Positions 1-64,000 of a stretch of DNA of 64,000 nt are shown here, piece by piece. Positions within the stretch are counted from its first letter, which is position 1. Each line of letters begins with the position of its first letter. Below the pieces are notes generated by a model. The model saw nothing but the letters and a program-made list of their open reading frames with translations. It made no database searches and had not been told where the DNA came from. The translations under genes were made by a program, and so were the position numbers. This stretch comes from Marsupella aquatica (Eukaryota > Plantae > Marchantiophyta): NCBI GenBank assembly GCA_973895155.1, contig OZ316899.1, forward strand, positions 3,307,455-3,371,454, read 5' to 3'.

Positions 1-81
1 GCTCCTCCACAAATATCGCAACGATCACGATTTCATTATTGACCTTTCAAGAGGCGTCATGGGGATGATCCGAATGAATGG

Positions 82-1338
82 TTGGATGAGTTTGAAGCCA
101 CTGCTAAAGCTAATGGGGAAGATGCCATTAAGCTAACCATCCTCCCAGGAGTGATGCGGGGAGAAGCTCGTCCATGGTACAACTCGTTGCCAGCCGGGAC
201 TACATGGGCACAATTCCAAGCTGCATTGCTGCAGGAGTTTCGTGCCATTGGATCGGAACAGCGTTCTCTATTAAAGATTGGCCAGCTTTGCATGGGAAAG
301 AAGGAGTCCCTGCGGAAGTTCATTCAAAAGTTTCAGAAACTTGCGGCCAAGATTCGGCCCAGGCCGGGAGACGCGCTCCAGCTTACATGGTTCCTTCATG
401 GTTTGCCCACGAATATGCAATTCTGGGTATGCCAGAATAATCCGATTTCAATGCAGGCGGACATAGCGTGCGCCGAAACTTACCGGGAGTCCATCTATAA
501 CTCCCGGCAGAGCCAGCGAGCACGCCGCAAGAAGGGTAAGTACGAGACCTTCAGTGACAGTGACTCCGAATCGGACGATGAGAGGAAGAAGAAACGCAAG
601 AAGAAAAAGAAACATCGTTCGACCTCGTCCAGCTCGGAGACGGAATCCAGTTCGGATTCAGCTTCAAGCACCGGATCCTCTACCTCCAGTTCATCAGGAA
701 GTGACTCGGTGAGCGAAAGCCGGAGCAAAAAGAAGAAGAGACGAGTGAAGAAGGAGGGGAAGATCAAACCCGGGGCGCAAAGAACGATACCAGATCCAAA
801 GGTTGCCGAAGCAGACAAGCTGAACGAAATCACGGATCGACTCAAAGCACTGTCAGTACATCTTGCGGAAAAGCCGGTGGAGAAGAAGAAGCCATCTGAG
901 ATTTGAGCCCATGCGTGGTGTTCAAAGTGCTTCCAATCCGGCCATGTGGTGCAGGAATGTCCAAGGTGGAAGAATCGAGTTCACCAAGTAGAGCTGGATG
1001 ATGTTGACAACCCGGGTCCCGAATCGGAGTCCACGGAGTATTTCTTTGAGGACCCTCCTGATTCCGTGTACCAGATTTCAACAGTAGGCCCGCGTAATTT
1101 AGCGGGTAGAACTGCGTACCCCTACCCAAATAGTGGCCGGAGTTTCCAGGTTATCAGTAACCCGAGCATCCCTCCTAAGCCAGGGATTTGGCGATCCCCG
1201 GTTTGTTATAACTGTGAAAAGCCAGGACACTTTGCAAGGGAATGCACCGAACCAAGACGTCAGGGAATGGCCGAGGCACCCCACTATGTCAAGTCTGCAA
1301 AACGGAGGCTCATTCCACGGCCAACTGTCCGTTGGTAA
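82..1338 (+). pseudogene. gag: gag with K/S-rich tract and CCHC zinc knuckles; in-frame TGA at 40-42 and 904-906
   Basis: EWLDEFE...GEARPWY...FIQKF gag motifs; knuckles CSKCFQSGHVVQEC and CYNCEKPGHFAREC; ORFs 82..906 and 946..1338 are in the same frame. Confidence 0.88.
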
Positions 1339-4300
1339 TCGCTGCTCGAACAAGCGCAGCTAGACCGGCCCAGGCTGGACCGGCCACGAGCGATGCAGTC
1401 GTCCAAATGATTGCTGTAGAATGGCAAGATGACAACACCGAGTGGGTGAATTTGGTGGACGTAGCAGAGCACCCTGATCCATTGGATGAGGCCGAGTGCT
1501 ACCGAGTGTCGACAAGGGCCGAACGGAAGGAAGAGAAGACGGAGGAGAAACGAAGGAAAAAGCAAGATACTACTCCGGTGCAACCAGCGATAGATATACC
1601 CCCGGAGAAGGACGATGACTACCGACGGGACGACCCAAAGCTATTTTTCCCCCACATCAAAGAATTGGTAAAGAAACAGCTGGAGGCCTACGAAGCTCGG
1701 GAATACCAGAAGGCAATCGATAAGGACATCAAAGCAGCCGAGACCGCCCGGCGCCAAGAGCAAGAGGAGCAAGAAAAGCAAGAGGAAGCCAAGCTGCAGC
1801 CGAAAGAGGATAAAAAGGAGAACTACAATATTAAGGAAGACGTGAAGAGTTGCCCGGTTACAACGACGGTGGGGCAACTGCTGCAGAACAACCCACAGTA
1901 CAGACGGCAACTAAGGGAGTTGCTCATGGGTCGCCGAAGGAGGAGACTACCCCGAGTTGGGATCGCGGACTGCAACATGATATGCGAGGACCTTGGAGCG
2001 CCGGACATCTCGATCGAAATTAATAATTGTACCATCAAGATGGTTCTTGTAGATGGAGGAGCAGGAGTCAACATCATGACTGAAGAAACGTCAGTCAAGT
2101 TAGGATACCTCACGTATCAACCCACAGCCCGAGCTATCAGATTAGCAAACGGGGCAAGGGTCCTCCCATTAGGCACGCTCACACGAGTGCTCACTCTGGT
2201 GGGAGGGGTGGAGTTCTATCTCAACTTCCTAGTGATGAGGCCGGTTCGTCCCTCCTCTTACCCGGTTCTTCTGGGCAGGCCATGGCTGTACGGTGGCCGC
2301 GTAGTCACGGATTGGGGAAAGAAGGAGCTACGGTTCGGGGAACCCACCGTACGGGTATCATGGGCAATGGACGATTATCAAGGAGAAACCCCACAAGGAC
2401 CCGAGGAATATGATTCGGAGACCTCGGAGGAAGAGGAACTCAATATGATTGAACTCATCTTGTCCCTGTCCGAGGAAGATGTCTTCGGAGTTGAAGCAAC
2501 CCGCGAAACACATCTCCTAAATTACCCGAGGGCTGCCATTGAGTCCACCCCAAGCACATCTACTACCGGGGATGAGGAAACGCACGAACAACTCGTTGAG
2601 ACGGAGGACGCGGCTCCAGCTAAGCAGGGAGCCGAGGCTGCTTCTACCGTTGCAGAGCCTCGTGACCACGAACCAGCCCAACAACCGCCCGAGGCCGAAA
2701 ACTCGAGACCGAGACATAAGAAACGAGTCTCATGGGATCCGTCCATTCCGCAATTGGAGGAAGTAACTCCAATCCCGAGACCAATCCCGGTTCCACCCAT
2801 GTACGGAGGAGTTCGGCTAGTTGAGCTTGATGCGAGCCTGGACCCGAGCCTGCGAAACCAGGTTGAAGTCATCAGGAAGGAGCACTACCGGAAGTACACC
2901 ATTGGGATGGACAAATCTTTTAACCTGGGCCACGCTCTGACAGGAGAGGCTGAAAAATCCATCCAAGCTTTGCTCAAGGAATATGAAGATGTGTTTGCAT
3001 GGAGTCATCATGATTTAACAGGCGTCTCCCCCGAGTTGGGAGAACACACGATCGATCTGAACCTAGGAGCCCATGCGGTACGGCAGCGACAACGTCGCAT
3101 GAACCCGAGGTACTCCATCTTAGTGAAGGAGGAAATTGATCGTCTCCTCGCCGCCGATATCATCTACCCGGTAATGGCCAGCAACTGGGTCTCTCCCATT
3201 GTCATTGTACCAAAGAAGGGAGGTACGGATGGGAAACCTAAGATTCGTATTTGTCAGGACTACCGTAAGCTGAACGACGCAACCCGAAAAGACCATTACC
3301 CATTACCATTCACGGATATGGTTCTAGATATGGTAGCCCGAAATGAAATCTATACATTTCTTGACGGGTATTCAGGTTATAACCAAATCTGGATTCGCCT
3401 CGCGGATCAGCTCAAAACAACTTTTACTATGGAATGGGGGACTTTCGCATTTCGGAGGATGCCTTTCGGTCTGTGTAACGCCCCGGCCATGTTTCAGCGC
3501 CTGATGATGAATATCTTCCACAATTTCCTACGGGAATTTCTGGAGATATTTATCGATGACTTTGCCATCTTCGGAACCGTTGCCATGCACCCCGAACACC
3601 TAAGACAAACGTTGCAACGATGCCGAGATGTTAACCTCAAACTACATCCCGCCAAATGCTTCTTTGGGGTAGAGGAAGGGGTGTTACTCGGGCATCGTGT
3701 GTCCAAACGGGGCATTGAGGTGGACCAAGAGAAAGTTGCGGCCTGGATGGCAGTGGTGTTCCCCGTGGATCAAAAAGCAGTACGATCCTTCTTGGGCTGC
3801 GTAGGGTATTACCGTCGGTTCATTAAAGATTTTGCTAAAATAGCTTTGCCCCTAACAGAGATGATGAAAAAGGATGCGGTGATCGAGGAGACCCCAAGGA
3901 GACGGGTTGCTTTCGAAGAACTCCGTAAAAGACTCACCACCGCACCTATCATGGTCACTCCAGACTGGAACAAGGAGTTCCACGTGTATGTTGACGTGTC
4001 AGGGTTCTGTATCGGGTCTGTGCTTAGTCAGCTTGATACAGACGGACGCGATCACCCCATCTACTTCGCTAGCCGTCAATTATTCACAGCCGAAAAAAAT
4101 TATTCCCCCACGGATCGAGAGGCACTGGGCATAATCTACTCATGTAAGAAGTTCCGGCACTATCTGCTCGGCTACAAGGTCATCTTCCACATGGATCACG
4201 ATAGCCTGAAGTACATGGTCAACAAAGCAGACGTAACGGGACGGATAGCCCGTTGGGTGCTACTTCTCCAGGAATTTAACTACGAAGTTCGGGTTCGGCC

Positions 4301-4715
4301 AGGAAAGGCACACCTCAATGCCGACTTCTTTTCACGGCTGGACGGCGTACCAGTCGATCAGCCAATTGATGATATTTTTCCAGATGAGGAGTTGTTCCAT
4401 GTAGGGGAGGGGACACCAACGTGGTACGGCTCGATAATCACCTTCCTTTTAACAGGCCGCATCCCTGACGGCATCAATCAGGAGGCCGCCGCTGTGTTTT
4501 TATGGAAAGCCGGGCCTTACGTCATGATACAGGGTCACCTACATAAGGAAGGTATTAATGGAAAGTTACGACGCTGCTTAGAGTATAAGGAGACGCTTAT
4601 CGTGATGCGGGCCCTGCATGAAGAAGAAGCTGGAGGCCATTTTGCGGCGGTCACGACAGCCCAAAAGATTCTGGACTCGGGGTATTGGTGGCCTACGTTG
4701 CATCGAGATGTATAG
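1242..4715 (+). pseudogene. pol: pol: third zinc knuckle, aspartic protease, reverse transcriptase, RNase H, integrase zinc finger
   Basis: LVDGGAGVNIM (PR); FLDGYSGYNQI, RMPFGLCNAP and FIDD (RT); YVDVSG, EAL..I and DHDSLKY (RH); HEEEAGGHF and YWWPTLHRD (INT-Zn). Confidence 0.97.
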
Positions 4716-4736
4716 CGCTTCATTAAGGGCTGTGAC

Positions 4737-5762
4737 TTGTGTCAGCGAGCTGGGGCCCCAAGGCGGGCTCATCATCACCCGCTCACATCTGTGCTTCCAT
4801 TGGCACCATTCGAAAAATGGGGAATTGATTATATCGGGCCGTTTACTCCCGTTACCCGAAGGCGAAGATGCAGGTACATCCTATTAGCTATTGATTACTC
4901 CACCAAATGGGTTGAAGCGCGGGCTACGGTAAAGGACGATGCCGCAACCAGTGCCAGATTCTTATACGAACAGATTTTCACCCGATTCGGCCCGCCCTTA
5001 GAATTGGTAAGCGACCGTGGAACCCACTTCCTCAATGATACCGTAGCCCAGCTTACGGAGCATTACCTAGTCAAGCACCGCAAGACTACCCCGTATCATC
5101 CTAAAGCCAACGGGATGGCGGAGAGAGCAAATGGTATCATTGGGAAGATCCTCAACAAAACTGTAGCTGCGCACAAAACGGATTGGGATGATAAGTTGTA
5201 CGCAGCGGTGTACTCGTATAATCTCGCTTACAAAACTACTACGAGTCACAGCCCGTACTTTCTCGTGTTTGGCCAACATTCGTTGGTGCCCGTCGAGTTT
5301 GAAGTACACACTCCACGAGTCAGCATTTGGGATCGCTTACCTGAATCTGAAAGTTCGTCAGACCGAGCTTATTAGATTGAAGCCTTGGAAGAAGCACGGC
5401 TACTAGCAGCTCGACACGCCGTGAAGAAACAGGCAACTTCGAAGAAGCAGCACGACAAAGGACTACGGAGGGTCGACATCGTGGCAGGCGATCTAGTCCT
5501 TCTGTACGATAGTAGGTACGTGCAGTTTCCAGGGAAGCTTCATACCCGGTGGTTAGGGCCCTTCCTTGTCAATCAGATCTACCGTAACGGATCTTTGGTG
5601 CTTGCGACGTATGCCGGCGATTTACTCCCCACGCGAATCAGCTACGATCGTGTAAAAAAGTACCACCATCAAGATGACGACGCCGAGAGTGATGTTTGCG
5701 AGGACGCTTCACAATTAAGCAGGGAGCTATGTGACGCCGCCGGTACGGTGGTTAATGAGTGA
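4737..5762 (+). pseudogene. pol: integrase core and C-terminus; in-frame TAG at 4713-4715 and 5373-5375
   Basis: FEKWGIDYIGP, SDRGTHF, YHPKANGMAERAN, GKLHTRWLGPF; same frame as 1242..4715. Confidence 0.95.
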
Positions 5763-6088
5763 TTCGGTCTAACTGCGCTCGGCACGCACGTTAGGAGTGT
5801 CTTAGGCCGCTATTATTAGCATAACGACAGTATTTAGGTAATCATTATGGGTAGGATATCATTAGGCAATAAGGGGGAATTCAGGTTCGGACTGGCGGCT
5901 GGTCGCTATTCGCACACCCGGGTTACGAGCGTGGAGGGGCCCCTCCCTCGGGTTCGTATAACGAACTTAAGGAAGCGGCCACTGACATGCGCTGACTCAG
6001 ACCGGCGGAGTGGTCGGCACACCACAAGCGTGAGCGGTTCAGCCTATGGGCGTCGAGGAGACGTCGGGGGATCGACAAGCCCTCAAGG

Positions 6089-6095
6089 TATAAAA
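6089..6095 (+). promoter_or_regulatory. TATA box upstream of the LTR-internal ORF
   Basis: TATAAAA about 100 bp upstream of the ATG at 6194. Confidence 0.5.
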
Positions 6096-6193
6096 GGGGA
6101 GCCAACCCTTTGTAGTGCACCAGTCCATCTGTCCACGCGCCAGCTTCCACCCTAGCTCTCTCGTTCGCTCTAAGTCGCCACTATCTCCTCTGA

Positions 6194-8763
6194 ATGTTGC
6201 ACACGATCCTCTCCAGCTCGGCCATTCGATTCTGGACGCAGTTCCTATCTACCGGAAGGCACTTGGCCGACTCATTGAAACACGCCAACCCGCGCCCATA
6301 CGAAATCGAACGCGAGTACGAGAGAGCCATCCACCTAGCAGGACGACACCACTACATCCTTAACTTTGACTACCCGTCTTAGAGCGAGCTTTATCGACCA
6401 GCAAAGGTATCCGGGTACTTCTTCAATGGAGACAAATATATCGGGTTCTGGGAAGCATTGCTTCGGCTTCCGGATGAGGTCTTCAATATCCCGGGTACGA
6501 TCGACTTGCAACGACATCACTTTGACCACATCCCTGCTCAGGTTCGGGCTATCATCAACAGCGAGTCCAGCACTACCCGTTCGACAAGGTCATCTGCACT
6601 CGCTTTGGAGAACTTCTACCAGCACCTACAGAGCTTCATAGGAACTCGGCCAGCAACCAACATGACCAACTCAGTCGTACCCGTACCCGTACCCATACAA
6701 CCTCAGGCTCAGCTTCAGCTTCAGCCTCAGCCGCAGCCTAGCCAAACCCCACCACCGATCGCCCAGCCAGCACAAGTACGCTCCGTCATCAACGCTGTGG
6801 ATCTTAGCGATGACGACGAGGCTACCCTACCCTTGACCAGGCGGCCTAGAGGAACAAGCGCTCAGGGGGCCGACACTATATTGTCCCCACCCCCTGCTCT
6901 GACCCCAGGAGCGGCCCCGACAAACAACATAGTGACCGTGGCCGCCCCGGGCCCGTTACTAACGGCAGCGGCACTACCCAGGCCCAATCGGGAGGATGGG
7001 GAGGTGTCACCTTCCCCGAGCCAGTCACGGGGGAAGAAGAGGAAGGAATCCGCCACTGCATCCGGGTTACCGTTGGCCACGGTAGCCGTGGCCAAGGTGA
7101 CGATGCACCGCATGGGGGAAAACGTTCACAAAAACATCCTCCATCCCAAGCATGCGGTGTACCTGAAGACTCAGGGATTCGAGCACCTCGCCTCCCTCCC
7201 CTGGAACACTTGCAGGTACTACGGGGAGGACATGACGGAGTTCGTCAGGAATTATGACGACGCGCGTCAACATACTCGGCTGCGGGGAAGGAGTATGTCC
7301 CTCACGGAAGAACGGCTCAGGATGATCTTCGGGTTACCCGAAGGTGACCATCGAGTCGAATCACGGGCTCCTGGGGGCAAGGGAGCCAAGTACCAATCTT
7401 CAAGTTTTCCCTCAGAGGGAGCAGTGGACAACGGGTTCGTGATGAAGACCTGCCTCATCCCCGAGATAGCTGAGCGACTGGAGTTCCAGAGGTACGCCCT
7501 CCACATGATGGAACCCCGGGGGGAGATCTCCGCCGCCCAGGTTATCCAGGTCGAGAACTATCAACCTAGGAGGTGGGCGTCGTACTTCGCTAAGAAATTC
7601 CATGAAGAGATGGAGCGGCGAAGGAAGACGTTGTACATTGGCGGGAAGGCGTATTTCGCTAGCCACATCGAGATCATTCTTGAGTGGTACGCCCGGTTTG
7701 ATCGATGAACCCTTCCCCGTGTCAACGTTACAAAGCTGGTCCCAGCTAGGTGGGTTTTCCCGGCCTTGGAGAGACGGCCCCAACCCGAGGCCCGAAGTCC
7801 AGCGGACACGCCAGCTTCACCCACCCCACCTCCACAAGTAGCTGTAGTCGTAACCATAGAGGTACTGGATGGGTCGGTTGTCGCAACCATTGATGCGACC
7901 CAACAAGCCGGGCTAGGTACAGAAGTCGGTACGACGGAGGTCTTACCCGAGCCAGGGTCTCCCAAAGACCCACCGGTGGCTATTCCGGAGAACCGGACAT
8001 TGCTGCAGGAGGACACTCCAGCCCCTTCCAACGTTACGTCCCCAGGGCTGGACGTCACTGCCCCGGCCCCCGCGCGTGTTGATGTCTGCCCGTGCCCAAC
8101 TCCGGACAGGCACAACCTGGACCACCCGGAACTCTTCGTACCGGGTACATTTCTGAACGGGCTTCTGGGAGATTTCTCTCATCAAATTGCCCGGGATACC
8201 GGGGAGTTCATGGCCCGGAAGGTAGCCTGTTTCTTCAATCAGGAGTTGGTTGCCACAGTAAAGGCAGGTCAGAGGCCCTTCAGAGAATAGAGCGATACCG
8301 GGTGGAGTCCGTGTACCTAAAGAACGAAGTTGCGGCTCAAGAGGCTGAGCTCCTGCAACTACGACCCAAGGTTGCAGCCGCCGATGAGTTGTTAGCAAAG
8401 GCGCACGCTCTTATCGCCCTAGCCGAACAGGCCAAAGCTGGGAATGAGGCCGAGATTACACGACTCCGGAACCAGATTGACAGTTTGAAGAATCAAACTG
8501 TCACCTGGCAGAAAGACCTGGAGGAGGCCGAGGAATGGGCCCAACGGGACACGGCGGAGATAGCCACGCTGCAGGCCGAGGTGGCGCGGCTCCAAACCGA
8601 GGCCGAGAAGCAGGACCAGCTGGCGGGTAAACTGACAAGTGACGCCCAGCAGCTGGAGGAGGCTTGTCAGGAGGCAGTAGAGGAGACGGACGCGGCGAGG
8701 CGAGAGAACAAATCTCTGCTGGACCAGGTCCAGCTCCTCAAGGCGGACAATGACAGGCTTTGA
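6194..8763 (+). pseudogene. retrotransposon extra ORF of about 850 aa: plant-mobile-domain/plant-transposon-protein-like domain, Pro-rich linker, coiled coil
   Basis: ORFs 6194..6382, 6458..7708 and 7766..8290 share one frame (stops TAG 6380, TGA 7706), with a frameshift near 8270 into the coiled-coil ORF ending at 8763; motif EFV...TR.RG....LT......FGLP.G. Confidence 0.75.
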
Positions 8764-9717
8764 AGGCAGCGGGATGGCCGCTCCCATTCGGGCGGCTCTG
8801 GCAAGCGTGCCAGGCATTAGCAGCGGAATAGGAATAGATTAGGATTAGGACTGGCTTAGTCAGGCTCTTGGGACAGGCACCTGCCTTAGGTACAGCAGCG
8901 CTGCCGTGCTGTCCAACCTGCGTAGATTAGGATCTTCTAATAAGACACAGTCGTTTTCCGGCCTGACTGTCAACTTAGTTAGGACCTTAGTCAGCGAATC
9001 TTCGGCGAGAGGACACCCCGTCCCTCGCCCCTTAATATTTAGTGCACCCCTCGGTAGAGGCAGGGGGGGTTTTTAGTTGCAGAGTTGGGCGTCCGCGGTA
9101 TGTGCGGGGAGTCCCGACCTCTGGGAATGAAAGAGTACCAAGGGGAGGGGGTAGGACTAAGCTCGCCGGGCGAGTGCGGAGCCGGGCTCCATTGTAGTGT
9201 GCACCCTCGGCCTTGAACCTGTTCATTCCGGGGCTGTCGGGTCAACTAAGTGTACGCATATGTTCCCTTTGTAGTAAAATCCTTTCCCATCATTTTCCTT
9301 CGTGTAAATCGAGATTGTATGCATGTGCGCGTGTATGTGTGTGGGTTTCTCGTATATGGGTGGCAGCGCCAGGCCGAACGCACTACCCGAGACGTGCACA
9401 GGGTGCAGCCTGCGGGTAAGTGGTTGCGAGCACGGGTTGAGGACCTGTATCATCAAATCCGGATCGAAGGCGGACAGCACGAAGGCTTAGAAGCCCTTAA
9501 GCCGGGGTCGATCCTGCTATCAACTAAGGTACGTTTCGGCGGCGGAACACAAACCATACCTAGGAGGTGTCCGTATTTAGCAGTATGCGCACTTAGCGCT
9601 AGTTTACGAGAATAAGGTGCATTACGTGCTTCCCTTCCTGCCCAAACCCTCAGATTTACGAGGGATGTGCCCGTCTAAGCTGAAGTTTGAGTTAAGGCCG
9701 CAGCCGATGACGTGACA

Positions 9718-12700
9718 GAGGATCATCATTTGTGTTTGGAATGGGAAGGACACCTTTAGGTTTCACTAGTAATGTGACTAACACTACTGAATAACCTGGG
9801 GGAATCCTCTTGCCATGGAACGTTGTGGAACCAACCTGCACTCTGCCAAATCCTACTTGTGTTCCACTCTCATCAATAGCTAACAAGCCACTTTGTCCCT
9901 CAGCATTAGGTGCTTTCCCCACTTCCACCTTAGATCTTTCTACCAGCACCATTCTGGGAGGTTTGTATGAAACCTTTGACGTGGCTCTGCTCCCACCAGC
10001 AGACTTGCTTCGTGTGCGCATGTTTCCTCTCTTCACAGTAGTGAAGCTAGGCTCAGTAGGTTCCTCTGTTAGGACTGTCACAGTAGCAGGTTCATCACCT
10101 GGGAGTGTCATACCAACTAACTCTTTGATTGGTTTTATCTCAACAAGAGGCACACCTGTCATTGAGAATGATATATTCTGCAAATAATTTATCTCTGCAA
10201 TGGAGTCAAGATCTACATAGCATGAATCTGGCTCAATGGTATCATTGTCATGCTTGTTGATATCCTCATTTGCCCCAACATTGATATCATCCACTCCCTT
10301 GCCAATGTCATCCTCATCCAAACATGGTTGACTGCCCTCTGTCAAACAAGTTGCTTGTACAGATTGCAACTTTGTTGCCTCTAAATTACAGCGAGTATTT
10401 GCCAGGTTCTCATACTTCTTCTCTGCAGCACCTGTCTTATTCTCTATGGACACAACAACCACAATATATGTTACTGAAAATAACACATTCAACAAACAAT
10501 GTCAATTCAAACTATACATTTACTAATCATATCCCACACAGTTGTAAAGGCCTTACCTTCAAGCCTACATGTCGTTGGCATGCCAGAAGAGTGCATCGAC
10601 TTTGCCATCTCAAGTGGTGATGGTGGAACTCCTGCAGAATTGGAATCAATTTTATCTCTCACCGACACAACAGCTTCCATTAATGTCTGAAGTTCACATG
10701 GAACAAGTCAGTCAATGAATTCAAACGTTCATTGATCTCTGGAAGACATGTTTTGACAGCCTTCAAACGACCACTTATCTCTGTAAGTGAAGATCCACCT
10801 CCCTACATGACACAGGGGTATAGGTTCAATCACTCCATATGAAATGTTGGGCAATATATGCACAATCAATGTTATATACAGTGTACACCTGAAATTCAAC
10901 GCAGGTCATTCAATTACCAATCAGAACTCATATAACTTACATGATTGGAGGATTCAGATGCACCCTCTTGAGCCCGGGTGTTCACAATTTCAGCCCTCAA
11001 CTCTTCTTTTGAAGGGCTTTGCCCCATTGGCTTTTTGCACATGCATGGCAAACACAAGTTATCATTATTATTCAGGGAACGTACACTAAAAAACAAAGTT
11101 TACATGTATGGGTTTACACTAAAAAACAGTACATAGTGTAGCATAAATTACATAGCTAGGCCATTGATTCTTACCAAACGTTTTGCTGTCGGTGTAGTGC
11201 CAGTCCTTCCTGTCAGATTAGGGTTCTGAACCCTCAACCTGGCCTTGGTCATCTGTGAACTCTTCTTTTTTGAAGCATCTGTTACAAAATAAGCTACTAA
11301 CCTTGCCCACACTTTATCATCACAACTGGCTGGTGGAGGCATATATGGCTTCTCCCCACCTTCCTTCCAAGCCTTATGCATTCTCCACCTCTCTTGCTTT
11401 ATGATTTTACCTGCTGTACTCTCTAGGCAACCTATGTCCATGCCATCATCACTGCCCACATAATTCCATTTGGCAGCAACATTTTCACATACAGTCTTCC
11501 AATCTTTTGGATGTTGTTTTTTAAAATTAATAACATTCACATCTAACCAACGCAATACTTCAGCTTTCAAATCAGCATGCCATTGGTTCTTACAAGGACA
11601 CTCAGCATCCACCCATTGTCTCTCATTCAACTTTACATTCCCTTTCTTTGTCATGTCCCCTCGTGCACTGCTCTCGGTAGTACTGGGCGTTGTATTGGCC
11701 ACCCCTTCATTCACCCTACCTGGGGTTCTGAAGCCACTTGGGAAAATACAATGCCATTCATGCTTGAGTGTGTGTGCAAACATATGTACTGAAAACTAAG
11801 TACAAACTATAGGAAAACATATGAACATTCACCAACATACCTGGCCCCCTTCTGTGCTGCATCTGCATAGGGGCATTAGTGAATACTTGAGTTGATGGTT
11901 TGACTGTCCAACCTGCACACATACATTTTCTATTATTATACATGTGCAGAATCCCCCCCACGTCAATGGACTCCACATATAATGAGTTCTTCCATTGCTG
12001 ACAAGATCAGACATTACCTGCCCCTCTTCCAGCATTTGTAGGTACTGTATTTTGAAATCCCTGCCAATTAGCTTCACCACCTTCCCAACCTTGTTCATTC
12101 CACGACCCACCACCATCCTCCCAACCTGGTTCAACCCATGTCTGTCCTTGTGGACATTGGAACTGATCATTACCAACATTTGCCCAATCAGGTTGGGCAG
12201 AATCTGCATGCAATGGCAGGTGGACAGAATTTCATGTTGTCTGAATCCAATACATCCCAAACAATGTCAAAAATTGATATGCAGTCTGAAATTCAGGAGT
12301 GCCATGCCTTCACAAATAACTGGCATATAGATATATACTCACATCTCCATGGTTGAGGTGGACGTCCATACCCACGAGATTGTGGGTTTGGACCTGCTCT
12401 GCCTCTACCACGGGCATAACCTAGAGCTTGCCCCCTGCCATAGTATTGGGCACCAGCCTGGGATCTACCACTACTACCACCTTGCCAACCTTGATCAGAG
12501 GTCAGCCCCCCTGCTGGTATGGTGCATGCACAGGCTTTGCAGGCAAAACAGAACTGGCAGGATGCTGCATCACATCACCAACTACAATGTCAGGAACTAA
12601 GCAAGGTACATAGGGTGTAGTACTGAACATATGAAACCTCCCAACAAGAGTTTTTAACTCTAAACCTTGTTGGGAAAACTACTTACCTGTTTCTTTTGGG

Positions 12701-12860
12701 GCTGCTCTGCAATGTATTCATCTTCATAACCCCCATCCTCATCCATTTCCTCTGGAAAATACTCATCATCTGCATCTTCTTGTCTAGTGTCTGCACCCAC
12801 TTGTGCAGCATCCATGTCATCTCCACATTCTGCCATTGTAGGTACGACCTTCTTGCTCAA
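9718..12860 (-). pseudogene. tnpA: CACTA (En/Spm) TnpA-like multi-exon gene, truncated by gypsy 1
   Basis: 11148..11783 has VWARLVAYF...KKSSQMTKAR...NLTGRTG (Ptta/En/Spm transposase-like); 9718..10495 has VGFGRV...FHGKRIPPGYSVVLV...LPIP (Tnp1/En/Spm C-terminal-like). The ORF is cut at NDDP by the LTR end. Confidence 0.8.
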
Positions 12861-13276
12861 CCTTTCACTCTAACGCACAGGCCCAGAGATAGTGCTGGTC
12901 ACCCTTCTTGCGTACTCCTTTTGTTTCTTTGAAAATCCTGCTGCTCTGCGACATTCCAATATGAGAATACAGTCACAATTTCAGTGCCACATTGAACTAT
13001 TCATGTCACACAAACTCAGCGGAGGGGTGTAGTTGAGAATCGTTCCCTTACAATTCAGCCACATCCTTTTCCAGATCCAGTTCTGCAATTTTGGCTTTCA
13101 CGTATGCTCGTTGTTCCATAGTTTTCCTTTCATACTCACACATCTTTGTGTCACTGGACCACAAAAACATGTCATCTATGGTCACCCCGTATAACACAAT
13201 GCAACCACAATCACCAGGCATCCATCCATACATTTGTGTTGCTTCAGAATTGCTTTATCACACATCCCCTCACTAA

Positions 13277-14448
13277 TGTCCTACCTTGGCAAGGTAGAGA
13301 TTCCACTTAAGAGATGAGACTCCCGGTCCCTAACAAATGAAAACTTCCTCCTTATATACTATTCTCCTTCCACACCACACCAAGGTAGCCCACCAAGGAC
13401 CAAGGACCAAGGACCAAAGTAGCCCACCAAGGACCAAGGACCAAAGTAACCCACCAAGGACCAAGGTAGCCCACCAAGGACCAAAGTGGAGGACCAAGGA
13501 CCAAGGTCCAATCACCAAAGTCCTCCTAACTACCAAAGTCACACTACAACAAAAGTCCAACTAACTACCACTCCCACTCAAGCTCCTTCACCTTGTGATT
13601 GCCTGGTCTATTCAACCATCTCCTAGCCGCCCTTGTGCTTGACTTATTCCTGCCTTGTGAGTAGCCTCGTCGAAGCGTTTTTACACTTAGTTGGATTTCG
13701 TTATTTTGGAAAAAATATAATTCCCCAGCCCATATTGTACCCACCGCCAAAAATCACCCATAAGGCCAAAAGGACTTTTGAATAGATCCATAGATTCTCT
13801 GGACATAGGGCTATGTCTTGGTTTACTAAGATCTAAACAAAACCCTATAACCAATTTTCTAAAATTAGGTAAAGAGGGTTAATTCTTATGTTTTCCAAAA
13901 TTCTTCTCAACTTTGAGATGCTCCCAAAAAGTAACCAAAGGTAACCAAGTTCTCCCACAAGTTTCCAGGGATAGAGTGGACCATATTTAACCTACTTTGA
14001 AACTTGGAACCCCTACCTTTTCCCATCAGCTATTTTTCCCGAGACCCGCTATTTGGTAACTTTAAATTTTGCCAAAATAAGGTGGTTAAACTCCTAGGTT
14101 AAGACCCCACTTGACTTTGTGACTTTTATGTGTGGTCTAGGGACTACCTAGCACCTATAGGGTGAGTCTTAGCGAAAATTATCACTCAAAAGTATTGGTC
14201 ATGCCTTCGGCCCGACTTGCCGACTACCATAACTTTTTTCCGCCCTTACCAAATAACTTACTCAACTCTTGATACTTCTAAGAGAAACATGTCCTCTCCC
14301 TCAATTTATTTCCCTACTCTACTTCCTTAGTTATTAAATTACCCTAAACCTAACAACTCCGCTAATCACTAAAACTATGTAATTACTACTCCTTGAAAGC
14401 AAAAAACTGACGCATTTCCTACTCAAGCCTCCATTGAGCCATTCCACA
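13277..14448 (-). repeat. 3' LTR of gypsy 2 (about 1.17 kb)
   Basis: TG...CA termini on the minus strand; 13281-13384 and 13690-14448 match the solo LTR at 47811-47913 and 49390-50155; TATA-like TATATAAG near 13355. Confidence 0.8.
13385..13510. repeat. CCAAGGA heptamer tandem repeats with higher-order units
   Basis: Repeated ccaaggaccaagga and ccaaagtagcccaccaagga. Confidence 0.85.
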
Positions 14449-14488
14449 TAGCCCCCTACTTAAGTGTGCAGCGTCCCCGCAAACACAC

Positions 14489-16810
14489 TTATTCCTGATT
14501 ATAGTATTGCTTCAATCGATCATGGTGCACTCTAGTAGGGAACACCTCTCCTTCAAGAGTAGCAAGCTGAATTGACCCATTAGCATAAACCTGGTGAACA
14601 ACATAAGGACCCAACCATCGAGTATGCAACTTGCCTGGAAAATGAGCATACCTACTATCATAGAGTAATACCAACTGTCCAGCAAGTAAAGAAGTCGGCT
14701 TCTTCAACTTCTTGTCATGATGTTGCTTCACTTGAGCTTGCTTCTTCTTCACTTGCTTACTTGCTTCTTCCCGGATTTCTTTCAACTCCTCCAGCTGGTA
14801 AGCTCTCTCCATCAAACTCTGGTCAGCCTCCATTCTCTCCTCCACACTCACCCTCAAAGTAGGCACTTCAAACTCAACAGGTACAAGTGAGTGTTGTCCA
14901 AATACTAGGTAGAAAGGACTATGGCCGGTTGTGGTCTTGAAAGCAAGGTTGTAGGAGTACACAGCTGAGTATAATTTGTCATCCCAATCAGTCTTGTGTG
15001 CCGCCACAGTTTTGTTCAAGATCTTGCCAATGATGCCATTAGCTCTCTCCGTTAATCCATTTGCCTTGGGGTGATAGGGAGTGGTCTTCCTATGCTTAAT
15101 CAAGTACTGAGTAGTGAGCTCCTCCATGACCTCATTCAAGAAGTGAGTCCCCCTATCACTAACCAATTCGAGAGGTGGCCCAAATCTGGTAAAAATCTGC
15201 TGATACTGTGAGAGCATTGTCCTTGCTACTGTGAGAGCATTGTCCTTGCTTGTTGGTCTTGCCTCTACCCACTTAGTAGCATAATCAGTTGCAAGAAGGA
15301 TGTATCGATTCCTTCTAGACCTGGTCACAGGAGTGATGGGACCTATGAAATCTATACCCCATTTCTCAAAAGGTGCAAGAGGTAAAATGGTGGTAAGAGG
15401 GTGATGCCTGGAGTGAGCTGGTTTACCTGTCCTTTGGCAAGGGTCACATCCCCTCACAAAAAGACTTACATCCTTATGAAGTGTTGGCCACCAATACCCT
15501 GCATCAAGGATCTTCCTTGCTGTTGTTGCACTTGCATAATGGCCACCAGCCTCCTCCTCATGCATAGCTCTCATCACAATGGAGATTTCCTTCTTCTCCA
15601 AACACCTCCTTAGTCTCCCATCAACTCCTTCCTTGTGAAGGACACCCTTCACCAATAAATAGGGTCTGACTTTTTGCAAGAAAACAGCAGCCTCCTCTTG
15701 ACTCAAATCTCTTGGTAGCCGGGTTGTGAGAAGAAATTGGATGATATCCAAGTACCATGTATCCCCTCCACTTTCCACATGAAAGAGGTCTTCATCTGGA
15801 AACTGATCATCCACCTCCTTCAAGTCCTCTTCTCCTTCAATCCTTGAGAAGAAGTCTGCATTCCCATGCTTCTTACCAGGCCTGACCCTCACCTCATAAT
15901 CAAACTCTTGGAGCAACAAGATCCACCTTGCCACTCTACCCGTTACATCAGGTTTATTCACCATATACTTGAGAGCATTGTGATCAGTATGGAAGACCAC
16001 CTTATAGCCCAACAAGTAGTGCCTAAACTTCTTACAAGAGTAGATGATGCCTAGAGCTTCTCTATCGGTTGGTGAGTAATTCTTTTCAGCAGGTGCTAAA
16101 AGTCTACTTGCAAAATAGATAGGGTGATCCTTATTCTGGTCATCAAGTTGACTGAGCACCACACCAATACAAAAACCAGACACATCCACATACACATGGA
16201 ATTCGCTACTCCAATCAGGTGCTATCAAGATAGGAGCTTCAACCAACCTGTTCTTCAACTCCTGGAAACTTGCTAGCCTCTCAACTGAGGGTTCGACCTC
16301 AGCCCCCTTCTTAAGCATGCTGGTTAGGGGTAAAGCTACTTTAGCAAAGTCCTTAATGAACCTTCTATAGTAGTTTAAACATCCCAAGAATCCCCACAAC
16401 TCTGTTATTGAAGTTGGAAATTGGACAGCCATCCAAACAGCCACCTTTTCTTGATCCACCTTGTGACCAAGTAGTATCCCTTCTTCCACACCAAAGAAGC
16501 ACTTCCCTGGGTGAAGCTTCAAACCAACTTCCCTACATCTTTGGAAGGTCATCCTCAAATGTTCAACATGGTCCTTCCTCCTTCCAAAAACAGCAAAGTC
16601 ATCTATGAATACTTCCAAGAACTTTCTCAAGTAGTCATGAAAGATATTCATCATCAACCTTTGGAACATACCAGGGGCATTACAAAGACCAAAAGGCATC
16701 CTCCGAAAGGCATAAATCCCCCACTCAGTAGTAAAGGCTGTCTTCAACTGGTCCTCCTTCCTTATCCAAATCTGGTTGTAACCTGAGTACCCATCTAGGA
16801 AGCTATACAC
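14489..16810 (-). pseudogene. pol: pol: RT, RNase H, integrase
   Basis: FLDGYSGYNQI, FIDD, YVDVSG, WGIDFIGP, SDRGTHF, GKLHTRWLGPY; separated from the upstream ORF by one in-frame TAG (16814-16816). Confidence 0.97.
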
Positions 16811-16813
16811 TTC

Positions 16814-19335
16814 CTAACCAGCTACTAAATCAAGTACCATATCAGTAAAGGGGATGGGATAGTGGTCCTTCTTAGTGGCCTCATTGAGTTTCCTAAAGTC
16901 TTGGCAAACTCGGATCTTAGGCTTACCATCCAAGCCTGGTTTCTTTGGTACAATGACAATTGGGGAAACCCACTCACTATTCAACACAGGATAGATGAAA
17001 CCTGCTTCCAACAATTTGTCTATCTCTTCTTTCACCATCAAGGAGTACTTGGGATTCATTCTATATTGCCTTTGTCTCACAGGTGAAGCTCCTAGCATCA
17101 AGTCAATTCTATGCTCACCAAGTTCAGGGTTTACACCAGTAAGATCCAAATGACTCCAAGCAAACACATCCACATATTCACCTAGCAAATCTTGGATAGT
17201 TTTCTCTTCACCTGATCCCAAGGCATTTCCCAAGTTGAAGGTCTTGTCTTGCTGGACAGAGATGGTTCTGTACTGCTCAGCTCGAATCACCTCCATCTTG
17301 TTCCTCATTGTGGAGTCAAAAGCGTCTTCAAGTTGTGCCAATCTCATGCCTCCATAGACTGGTGCATTTTCAGCACTTAACTCCTCCTTCTCCTTGCTTG
17401 AATGCTGGTCTTCCTGAGTCTCATCCTCCTCTAAGTTTGCAGCCTCCAATTGGTCCTCCAGCTCCTTTATCTTGAGCTTCAACAATGCCAGGTGTTTAGC
17501 CTTCACCCTCTGGTCATGAGTCCCCTTCTTGATCTCAACTTGGGTAGCACCCTTGCTGGTCTGATCAGCCTCCTGAGCCACTATGATAGTGCCTTCTTTG
17601 TTGTTCTCCTTGGATGAGGTGGCAGCCGGCTTCACCTCCTCTAGACTGGTCACTTCACTGATATTGGGCAGAGGTGAATGGTTGGGAAGAGCCTCTTGCT
17701 CTTGCTCCTCTCCAAACACTTCTTCTTCAGTCCATTGGCTCACCATGTTCAACATGTATACCTCATCCTCATCAGATGCAAATTTGGTACTCAACTCATC
17801 GGAAAGTTCAGAATCATATTCATCCAACTCATCAGTAGTCTCTCCTTGATGCTTGTCATGACCCCATGAAACTGAAGTGGTAGGTTTGCCAAATCTAAAC
17901 TCCTTCTTGCCCCAATCAGTTACCACTTGGGCTCCATACAACCAAGGCCTTCCAATCAAGATTGGGTAAGTAGAGGGCCTTGCTGGTCTCATCACCAAGT
18001 AATTCAACAATAACTCCTGCCCCCCAATGAGAGTAGGTACTTGAGTGAGAGTCCCCACCGGTAGTACTCTTGCTCCATTTGCTAGTCTCATTGTCCTTGC
18101 TGTTGGCTGAAGTTTCTTGAAACCTAGTTGTTGGGCAGTAGCCTCAATCATGATATTCACACCTGAGCCTCCATCAACTGGTACATACAAGAGTACACAC
18201 CCATTCACTTGAACATCAATCTCAGGTGCTCCAAGGTCTTCACAAACCATCATCACATCAGCTGGGGTCCCAACCTTTGGAAGCTTCCTCCTTCTCCTTC
18301 CTACCAACATCTCCTTCAGTTGCCTCCTATACAAAGGGTTGTCTTTGATCAGCTGCCCCACTGTAGCAGTAACCAAACAATCTTTCACATCCTTCTTGAT
18401 GTCATAAGAGGGTACCTTGTTGGTCTCCTTCTTCTCTTCCACCTCAGCTTCTTCGTCCTTCAAAGCTTTAGCAACCTTCAGGTCTTTGTTGATGGTCTCT
18501 TGATGCTCCTTAGCCTCCATCTCCTCTAGTTGCCTCTTGACTTCCTCATTCACCTTGGGATAGAAGAGCTTTGGATGGTCCCTCTTGTAGTCACTATCTT
18601 CAGCTGGTGGGACTTGAACTTCTGCTCCAACTTCAACTTTGGTTGGTGACTCTACTGAGTGCTCCTTTCTTTCCTTCCTCTTCTTCCTCTCTTCTACTCT
18701 TTCCTTCTTTCTTGTGGACCTGGTAGACACCTTGTAACACACAGCTTCCTCCTCAGGTGTCTCCATTCCTGGTAGATCTGGCTGGTACTCCCCACCAGCA
18801 ACTTGTGTCACTCCATCTTTGGTCTCCTCTTGCCATTCCATACTCAATAAGTTCACTGTGGCTTCACTAGGAGCTTTGGCAACCACTGGTTGAGGAGCTT
18901 CCACCCTTCCTACCATCATCTTGGCAGCCGATCCAATAGGACAGTTGGCTGTGGTATGACCCTCTCTTTTGCAAACAGCACAAAGAGGATAGGGAGCTCC
19001 TTGTCCTTGTCTCCTTGGTTCAGGGCAACTATTGGAATAGTGCCCTGGTTTTTGACAATTCCAGCAGATCACCACGGTAGTTCTTGCACTCCCCCAGGTC
19101 CTTGAGGTCCCATTTGATCCACCATTCTTGGTTGAAGACCAGGCATAAGTTGAGGTGCCATGGGTGGAGCTGGTCTTCCTTGCAAAGTTCTTGGGCCTCC
19201 CAAAATCTGGTACACCATCTCTGGGGCTTCTTCATAGAAGTAGTCCACCACTTCACTTGCTTGATAAACTTCACTGGGCTCTTCATTGACATACTGAACT
19301 TGATTCCTCCAACCTTGGCACTCCTGAGGTGTATG
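16814..19335 (-). pseudogene. gag-pol: gag C-terminus (zinc knuckles), protease, RT N-terminus
   Basis: CWNCQKPGHYSNSC, CAVCKREGHTTANC, VPVDGGSGVNIM, EWVSPIVIVPKK; frameshift near 19075. Confidence 0.93.
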
Positions 19336-20168
19336 CACTAGTGGAAAATAGTGTCCTTAATGACTAGAATGAGGACTGAAAAACGAGTCATATGTACCAA
19401 TATATGACTAGAGCTTTTCTGTCATACCTGCCTCGTCTTTTAGGACAGTCAATTAAGACAAATGACTAAAACTCTCACCAGTCATTTATGGTAGTCCTAA
19501 ATGACACAATATTTCTGAAATGACATGTTGTCCTAAATGACCGAATGAATGGCCGTTAGTCATTTAGGCATGTCTTTAATGACACATATTTAAACAAATC
19601 ATATTACAACACGTGGCAACTACGCACGGTTGTCATTATATATCATTTCAGACATGTCATAAATGACACAATAATAAATCATTTAAGGTGTCATTTAGTG
19701 TGTCATTGAAGGTGTCGTACATGGTGTCATTAAAAATGTCATACAAGGTGTCATTGAGGGTGTCATATAGGGTGTCATACAGGGTGTCATATAGGGTGTC
19801 ATACAGGGTGTCATTGAGGGTGTCATACATGGTGCCATTGAGGGTGTCATACATGGTATCATTGAGGGTGTCATACAGGGTGTCATTGAGGGTGTCATAC
19901 ATGGTGTCATTGAGGGTGTCATACATGGTGTCATTGAGGGTGTCATTGAGGGTGTCATACAGGGTGTTTTTAAGTAATGTCATTTGGGATGTATCTAAGA
20001 AGAGCTCATAGTTATATTCAAAATCACATACAATGAATCCACTTAAAACCCTAAACAAAGACATCACTTTGCACATCATCATTGTATTCAGAAATTCACA
20101 CTCCAACATTCACAAGCTCTAATATAGAATAATTGAAAAAACAGAAGTCATCATTGTATTCAGAAATT
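19336..20168 (+). mobile_element. CACTA element left end (TIR plus subterminal repeats)
   Basis: CACTAGTGGAAAA exactly at the point where gypsy 2 gag breaks; many AATGAC/GTCATT motifs in both orientations. Confidence 0.8.
19686..19966. repeat. 12-bp tandem array (GGTGTCATTGAG / GGTGTCATACAG / GGTGTCATACAT), about 23 units
   Basis: Periodicity is directly visible. Confidence 0.92.
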
Positions 20169-21584
20169 TGTTGTGAGACAAGGTTTTTGATCATAATAAT
20201 AGATCACTCACTCCATTAAGGTATGGCTTTATATAGCCATTGGGTTACATCATATAAGGTTAAAGGTAACCTTATTCTAGGGTTAAAGAGTAAACTATGG
20301 TTTACAACACTCCCCCTTGGTTAGTTTATGGGTGTGTAAAGTAACCACTATTTTAACCCTAGGTTATCTAATTGGTATTCCCATTGATGTAGCCTCATTA
20401 AAACCTTGCCGCTTTCTTCTCAAGGAAAGAGTACTGCCATCATTACATATTGGGATCCAATTGGTCCGTTTTGGATATCATATTTGTATTTTGTCTAAAA
20501 ATATGTTTCCTATGAATGTGTATGTTCATTCATTCTATAGATTTGTTGTACTACGGGTATTTATAATTTTCCTATACTATCCGATGGTTCGTATAATGTC
20601 CATTCTGTAGGTCTTTGTTTTATTGATGACCTAACTTAGCTGTGTGTTGTGCTTTCTCCAAGATGACTTCTTTAGGTTCGTAAGATCTTTGTCGTAAGTC
20701 GTCGGGTGGGGGAAAAGCTTGGCTTGTGAGTTGTGCATCGCTAGCATGTCCGATTGAGCCGTCAGGTGTTATGCATCTTGATCCGCCGTGTATTTGAAGA
20801 TCCTTCATTCGGGTGGATCGCCTTCGCTCTTATGTGTTAGTACGAGTCTTCTTTCGATTCATGGTGTGGCCTTCATGGTGTGGCCTTCATGGTGGTGGCA
20901 TGTTGAGTGTTGGCGATCTGTATCACAGTAACAGTGGTGGACGAAGAAAAAAAAGGATGAAGTGAAAGTTATGAACGGGGTTGCAGTGGGGGTTGCAAAC
21001 CTCTAATATGAGCTGCTTTGCGCTGGTTCTTTCAGTTTTGTTTGTCAATAGTTGGATTGCTCGTGTTGGCATTTGTAGTTTATGCACTTTTCGTTAAGGA
21101 TTGTATGTCATGGCTTTCATGGAGTAATGTTGATAGCTTTTTCATACCTATGCCTGTGATGTGGTCTCAATGAGTTCCTGCAGGTAGAGGTTTTGTAAAT
21201 ATATCTGCCCTGTTGTCCTGTGATCGAATCCATTCTACTTGTATGTTTTTGCCTTGCTGTTCTTGGGATCGATGTGCTTTGTTCTTTCGGTTTTCATAAT
21301 GCCGTTGACGATTTGGTCTATGCAGGCTTTGTTGTCCTCATATATTATTGTAGGTTCTGTTATCTTTGACTTACCCGTGCTGGTCCTGATGTGGTTAATG
21401 ATACTTCTTAACCATAGGGCTTCTCTGCATGCCTCGTATAATGCTATGACTTCTGAATGATTCGATGATGTGGTTGTCATCATTTGCTTTGTGCTACGCC
21501 AGGATATTGCAGTGGTGCCTTGCAGGAAGACATAGCCCGTTTGTGATTTTGAGTCTTGGGGGTCAGATAGGTATCCAGCGTCTG
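20169..21584 (-). mobile_element. Ty1/copia element 2 (Bianca-like), 3' fragment: RNase H, 3' UTR, PPT, 141-bp LTR at 20169-20309
   Basis: DAGYLSDP...SQTGY...SWRSTKQ...TSSNHSE...YEDNKAC...TKHIDPK; PPT AGGGGGAG next to a TGTTG...CAACA LTR. Confidence 0.88.
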
Positions 21585-22478
21585 TGTGGAATAATCACCA
21601 TTTCACATAGGTCCCCCCTCAAACAGCGTCGTGTCCTCAAAGCTTTAAGGTGGTACAAGATAAAGCTTAACTCTTGTCGCATTAATCCTTGTGTCTAAAG
21701 GTGTGCCATCTAAGGTAGCTAATGAAATAGATCAATTTTGCCAAACTTTAATCACTTTGTAGGGGCCTATCCAATGGGTATGGAGTTTACTAGGAAAAAA
21801 CATGTATCTTGCATCATAGATTAAGGCCAAATCACCATCCTTCAATTTGTTGGGCTTTAAGTTTTTATCAAAAGCCTTCTTTCTCTTCATTTGTTGAAGT
21901 AAAGTATGTTGTAAAGCAAGTAACCTATCTTCTTCCAATGTTTCCAATTGGGTTCCTCCTCTATTCATTCGAAAATGATTGTCCTCTCTGTTAAGAACTC
22001 CATCTCAATGGGAATTAGGGCATCCAATCTATAAGTGAGATAGAATGGAGTTTTAGCGGTTGTGATTTTCTCAGCTGTTCGATATGCCCTTAATGCAGAA
22101 GATAATTTTATATCCCAATCTACTTTATGTGCAAAAACCATTTTATTCAAAATCTTGCCCATTAATCCGTTAGCTCGTTTAGTTAGTCCATTCGCCTTGG
22201 GATTATAAGGTGTAGTCTTGCAATGTTTAATTAAGTACTTTTCAATAATTAATTCAATGGTATCATTGAGAAAGTGTAGTCCACGATCACTTACAAGTTC
22301 AAGTGGGCATCCAAACCTTGAGATGATGTTTTCAAAAAGAAATGTTGCAGCAGTATCAACATCATTCTTCCTGGTTGCCTTAGCTTCAACCCACTTGGTC
22401 GCATAATCCGTAGCAAGAATTATATAACGAGTCCTCGGATTTGAGAAGGAGGTGAAATAGGTCCTATAAAGTCAATAT
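21585..22478 (-). mobile_element. Ty3/gypsy element 3, 3' part (degenerate integrase, PPT, LTR remnant)
   Basis: DFIGP, LATDYATKW, SDRGLHF, KLHTHWIGPY; PPT GAGGGGGGACCTA followed by TGTGAAATGG. Confidence 0.9.
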
Positions 22479-22609
22479 TGTTATAACCCCTTAGGTTAGG
22501 TCTACTCAAAGGTTAGGACTAAGGCGGTTACACAACCAACTCCCTTAGCAACCTACTATGTATATAGATGGAGATGAATAAAGTGTTTATATTATTGTGA
22601 TGTTGAACA

Positions 22610-22622
22610 TGTTATCAGCACG
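22610..22622 (+). promoter_or_regulatory. primer binding site of the Bianca (half-tRNA-Met) type
   Basis: TGTTATCAGCACG directly after the 5' LTR. The lineage assignment is recalled, not searched. Confidence 0.7.
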
Positions 22623-22993
22623 AAGGTGCTCATCAATTTTTTTTCCTAAGGGCGACATTGATTCGGGAGAGCTTTGATTTTGGATGGGTGCAAGCGGACC
22701 AGTGGAGATCTCAGCCAGAGGTCTGTGAACCCCATTACCAACCATAGACAGTAATTCTACACCAGATTTGTCAAGACAAAAGGCGAATTTGGGTATAATC
22801 AATCCTCATCAATTCTTGCATCATTCCATTGCTGCAATCCTACATTGATCTTTTTAAAATCTCCGAGAAAAATTCCCCACATTGATTACAGGCAGAGGAA
22901 CTGCCAATAGTTAAACATCACCAGACATAATTGAGCGGTGAAGGCCTACTCCCCAACGTAAATCTAAATTCGGGCACAATGACTACTAACACC

Positions 22994-25900
22994 ATGGAGA
23001 AACTTTACTTCCAAGCACTATGCATTGATGGCTCTAATTTCTTGTCTTGGACACTAGATGTCGAGGCCCACCTTGCATCAAGAACCTAGAGGATACAATT
23101 TTGACGGACAATGGCCCCACGCTACAAGAGAAGGCAAAGGCTCTAATCCTGATTCGCCATCATCTTGCTGATTCCTTGAAACGCCAATATATGAATGCAT
23201 ATAATCCTACAGTACTTTGGGATGATCTCCACGCCAGATTTGACCACACCCGCACTATCTTCCTCCTTGCAGCGCGGCATGATTGGATTAACCTATGTGT
23301 ACAGGAATACAAGACGATTGCAGAATACAACAGCGAATTGTTTCGCATCGTTTTGCAATTGGCAATCTGCGGCCACCCGGTTAATGAAGAAGAACAAATT
23401 GAGAAGACCCTTTCGACTTTTCACTCAATGAACCTGGTAATATCCACACAATATCGGAATATGAGATTCACAACATATTCAGAGTTAATCGCGCATATGT
23501 TGTTAGCAGAAAAATATCAGATCTTGCTGCTGCAAAATACAAAGCAACGACCACCCGACACATACCGGGGAGGAAGAGGCCGAGGGAGATCACAACCAGG
23601 CAGATTCCGGAATACCTGGACCCGCAACAACTACAATCCAGATAAGTCCGAGAACCCGCAACTTGTCATAGATGTGGGACTAAAGGACATATTAAGAAAG
23701 CATGTCGAGCCCCAGCACACCTCGTTGCATTATACCAGAAAGATCAAAACAGCTTAGCATATGAAACACATGGAGCATTTTTAGAAACCCCAGAAATATT
23801 ACCTGAATTGCACCTTGCTTTTCAATTCGAGATGTCTAAAGCTTTGGACGACCCAAACTGCTGCATACTAGATAGTGGAACCTCTCACTCGATCTTAAGG
23901 ACCAAAGCTTACTTTAAATACATAATCCCATCGCAAAGAAGAGTGACAACAATCATGGGGCACCACCAGTTGGAAGAGGGGAATGGCCCAGCAAAACTAA
24001 TGCTACCCAAAGGCACAATTAGTCATATCAAGACCGCCATTTACACCCCGAGGGCCACACAAAATCTCCTGAGTTTCAAGGACATTCGTGAGAATGGCCT
24101 GCACATTCACACCAGCATATACGAAACTCAAGAGGTGCTACACATTCTAGCCTAGACCTCACGGGGCATGGAGATCAAAGAAACCCTCATAGCTTTCCCA
24201 CTGGGCTTTTATGCTGTCAGAATACATACCTTCTACACAGATAGCCCCCGACAGACCCTCACTGAGATATGGCACCGCCGATTGGGTCACCCTGGCACAA
24301 AGACTTTCCACAAAATTATTAAAGATACACAGGGCATTCCACATACAGTGCACCCCACTTCATTGAAATCCCCCTGTTTAGCCTGCTCACAAGGCAAACT
24401 TACACTCCGACCATCACCCTCCACAAGGGTATAGCGACGAGACAGGAAACAGGTAAACAATATTTTTTTTCCTGTTTTTAAAATGCTGTTACCAGGAAAA
24501 AATCACTGTTACCAGGAAAAATGACAATTTAAAAATGTCTCCTAAAACATGTTATTTCCCAAAAAAAATAACAATGCAACATTTTTGGCTAGCTTTGGGC
24601 GCTACTATTAGCAGCGCCGGGCGCTAGCAAAAATAACTGGTCGACCGGAAAAAAAAACTTTAAAAATTCAAACAAATTTATTTATTTATTTAAATCAAAA
24701 AAAAAATTCCACCCATTTTCCTGTTACTAGTTTTTTTTCCTGTTACCAGTTTCTGTTATTAAATCCTGTTTCCTGTTTGTTGTCTTTTGTAACCACCTCC
24801 TCCACAACTGACAAGCGCATACCCCAATTTCTTGAGCGAATCCATGCGGACGTCTGTGGCCCTGTAGACCCCCCAGTGGCCCCTTCCCATTCTTCCTCGC
24901 AACAATTGACGCATCATCCAAGTGGTCCCAGGTTCCCCTCCTCTCCACACAAAACTTGGTCTTCCCACGCCTATTAGCACATATCCTCCGTCTGAAATCC
25001 CAGTTCCCTGACCATCCCATCAAAATAATCAGAGTGGACAATGCGGGAGAATTTACATCGAAGACATTCGATGACTTCTGCATAACAGCGGGCATAGAGG
25101 TGGAATACCCAGTCGCCTATGTCCATTTTCAAAATGGAATAGCTGAATCCTTGATTAAACGACTGCAATCTATAGCGAGACCACTACTGATGTAGACAAA
25201 TTTACCATCAACAGCCTGGGGCCATGCCATCCTACATGCAGCAGCATTACTAAGATATCGCCCATCGGCCTTCAACTCGAGCTCCCCACACAAACTAGCA
25301 TTTGGTACCACGCCAAACCTGGCACACCTCCAAACATTCGGATGCCAGGTTCTGGTCCCGATAATGGGACCCAAGCGGACCAAGCTAGGACCTTAAAGAC
25401 AAAAGGGAATTTACATCGGATACGACTCAGCATCAATCATACGATACTTGGAACCTACCACCGCAGATGTATACAAAGCAAGATTTGTGGACTGCCACTT
25501 TTATGAGGATACATTCCCAAGCTTGAGTACAGGAGAGAATAAGACTAACGCCTCAACTAAAGACCTAGCATGGCAAATTAATTCGCAATTCTGGAACGAC
25601 CCAAGAACTGCACAAACCGACACTGAGGTCCAGCGAATACTCCACCTCACTAGAATCATGAAACAATTACCTGATGCATTTGCTGATGTAGCACAGATCA
25701 CCAGGTCCCACATACCTGCTACCAATGCCCCCTCCAGAATCGAAATGGAATGACAAGCTGCTATGACTGCTGAACCGAGGAAGAAGAGAGGACGACCCAT
25801 AGGAGCCGGAGACAAACAACCACGCCAGAGAAGGGTCCCGCCAAATACACAAGCGACATCAGCACCCACGGTACCTGCTATACCTACACCAACAGAAAAC

Positions 25901-26934
25901 GAAGAGATAGCAATTAACTATAATCACACTGGCAACATCTGGGACAGATCTACTGTATTATTGGATAGCATATTTGCATACCAAATCTCACAAGCGATAA
26001 TAGCAGACTTACCTGATCCCATGACCATCAATGAAGCACGCCAACAAAAAGACTGGCCAGAATGGCAAATTGCAATCAACTCTGAACTCGACTCCTTGAT
26101 CTCACGATTGGCCCGATTAAACCAGCTCCGCCGGAAGTTCACCTCACGGGCTACAAATGGACATTCATCAAAAAGAGGAATGCCGAGGGAGCGATTGTGA
26201 GATACAAAGCCAGATTAGTAGCCAGAGGATTCACACAAATCCCAGGCAGAGACTATGACCAAACTTACTCACCGGTCATGGACGTGATAATGTACAAATA
26301 CCTAATAGCATTCGCCATACACCATAAACTTATAATGCATCAACTGGACATAGTGACAGCTTTCCTATACGGTCACCTTGATACTATGATCTATATGGAA
26401 GCCCCTCCTGAACTTATAACCAGAGTAAACTACCACATTGAGGGGGAGAAGGGGCATCCAGACACAAACACTATGAGCGAAGGCCCTTTTGGCCACACAA
26501 ACAAAACAGTGTTATACAACACTGCAAAAGCAATAGGATGGCGAGCTTCTACTAAGCCCAAACTGAATGAGAAAGCACTTCATGCAAGAACTCGTTTCGC
26601 TGTCCAGGTCCTCCGATCCATGTATGGCCTGAAGCAGAGTGGACGCACCTGGTATAAACATTTCAAACATGAGATGTTGGCCATGGGTTTCAAGACATCA
26701 GACATCACCCCCTGCCTATTCATTAAACATGAAGGACATGAAATAATCATTGTGGCCATCTACGTGGACGATCTAAACTTATTTGGCACAAAAAGGATCC
26801 TACATGACACAATTAAACAGCTGAATAGGGTATTTGAAACCATAGATCTAGGCAGAACTGCATTCTGCCTCGGACTGTAGTTCGAACACCTTATGAGTGG
26901 AGTATTCCTCCACCAATCAACTTATACCTGCAGG
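22994..26934 (+). pseudogene. gag-pol: copia gag-protease-integrase-RT, fragmented
   Basis: DGSNFLSWTLDVEAHL and ARHDWINL (Bianca-type gag); ILDSGTSH (PR); WHRRLGHPG...CLAC; RVDNAGEF (INT); YKARLVARGF, GLKQSGR and YVDD (RT). Confidence 0.93.
24427..24799. mobile_element. 373-bp non-autonomous TIR element related to the 26935-37679 transposon
   Basis: 8-bp TSD CTCCACAA (24419-24426 and 24800-24807); ends resemble those of the large element; CTGTTACCAG subterminal repeats; AGCGCCGGGCGCT at 24613. Confidence 0.85.
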
Positions 26935-27684
26935 GGGTATGATAGCCACGACAGAAAACAGAAAACAGAAAACCTGTTACCAGGGGTTTATTTTCTGTTA
27001 ACAGGGAAATTGTACCTGTTACCAATAAGCTTGTCCCTGTTACCAGTTTTGCCTGAACCATAACGTGCATATCCACCACTGTAAGGTGCATATCCACCAC
27101 TCTAATGGCATAATTTTTTGGGGGGCAATAAAGTTTAAAACAAACAATTATTTTGTGCCATCCGATGGATGAAGTGTACTATCAATCCTCCATTGACACA
27201 ACAATTTATTGTAGAAGATAAAAAACATGGTATTAGGAGTGTGCCTAAAGAAACATTCATGCAAATCAATCTATTTTCATCGCCAAATAGTGACCCTTAG
27301 AGTGGGACCCACCATAGCACATGTCAATCGTGGAGTCCAAATGAACCCAATCTAAAGGAGTTGATTAAATGGACCTTGTAACGTCACAAACAAATGACAA
27401 ATCACATCCTCGAGGCTTTGAAGACAGTAGACAATTTAATCAACTTACACATTTTAAATAAAACAAGAGGTCATTCTTCCACAATGCAAGTACATAATGA
27501 AGCAATGAATATCCGGTTTCCTAGAACCAGCGCCCGGCGCTAACCAACAAAGTCTCAATAAAACAACTAAAATATCCGTTGGAAAAAGACAAAATAGGGA
27601 ATAACCGTTATATTGAACGACGACCTATTGGGCAGTTTCGATCTCTCTCATAAGCCATTCAAGTTCTGCCTCTCCAGCACAAGC

Positions 27685-30600
27685 CTAACTTAAAGTCAAA
27701 ATAGGTTGGCTACAAAGAGTCGACTCCTCAATCTCAAGTTTGAAAACATTTATGTACACCCAGTATAGATGTTTGCAAGGCATGTACGACTTGCCACGCG
27801 AATGTCGGAGGAAGAAGTCTTCACAAGAGCAAGCGGGGAAGATACAGATTTGGACGAAGTATGTGCTTGGTGATCGATGGTTCTCATGGGTTCGAATTCG
27901 AAATTGCTTTCCAAAAGCATTTCCGGTCTGAACATTCCATTCCCCATCCAAACTCATCACTTCTTGTCGTGCAGACTCCATTCGCTTCGTGTGACCCACA
28001 GTGAGATTAGACCGAGGCCTTGAGTTCCTCCCATTCCGACTACCAAGTCGGAGATTCGGCTCCAAAAACCTTATTGTTTCTGGGAACACGTTAACATTTA
28101 TCCTGAGGTCAAAAGCAGATGGCGCAGATCGACTCAATCCTGTTGTTCGCGCTAATACAAGTCCTTGCTCTTCCAGGAATGTAATTTTAGAAGGAGACAG
28201 GCTCGTACCCTTCAGAACAGGCAAAATGTCAGGAAAAGGAGGAAGCTTCTGAACACCACGACGCGGATGACTCTTGTAACACGCTTGGTTCGGGCAAAAC
28301 CAAATCATTTCGGAGATGGGTTCGCCCTTGAAGAGACGATGGCCCTTCACGACAATTCCGACAACACCTTCAGACGAATGGAAGCCAACCTTCTTGATAC
28401 GATTTCGACACTCATCGCGATCCGAACTCCCATTCAGTGTACCATTGCATTGCGGACCTGCTCCATACTTCGATGTCCGTCGCAACTGCCACTGCCCCGG
28501 AGGGACATCCTCGTGGAAGTTGATTATGAAGTGTTGCTGGGGCACTGAGCGGAGGTTTTGAGGATCTTGTTGTTCGGGTTGTTTGAGGAGTATAGTCCAG
28601 TGAATCAGTATCACTCTCTGATGTGACCATACCTGAGAGATTCACCACCTTTGTGACAGGATGATCAGAACTTGAGGGAATAGAAGAAAAGTCAGTTCTG
28701 TTCAGGTTCTTCCTTTTCAAACCACGAGTATTTGGTGTGGTTATTAGAACGGTGTCATGCCGATGGGAATCTTGTGGAGAGACAGTCCCAGTTGCATGTC
28801 CCTTCCTCTTCATTGACTTCGTCATTATATCTCCATTCAGGGGAGTACTTCTTTCCAAATCGAATTCTGCTGCGTTAGATAGAAGCATATTAGTCGCTTC
28901 TTCAAACAATCTTGGCGAACCTGCTTGATTGGCGGAACGGAACGCCAATTCCCATATAGTTGGCCCCTTCCCCCGGTTCAAGCCTTTACGGTATGCACTG
29001 TATCCGGCAACTTGAGACAGAGCACGGTTTTGGTCAACTTCGCAAGCTTCATAAAGACCGACCTTTTTCTTTGTAGCCGAGGCTTTCATGGACGCATGCC
29101 TTGATTCTGACCCTGTACAGTTGGGGATCAAGGCACCTTCCTCAGCGCTTTTGCTCTGCCATACAAAAATGTCAACCGTAAGTAGTATTCTATTACCAGC
29201 GCCCGGCGCTGGCAACATAAATATGTAGAACAGGCCTGAAATACAATTTCAATGTTTAATACTGAATTCTAACTACATATTGGCTTCAATTTCTTGTACT
29301 ACTTGTTTTGACGTGTATGGAGAAAATAACCAGCGCCTGGCGCTAATATGAAGTTGATGAACATTACAGTCTAGATAGATGGATGCCTTACCACTCGAAT
29401 AAAATTGCCCCACTGGCGCCAGCGAACAACCCACCAAGATATCCAGCTTTGCAGCATCTTCAGCTTTCCGGGGACACAGTTTCCTGATTGCCACCACACA
29501 ACAATCTCTCGGGACACCCGGTATGCTGCCACAAATGATGGAGCATTTCTCAGTTTCTCCCAAAGTCTCCGATGCTCCGATTGACATTCTTCCAGTACTC
29601 CTTCCTTGGAATGACAATGAAAAGATTGATAAAAGTGAAATGCATCAGAGCGCTCCCTCTCCGGGTCCGAGTGTCCACCAAAAAAAACATTTCGCACTGC
29701 ATTCCATCCAGCTTGTGCATTGTCGGCCATAAATCCTTGGATGACAACCTCCTGAAGTTCATTTTCTTTGCAAACCTCAATCATCACTCTCCATGCCTTT
29801 TCGAAGGACTAAGTGTCTTCACCTTTCAACTCGCATGTGAAAATTGTACACAGTGCACGGAAATTGTGGTCGTAGACGTGTGCGCTGAAAGTAAACCAAT
29901 CCGTGGTGACACGCTGCATCACATCAAAACTTACCCAGGCTCCTTCGAGTCTTCCACCCGGTTGCATCTACCTCAAAAGATCCACACCGGAACCATGACC
30001 TTTCACGGTCATTTTAAAGATGTGAGGCCTATCGTTCTGACATCCCTGACCTGGAAGCAAATACCTCTGGAGAAACGACACATGAATCCTCCTCTGCATT
30101 TGTGAGAGAAAATCTAATTCACCTAACGCTCCGACAAAGAGATGCAAACTTTTGCGGAGTGGAAAGGACAATCAGAGACTTCCATATTTTAGTTTCTTCG
30201 ATATCGACCATGTCGTCAACATGTTCGCAGAGAGATTTCACTAAGGACCCTGTAGCAGAATTCAAGATCCCTGCCGGTTTTGACAGAGGATTGGCTTCAT
30301 GTTTTTTTTTAATTAGATCCTCAGCTATCTTCTCCGCACTCCTACAGAAGGTTTTTCTACCTGGATGGTTGTGCTCACCTATATGAATTGCCAGGCGGGA
30401 CATATGACTGCATGTTTCCGCATCAAGTAATACTTGGGGGTACATGTAAAACAAACGGGCAGGGCAGTACTTCACACAAAAAGGAATCTGTTCGCAGTAA
30501 TGACAAACAACACCTCCCTCTTCGATGAAAGATCCCACAGCATACTGACCACTGAGCTTTGGAGTACCCTGCCATGCCTTAGCATTTGCCTTCTTCTTCC

Positions 30601-31156
30601 TTTGGAAATAGTCGCAGGACTTGTTCCTGCATTCAATGAATCCCGTACAGGTAACCTTCCCAAACTGCCAAAGGTTTTTAGGATGAACAGTTGTAGTTGT
30701 TGGAAATATGCGTGTCCAAATGTAACAATCTTTGGCACAATCCATGTCCCTAAGCCTAGAGCCTTTAGAGAGCATCTTATCAATGGGCGGCAACTCAAAC
30801 ACGACGTTACCATTGTACTTAGTTGGCAGACAGGACACTTGTTCATGCTTGAAATGACCCACTGATATGAACCGTGACAACTCACTATGACCAGTTGATT
30901 TGAGTAACGTATCCATCGCACTGCGCCGGTACACGACCTCCAACTGCTTAGAGCTTCCCGGAGTCTCAGCTTTCACGACAGCAGGGAGCGGGCTTTTCTT
31001 CTTCGACGGTGGACTTAGAGTACGATCTCCATCCTCACTTGAAGAAATCTCAACCACATCACATGGAACCGGAGGGAAACTGGACAGTCCTGCAGCTGTC
31101 TTAAACGAACCGAGTACGAGATCCCTGCGTAGAGATGCCAAAACCGTTATTGTCAA
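27685..31156 (-). pseudogene. MULE-type transposase: GCM/WRKY-like zinc finger, DDE core, C-terminal SWIM finger
   Basis: CTGFIEC...CHYC...CPAR...HIGEHNHP; SFDVMQRV, FMADNAQAGWNAVRNVF, AFHFYQS, SESRHAS; CSCEDF...CKHLYWV. A phase-0 GT-AG intron lies at 29156-29391. Stops at 29968 and 29809; frameshifts near 30140 and 28610. Confidence 0.85.
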
Positions 31157-31849
31157 ATTTTAGTAGCGCCTGGCGCTAACTAAAATACGCCACTAAAAAT
31201 GTGTCTGAAATCTCGACATTCCAAACTAGCGCCCGACGCTAGTATAGAATAAATTCCCTTAAAATGAACATTATGACCACATACCAGGTGGTAATTGGGA
31301 ATAAATGGTGCCTTCAAAGGATGGTTTTGATTGATTATGGATGATAAATGAACATTTATACTAGCGTCGGGCGCTAGTATTACATTTGAGAAATATTTCT
31401 CCGTAAACGATGTACTGAAGGATACTTTAATAAAATATGGGGGTGAAAAGGCCGAAATTTATGTCATAGCTCCTTCAAAAAAGACCTCTAAATTTCTTCC
31501 AGTTTATACTAGCGCCGGGCGCTATTATAAGCATACTCTAAATTGTTCACCTTGATGGTCATCATTAATGCTAGCGCCCGGCGCTAGTATTGATATGATG
31601 TTAGGAAATGTCTTTAACGGTAACATTCAACGGTAACTTATGACTTCCGTGTGTGTTACGCATCTTCTACCGTTTGATTTTGGTAATTAAACCTTCCGTA
31701 TACAGACGTTGGAAACCGCCAAACATCAGAGCTAATGGCTTTCCTCTAGGTTATGTCATCCTCCCGCTAGAATATATTACACGTTCAGAGATGATTATAG
31801 TTCCATAATTTCATTGTACGATAGTTCGTACGCTTCTAGAAGGAAGACG

Positions 31850-34800
31850 ATGGAGGTATTCCCCTCTTCTTCCAGAGGGTATAGTGTGGTTCCTGACCAG
31901 GAGCGAGCTTATTCTGAATCTTCGCAGTCTTCGTTTACTGGTTCAGTCTATACACGTCGTGTAACTCGTTCCTCAAAGTTGTTGCCGCTCACTTCTGTCA
32001 GCGGTGTTTTGGGTCCAAATCCTTTGCAAAGAAAGATGGACAACGTAGACATAATTGCGATCCAGGATGTTGCGGATTGCGCGCTTGCTGAGACTGATCT
32101 CATTTCGAAGCATGTCATGTCTTTTGGAAAGGATTCTCGTGGATTTGACAAGGAGCCACCTTGAATCCCTCTGTGTCGATTGGTTCACATGGAGGTGGTT
32201 CGTACTCTGCAGAAAGACAGCTCTTCCATCGAGAAGCTGAAAGACTCTTTTCGTAGTATGGGTTACAACTCTTCGATAGGGATGCGTTTCTATGTGCAGC
32301 CAACGGATGAGAACGGAATTGTTCTGACCTGTACCCAGGACATTCGTGATTCATGGGATCCAATATGGCAATTGGAGAACAAGAAGTTTGAGGCTGAATG
32401 CGAGGCTGACCCGGATTTTCTCGTCTTGAAGGATAAGATGTTCTCTGTATTCGATGGAAATCACAGGCTGTACTCCTGGACGCTTGTAACAGAGGAGAAC
32501 CCGGACAATCCAAAATATCATCCTCGTGTGCTCTGTACAATATTTAAAGGAGACAAGGGATCTCTCATTGAAATTGAGGCAGCTATGCACACCGTGAATC
32601 AGTAAGTTCTCATGATTTCCAGTTCTTTCTTTAAATCTTGCGAGTGCTGTATTTACTAGCGCTCGGCGCTGCTTATACATGAATTGTTTTTCATTGACTC
32701 TTACTCTCAACGTTTGTTCGTGTAGGCTTGGCCAAGCAGTTGTAGAGCCTTCCTGGATCCTGGATGCGGACAGAATCAAACGAATTCTGGCGCATGACCT
32801 TGAGTATTACAGTAAACTGATTGACCCGGGTAATTTCAAGAAGTTTGAAAGCATTCGGCTGAAAACTCGGAAGGGGTCATGGTATACGAAGAAGATGCCA
32901 CAAGAAGCACTTGTTTACATTCTTTGTGAGAATAAGATAAAGTCGTACTCGCATCAATTCAAACTCGACATGGAGGCAGCGGAGGCTCAAGGGAGTCCAT
33001 GGTCGGCGGACGAGATTTCAAAACGGCATGCGGCCATGATGAAAGACGCAACCAAAGATTGGGCAGTGAAGTCTTCAAAAATTACGCCCTTATTAAGTCA
33101 TGAATTTGAAGATTTCCTCAGTACATGTGCAGAAATGTATGCTATCACAGAGAGAAACAAGAGAGAGAAGAAGCCTGACACCGTTGTATGTACGATGGAC
33201 CGCGCACGATTGTTCACCGCTGTTTCTGCTCTAGACCCAAAGTTACGAAGCACTTTACTTGTGGCACATTGCAATCCTGAGCTGCGGAGACAGTTTTTTC
33301 ACCCAGCAAGTGTTAACGATGATCCAGTCAAACAGTGGTGCCACACTTGGATCACTTGGAATAGTGTGGAGGGAATTGCTGCTGGCATGTTACATTCATG
33401 TCTACGTGAAGTTGAGCAAACCATGCCCGCGAATAGATTGGAAGAGTGGAATTGTAGTTCGTTTGATGATCTAGTTCAGTTTGTTACAAATGAATTCAAG
33501 AGATTTGGTGATTCCGTGAAGAATAAGTTCTTTCACACTATGTGGCCTTCAAAGTACCCTGACAAAGAAGATTACACCCAGAGAAACCAGAAGCGAGCGA
33601 AGAGGTTTGTGTATAGGTTCTACATGCACATGGAGGTAACCAAACCTAATTACTTCTGGGCATATCCTGCAGCTTTTATGAAGTGGATTTCAATAAGTGA
33701 AGATGATGCCTTGGCTGATTTGTACTCTATGTACCCCACGGAGGGCATATTTCCTCTGAGACCAATGACAGAATGGGAGAGAACTCACTGCCCCTGGTAT
33801 CTAGATACAGATAGATGGGATTCTCCTTTTGATCAAAGGGAAAAAGATGCCTTCCATAAGCTTTCAAAGTCTCAGATACCAGCAAAACTTGTGTCCGACA
33901 TGAAGCAGGGTCTACTTGACGATGTAGACAAGTCTGCCACAAACTTGCAAACTATCTGTGAAACAACTGTTGTGCATGTGGACCGGAGTCGCAAACCTCG
34001 CGCGAAAGCCAAAGCGGAGCTAGCAGCACCGAGCGAGTCTACTAAATCTGGAAAGAAGAGTAAGTATTGCTATCCATGATTTTGCCAGCGCCAGGCACTG
34101 GCAAAAAATATTCTGTTGAGGGTATTCTCTTTCTTGGTTATTAGGCTTCGGTTGCGACTTAAGTGAATTGCATTTGGTTAGCGCCAGGCGCTAGCTTCTT
34201 TCAATACTTTAAAAGTACTTATTCTAACTACGACCTGGTTATATTTTAGGAGGGAGGAAGTCTAATACGGTGGGAACGGGAGATACTAAAAAGGATGCTA
34301 CACCTGAAGTTTCCGAGGCAAACACGGGAGCTCGATCGGACCCCATTACTCCAGTCGACAAAGGGAAGGTTATAGTTCCTATCGACGCCACGAGTACCAG
34401 GAAGAAACGAAAGAGAGCTGTCGAAGGTGGACAATCTTTAAGGGAGAGTGTTATAGCTTCTGGTTTCCAACGTGAAGTTGGAAACTTCAAAACAACTGTG
34501 TCTCGCCATCGCATGGTTGAGACAAGCCTTTCTGAATTTTTTGACTCGACGTTCAACAAGGAGGAGAAGCCCGAGTGGGTTAGTGATGTGGAGAAATGGG
34601 GAAAAGACCTCGTTAAGTTGGGATTTAAAGAGAAGGGAGTTGTTCGGGGGGGAAAAGTAAGATCGTTTGGAGTGGATGCCGGCTTCATTTACCTACCGAC
34701 CGGGTTCAAACCATCTATCATTGATAAGAAGGTTCCTAAATGGAACATTCCAGATCACTCAATGGCGAGATCTTTTTTCAAATCCATGGATCCATTTTTA

Positions 34801-35460
34801 TCAGATGATGGGTTCCTTGTAATTCTACACAATGGGGAGTACGATCCCATGTCGCAAGTCATTGCTGCCTGTCAGGAGTCAAGGAAATTTCAGTGTATAT
34901 GCTCGCATAATGTTGTGATGTCTGACCCGATGTATGCGGCAAAGACAAACCAAGAGATGTTTACCCTCAGGCTCGACATATTTGGCGGAATTAATGGGAA
35001 ATGTAAAATTCCCAAAGACCCCAAATTTCGGCCGCTGTCCATCAGTGAGGACCCTTCGGTTACCAATTTGATCGGACTCTCTTCGCTCAAATCAAATCCA
35101 TTCCCGCAAATGGAGTTTGCTGGAAATGCTCATCTGTCTGTGGGTTTTATGCAATCTGTTATAGAGCTTGTCACACGGCCTCGTGATATTTTTATGGATT
35201 GGACTGCTGGGGTTGGAGGCTCTTACATTGCTGGCGACTTCTCTGGATGATTTGTACTCGGGATAGAACACCGGAAAGAATTTATTGAAACCGCTTCAAA
35301 GGTTTTCATGGATTTGTTGTCTCCCAAAGAGATTGCAGTGTTACCTCCACCTGTTCCTACTGCCGACAGAAAAAAGAGAGATAAGCTTCGGTCGGTTCTC
35401 AATTTTGATTCTGATGATGAATCGAGTGAAGGTGGAGAGGAACAAGGTACAAGAAACTGA
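31850..35460 (+). pseudogene. spliced ParB-like domain + helical region + beta-class DNA methyltransferase-fold fusion gene
   Basis: IPLCRLV...VRTL...KLKDSF...GY...VFDGNHRLYSW (ParB-like); introns 32602-32725 and 34060-34249 keep the frame; VDAGFIYLPT...FFKSMDPFLSDDGFLVIL...IELVTRPRDIFMDWTAGVGG...G*FVLGIE (MTase fold); in-frame TGA at 32162 and 35248. Confidence 0.8.
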
Positions 35461-35587
35461 GGAGGAAAAGGGAGAGCGTCGTGCAGCTGCAGATGAAACC
35501 GATAGGGATGACTCTTCCGAGTAATGTTCATAAACTCGTAAGCTTCTTTCTCCATTCCCGTCAATTCATAATATTTCTTTTGTTGTT

Positions 35588-35938
35588 TTGGGGAAAGGTG
35601 CCTTACAAAATGGACTTTGTTATATCAGGTCAGAGTGGAATGCAAGGAGACGATTCAAACTGCGGAGGAAGATCGCGAGACACAACGTAGAAACACCGGA
35701 AAAACCGTTTGTTCTTCCCTCCTATGCAGAGAAAGCCGCAAGGAAAGCAGAAAGTGCAAGGACACTTTGCTGGGAAAACAAAGGTCTTCGGTTACGAAGG
35801 GGTGTTGACCGAAAGTTCATTAAACATCCTTATGTTGATGACTTCTCCCGCAGCCAGTACGTAGATGATGAGGCTGTGTCCACGGACAGATTCCAGAGTA
35901 CAGATTCTGGTTCCGACTCAGAATCTTCGGAACCGTGA
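35588..35938 (+). CDS. small orphan ORF or exon inside the MULE
   Basis: ORF track only; basic N-half and acidic Ser-rich tail; no recognised motif. Confidence 0.25.
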   Translation: MGKGALQNGLCYIRSEWNARRRFKLRRKIARHNVETPEKPFVLPSYAEKAARKAESARTLCWENKGLRLRRGVDRKFIKHPYVDDFSRSQYVDDEAVSTDRFQSTDSGSDSESSEP

Positions 35939-36428
35939 GAAGTAGTGGGTAGTTGAGGCTAAATCTTTTAGCAGCGCCCGGCGCTTGTAACAAGTGTATT
36001 ATTTCCCTCTGCTGAGGGTCCTTTGAAATTGTTGATTTCTCTCTACTTGTTGATTACTTTTGACTTCTGTTCTTTACAAGCGCCTGGCGCTCGCCAAATG
36101 GAATCTCTAAATGGCCGTTTAGTCAGTCGTCGGAAAACCGTTGGGGACCATAGTTTAGGGACCGGGCGGAAGGGACGACTATAGTTTCCGTTTAGGTTTG
36201 TTCGGGACGACGAGAGTTGGGGACGTCGATAGTTGAGGACGATGATAGTTTCGGGAAGACGATAGAACGGGACGTTAGAGTAGGGCGAGAGAACGGGACG
36301 ATACCTATTACCAAGGCGAAGATAGTTTCGGGAGGCAATAGAATGGGACGATGATAGTTTGATGGTCGTTTCGGAATGGTAGTGTACGCGGACCTTTATC
36401 TGGCGTCTTAGTCTTCGCGGACCTTTCT

Positions 36429-36971
36429 TTGACCTTTGTCGGCTATAGCACTCGCGGACGACGTTCTTACGGGAGGAGAGGTTACATATTAGATCGGGAT
36501 CTTTGGAACATGGCGAGTCAGTATGAGCCAATGGATTGGGAGGCAGCTTTTCGTCCTTCTCGTGTGCATCCAGAAGAGAGCCATTTCAGCTCTTTTGAAT
36601 CGCGGATGGAGACTGAAGAAACTGAAACTTCCACTTTTCGGAACCGTCATGCTCTCCCATATGATGAGGCTATTAGTCCTGGAGAGAAGAACATCCCTTG
36701 GATTGTTGATTCCCCTACGCCTCCGTTCTCTAGTCGGTTTTCGTCTCACTCGGGAGTTCTTGTTGATGGGGTACTCCCAATCGATCGAAGAGTACAAGAA
36801 ATGTTCGGGCGAGTTGATTTTAAGGACAGTAATATTCCTAATGAACATTTTACGAGGGCTGTTCGTCAAGGACCTTCAGAGAGATACGTTCGTTTGCGTG
36901 GTCTCGGCTTCAAGAAAGATCGGCGGAGAGAAGCAGCAGGAGTGGATGATGATTGCAACTCAGAAAGCTAG
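36429..36971 (+). CDS. small orphan ORF inside the MULE
   Basis: 180-codon open frame with an ATG at MASQYEP; no recognised motif. Confidence 0.3.
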   Translation: MTFVGYSTRGRRSYGRRGYILDRDLWNMASQYEPMDWEAAFRPSRVHPEESHFSSFESRMETEETETSTFRNRHALPYDEAISPGEKNIPWIVDSPTPPFSSRFSSHSGVLVDGVLPIDRRVQEMFGRVDFKDSNIPNEHFTRAVRQGPSERYVRLRGLGFKKDRRREAAGVDDDCNSES

Positions 36972-37687
36972 ATGGAAATTTCGTTTTGCTGATCGCTTAA
37001 GCTAGCGCCGGGCGCTGCTAAAGTTTTCCGGATTTTGTGGCATTGAAGTCGACCTCAGCTCTGGTGTTAGGGTTTTCCCGGTTGTCTACTATTTAGGTTT
37101 TGGCTAGCGCCGGGCGCTATTGAAACGACAACGGATTTTGTGGGAGGGAATGGATCTTGACTATGTTGTCTGGGTTTGGATGCATCTTGTCTCCAAGAAA
37201 CGACTAGTTTTCTAGTTAGTTTTTGGCTAGCGCCGAGCGCTGTTCATGTATTAGTCGAAAACCTCCGACGGTGTCGACCGTGACTTCATGGATGGGATTT
37301 TTAGGCCAGATTGTTGATGTTGATAACTGCATTTTGTATCACTTAAGCCGAGCGCGTTTTCTATTTTGCGATAATATATGCGAATGTTTTTTCCGGCCTT
37401 TCTTTTCTACTTGTATTTGTCTTGGATTTTGTGTATCTCAATTGGCAGCCGTCTTTTATGTTTCAAAAAATTGTTCCCGTGTTGTTCTTTTATTTATCAC
37501 GAGGGTTTGGTGGTTTTGTTTTCTATTCTTGTACTTTCAAATGGAGATTTTGAGACCTTTTTTTAAGATCACTGTTCACGACCATCCAAACACTGTTCAC
37601 TGGTAACAGCTCCTTTTAACTGGTACCAGAATCTGTTTCCTGTTACTGTTATCTGTTTGCTGTCGTTTGTAAATTCCCCCCTGCAGG

Positions 37688-38521
37688 ATGCTGAAACAAT
37701 TCAATATGCATACAGTAAAATCAGTGAAATCACCAATGGACCTACGTTCACTGGATAAAGAGAAAGACATCTTTCGGAAAAGAACCGAACATGAGCCACT
37801 TCTTGGCCCCGACAAACCATACTTGTCCATTATAGGGGCACTACTTTTCTTAGCTTCCCAGACTCGCCCATATATCGCTTTTGCTGTCAACTTGCTGTCC
37901 CGCCATAGCTCGTAGCCTACGATTAGGCACTGGAATGGACTCAAACAAATACTGCGCTACCTGAGTGGGACAATTGACCTCGGATTATTTTATCCCACCA
38001 CCATGGACCTAACACTCACTGGATATGCAGATGCGGGCTATCTGTCTGACCCAGTAGATGCCAAATCACAGACCGGATATATCTTCCGCATCGGACCCAC
38101 AGCAATCTCTTGGCGCAGCACGAAACAAACTCTGACTACTACCTCTTCAAACCACTCAGAGATTATTGCCCTTTATGAAGCGAGCAGGGAATGTATCTGG
38201 TTACGAAACGTCATTGATTACATTCAAGAGACCATAGGTATGCCTAAACTCAATTTGCCTACAATAATCTATGAAGATAATCGACCATGCGTAGAACAAA
38301 TATCAGCCGGATTCATTAAAGGAGATAAGACGAAGCACATAGCTCCTAAGTTCTTTTTTGCACACAAACAACTGGGCAATACAATTGATGTGAAATGGAT
38401 CCCCGGCCCTGAGAATAGTGCGGACCTATTCACCAAGTCCCTACCTCCAGTTACACACACAGCACCAATCAAATCGATTGGAATGCATAGCCTCTTCGAA
38501 CTTGTACAGGACAGGGAATGA
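37688..38521 (+). pseudogene. pol: copia 1 RT C-terminus and RNase H
   Basis: PYLSIIGALLFLA...RPYIAFAVNLLSR; GYADAGYLSDP...SQTGY...YEDN...KHIAPKFFF...ADLFTKSL. Confidence 0.93.
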
Positions 38522-39358
38522 GGCAAAACTCCTTCGACTAAGACGAGCGAAAACAAGATTTTGGTTGAACTTCCACAGGTCCCCTGACAGAGACAACAAC
38601 AAACTCGTCCGACTTCAGGGGGAGCACAAACTTACCTGGCGAAGTGACCACAGCTCGAGCAGAAACACTTCAAACAGCCGAACATCGAGCAGGAAGATCC
38701 AAACTGGACCACAACATCCAACTGCCGATCGAAAAGGATGACCTCCCACCAGCATTAACACAACGACAGATAACTCCAAGTCGACAACAAACACCAATCG
38801 CACCTGATCTACTCGACTACAAGAACGAGCACTCATCAACATTTCATCACCACCGAAACCAATCAACCCACCATGACTTCCCTCATCACACGACATTTTC
38901 CCACAAACACAGCGGGAAACCTAATCCCTCTTCACCCCTGCTTTACTTTACCAACTCACCCCTTACATTACCGACCACCTACGACTTGTAACATTAACCC
39001 ATACATGATTAACACCCAATTACTCTATAAACGCTGATTCCAGGACATATAAGGACAGGGTGGTAACACTTTTTTTCCCCCACAAGAAAGGAGGGGGGTT
39101 TTAATGAGGTTACACCCTAACTTATATCACCCTACTAGACAATCACTTCAACAATCACCAAACATAGGAAACACTTAGTTTTCCTATCAACGTTAGACCT
39201 TCAACAAACGATGCATCCAAGGGGGAGTGTTATAACCCCTTAGGTTAGGTCTACTCAAAGGTTAGGACCAAGGCGGTTACACAACCAACTCCCTTAGCAA
39301 CCTACTATGTATATAGATGGAGATGAATAAAGTGTTTATATTATTGTGATGTTGAACA

Positions 39359-42085
39359 AATACCCCATTTTTCAAAAGGTGAAAGAGGTAAGATTGGTAC
39401 AAGTGGCCACCTGGAAGTTGCCGTTGGCTTCCCTATTCATTGACAAGGATCACATTGTTTAATGAAGCCGAGAGTATCTCTATGCATAGTTGGCCACCAA
39501 TAGCCAGCATCCCAAATTTTCTTAATTGTGGTATTCACAGCATAATGGCCCCCTGAATCTTCAACATGTAGGGCTGTTATACTCTCCTTAGGCTCAAGAC
39601 ATCGCTTCAACTTCTGGTCAGGAGTTAACTTTAAGAGGGTGCCTTTAATTAAAGTATAAGTTCCAACTTTTTGTAAAACTACAAGTTTCTCTTCTGCATT
39701 TAAACGTTCTAGCATTACTCAATGGGTTAACATATTCACAATATCATAATAGATGGAGATTTCACCCTCTATATGCCAAATTTCTTCATTGGAAAAGGAG
39801 TTTTCTAGATTAGTTTTGCTTTCCTTACCAGATAGTCTTGAAAGGAAATCTGCATTTTCATGATGTTTGCCAAGTCTTAGATGGACTTCATAATCAAATT
39901 CTTGCAGAAGTAAGACCCATCTTGCCACCCATCCTGATAAATCTGCTTGGTTTACTAAATATTTTAAAGAATTGTGATTGGTATGGAAAATAACTTTGTA
40001 ACCAAGGAGATAATGGCAAAAATTTTACAAGTAAAAACAAGCAAAAATAATAGCCAATGCTTCCCTTTCAGTTACCAAATAATTCTTCTCAGGAGCACTT
40101 AGCTGTCTACTTGCATAATAAATAGGGTGATCTCGAGCTTGCTCATCCTTATGACTTAAATTTGCTCCCATGCAAAAAGCTGAAATGTCAATGAAAACAT
40201 GAAAGGTCTTGGTCCAATCTGGTGGTTGAAGTATTGGTGTTTTGGTGAGTCTTGATTTCAACTCTTGGAAAACAGCTTCTCTCTTATTGGTCCAAACATA
40301 CTCCACATCATGTTTGAGGAGTTTGGTGAGGGGCATCGCAATGTCAGCATACTTATGAATAAATTGTCTATAATAGCCAACATGGCCTAAGAAGGCTCGA
40401 AGTTCCTTGAAGTCTTTGGGTGGTAGTAATTCCACAATAACTTTAACTTTATCTTTGTCCACTTTAATATCACTCTGATTTTTTCCGCTGCAGGGAAACT
40501 GCCTATTCACTCTCTTTGGATTTACACGGTTTACCAGATCCTGTGGTGCATTTGGCTAGCCCGTAATGCTCAAACTTTTGACAAAACTCGCCACAGAATC
40601 TTTGATCAATTGCTGGTGATCTCTGAGATTTTGGACCACTTGAATGCGGTTATCACATCCACTTCGGTGCTGTCTACCTCTCTGTTAAGCCGCAAACATC
40701 GACGCCTCTCAGGTGCTAAGGGACTGATAGAGACAGAACACATCAGCATTCTCAGGAGTGGGGTTAGGAGGATTGAATCCATCCTGGATGGCGGTGCTGC
40801 AGGAGGACACCCGGCGCTTTGATCCTTTTTAGGCCACAGAAGCTCTTAGTTAATGGTTTACTTAGCTGCCTTTGTGTCCTTGATCATAGGCCTACTTTAT
40901 ATCTTTAGGATTAGGAATTTTCGCTCTTATGCCTGCCCTTGATCTTATTACGGCATTCCGTGCTGCTTGACTACCCCCCCTTTTTTTACCCTTGCAGGCT
41001 TGGTTGACTGATGAGCCTTAGGACCATCCTCCTGACAAGACATCCGTCCCCTTGCGCTGGCACTATTTTGATTCTGCTTTACTCTTGAGTTGATTAGATA
41101 CAACTGTCTGAGTGCCAGTGAAAACTTGATTCTTACTAGTTTTCAACATCTGTGGGATCTGATGTCCTTGACTTTCTTGGACTCTTATGTGTCCTATCAC
41201 TCTTTTGCCCTTTGTGGCTTCTGCTGCCATTTGGCCTGCTGGTTCCCCCCATCCGTGGGGTTCACGCGGAATAAAATCAAAATTTAAATAAAAATAAAAA
41301 TAAAAATATCTCTCTGAGATATAACATGACCCGAAAGAATTCCTTCTCTCATCCCTATATAACATTTTCCAGATGTAGGGAGAGTTGTGCTTCTCTACAT
41401 TTCTCAAAAGTCTTCTTTAAGCAACTGAGATGTTGTGTCATGGAGCTATAGACACAAAAATCATCTATGAAAATCTCAAGGAATGTTGCAAATATTCTTG
41501 AAAGATCACCATCATTATTCGCTGAAATGTTCCTAGTGCATTGCATAATCCAAACGGCATTACATTGAAGGCAAAAGTTCCCCAATCGGTAGTGAAGGTG
41601 GTCTTATCTCGATCCTCTTTCCATATGGAAACTTGATTGTATCCTGAATAACCATCAAGAAAACTATAGAGCTCATGTTGTGCAACTATGTCAAGGACTA
41701 AGTCAATAAATGGTAAAGGATAATGGTCCTTTTAAGTTGCACATTAAGCTTTCTAAAATCTTGACAAACTCTGATTTTAGGTTTTCCATCAGGGCCAATC
41801 TTCTTAGACACAATTACTATGGGAGACACCCATTCACTGCTAAGCACAGGATAAATGAATCCTGCCTCCAACAACTTGTCTAATTTTGTCTTCACCATTA
41901 AAGAATATTTTGGGTTAAGACGGTATTTCCATTGCCTTATTGGTATCACACCCTCATTAAGGTCAATTCGATGCTCCCCAAGCCATGGATGTATGCCTTT
42001 AAGGTCCCGATGACTCCATGCAAATACATCTTTGCATTGTTTCAACAAATAAATGTATTTTTCTCTTAACTCACCTTGGATATGC
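39359..42085 (-). mobile_element. pol: Ty3/gypsy element 3, 5' part (degenerate RT, RNase H, integrase zinc finger)
   Basis: VFAWSH, WVSPIVIV, FIDDF, FLGHVGYYR, YYASRQL, HVEDSGGHY...YWWPTMHRD...CDPCQ; continues across the copia TSD into 22478. Confidence 0.9.
40479..41304 (+). mobile_element. 5'-truncated L1-like LINE
   Basis: ORF2 C-terminal motif ILWCIWLARNAQTF with a stop at 40822; (AAAAT)n tail at 41285-41304; 13-bp TSD AATATCACTCTGA / AATATCTCTCTGA. Confidence 0.82.
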
Positions 42086-43074
42086 TCCACAGGAAAGAGG
42101 GGCAGACAGAGGTGGAGGAAAGAATAGGAGATATTGAGAGGCTCAAGCAAGCAACTAAGAGAGATGATGGCACGACTAGAGATGCAATTGCTTGAGAAGA
42201 CGACAACCTACCATAATACATTCCTACTTTTGGAAAATGAAGTAGAGGATTTGGCACGAGAGGAGGAGGGGGCAGTGTCGCGTGGACTAGATCCACTTTC
42301 TTCCACGTCCTTCCTCTAGACACTATATACATAAGTAGTTTCAGCTCTCCACTTCTAGAGAGGTAGTCCCCTTGACTACTTTTGCACTCACACCCTTCCC
42401 CTCTCTTCTACTCAAAGGAAGTCGCGGAACTTGACTGCCTTAACACTTAGCTCCGGCGTCGCTGACTCCGACGCCGAGCTCCCTTATGGTCCAGGCCCGG
42501 ATAGGCCATCCGGGGAGGACATAGCATGGAGACTTGTGGGCAATGAGACATGGCACTAGCGAGGCAAGGAGCCAAGCTGGGGGCACACACTAAGGACTTG
42601 GACTAGCCTATGGCTGGTCGGGTCAAGGGGAAATGGGCCGGACTCAAGGATGGCCGTCCGGACCTTAGGATGGACTTTGAGTTCTGAGGGCTTGGGAGTG
42701 AGCTCCTCTTGGGCCCAAGGCCAATGGAGTTGACGCCATTGGCAACAGACGGTCCTCAAGAGCTTTCCAACGCACCCAAGAAGTCCTCCAACGGACTTCC
42801 CATTGGGGAGATATCGTCATTTCCGTTTGGCGGTTTCCCTTAGTGTCACGACCGCCGCGGCTCACGACTTCGGCTCGGCCTTAGCCCCCAGGGAGACACC
42901 ACTCCCCTCATATATGCTTTTGGAGAACTGCCACCCCCAGACCAGCTTTGGTCCTTAAACATTTGGCCCCCAACCCGGATCCCATCGCGCATAATGTCTA
43001 TATGATCCAACATTATCATCAACATGATCCCGGATGATAATGTCTATATCATCATCCTGGGTTATCATGGATTA

Positions 43075-44249
43075 GAGGCAACTCACATAATGGCCTGCAA
43101 CAAGGCCATGACCAAGGCCCAGAGGAAGGAGCAGGCACTGAAGGATGAGATCAAAGAATGTCGCAAAGCCCTCCATCAGAAGAAAGGCAAACTTGATGAC
43201 ACCTACAGGGGCATCGACAAGTTAAGAGAAGACCTTGAGGACCTGTCGGCCAACTTTCAAGTAAAGTTGCGTAAGAAGGATGACATGCTCAATCAAACCT
43301 ACAAGAAAATGAATAAGATCAAGTTTGATGTCGTCCATGAGCTCAACGCGGAGCTGAAAGCAACCCAGGAGGAGAGGGCGGCCTTACGGAAGGAGTTGGA
43401 CAAGAACATGGCAGAGTTGGAGCAAGCTTGTGGGGATTTAGACGAGACCCTGGTGGAATTGGAGGACACCACCCAGAAAATAGAAAATCTGCAGAGGCAG
43501 GCGGACAACCAAACTGAGCGGTTGAAGAAGCAGTCCAAGGAGCTAAATGGGCTGGCCGCAACAAGTGGACCTCTGGTGGCGGCAACAAGGTTGCAAGGCG
43601 TGGTACTAACCGAGCGACAAGCTATGGTACCCTCACCTTTGCTGGAAGTAAGTGGCAAGGGGAAGGCACTAGCTGCTTGGGAGGGGAAGGACAAAAAGCG
43701 AAAGCCTTCTGGGTCAGGGAGCCACACCATTTGTCAGGCCACCGTGGCTGAGGTGGAGAGCATGGCACCGGCCATATGCAAGGTTGTGGCTATCAAGAAG
43801 CAGTCCTGGAGGTAGGCCAAGAAGACCGGTTGGGGGAGGCCATGACAGGCACTGACTCAAGGTTTCCAACCATTGATTGGCATCAACCACAACCTTGGGA
43901 GGACGAGACAACCCGACTCATAGAATGAGCCTATGAGGAGGACCACTACGGCAGGGTAGCCAATACTAGGAGGGACAGTACAGAAGCCACAAGGGTGAAA
44001 CCCCCACTGGGCGAGGCCGGGGAGGCAGAAGCCGGGGAGGCAGAAGCCGGGGAGCCAAAAGCCGGGCAGGCCAAGGCCGGGCAGGCAGAAGCCAAGGAGG
44101 CTAAGGCCAAAATAAGGGTGGGGCCTGGTCACGCTGAAGATGGGTTGACCCAATTAGGAGCGGGTAACCTGTCAGAGGACGGGGAGCCTACATTGGCCGC
44201 CAAGGAAGGATTAGGGGCGTCCATTGAGGACCAACCACCAGCGTTGTGA
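43075..44249 (+). pseudogene. coiled-coil C-terminal part of the LTR-internal extra ORF
   Basis: KDDMLNQTYKKMNK...ELKATQEERAALRKEL matches KDDQLDQTYAKMNK...ELRATQEERATLKKEL in 57968..58807. Confidence 0.75.
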
Positions 44250-45154
44250 TGGTGTAAGGGCGTCGTCCCTTTTAGAGAGGGCGGATGTGGAAGTAGGAGG
44301 CATGAGTGGGTAGAGCGGGCGCGGACTTCCAGAATTAGGATTAGGATCAGGACCAATAAGCGTCCCTAACACTTAGATTAGTGGGATTGCAGATCCACTG
44401 GTAAGAGCAACACTTGTGCTCTTGCCCCGCTGTACATAGGTAGATTCCACTTAGAGGTGGATTTGGCTTATGCAACAAGGAAATAGGTAGGTACGCTGCT
44501 AGGATAAATACCTGGGCAGCGCGAACCAGAGGGCCTTCTTCTTAAGCAAGTTTTAGTGCACCAGCAAGGCTGGAATCAATTAGTAAAGAGAAGCTCTTGG
44601 TTAGTTATGCTGTGACCCTTGTGTACATTCATGTTTCCTCATACCTAAGAGCTGAAATCAATAGATTTGGCCTTTGGGCTTAGTTTGCAGACCTTGTGTA
44701 TGAGAAGTACTCCTTGTATGGCAATGGCATGGCATACCTTAGTCAGTAGGAGTCATCTTTCTAATTGTGTGTCGCACCAACTTGTGTGAAGATTGCCCAC
44801 ATCAACCAAAGAGAGAAAGGAAGTTTAGAAGCAGGAAGAGTTGGATGTGTTGAGTTGAGAGGGATCTTAGCGGCTACCCAAGCCGATTGGGCATCACTCT
44901 GGGGGCGGAATCCAAACATGCCTGAAGGGAGACCGATAGAAGAGAGTAAGGAGAGGCCTAGAGTAGGCTGGGTGCATATCTAATGACCCGATGAAGGATC
45001 TGTCCAATATATGTGGCTAAGAAGTAGAGAGGAGTTAGCAGCGTCCCATGCCGATAAACCACAGAACCAGCCTTGGCAAGCAAGAAACCAGTGGGAATCG
45101 GCTTGTTAAGGGAGGATTCTTGGGGTTAGAGAGCCATGGGATGCACCACATTTT

Positions 45155-45172
45155 TGGCGCTAGATGGAGGGG
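45155..45172 (+). promoter_or_regulatory. primer binding site complementary to the tRNA-Asn 3' end
   Basis: TGGCGCTAGATGGAGGGG follows the LTR end; one mismatch to the plant tRNA-Asn end CCCTCCTTCTAGCG-CCA as I recall it. Confidence 0.75.
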
Positions 45173-47042
45173 GCATTTCTTAAGCCGTGAGATATGGATC
45201 TAGGTAAAGAAGTGTAGGTAATGACTGAACCTACATTGAGGGAGGAAAGAGCAATACAACGGGAGAGAGTTGTTTGCAGCAGATCGTCGGGTGGCAGGAA
45301 ACACAACGACTGAGAGGGGCTGATAGAGCTAGTAGCTCCGTAATAGAGAGTGGTGTTGAGGAGGAGGAATTAGATGAAGGATTGGTTACCTGGAGTCTGT
45401 TCAATTCAAGCGTTAGCTCCCCAACAGAGAGCATGGGGGAACCAGAGGCACGACCAGGAGAGAGGGGAGGGACCAGACTGATCAACGGTCTCACATCCAT
45501 TACAAAGCATTTCATGGCAGAGGAGATGAGGATCCTGATGAATGGTTGAATGATTTTGAAGGGACCACTGCAGCAAATGGAGAGTCGGCCATTAGGATGC
45601 AAATCCTTCCCGGTTTGTTCAAAGGTGAGGCAAGACCGTGATACAGGGTACTAGACACTGAGGAGCTGGGCAATTGGGAACTCTTCAAATCATTGTTTGT
45701 CAAGGAGTTTCGACCCATTAGAACCTCAGAATTGGCTATACTGAAGTTAGGACGACTTTGGTTCAAGGAGAACAAGTCCTTCCATGAGTTCTTACAATGC
45801 TTCCAAAAGCTGGTAAGACAAACAAAGACCAATGCATCGGAAGGTATGCAACTTCAATGGTTAGTAAATGCGTTACCATAGAAGATGAGCTTTGCAATTA
45901 GGAAGGAGAACTCGGAGACCTTAGCCGATGTAGTTAGAGATATCCATTTATATATTAATGCAAATATCACGAGTTGGAAGAAACTTTTCAAATCAGGGAG
46001 CTCATCATCTGATGAAGGATGAACCAAGAAGAAGACAAAGAAGAAAAATTCCAAGAAGTCGAGAAGTGACAACTCAAGCTCAGATAGTGAAAGTAGCAAG
46101 AGTGAGTCCTCTTCTAGCTCCGAGGAAGAAAAATCTAGGAAAAAGAAAGTCAGAAGGAGGAAGTTGAAGGTCAAAATTGAGGCTAACCCTCCAGCCCCGG
46201 ATAACCTTGTAGCTCTTACTGACCAACTGCGGGCTATCATAGCAGAGGCTAAGGCAAAGAAGAAGGTAGTAGTCAAGGACAGCTCTGTATGGTGTGCTTT
46301 ATGTTATAAGACCGGACACCACAAAGATGCATGTCCTAAACTAAACTCTAGTCATATCCGGCAAGTTACCGAGACCAGACGGAATCAGGGAGAAGTAGAG
46401 TACTTCCTAGGGGATGCGGCTGATAGCATTTTTGGCATTAGCGAGACAGGAGCACAGGATCTGGCCAATTGCCCAGCATCCCTCTGGTCGGGATTAAGAA
46501 ATAACTCGGGTGAAATGTATGCACAAATCATTCAAAATCCATCTGTGGCTCCTAGGCCGAATGTACAAAGATTTGCGGCATGCTATAACTGTGGTCAACC
46601 TGGACATTTTGCTAGAGAGTGCCCAAATGCAAGGAAACATGGTGATGGGGAACCAGCTCAGTTGTGTATGGGATGCCGTCAAGAGGGCCACATGCTGGGA
46701 CAGTGCCCTACTTGGTTGGCAAGATTGGCCACTAATCAAAAACTCTTGCCGGTCAAGGTCCTGCCACCGGGTACAACACCAAGTGGAGTTCAAAAATCAA
46801 TCACATTGAACTGGGATGGCAGATAGATGCCAAGGCCAAATTTGGACCATCTGATGACGAGGCTGAGGCTAGGCCTTATCAACATTCTCAAAAGAAGAAC
46901 TAGACCATGACTGCTATGGGGTTTCTACTCGTTCAACAAGAAGGAAGGAAAGGTGGGATGGTTTGGCCAAGAACAAGGGGGAAGACCAAGGAGGAAGGGA
47001 TCAACTCTTCATCAACATCAACGGAGGGAGAAGGAAGGGCAC

Positions 47043-50000
47043 TATCAAACACTTGTCAAGGAGCTTAAGTGGTTTGTCTCCCCAAAAGACTACCTAATAC
47101 CTGCTCCATATCATACCAGGTCACAAAGGATTGACAAAACTTTTGAAATGTGTCTACAATGTCTAATCACTCCATACATAAGTAGTTTCAACTCTCCACT
47201 TCTAGAGAGGTAGTCCCCTTGACTACTTTTGTACTCACACCCTTCCCCTCTCCTCTACTCCAAGGATCAGCAAGGGGGATCTCCGCTCCAAGCTATCACC
47301 TTAGAGTAGATTCTCACACAAACACCCAAGAACCCAAAGTACTTTTCTCTTCAAGCTTAAGTCTCCTCAAGACCCTCGAAGTAGTGTTACCCCTCAACCT
47401 TGCCTCCTGGCCTTGGTTTGGGTCCACACATCCCCTTTGAGCTCTAGAGAAGGCTCCTCTATCTAAGGACTCTTCCTCTTGTACTTACTTTTTGTTAACA
47501 CGGTCACACACCAAGCAAAGTACTCTCCACCCTCCAGCTATAATCCTCTCTAAGTCTCAAAGTAGTGCTCTACCTTAACCTTGCCTCCTTGGCCTTGGTT
47601 TTGTACTAGCACATCCCCTTTGAGCTTAGACCAAGATTACACCATAGCATGGACTCTTCTCTTGCTCCCATACACTTCAAATGCACTCACACTTAATGGT
47701 CACAATGAAGATTGACAAGTCTCCTTTTATTGTATCACCTTTACAACAAAAGTTCACTACACATTCTCCACACTAAGCATGGACCACCTCTCCCTTCTCA
47801 AGCTTAGCCCTACCTTGGCAAGGTAGAGATTCCACTTAAGAGATGAGACTCCCGGTCCCTAACAAATGAAAACTTACTCCTTATATACTATTCTCCTTCC
47901 ACACCACACCAAGCTTGACCTGGGGTCCAACTACTCCTCCCCCAAGTCCTCCTAACACACAAAGTCCAACTCTATAGTTCGTAGCCCACCCTACAATCTA
48001 TTGTTTGGACTCCTTCCAAGCCCTGGAATATGCCACACATGAGTTGCATGCCTTGACCTCCAAACCTTCTCCCACTTATGGTCCTCCTCACCAGCTTCCC
48101 AACCCACTTGAAATCTCGCAAAAAGAGTGAGTGAGTCTCAAGTTGTGCCTAGTCAAACATGGCCTTATTTTACTAACTACCCTAAGTAAACTACCCCCTA
48201 TACTTACTTTTCTTAACATGATGGCCTTACACCTTTGAAAAAAGGTAAGTACCCTTCCCTAGAGCCTAACTAAAGTAGTATGGGTGCAAGAAAGGTCAGC
48301 CCCTAAATCTGGTAGTCATTCCCCTATGTCGACTTTGGTTTGCAAGCTATCGGGACCCCCTCATGGCCTCGGCTAAAAATATATTTGAGTGACTCTTTTT
48401 CTGGGTTTACACCTTCACCAAGGGGTGCTTTACCTTCCCCTAACTCAACACAAAAAAAATTGGGCCCCAATGGATACCCCTAGCCAAAGTTATGCCCATT
48501 CTCCCAAGGCCTGTTTTTGGTGTAAAGCGGGTGTAAGCGGCGACCCGATTACACTTACTTTACCGCCCCTTATAGAGATTCCAGGTGTCACCAGGGGAGA
48601 GTACTCTCATTATACTCTCGTTTCTTATGAAGAATTTGATAAGGACATCAATTTTCGCAGTCATTTTCCTCTCTCTTGAATTCAATCTGAAAGTGCAACA
48701 TGATCTGTTGGATTTGAATGGCAGCAGGTCAATCGATAGCTCAGCCCGGTTTGCAGCAGCCTTCTCAGTCCACCTCCATAGCCATCCAGCCTTGCAGGTG
48801 ATTCAAAATCGCAGCAGAATTTCGCAGCAGCCATAGCCAACCAATTCACAGCTAGCCCTTGTTCTTCCTGCAGCTCGTCCTTTTGCTACTACATTTAATC
48901 AATTTGCTAGCAGCCTAGCTCTATTCTCCAGCAGTCGGCCATAGCTCACCCTTCTCAACTTCATAGCTAGCCCAGAGCAACAACACTATTGAGCTAGCAA
49001 CATACTTACTAATCAGCCAACACTCAACATCTCGTGCTTGAAGCTAGCCCTTCTAATTCTGGTGCAGCAGTAAGTCTGATCAGCTGCCAGCCCTTTAATT
49101 TCATAGCCCACCATAGCTCACAGCCAGCCAACTAGCTCTTGATCAGCAGCAACCTATTTCTCCATAGCACGCAGCTTGATTCCAATCAGCACCATCAAGG
49201 CGGCCAACCAATTCTGATCAGCATCCCATGCCTGAAGCTATAGCAGCTCAATTCAATTTCGTAGCTGCCTCTTGATCCCAATTCAAAGCAAGCATCTCAT
49301 GTATTGACCCTTATGGTGTTCCTGACCTCGTGCTTGAGTCGCCCCGGCCTCGTGCTTAGGTCGTGGTCGCCGTGACGCGGTTGACAAAGAAAAATTTCGG
49401 ATTTTTTTGTTGGGAAAACAGTATTTCAAGGCCGTTTTGGACCGCCCCCAAAAATCACACATGAGTCCAAAATGACTTATGAGTTTATATACATATTCTC
49501 TGGACATAGGACTATGTCCCGGTTTACTAATATCTAAACAAAACCTTATCACCGATTTTCTAAAATTAGGTAAAGTGGGTCAATTATTATGTTTTCCAAA
49601 ATTCTTCTCACCTTTGAGATGCTCCCAAAAAGTAACCAAAGATACCCAGCTTCTACCACAAGTTTCCAGGGATATAGTGGACCATATTTAACCCAATTCC
49701 AAACTTGGAACTCCTAAATTTACTCATCAGCTATTTTTCCCGGGACCCGCTATTTTGTTAATTTAAGTCACACCAAAACACAAGGAAACCCTAGGTTGAG
49801 ACCCCACTTGACATCTAACTTTTTAGGGGTGCTCTAGGGACCTCCTAGCATCTATGGGAAAAATCTGAACCAAAAGTAAGACTTCAAGTGTCGGGTTGTT
49901 TCTCCGGCTCGGAATAGTCGCCTATTCTAATAAGGACGGAACGTTGTATGCCCCATCATAAAGACCTTTCTTATCCCTTGGCACTTGCTTACAACTCAGT

Positions 50001-50155
50001 AACCTTCCATTCCACTATCTTTCCTATTCTACCTACTTAAGTTCCTAAAACCTAGTTACTCCGATAGCACTTAAAACGTCTTTCTTACTATTCTTTGTTC
50101 AAAAAACAAAAAAATGACAAGTTTCTTACATAAACCTATATCGAGCCATTCCACA
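47043..50155 (-). mobile_element. solo LTR (3.1 kb) of a gypsy-2-related family
   Basis: TSD GGCAC (47038-47042 and 50156-50160); starts TGTGGAATGGCTC like the gypsy 2 LTR; no internal coding region; host frame GRA|LTTQ...DHPKLFY rejoins. Confidence 0.87.
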
Positions 50156-53100
50156 GGCACTGACAACTCAGGTAAGCCCTGAGCCCACTAGTGATCCCAA
50201 CCCTTCACAAGATAGTGATTTCAATAGAGATCACCCCAAGCTATTCTACCCGTCCATTACCGCTAGTGTTAAGGAACAACTTCAAGAATTAGAGATGCTA
50301 GAGAATACCGAAGCTATAGCCAAGGATGTCAAGAGGGCCAAAGCGCTGTTTGCTTCGGAGAAACCTATGACCGTGGAACCTAGCGTTCAACAACAAGCCA
50401 AAGCCAAGAGAGAGAAATTGCCAGAAGAGAAGCCCATAGTTCCCTGTGACTTGGCTAAAGATGTACTAGAATCTAGAGTCTCGGCAACGGTAGGTCAACT
50501 TTTAAGGAATAGCCCGTACTTCCAAAAACAATCAAGGAAGGCAATCCTCAGCAAACCAAGATTACCCAAGGTAGCAACCTGATCCAACATGTTGATGATA
50601 GAAGAAGATCAAGGAGCCTCAGCACTACCATTAATGATTCAGGGAGAATTATTGCTACGTGTACGCATCGATGGAGGATCAAGGGTATGTATTATGATTG
50701 ATTCAACCGCAATTGGATGGGGGTTAACACCATAGAGTACTGGAAGAGTGTTAAACATGGCCATAAGGTCATTCCCATGGGAGTCCATTATGCGCGATGG
50801 GATCCCGGGTTATCATGGATCATTATAGCCATCGCGCATGGCTATAAGGTCATTCCCATGGGAGTCCTCACCGGCATCAAAACTGAAATTGGAGGAGTCT
50901 TGTTCAGTATCAACTATGTGGTAATGAGGCCGGTGAACCCTACATCATTCCGGCTACTGATTGGCAGGCCGTGGCTCTACATAGCCAAGGTGATAGAAGA
51001 TTGGGGGAAGAAAGAATTTACCTTTGGGACCCCCTCTATCACGGTATCCTGGGACACCAAGGATGACAGGGGGAAAAGTATCCGAGACGTAGACGGATAC
51101 AACAGTGGGTTAGAATCCGCCGATGACGTACGATGGTTAGAATGCCTCTCAGACCTAACCAAAGAAAGTGTCTTTGGACCAGATATACCCCCCAGTGGAC
51201 TCTGGCAGGAACCAATAGAGAGTAGTATGGAGGAAGAAAGTGACAAAAACACCGAGGACTGCTTCGCCATTGAGTCCACTTTTTTAGCTTCAATTCCAGA
51301 GGATCATTGGGAGACAATAGGTTAGATACATCGACTGAAGGGGCAGCGGCACCTCAAGTATTGGATTTTCAATGGGCGTTGTGGTAGGGCCGGCAAGATC
51401 CACAACACCGGTTATCATCAGCAACCAATTAACTCCCAAGATTCTGGCTTATAGGCCGATCACCAGGGCAAAACAAATAGAAGCACTAATAGAAGCCGGG
51501 CGAGCGCAACGGCCAAAATAGGAGGGAGCAGGATGGGAGGAAGCTAAGCCAGAGCAGGATCCGAAGGAAGAAACGGCATCCTAGCCGCAGAATCTGAGGC
51601 CGACCATGATGGAAGAGGTAACGTTCTCAGATAACAAAGAACTTAAGTCAATGGACTCGACTAGCACAGCCGAGATACCAGTTTATGGTGAGATGAGACT
51701 CAAGAGGTTGGAAGCCGAGTTTGACCCAAATTTGAAAAAACAGATTAACATGATCCAAGCATGGCAATATAGGAAGCTCGAGATAGGAGAGGGAAGGGAA
51801 CTAAACTTGGGCAGAAATTTGGCACCAGAGCTTGAGAAGGAGATCAGTGAGTTACTAATTGAATTTTGGGATGTGTTTGCATGGAGCCACTAGGATCTAA
51901 AGGGAGTAGACCCAAAATTAGGGGAGCATTGCATCGATCTAATGCTAGGAGCCAAGTCTTTTAGACAACCAATTTGAAGGATGAACCCTAAGTATTCTCT
52001 GATGGTCAAAGCAAAAATTGACAAACTAGTGGAAGCAGGATTCATCACACCAGTCCTACATTCAGATTGGGTATCCCCAATCGTAATTGTTCCCAAGAAA
52101 TCCGGACCAGATGGAAAGCCCAAGATATGGGTTTGTCAGGATTATAGGAAGTTGAATGAAGCCACGTTGAAGGATCACTTCCCATTACCCTTCACTAACA
52201 TGGTTCTAGACATGGTAGCCAGTCATGAGTTATATTCATTCATGGATGGGTACTCTGGTTATAATCAAATCAAAATTAGGCAAGAGGACCAGATCAAGAC
52301 CACCTTCATCACAGAATGGGGAATTTACGTCTTCAATCGGATGCCATTTGGTCTCTGTAATGCACCGGCGATGTTCCAGAGGTTGATGGGGAACATTTTT
52401 CATGACTACCTGAGAAAGTTCATGGAGATTTTCATTGACAATTTGCAGTGTTTAGCATGTGACAAAACATGCTAAATACCTCAGGACGACTTTCATGAGA
52501 TGTAGGGAGGTGGGCCTCAAATTACACCCTGATAAATGTTTCTTTTGGGTAACGGAGGGGGTGCTACTCGGTCACAAGGTATCAAAAAAGGTATTGAGAT
52601 TGACAAGGGCAAACTAGCAGTATGGCTGGATATCATGCAACCTAAGAACATAAAGGATGTTCGATCCTTCTTGGGATGCATTGGCTATTATCGTAGATTC
52701 ATCAAAGATTTTGCCAAACTAGCATTACCTTTGAAGGGAAGTGCATGGTATAACTCAGTCAGAAGGAGTCATTTTGCTATTTGTGTGTCGCATTAACTTG
52801 TTTGAAGATTGTCCACATCAACCAAGAAGAGAGTAAGCAAGGTAGTAAGAGTTGGATGTGTCAAGCTGAGAGAGGTCTTAACGGCTTACCCAAGCCAGTT
52901 GGGGATCATTCCGGCGGCGGAATCCAAACATACCTAAAGGAAGACCAGGAGAGGAGGACAAGGGAAGGCATAGAAGAGGTTGGCTATGTATCTCATGACC
53001 CGATGAAGGATCTGTCCAGTATATGTGTGTAAAATGTTAGTAGAAGGAAGTTAGCAACGTCCCATGCCGCTAAGCCGCGAAACCGGCCTCGCCAAGAGCG

Positions 53101-56100
53101 AAACCTGCGGGAATCGGCTTGTGCAGGGGGGTTTCTTGGGTTTAGGGAGCCATGGGACGCACCACATCGCCAAATACGCAAAGATAGGGAGGAGCCTCAA
53201 TGTAACGGCGTCACACTTCCCCAAACTACTGTACATACATACCAATACCCCCCAAGGACTTAAAGCAAGGATGGAAGTGAACAACTTTGAAAGACCACGT
53301 GACGATCTTGTGAAAGAACGTGCAGGGAGCTGCCCTGGCAATTAGTCATGTGCTGGTGTTGGTTGCAAGTGGATGCTTGTTGAAGTGTCGGCACAACTTT
53401 CTCGCTTGTTGTCCGTTGGCTACAGAATCAAGTCGGCAAAAGTCCGGATGGAGGATTTCAACACCAACATACTACCCTGCTAATCCTAAAACCTTCATGA
53501 TTGATCTGATTTTATTTTCATCGGGCATTGAACATGTCCAATCTTTGCAGGGTCACTATCAGTGTTGACACATAGCATAAGAAAGTCCGTGAGGGCACTG
53601 TCCATCAGAGAGGCAGAAATTATATAGATTTGGATCAACGGCGGCGACGACACTACGAGTCCAGCCAATCAATTTCCTTGTTACCATGGCATGAGGGTGT
53701 GCTTCCCCCCTTAATTTTGTCGTTAGCAGCAAAGGCATTGTTGAGCCACCGAAAGCCTACGAATGGGGATGGGGCACGTACTTGAGGTACAGCCAGGGAC
53801 CTATGAGGAGTATCGCCAAGAAGATATAGTGGCCGGAGAAACATCGGGGGAAATGAACGAGAGGCGTCTCCGTTAGCACAATGCCTGGAGAAGGCAGAGG
53901 GCAAGCACAACGGCGTATTCAAGTGGTCGCACAAAATGACGTTGATGAGGCCAGTTTTTGCTCAGCATTTGGAGCCCATTTTGGGATACCGTTAGACCCG
54001 CCCGCTGAAGGTACAAGTGACTGAGACCATAGAAGAAGAAGATTAATCCTGCACATTGCTCCACTTAGTTGATCATTCAAGGTTGTGAGGTTTCATTATA
54101 CTCAATGCAGACCGGAACGCTTATTTTTGCATAAAATCCTTGTGCGCCTAACAATAGGGACATAAAGCAATTCCCAATTACGAACCCCTCGACGTACTCC
54201 ATGACACATTCAATCACATCTTCCTGGCCTTTCTCCAGACGGCATGTTTGAGTGCCATTTTGATAGCTGCTCCAATAGAGATTGACAAAATTTGTATAGT
54301 CTATTTGGAGGATCCGGGTACCTAGGTAGTTTCTTGAGATTGCATTCCATTTCCCAATGGCCACTTATAGACGACGTCTATGGACTTGGATTGCAAAGAT
54401 TCTTGATCAATACTCTCACTAACTCTGGAATATTATAGTCCACTTGGAATTTTGATAGTGTACTTTTGGCCCGACTTTTGGAAAATTGAATGTTACTTTT
54501 TAGAAATTTGAAAACATAGTTTTTGAGTTTTAAATAAGGGTTCTGAACAATTCCAATTTTCTTCCGGATACTTCAACACCAATTTTGGAAACTTCAAGTT
54601 GTGATTTGGTACAAACTTTTGAGACATAACATAAGAAAAGGGGCTTAGGTTCACACGTTGTTAACTTCATCCCAATGAGTTTTTTAATAGATAGAGACCA
54701 GCCACGAAAAGCCACACAACAAGGGGGAACAAGCAGCCTCACACACAACAAAGAACATGCACAACATACCCCTAAAAGCCCCAAAAAGAAGAGGGCCAGA
54801 GAGTTGCACAAGAGTAAAGAGTAAAAGCTCAACAACAAGAGTCGCCCTGACACCTAAGGGGCACGACGGAACAAAAGGTGCACTCAAAGCTTCAATGAAG
54901 AGTAAGATACTGGGGATGACTACATATGATCATAAAAAGTGGGCGGGACCAAGTGTATAGTCCAGAGGAGCATATAGTTTAGCAAGCAGTTTTGCAAGCT
55001 TGATTGATTCCTAGAATGATGCATAAAGGAATTCTACATGTCTTGTTGTGAGGGAGGAGTATGATAGACGGAGGACTTTGCACAAGCCGTTCATCCGCAC
55101 TTGAGCGCAAGCCACTCTCCTCCACCAACACACGCAATAGGAGAAGGCATCGTGAGAACAAAGGCTCCTCTATACTCTCTCCTCCCATCCCACACGCAGA
55201 GGGAGAAGCGTCGTGTGAAAAGAGGCTCCTCTCTGCCAAAGACCAAGTTGCTCCATAAATAGAAGGGCAAAGAACACGGGGATTGCAAATGAAAGAGCAC
55301 CAACATCCAACTTGCATAACAAAACAACATTCCACATTTGTACACATAAAGATAAGCTTGGTATATTCATAGGAAACATATGTGCCTAACAAAAATTCTG
55401 GTTGATGTCGGCGTAGGCATCCCTGAAATCAACCTCCCATGCTCAGAAACACCCAAGCCTCCCAAGTGGAAAACACTAAGGCAGAAAACGCAAGCACTTT
55501 CTGTTCACACCTCAACACGATGCACGATCAACTAACAAATTCCTACGCGATGATCGCATCCGCACAAAAAACAGCTCCAAAACACCTCCCGATAGCTGAC
55601 TCTAGAATTCCTCATTCAATCGTTCCAGGATGATGACATCCACTCGTCGGAGTCCGCATTATCGCTATCTAGAAATTCTTCCCTTGCCCATTCCTTCAGA
55701 CTTCTCTCGGAGCTTTGTTTCTTCATTAAAGGTCCGTAATACTCAGCCAAATGCTCCCTCTTCCAACGACGCCTCATCTTTTGACATTCCTCTTGACGGA
55801 TCCTCTTTTGTTACCCCTCCGCGGCCTTTGTTGGCTTCTTCTCTTTCTCTTTCTGTTCCTCCTCCACCTCATCTGCAACAGGTGCCTGGTTGTTCGTATT
55901 GTCATGACTAACCACAGTTTGGTTGCCAAGAGGTGGAATGGTTTCTATTCCTGCCGCAACTCCAGAGTCAAAACTATCGGATGGCTCCGAGCACACAGAG
56001 AAGTTGGACCGCTCCTCATTCGCATTCTCTGCCTGTAATGCTCTAGAACTCTTCTCCGCATGTAATGCCGAAGAACTCCTCACTCGTCTCCCAGGTGCCA

Positions 56101-56258
56101 TTATGAAAGTTAAGGAAAATCACCACGATCCAAAATGGTTGTCAAGCGCTCAATTTGGGAAAGGAAGATTTGATCAGAAGGAGAGAGATGTTGGAGACTG
56201 AGCCAGAAGTTCATCACAAAACATAACTTGAAGGAGAGAAACAAGCCTCTTGAATAAA

Positions 56259-56988
56259 GGTGTGTGTGATGAGATCCGGGATTTGCAAGTCATAAGTTCA
56301 TTATGACATCCTACGCGAGCCTCGTGTGGCACAATTATGATACTAAAACCCGTGACCCGGCACCACACCATCATTGTGGCCACAACGGACCCAAGCCATA
56401 GGGCGACATGCGCGCCATTGCAGTGAAAGTGAAATTTAGTACAAGTACACACCTTTCACTTTCCGAAGGTCATAATGATCCTAGAGCTGAGTAGTCCGGC
56501 CTACACGAGCCTCGTGCAAAAAGTGACTGGAACCAACCAGCTCCAACCTCACCTATTGTTCTCCCACAGTCCTCAACCCGACAATTAGTACATGTCGTGT
56601 GAATATGGGTGTGTGTGATGAGATCCGGGATTTGCAAGTCATAAGTTGATTATGACATCCTACGCGAGCCTCGTGTAGCACAATTATGATTCAAAACCAC
56701 CTGTCAGTTTAACCTCAATAACGGAGGAAATTGAGCTCATCCCACCCAAATCTCGTGATCCGGCACCAAACCATCATTGTGGCCACAACGGACATGAGCC
56801 AAAGGTTGACATGCGCGCCATTGCAGTGAATGGGACACACCTTTCACTTTCCAAAGCTCAAAATGATCCTTGAGCTAAGTAGTCCGGCCTACACAAGCCT
56901 CGTGTGAAAAGTGACTGGAACAAACCTGCTCCAACCTTGCCTATTGTTCTCCCACAATCCTCAACCCGACAATTAGGACGTGCCGTGC
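56259..56988. repeat. tandem duplication with a period of about 349 bp
   Basis: Units start GGTGTGTGTGATGAGATCC at 56259 and 56608; the second unit has an insertion of about 50 bp. Confidence 0.9.
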
Positions 56989-57061
56989 ATCACCAAGTGT
57001 CTTCCACGCGAGTCTCGCATCGAAAAAGGATTTTAGTTCTCCTCAATCATTTCTGTAATGT

Positions 57062-60000
57062 TGTGGTGCGTCCCATGGCTCCCTAAACCCAAGAAACCCC
57101 TCTGCACAAGCCGATTCCCGTAGGTTTCGCTCTTGGCGAGGCCGATTTAGCGGCTTAGCGGCATGGGACGCTGCTAACTTCCTTCTACTACTATTACTAT
57201 TAACATTTTACTCACATATACTGGACAGATCCTTCATCGGGTCATGAGATACGTAGCCGGCCTATTCTAGGCCTTCCCTTGTCCTCCTCTCTTGGTTTTC
57301 CTTTAGGTATGTTTGGATTCCGCCGCCGGAATGATCCCCAACTGGCTTGGGTAAGCCGCTAAGACCTCTCTCAGCTCAACACATCCAACTCTTACTACCT
57401 TGCTTACTCCCTTCTTGGTTGATGTGGGCAATCTTCAAACAGGTTAAGGCGACACACAAATAGCAAAATGACTCATTCTGACTGAGTTATACCATGCACT
57501 TGCCATACAAACAGTACCTCTCATATACAAGATCTGCGAACTAAGCCGTGAGGCCAACTCTATTCATCTCTTAGGTATGAGGAAACATGACTATACACAA
57601 GGGTCACAGTATAACTAACCAAGAGCTTCTTTAACTACTTGATCCCAACCCTGTTGGTGCACTAAAAACTTGCTAAGGAAGAAGGTCATGAACTCCCTGC
57701 TGCCCAGGTACTTATCCTGGCAGTGGATCCGCCTAATTCCTTGCAGCGTAAGCCTAATCTACCTAACTGTAATCTACCTATGTACAGCGAGGCAGGAGCA
57801 CAAGTGTTGCTCTCCCCAATGGATCCGCAATCCCACTAAGCTAAGTGTCAGGGCCGCCCCTTGGTCCTGATCCTAATTCTAAACTTGGAGATCTGAGCCC
57901 GCCCTGCCCACTCACGCCTCCTCCCTCCACGTCCGCCCTCCTTAAAAGGAGCGGCCCTCCACCACCGTCATGGCAACGGTGTCTGGTCCTCAATGGACGC
58001 CCCCAACACTTCCTCCGCAGCCACTACCGTAGGTCCGTCCTCTGACAGATTACCTACTACGGACCGAGTCAACTCTCCATCGGCCTGACTGGGTCCACCC
58101 TCGGCTTCGGCCTCAGCATCGGCCACGGCCTCCCCGACATGCTCTAGTGGTGGATCCGGTACCCTGGCTTCATCACCGAGTATCCTAGCCTTGGCTTTGC
58201 CATCCCCGCCTTCTAGGGCAGTTGGATCCTCTACCGTGACCCTGCCTGAGGTTGGTGTTGGGTTTACCTCCTTGGTCACGATGGCTTGAGGAGCCGTATT
58301 ACTCCCTGACCTAGAAGGTTTCCGCTTCTTCTTCTTCTTCTTTGGTTCGGCAGCTGGCCCCTTCCCCTTGCCACTTACCTCCGGCACCGGTGCGAGTGTC
58401 TCGGCTTGTACTTTGGCCAGTACTACTCCTGGCAACTTGGTTGCCCCAATTGGAGTTGGACCTGAGGAAGCCAAGCATTTAAATACTGCGGCCTGTGTCT
58501 TCAGCCGCTCCGTTTGGATGTCGGCTCGCCGCTGTAAGTTCTCCATCTTCCGCGTGCTTTCCTCCAACTCCTCTTGCAATTCATCTAGGTCCTTGCGCGC
58601 CTCCTCCCGCTCCTTTTGGGCTTCCTCCAATTCCTTCTTTAAGGTAGCCCTCTCCTCCTGGGTTGCTCTTAGCTCCTTGTCGAGCTCCGTAACGACTTCA
58701 GACTCCATTTTATTCATCTTGGCATAAGTTTGATCAAGCTGGTCGTCTTTCTCACGGAGGTCGGCCTTGAAGCTGGCCGTCATGGATGCGAGCTCCTGCC
58801 AAAGCACGATAATTGCCTGATAGGATTTCCCTAACTCGGCCTCCTTCTGCTCAAGGGCTCCGCGGATATCCTCAAGTTCCCCCTTCAGCGCTCTTTCCCT
58901 TCTCTAAGTTTCCGCCATGGCCCAATTGTTGGCTGCTATGTGAGCCTCCTCTGCGTCTCTCAGCTCTTGCTTCCACTTCTCCTTCTCCTTGATCGAATCG
59001 GCCAGCTCACCTTGGGTCCGAGTCAGTTTATCCTTGATAATCTGATTATCAGACTGCGCGGTATCCAATTGCCCCTGCATGATATTGAGCTCAGCCGCTT
59101 AATCCGCAGCTCATCTTGGGCTTTCTTGGCCGCCTTCAGGTCTTCTACCTTGGCTTCCCTTGCCCTGACCCGACAGATGACCTCGTCCTTCTTGCTTCTC
59201 TCCAAAGCCACCGCTTCTTCTAATCGGCGCTTCTCCAACATTTCCCTCTGGAAAAAGGGTCTCTGCTCCAACTCCTCCCCAAAGATGCCAAGCGCAAGTT
59301 CCCCACACATCTCCCCGTACTCCATGGCTCGTTCTTTAGCATAGGCGGAGTGAGTAGAAGTCATCGGCATCATCCACCGCGGCCTTTGTTCCCAAGCCGC
59401 CTTGCAAATTTCTTCTATCGTGGCTGGCGGGTTGCTTCATTTTTCTATAAGCCGCCTGATGGCCTCTGGCCATTCTCCTCCTGGTAAATCCTTCTCCCTA
59501 GCCAGGGCTACCTCTTCTTCCTCCCTGAGTTGTTCTTGAAACTCCTGTGCCGTCTGTTTTATGCCGTCAAAGCTCGGGGGAGCGACATCTGGTGGGGGAG
59601 ACTCGGGGCTGCTCTGCTGGGTTGGGTCCCCTCAAACTACTCTTGGAAGCGTGGGGATGAACCTGCCACAGGTCCTTATTCCTGGAACATGATGGTCCGA
59701 CCTGTAGCCAGAGTCATCATTGTCGTAGCCTTCTACCGCCTCCTCCTCGGCTTGGACTACCGGCTCCCCCCGCTGCTGTCCTGGTCTTGCCGTGAACACG
59801 GCCTCACAGATCACGGGTCCTGGTTCCTCCGGCTTCCACGTTGATCTCATCTTCTCCCTGTCGCAACCAGGAGCTTCGGGCTGCTTTTCCCCGGCTTCGG
59901 GACTTGAAGCTCCTAAATACCTTCGGACTCCCGGCTTGTGTTCCGGCCTCCTTCTCTCCTTGACCCCGGTAAAGCCAACTTTGGGAGCAGTTTTCTGTAC

Positions 60001-60875
60001 CGGTCCCGTTGCCGTTACCGTTCTCCTTTCCTTCTCAGCAATTTCAGCAGATTCTGCATGCCTGGTTGCTGCATCGACAAGTCCTCCTTCCTTGGCCTAA
60101 ACACCTGCTCGATTGTAGGACTGTCGGGCTGGGTCGGTTTCTCTGTTGCCGGCCTTGGTTCCGGAACCTCCTCTGGTGCTCTTGCCTGCAAGGGCAGTAC
60201 CGGGACGAATATCTGACTGCAGGCATACCGGCACAACAGCGGCATATGATAACCAAGCCGGGACACGCTTCCCATGCCGATCACCAGATGTTCCTCCTTC
60301 AAGATCTTCTTTAGTTGGGTGAGGAGGTACCCGTTGTAGTCTTGGCTTGGGTCTGGCCTCTCCGCCAGATAGACCTGTGCCTTGCCGATCTCTGCCCTTG
60401 GCAAGTTACAATGCATGGTCACCCGCAAGAAATTGATCATTTCTCCTATGTGCGGGTTTGTGCAGGTGTTTTGGAAGAAGCCATTCTTTGTTGATGGCCC
60501 TGGAAACGATCGGAACTCCTTGTCTCGCAAGGTCTTCCTGGTATCTACTTTGGTCTTATTGCCCATCGGCAAGCCAAACACTTTGGCAATCACCCGGGGA
60601 GTGAGATAGAAATCCTTCCCATACACCCTTGTGGAATTGGTCTTGGGCTCCCATGATCCCACGAATTCTAGTAAGTCTGAATCCGGCACCTCCGGCTTCA
60701 GCCATGGTAACTTTACGAAGGCTTCCAAGCCGGATCCGGCCATGAAGCCCTGGTATTTTTGAGTCTGCATAGCCATAAAGCATGCATCCTCTTCCCGTGC
60801 AAAGTGTAATTGCACCTCCTCGGGGAGGGTCGCCGCCCAGCCTTTCCAGGTGTCATCTCTTGTTGGAACGACATT
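57062..60875 (-). mobile_element. large LTR (gypsy 5 family) with an internal extra ORF, truncated on the right
   Basis: Ends GGGACGCACCACA at 57062, as at 45150 and 53166; 57062-57900 is homologous to 44280-45150. Confidence 0.8.
57968..60870 (-). pseudogene. LTR-internal extra ORF (PMD-like domain plus coiled coil), frameshifted
   Basis: GLEAFVKLPW...EFVGSW...TRVYGKDFYLTPRVIAKVFGLPMG aligns with 6458..7708; coiled-coil ORFs at 59023..59373 and 57968..58807. Confidence 0.78.
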
Positions 60876-60880
60876 GATGG

Positions 60881-61724
60881 TGTGGTAAGCGTTTTAGATG
60901 AAACTTGTATAAAACGTATCTTAGAAACTCAAATTCATTCCCGTAAGGAATAAAGGAAATCAATTTATGATAGTATTAAGGACTTTGAGATCTTTAGGAG
61001 TCTCTTTCCTTACACAACTACTATGTATCACTCAAAATATTTATGATCAATCGTTTTAATATGAAAACTCTTAGACTATCGCTCCTTCTCAATAGAAGTT
61101 TGATTTTCGCTCCATTCCTAAATTCCTTATACTCAACAGAGATCGGCTTTACATTAGGGATTTCACTACAATTCTCTAAACTCTAGATTTTAGAACTTTA
61201 CTCATATTTTTCCATACAAAACCAAAGAAACGTTTTCTCAAAATGTATTCATTCATTCCAAGGTTTGCAAGAAATGCACGAGGAAATCATGAATAACAGT
61301 AGAATTTGGGTGGTGCATTTTCTCATTTCTGCGATTCTTCCTCCTAAAGCCCAACTTGGCATGAGGAAAAGACCCATACTGGTCACAAATCGTTTCCAGA
61401 GAAAATGACAAGGCAATTTTGCCTGGGAGTTCAATTGTATCACTCCCTCACAGATCAAAGAGATCTGAAAAGGTGACTTAACTACCTAAAAACTAACTAT
61501 TGATGGAAGATTTGAAGAGGTAAGTAGTTCTAACTACTTTCCTAAGCTAAGATTCCTAATGATGGCTAAACTAGTTTAACTAAGCTAAATTCTATCTAAT
61601 GAGCTCAATTTAGGAAAAAGGGAGAGGGAAAACGGTTTAAGAGAAGTTGAATCAAAATCCAACTAAAAACGCCTGAACGATTCTTCCGATGTAAAAGCAA
61701 TTGTCGATTAAAAAGGATCCTTCA
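60881..61724. repeat. putative AT-rich LTR fragment
   Basis: Starts TGTGGTAAGC (as at 63781), ends CA, and truncates ORFs on both sides; no matching TSD found. Confidence 0.4.
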
Positions 61725-62430
61725 ATGTGAAAGCAGTTTTAGAGCTTTAACTCCTTCATCTTCTGTAAATAACTTCATTTGTCGCTTAAAAGGTTTCAAA
61801 AGGTTTGAAAAATGTACATTGAATACTCTTTTAGAATACTTCCTCAGAAAAGGCTTTCCACAGATGGGGTCGACCTCCTCCTCTTTGGCTTTCACCTGCC
61901 TCCTGCTTCCCTGCGCTGCTGGTTTCCTGGGTGCCGCCGACCTTGTTCTTTTCGCAGGGGTGGCTTCTTCATTGTTGTTCCCTTTCCTCTTCATAGCAGC
62001 TGCCGTGGATGTTTCTCCTAGCACGGTTGCCTTTGTCCACCCCTTCGTGCTACCCTTCAACTCCCAGTGTATGTCGTTGCAGCAGTTGATGGCCTCCCGG
62101 ATGCCGACTATTATGTTCTCACAAAATAGAAGATCGTCGAGTTCATCGGTAGTAGGCGTCCACAAGAATTCAGCCGTAATGAGTTCTCCTCCTAAGAAGG
62201 CAGACTTCTACAGCTTCCACAGCCGAGCAAGCTCCTGCTGTTCTCGAGCCGCTCTCTCTGATTCTTTGTCCTCGTAGGTCCCAATGTACTCAGTTGCCCG
62301 TTCTAACAGGCATCCCCAAAAATGAGCAACTTGATTGACGTTGCTCATACCCTTCTTGAGTTGATTGTCGGTATTTAGTTCCACCCCGAGTGCTTGCCTG
62401 AGCAGCGGACAGTAGTTGGCCTCCCGTAGT
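61722..62430 (-). pseudogene. degenerate ORF of unknown function, probably transposon-associated
   Basis: The open frame 61722..62165 extends upstream through a stop; no recognised motif. Confidence 0.35.
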
Positions 62431-62711
62431 CATCCGCTTGGCTCGTGCTTGCAAATGAGCCGCCATTCCTTGCGATCGGTCCTTACCCCCCTGGCTGGTC
62501 TTCCTTTCCGTTGGTTACCCATAGCCGCCGGTACTTAGCGCGCCCTAACCCTAATCGTGTTCCCTCCCCCGACGTCCTTACTTTTGGCCTCAACTCGGGT
62601 TCCATAGTCACCCTTAATTGTTTATATTTTCCCTATTTTTGTTACTATACTAAGGTGTTTCCTAGGGTACACTCCTGATTTTACTATTTAAACTGGCCTA
62701 ATGATTCCTGG

Positions 62712-63780
62712 CTAGGCATCACAAATGTAAACCTTCACACTTTCCAAAACTCTTGCTGGAACTTTTACCTTTGCTTTTGCTTTTGATGTCCATCCGGTGA
62801 TGGTTGAAGTTGCAAGGATCCAATCATTCGTGACTGGGGGAATGAGGTAATTGGGATCCCTTTCCCATGTTTGCTTTGAATTAAAGCAGTCCCAATATCT
62901 TTTTGATTTGGTTGCCAAACTCTTGCGATTAAGAGGGTGCCACCATTCAACTTGGAACTCTCCAACATGTGAATCGTTGGGATCTCTTACGACCACAATC
63001 GATTGCTTTTGCAAGCCAAAATTGTTGCGGAATTCTGGTTTCAAATTCATCGGTGGGTCAAATAATAACAAATGTATTCTTTTTTAATATCTTCTAGAGG
63101 ACTAAATCTTGATCTCTCATGCTCAGAAGGGTGTCCGACAAAGATTGTTTGCCTCTCTTCTTCATCTTCTTGAAGCTCTCTTTCCAGATTATGCATCACC
63201 CCATTGTCTTCGCTTGGGTTTGTATCCACGTTTTGACCATCCTGCGATACCCAGTTCCATGGTTTGTTCGAGGCCAAAATCCTTCAAGTAATGGATAATC
63301 TACCCTTGCTAGCGAAGGAGAGCAAAAAGTGTCCTAAAACACAGAAACAATGTTTTCCCAATATTGAATCTCTGGACTTTGGAGACGATATCCCTCTGAT
63401 GTAACATCCTTCCATGCAGTCTTTAGCCATGGGATATAATGGATCAAGTATTCCAAAATGTCATTCGCCCGCTTGTGAGAAGACTCCATCCGCTTGGAAT
63501 AAGGACTTCCAATTGGAAATTTGTATTGGTTTCTCTCTAAGTCAAACAACCAAATTGTTTGACCCTTTGTAGGTAGCCAAGGCGTATCAATTTTCTCTCG
63601 ATATTGGTAGATTGGGATATTCTCCTTCATTGAGAACAAGAATTGAACAGGTGCTGATTGACCCTGGATCCTTTTGACAAATGGTCCTACATAAGCTTTG
63701 TAAGATGCAACTTCGTGGATGAACCTGGGAACCGGATGTTTCTTCTCGCACTCCCAAACCTCCGCCATCAACCCAAAAAA
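62712..63780 (-). pseudogene. C-terminal part of a DUF7869-like transposon protein
   Basis: PRFIHEVASYK...IQGQSAPVQFLF...YQYR...WLP and VEWWHP...YWDCF...W resemble a family I associate with DUF7869; this is recalled, not verified. Confidence 0.45.
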
Positions 63781-64000
63781 TGTGGTAAGCTCTCAATTGT
63801 AGATCCTTATCCCGACTCTAGAGAAGAAGGCATCCACATCCTCATGAGTGTGCCCCACCATCAAAAAGGAAAGAGTTATTGACTCAAACACTCCTCTTAG
63901 AACAAGCTTGCTACAGAAAGCCAGAATTGTTTGGTTCTTGTTATCCTTTCCCGAGTTATCAAGTTGAAGGTGGAGGTGTCGAGGAAGCGCCTTGAAGGGT
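63781..64000. repeat. putative LTR terminus interrupting the DUF7869-like ORF
   Basis: TGTGGTAAGC at the coding breakpoint; runs off the window. Confidence 0.4.

Follow-up and report, generated by a model that had tools for sequence, protein, structure and literature searches.

A putative ParB/pseudo-methyltransferase accessory gene in a decayed MULE-like element of the liverwort Marsupella aquatica

A transposon copy in a 64,000-nt stretch of Marsupella aquatica DNA (contig OZ316899.1; here called the window) is best read as a decayed MULE-like element with a four-exon gene of about 1,195 codons. The gene would code for a ParB/pseudo-methyltransferase (MTase) protein, a putative element-specific DNA-binding accessory factor. 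We give this reading as a whole a probability of roughly 0.6. The predicted protein starts with a ParB/sulfiredoxin (Srx) domain, followed by about 445 amino acids of no assigned fold, an MTase-fold domain and a short acidic tail. The gene family co-occurs in most loci with a palindrome that is specific for the locus and lies in introns and flanks.

Element and gene structure

The element at 26927-37687 is a decayed, non-autonomous copy of a DNA transposon with a length of about 10.8 kb. The inverted ends are 45-nt arms at 26927-26971 and 37643-37687 and are 78% complementary. The left arm opens with CCTGCAGG, which is also present at the right end. The octamer is itself palindromic, hence in this copy it may be an 8-bp target-site duplication or part of the terminal inverted repeat. 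Terminal inverted repeats and target-site duplications of 8-11 bp are hallmarks of MULEs. A degraded transposase-like gene with several exons is located on the minus strand at 27829-31078. In Calypogeia, two large ORFs lie on the minus strand upstream of the homologue, and the gene shares 35-53% identical amino acids with them. In-frame TAG codons are located within conserved blocks at 29968-29970 and 29809-29811. The first-pass annotation had assigned the element to plant MULEs. The signs pointing to a MULE are the language-model neighbours of the transposase-like protein, which were all PF10551 MULE (score 0.93), and the block D-N-A-x-A-G-W-x-A-V-R-x-V-F ... F-H, which by eye resembles the second-Asp region of MULE transposases. 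Pfam gave no match for the protein even at E 10, the family profile included, and the family profile had no match in the PDB. The MULE label for the transposase is thus a lead drawn from language-model features and one motif resemblance.

The ParB/MTase gene is transposon-borne, as had been proposed. It belongs to a high-copy repeat family (hundreds of contigs, 90-99% identical, high depth), lies between the inverted ends, and in four lineages a transposase-like gene accompanies it in divergent orientation. This order was observed in the window, in Calypogeia and Riccia (two liverworts) and in the moss Ceratodon. The transposon lineage is common to liverworts and mosses. In the window copy, both the transposase-like gene and the ParB/MTase gene are dead.

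Four ORF pieces on the plus strand (31814-32164, 32180-32605, 32679-34079 and 34270-35250) join in frame over two GT-AG introns. The frames were checked by hand and agree with the first-pass annotation, and all motifs quoted there (IPLCRL..., DGNHRL, VDAGFIYLPT, FFKSMDPFLSDDGFLVILH and DIFMDWTAGVGG) are present. Upstream, a divergent intergenic region extends from 31157 to 31849. Exon 1 (31850-32601) comprises the first ATG, a low-complexity leader, an in-frame TGA (32162-32164) and the ParB/Srx-like domain (32165-32599), with the DGNHRL box at 32453-32470. Intron 1 (32602-32725, phase 2) joins ..VNQ|LGQ.. and its position is kept in Calypogeia; homologous ORFs stop at the same ..MHxxN(K/Q) boundary. 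Exon 2 (32726-34059) codes for the conserved middle region. After intron 2 (34060-34249, GT..AG, phase 1), exon 3 (34250-35446) codes for a Lys-rich linker and the beta-class N6/N4-MTase-fold domain. In this domain, YLPT of VDAGFIYLPT takes the place of motif IV (34690-34701) and DIFMDWTAGVGG is motif I (35182-35220); FFKSMDPFLSDDGFLVILH lies between the two. Ten residues after motif I, a second TGA (35248-35250) replaces the conserved Arg of a G-R-x-x-I-G-x-E block.

The gene had been thought to end at 35460. It does not end there; a conserved tail takes it to 35938, by way of a likely third intron predicted at about 35447-35633 from the frame and the homology of the next exon (GT at 35447, AG at 35632-35633). 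Exon 4 (35634-35938, stop codon at 35936-35938) carries LPSYAE ... VDD.A ... and an acidic, Ser-rich end. It matches the homologous loci L001 (11171-11467) and L005 (5146-5367) and aligns with the tails of Riccia P0053, P0057 and P0084 and Ceratodon P0069. The exons sum to 3585 nt or 1195 codons, compared to 1191 amino acids in full-length Riccia P0084, a single gene model with all parts.

The collinear parts were also found in Calypogeia, Riccia, a moss and metagenome contigs, in line with the earlier view of one spliced ParB-like and MTase-fold fusion. Part order and frame-compatible junctions are kept in six other loci at 25-47% amino acid identity. The middle region is collinear in L001, L002, L005 and L006, and the overall parts also in L004. 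All named matches of an exhaustive homologue search were bryophytes. In Calypogeia and the metagenome contigs, gene callers divide the locus into several genes. Contigs of the sequencing runs contained no spliced joint at 32601/32726 or 34059/34250; they cross both introns unspliced, as DNA would.

Each TGA codon goes back to an Arg codon by a CpG-to-TpG change that is private to this copy, in line with the first-pass annotation, which had derived both from CGA. Relatives have Arg at both sites, in PPRIPLCRL of P0104, P0108, P0111 and P0112 and in GDFCGRHVIG of P0002. At 32162, all remaining contigs of the repeat family, from three sequencing runs, have C. Stop read-through or selenocysteine was rejected because of this C, the Arg at both sites in relatives and the transposase, which is also broken in this copy.

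Domains of the predicted protein

The C-terminal part has the fold of beta-class N6/N4 DNA-methyltransferases with the motif order IV ... X-I. This order had been recognised from the letters and was recovered in profile and Foldseek matches. In a search of the PDB with the family profile, CcrM (6pbd) matched with E 9.4e-10 from motif IV to motif I (profile 95-310, CcrM 33-262), followed by DpnA/M1.HpyAVI (1e-8) and the rotifer N4CMT (3e-3). The AlphaFold2 model of the domain has a pLDDT of 92 and a pTM of 0.89. Its top 43 Foldseek matches in the PDB were all beta-class N6A/N4C MTases (best E 1.4e-12, TM 0.62), and the matching AlphaFold DB clusters were all DNA methylases. Pfam gave no match on any window piece; sub-threshold matches to TRAPP and ClpS were discarded as noise. 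Homologues scored 15.7-27.6 bits against PF01555 with a cut-off of 26.7, which only P0054 (27.6) passed. P0059 was matched over positions 2-212 of the 221 profile positions.

The SAM-binding motif I is well conserved and is followed by the block G-R-x-x-I-G-x-E. G-D-[IV]-V-x-D-W-x-x-G-x-G is found in about 48 of 51 representatives and the motif is present in the window. Its D, D, G and G are kept in 47-48, 47, 38 and 48 of the 51 sequences. The catalytic motif IV, (D/S/N)PP(Y/F/W), is present in none of 60 family representatives. The family consensus at this position is x-L-P-T-G. The first residue varies among D, Y, A, F, S and C, with Asp in 17 of the 60; the third is P in 57 and the fourth is aromatic in none. 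One member with DPPT comes nearest to the canonical motif. Known enzymes use an aromatic side chain at position 4 to stack against the flipped base. The YLPT of the window had been noted as one base away from DLPT. It is not a one-base slip of this copy: xLPTG is the state of the family, and position 1 is variable across the 60 representatives. Among the two readings offered before, a divergent enzyme and a non-catalytic domain, the latter is the better one. Canonical amino-methyltransferase activity of the family is unlikely because the catalytic motif is absent in all 60 representatives. Judging from the motifs, the domain most likely binds SAM and/or DNA without canonical methylation of base amino groups. 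Given the strong conservation of motif I, it could still be an enzyme acting on another substrate; the loss of DPPY is no proof of a total loss of catalysis.

The N-terminal part is predicted to adopt a ParB/sulfiredoxin fold on the basis of structural comparison. By way of the model, the N-domain superimposes on residues 47-139 of Caulobacter ParB (7bm8) with Z 7.8 and an rmsd of 2.5 Å over 92 residues, using the one confident AlphaFold model out of five (pLDDT 76 vs about 45). In a scan of 48,161 chains independent of Foldseek, the top 12 were all of ParB/Srx/DndB/GmrSD type (Z 7.0 to 2.7), with the best unrelated chain at 2.6; the matches include Atu1540, SerK and SbnI. Matching AlphaFold DB clusters were ParB or DGQHR proteins, and language-model neighbours agree with the assignment. 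The Foldseek E values for the domain were not significant, at least 0.15. The language-model search also revealed a resemblance to fungal DUF3723.

Proteins of this fold have a phosphate-binding box G-x-x-R, which is GERR in ParB, GCHR in Srx and DGQHR in DndB-like proteins. D-G-N-H-R is nearly invariant in the family alignment of 14 sequences, and the structural alignment together with this background suggests it as the counterpart of the box. Neither a single N-domain sequence nor the family profile matched Pfam PF02195 or a PDB ParB by sequence, and Pfam gave no ParB match for any of the 14 family members. The MTase fold was recovered by profile and by structure, and the ParB fold by structure and not by sequence profile. 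A match to CagT in the PDB sequence searches (E 0.3) was regarded as chance.

The middle region shares 47% identity with P0003 over 100% of the query. It had no match in Pfam and no profile match in the PDB, and neither search identified a helix-turn-helix in it. A ParA-like gene was absent from the element in an ORF scan. Canonical partition ParB proteins have a helix-turn-helix domain for parS binding, a C-terminal dimerisation domain, a ParA partner and CTP-dependent clamping.

Palindromes and proposed function

In six of seven loci, a locus-specific palindrome of 12-24 bp fills the introns and flanks of the gene; where computed, the expected number of copies is about 0.02. The window palindrome AGCGCC-N-GGCGCT has 17 copies, 16 of them in the element and all 16 in non-coding DNA. 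Five copies are in the divergent intergenic region (31165, 31228, 31363, 31511 and 31573), one is in intron 1 (32658) and two are in intron 2 (34087 and 34180). The 3' non-coding part of the element (35973-37241) has five (35973, 36079, 37004, 37106 and 37229). Calypogeia has 23 copies of TAGCGAGCTCGCTA and Riccia 12 copies of GGCGGA-N-TCCGCC. The loci L004, L005 and L006 have five copies of CTGTCGGATCCGACAG, 19 of TAACGA-NN-TCGTTA and three of TAGCGCCGGCGCTA, respectively. The sequence differs between lineages, and the placement relative to the ParB/MTase gene is kept. In Ceratodon (locus L003), the gene and its transposase-like neighbour are present, with no palindrome array. The palindrome cores (GAGCTC, GGATCC, GACGTC and GCGC-containing ones) resemble type II sites of the classical kind.

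From this arrangement we infer that the accessory protein recognises the palindromes of its own element in the promoter region, introns and subterminal parts. The palindromes would be bound by the ParB/MTase protein, not by the transposase or a host factor, and binding would have an effect there. The bound protein may act in cis on the chromatin or DNA of the element by shielding, marking or anti-silencing. ParB-parS loading and the VANC proteins of VANDAL MULEs may serve as models for such a mechanism. More tentatively, and with less than even odds, this may be a bryophyte-wide self-recognition of ParB/parS type, in which the protein loads on the 16-24-bp palindromes of its family across all non-coding parts of the element, including introns, both co-evolve, and the element is protected from silencing or marks itself. 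The MTase fold would then be a SAM-dependent switch or a DNA reader, and the system a convergent counterpart of VANC-VANDAL.

A doubtful alternative is that the palindromes are unrelated to the ParB/MTase protein and are sites of the transposase, of host factors or small RNAs, or other cis sites, with the protein acting elsewhere, for instance aiding transposition as a ParB-like NTPase or nuclease. Repeated subterminal transposase sites are common in DNA transposons, and the ParB/Srx fold includes nucleases and kinases, in line with the matches to Atu1540, SerK and SbnI. The Ceratodon gene without an array also fits. However, the palindromes are not restricted to the ends: all introns have them, and so does the promoter region of the two genes. 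This is unusual for transposase sites, and their sequence shifts by lineage while their position relative to the gene stays. Palindromes of 16-24 bp have the size bound by dimeric ParB-type proteins. ParB-like accessory genes of red algae also adjoin arrays of inverted repeats (bioRxiv 10.1101/2025.02.11.637652).

It is unlikely that the C-domain is an active 6mA/4mC methyltransferase with an unorthodox motif IV and that the element methylates itself at the palindromes as recognition sites. The strong constraint on motif I and G-R..IG.E across mosses and liverworts suggests that SAM use continues, the cores of the palindromes are similar to sites of type II methylases, and some members keep the Asp at position 1 of motif IV, one of them as DPPT. 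The Ectocarpus protein has been read as an N4C/N6A MTase in print (PMC12477816). Against this stand the complete absence of the catalytic tetrapeptide and of an aromatic residue at position 4, and the free variation at position 1, the pattern expected once a residue has lost its catalytic role. The known 4mC enzyme of Marchantia, DN4MT1, to which a link was also considered and not adopted, retains TSPPY (bioRxiv 10.1101/2021.02.12.428880). Finally, the stop codons of the window copy and the splitting of loci by gene callers might suggest that a decayed repeat contains a row of chance ORFs or of separate genes, but this is very improbable given the same order, compatible frames and 25-47% identity in six other loci, an exon total exactly divisible by three, the conserved position of intron 1 and the one annotated 1191-aa protein in Riccia.

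Related systems and significance

ParB-MTase accessory proteins of transposons are not a new class, and algal cases have been described before; Iyer et al. (2011) are cited for those of green algae. The novelty is lower than had been assumed, as a ParB and N4/N6-MTase accessory protein opposite the transposase is published for the giant transposon Sola1-1_Ec32 of Ectocarpus, where it was proposed to bind and modify its own element (PMC12477816). Transposons of red and green algae carry related genes (PMC12477816; bioRxiv 10.1101/2025.02.11.637652). By its description, the Ectocarpus protein is alike in its length of about 1,100 amino acids, a ParB-like N-part, an N6_N4-type MTase C-part and the strand opposite the transposase. 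The system described here differs in the bryophyte host, the MULE-like transposase, the family-wide loss of the catalytic tetrapeptide and the palindromes in introns and flanks. In red-algal Plavaka/Mutator elements the same two domain types are found in separate proteins, PAG2 (PF01555 and SET) and PAG3 (ParB-like and 2OG oxygenase); the bryophyte protein is fused and has neither SET nor 2OG. At the sequence level, the ParB call for PAG3 (HHpred E 0.29) is as weak as the one made here, and inverted-repeat arrays adjoin the gene (bioRxiv 10.1101/2025.02.11.637652).

CcrM, M1.HpyAVI/DpnA, M.RsrI and M.PvuII share fold and motif order with the bryophyte family at 13-18% identity, while the latter lacks DPPY/SPPY. 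Phage fusions of ParB_N and N6_N4_Mtase (PF02195 and PF01555 clusters) likewise have ParB first and MTase second. Unlike prokaryotic and phage MTases, the bryophyte gene has an insert of about 445 amino acids between the domains, introns and a eukaryotic transposon context. A prokaryotic origin of the module followed by intron gain is plausible. METTL14 (EPPL) is likewise an MTase fold with a degenerate motif IV and a nucleic-acid-binding scaffold, with disrupted active-site motifs (PMC4738411). It belongs to the MT-A70 clade and works with an active partner, whereas no active partner is known for the bryophyte protein. The closest functional analogy is VANC of Arabidopsis VANDAL MULEs, an accessory protein with family-specific short motifs in the non-coding DNA of its own element (cited in bioRxiv 10.1101/2025.02.11.637652). 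VANC is not a homologue; it lacks both a ParB and an MTase fold, and its motifs are non-palindromic.

The class now reaches into land plants, with members in liverworts and mosses, and includes a case with a MULE-like transposase. The canonical catalytic motif of the MTase fold is lost in the bryophyte lineage and the SAM site is retained. Some Riccia members carry the automatic names 'DNA methylase N-4/N-6' or 'trimethylguanosine synthase', and caution is advised against annotating bryophyte members as such active enzymes. To our knowledge, few accessory proteins of transposons recognise the element that encodes them, with VANC of VANDAL as the main studied case, and ParB-MTase cargo genes have only recently been noticed in algal giant transposons, with no function known to us. 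In six of seven loci the gene is paired with a palindrome that is lineage-specific and limited to non-coding DNA, which provides a concrete, testable hypothesis for such a function.

Gene structure and decay of the copy

The forward-strand ParB-methyltransferase (ParB-MTase) gene is a conserved, transposon-borne gene with four exons. Its product combines a predicted ParB fold, a middle region of unassigned type and a methyltransferase fold. An ORF scan of the window located the pieces 31814-32164, 32180-32605, 32679-34079 and 34270-35250 on the + strand, at the places described by the first-pass annotation, and every motif quoted there was found in the sequence. Reading of the DNA placed the first ATG at 31850 and confirmed the two GT-AG introns and two in-frame TGAs that had been claimed. 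Intron 1 (32602-32725) is preceded by 'ca' at the end of exon 1, which with 'g' at 32726 forms a CAG codon (..VNQ|LGQ..). Intron 2 (34060-34249) is in phase 1. The TGAs are located at 32162-32164 and 35248-35250. The earlier gene end at 35460 was refuted by a conserved tail exon (35634-35938), recognised by homology inside the ORF 35588-35938. This ORF has homologous DNA 3' of the methyltransferase part in two loci, that of Calypogeia and one from a metagenome. The tail motif, LPSYAE ... VDD.A ... and an acidic/Ser-rich stretch, is common to the C-termini of the Riccia (liverwort) and Ceratodon (moss) proteins. A predicted third intron, with GT at 35447 and AG at 35632-35633, would join the two frames. 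The four exons total 3585 nt or 1195 codons; the sole full-length annotated relative, P0084 of Riccia sorocarpa, has 1191 aa.

The feature is real, and the copy in the window is pseudogenised. Logan contigs from four runs were placed on 31500-35800, yielding 74-1020 contig pieces per run with 90-99% identity and summed word depths of hundreds up to tens of thousands. Both introns were spanned unspliced. The unspliced introns and the many pieces at depth indicate that the runs are DNA and that the sequence is a multi-copy repeat. Position 32162 is a C in every one of the other contigs of three runs, giving CGA (Arg), and relatives read PPRIPLCRL at this site. The second TGA takes the place of the Arg in G-R-x-x-I-G-x-E, a block conserved both across the family and among real methylases. 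The previous reading of both stops as C-to-T changes of CGA was therefore sustained. Each turned a CpG into a TpG, as is usual when methylated repeats decay. The transposase-like gene on the - strand of the same copy has in-frame TAGs at 29968-29970 and 29809-29811, within blocks conserved with Calypogeia, hence the whole element copy is non-autonomous.

ParB-like and methyltransferase-fold domains

The N-terminal part probably belongs to the ParB/sulfiredoxin (Srx) superfamily, as judged from predicted structure. An alignment of 14 relatives showed a near-invariant D-G-N-H-R, together with W-D..W, H-P-R-V and a common exon end. Searches with Pfam and PDB sequence profiles found nothing for this part. 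The best AlphaFold2 model had a pLDDT of 76, the remaining four about 45. Foldseek E-values for the model were not significant; the list consisted nearly entirely of sulfiredoxin, ParB, Noc, KorB, PadC and SbnI. VIA-align gave a Z of 7.8 against Caulobacter ParB residues 47-139 (92 residues, 2.5 Å). A second structural scan, independent of Foldseek, covered 48,161 chains, only 17 of which reached Z 2. The top twelve were all of the ParB/Srx type, in the order KorB (Z 7.0), PadC, Srx, Atu1540, SerK, pNOB8 ParB, SbnI, BrxU, SspE and Spo0J, down to a DndB-type protein; the best unrelated chain had a Z of 2.6. These results uphold the original assignment of the DGNHRL part to a ParB/Srx domain, which is also favoured by language-model neighbours. 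AlphaFold DB clusters matching the model are ParB or DGQHR proteins, among them A0A388MEC1, a 'DNA methylase N-4/N-6 domain-containing protein' of 1005 aa whose residues 324-452 have a ParB-like fold. Its accession prefix suggests Chara braunii, in which case the fusion would extend to streptophyte algae.

A DNA-binding HTH is expected after a ParB N-domain. The middle region of 445 aa had no match in a Pfam or PDB profile search. It shares 47% identity with the homologous protein P0003 over its full length and is collinear in five loci.

The C-terminal part folds as a beta-class N6/N4 methyltransferase in which the SAM motif is intact and the canonical catalytic motif is lacking. A Pfam search of the window pieces gave no match. 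A word-indexed homology search with the piece encoding the methyltransferase-like part retrieved two relatives, P0001 and, from Calypogeia fissa, P0002. With HMMER, an exhaustive search yielded 95 representatives; those with names came from the liverworts Riccia sorocarpa and Calypogeia fissa and the moss Ceratodon purpureus, the others from metagenomes or Logan assemblies. Several relatives matched PF01555 across the motif X-I region; P0054 exceeded the gathering cut-off and P0059 covered nearly all of the profile. A 49-sequence family profile matched CcrM in the PDB (E 9.4e-10), with 'aDlifialPtGl' opposite 'VDLIFADPPYNL' and the alignment extending to motif I, followed by DpnA/M1.HpyAVI, TTHA0409, rotifer N4CMT and M.MboIIA. 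AlphaFold2 modelled the intact domain from Calypogeia, using an alignment that included the window row, with a pLDDT of 92. The best 43 Foldseek matches in the PDB were all beta-class N6A/N4C DNA methyltransferases (top E 1.4e-12, TM 0.62), and AlphaFold DB clusters agreed. The methyltransferase fold first suggested by motif order is thus well founded.

The SAM-binding motif I is strongly conserved among 51 representatives (D 48/51, D 47/51, G 38/51, G 48/51). The canonical tetrapeptide of the catalytic motif IV was present in none of 60 representatives. Its first position is D in 17, Y in 12, A in 12, F in 8, S in 5 and C in 3; the second is L in 42, the third P in 57, and no aromatic residue occurs at the fourth, which is T, S, N or E. 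A new conserved block, V-P-x-W-N-x-W-D, follows. Calypogeia has FLPN and the Ceratodon locus DAPE. The YLPT of the window is noncanonical, as noticed at first, but not a private one-base slip: P0001 and P0008 share it, which makes it a subfamily state.

'Trimethylguanosine synthase' and 'Ribosomal protein S2' are among the automatic UniRef names of the Riccia sorocarpa proteins P0054, P0067, P0053, P0101 and P0089. They are almost certainly mis-annotations of the transposon-borne ParB-MTase protein.

The element and its palindromes

The element is bounded by 45-nt inverted arms (26927-26971 and 37643-37687), and CCTGCAGG is present at both ends. A multi-exon - strand gene upstream of the ParB-MTase gene is 35-53% identical to the two large ORFs found on the minus strand upstream of the homologue in Calypogeia. 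The divergent pairing recurs in Riccia (transposase-like proteins, E 4e-114) and in Ceratodon. Together with the high copy number, this bears out the proposed location on a transposon. The further claim of a plant MULE fared less well: language-model neighbours of the transposase-like protein are uniformly MULE transposases, but Pfam and PDB searches did not recognise it. 'MULE-like' is a reasonable label, not a demonstrated one.

The Ceratodon purpureus locus (CM026436.1, 18134482-18159335) has retained the ParB-MTase gene; a transposase-like fragment lies some 7.7 kb upstream of it, and an LRR receptor-kinase gene adjoins. This copy may have decayed or been domesticated. The surroundings of the element in the window are LTR retrotransposons (1242-4715, 14489-19075 and 23047-26880). 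Among them are two pol ORFs of gypsy type, with RVT_1, RNase H and integrase, and, ending just left of the element, a gag/RVT_2 remnant of copia type. A 180-aa ORF between palindromes in the 3' part (36429-36971) lacks a Pfam hit or a match in related loci and is perhaps not a gene.

The window contains 17 copies of the palindrome AGCGCC-N-GGCGCT, versus 0.02 expected, all of them within 24613-37241. The 16 copies inside the element are without exception in non-coding DNA. A transposase intron has two, intron 1 one and intron 2 two; five more lie in the divergent promoter region and another five downstream, and a single copy is at the far left. The extra copy (24613) lies in a short upstream fragment (24483-24634) with a 33-nt stretch inverted relative to the right subterminal region 37600-37632; the fragment is probably what remains of a different copy of the transposon family.

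De novo counting in related loci revealed a different dominant palindrome of 12-24 bp from locus to locus, in the same kinds of places (introns, divergent promoter region, subterminal DNA). Calypogeia has ATTG-y-TAGCGAGCTCGCTA-r-CAAT (23 copies, at most 2 mismatches), Riccia CCGGCGGA-S-TCCGCCG (12 copies), a Logan contig (L004) CTGTCGGATCCGACAG (5 copies), a metagenome contig (L005) ATTACTAACGA-yr-TCGTTAGTAAT (19 copies, in every intron) and a further locus (L006) TAGCGCCGGCGCTA (3 copies). The Ceratodon locus had a palindrome count of 0 and no array. The central CpG of the L005 palindrome is often decayed to TG/CA. The palindromes are lineage-specific and confined to non-coding DNA. Kept placement with sequence turnover would look like a cis-site co-evolving with a putative element-encoded binding protein.

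Proposed function and known systems

The ParB-MTase protein may bind the palindromes of its lineage as a dimer, possibly through an NTP-dependent ParB-like clamp, and would then act in cis on its own element. Its methyltransferase fold would be a module that binds SAM or reads DNA, and not a base-amino methylase. That the palindromes serve the transposase or the host instead is a rather unlikely reading. Somewhat less likely still is an active, unorthodox methylase with the palindromes as its sites, for which the intact motif I speaks and against which stands the noncanonical motif IV throughout the family.

Systems of this kind are already known, hence the ParB-MTase protein is not unprecedented. 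The 21.5-kb Ectocarpus Sola1-1 family encodes, opposite the transposase, a 1104-aa protein with a ParB-like domain and an N4C/N6A methyltransferase domain (Dinatale et al. 2025, PMC12477816), an arrangement like the one described here. PAG2 (PF01555 and SET) and PAG3 (ParB-like and 2OG oxygenase) are found on Plavaka, Mutator and Zisupton elements, and inverted-repeat arrays adjoin PAG3 (Petroll et al., bioRxiv 10.1101/2025.02.11.637652). A survey of eukaryotic adenine methylases described ParB-linked clades in chlorophytes, chytrids and haptophytes; the bryophyte family is not among its clades (Iyer et al., PMC4738411). What is new is that the hosts are land plants, that the partner is MULE-like, that motif IV has been lost throughout the family and that the palindromes turn over systematically from lineage to lineage. 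The ParB-MTase protein and the palindromes together give a sharply testable hypothesis.
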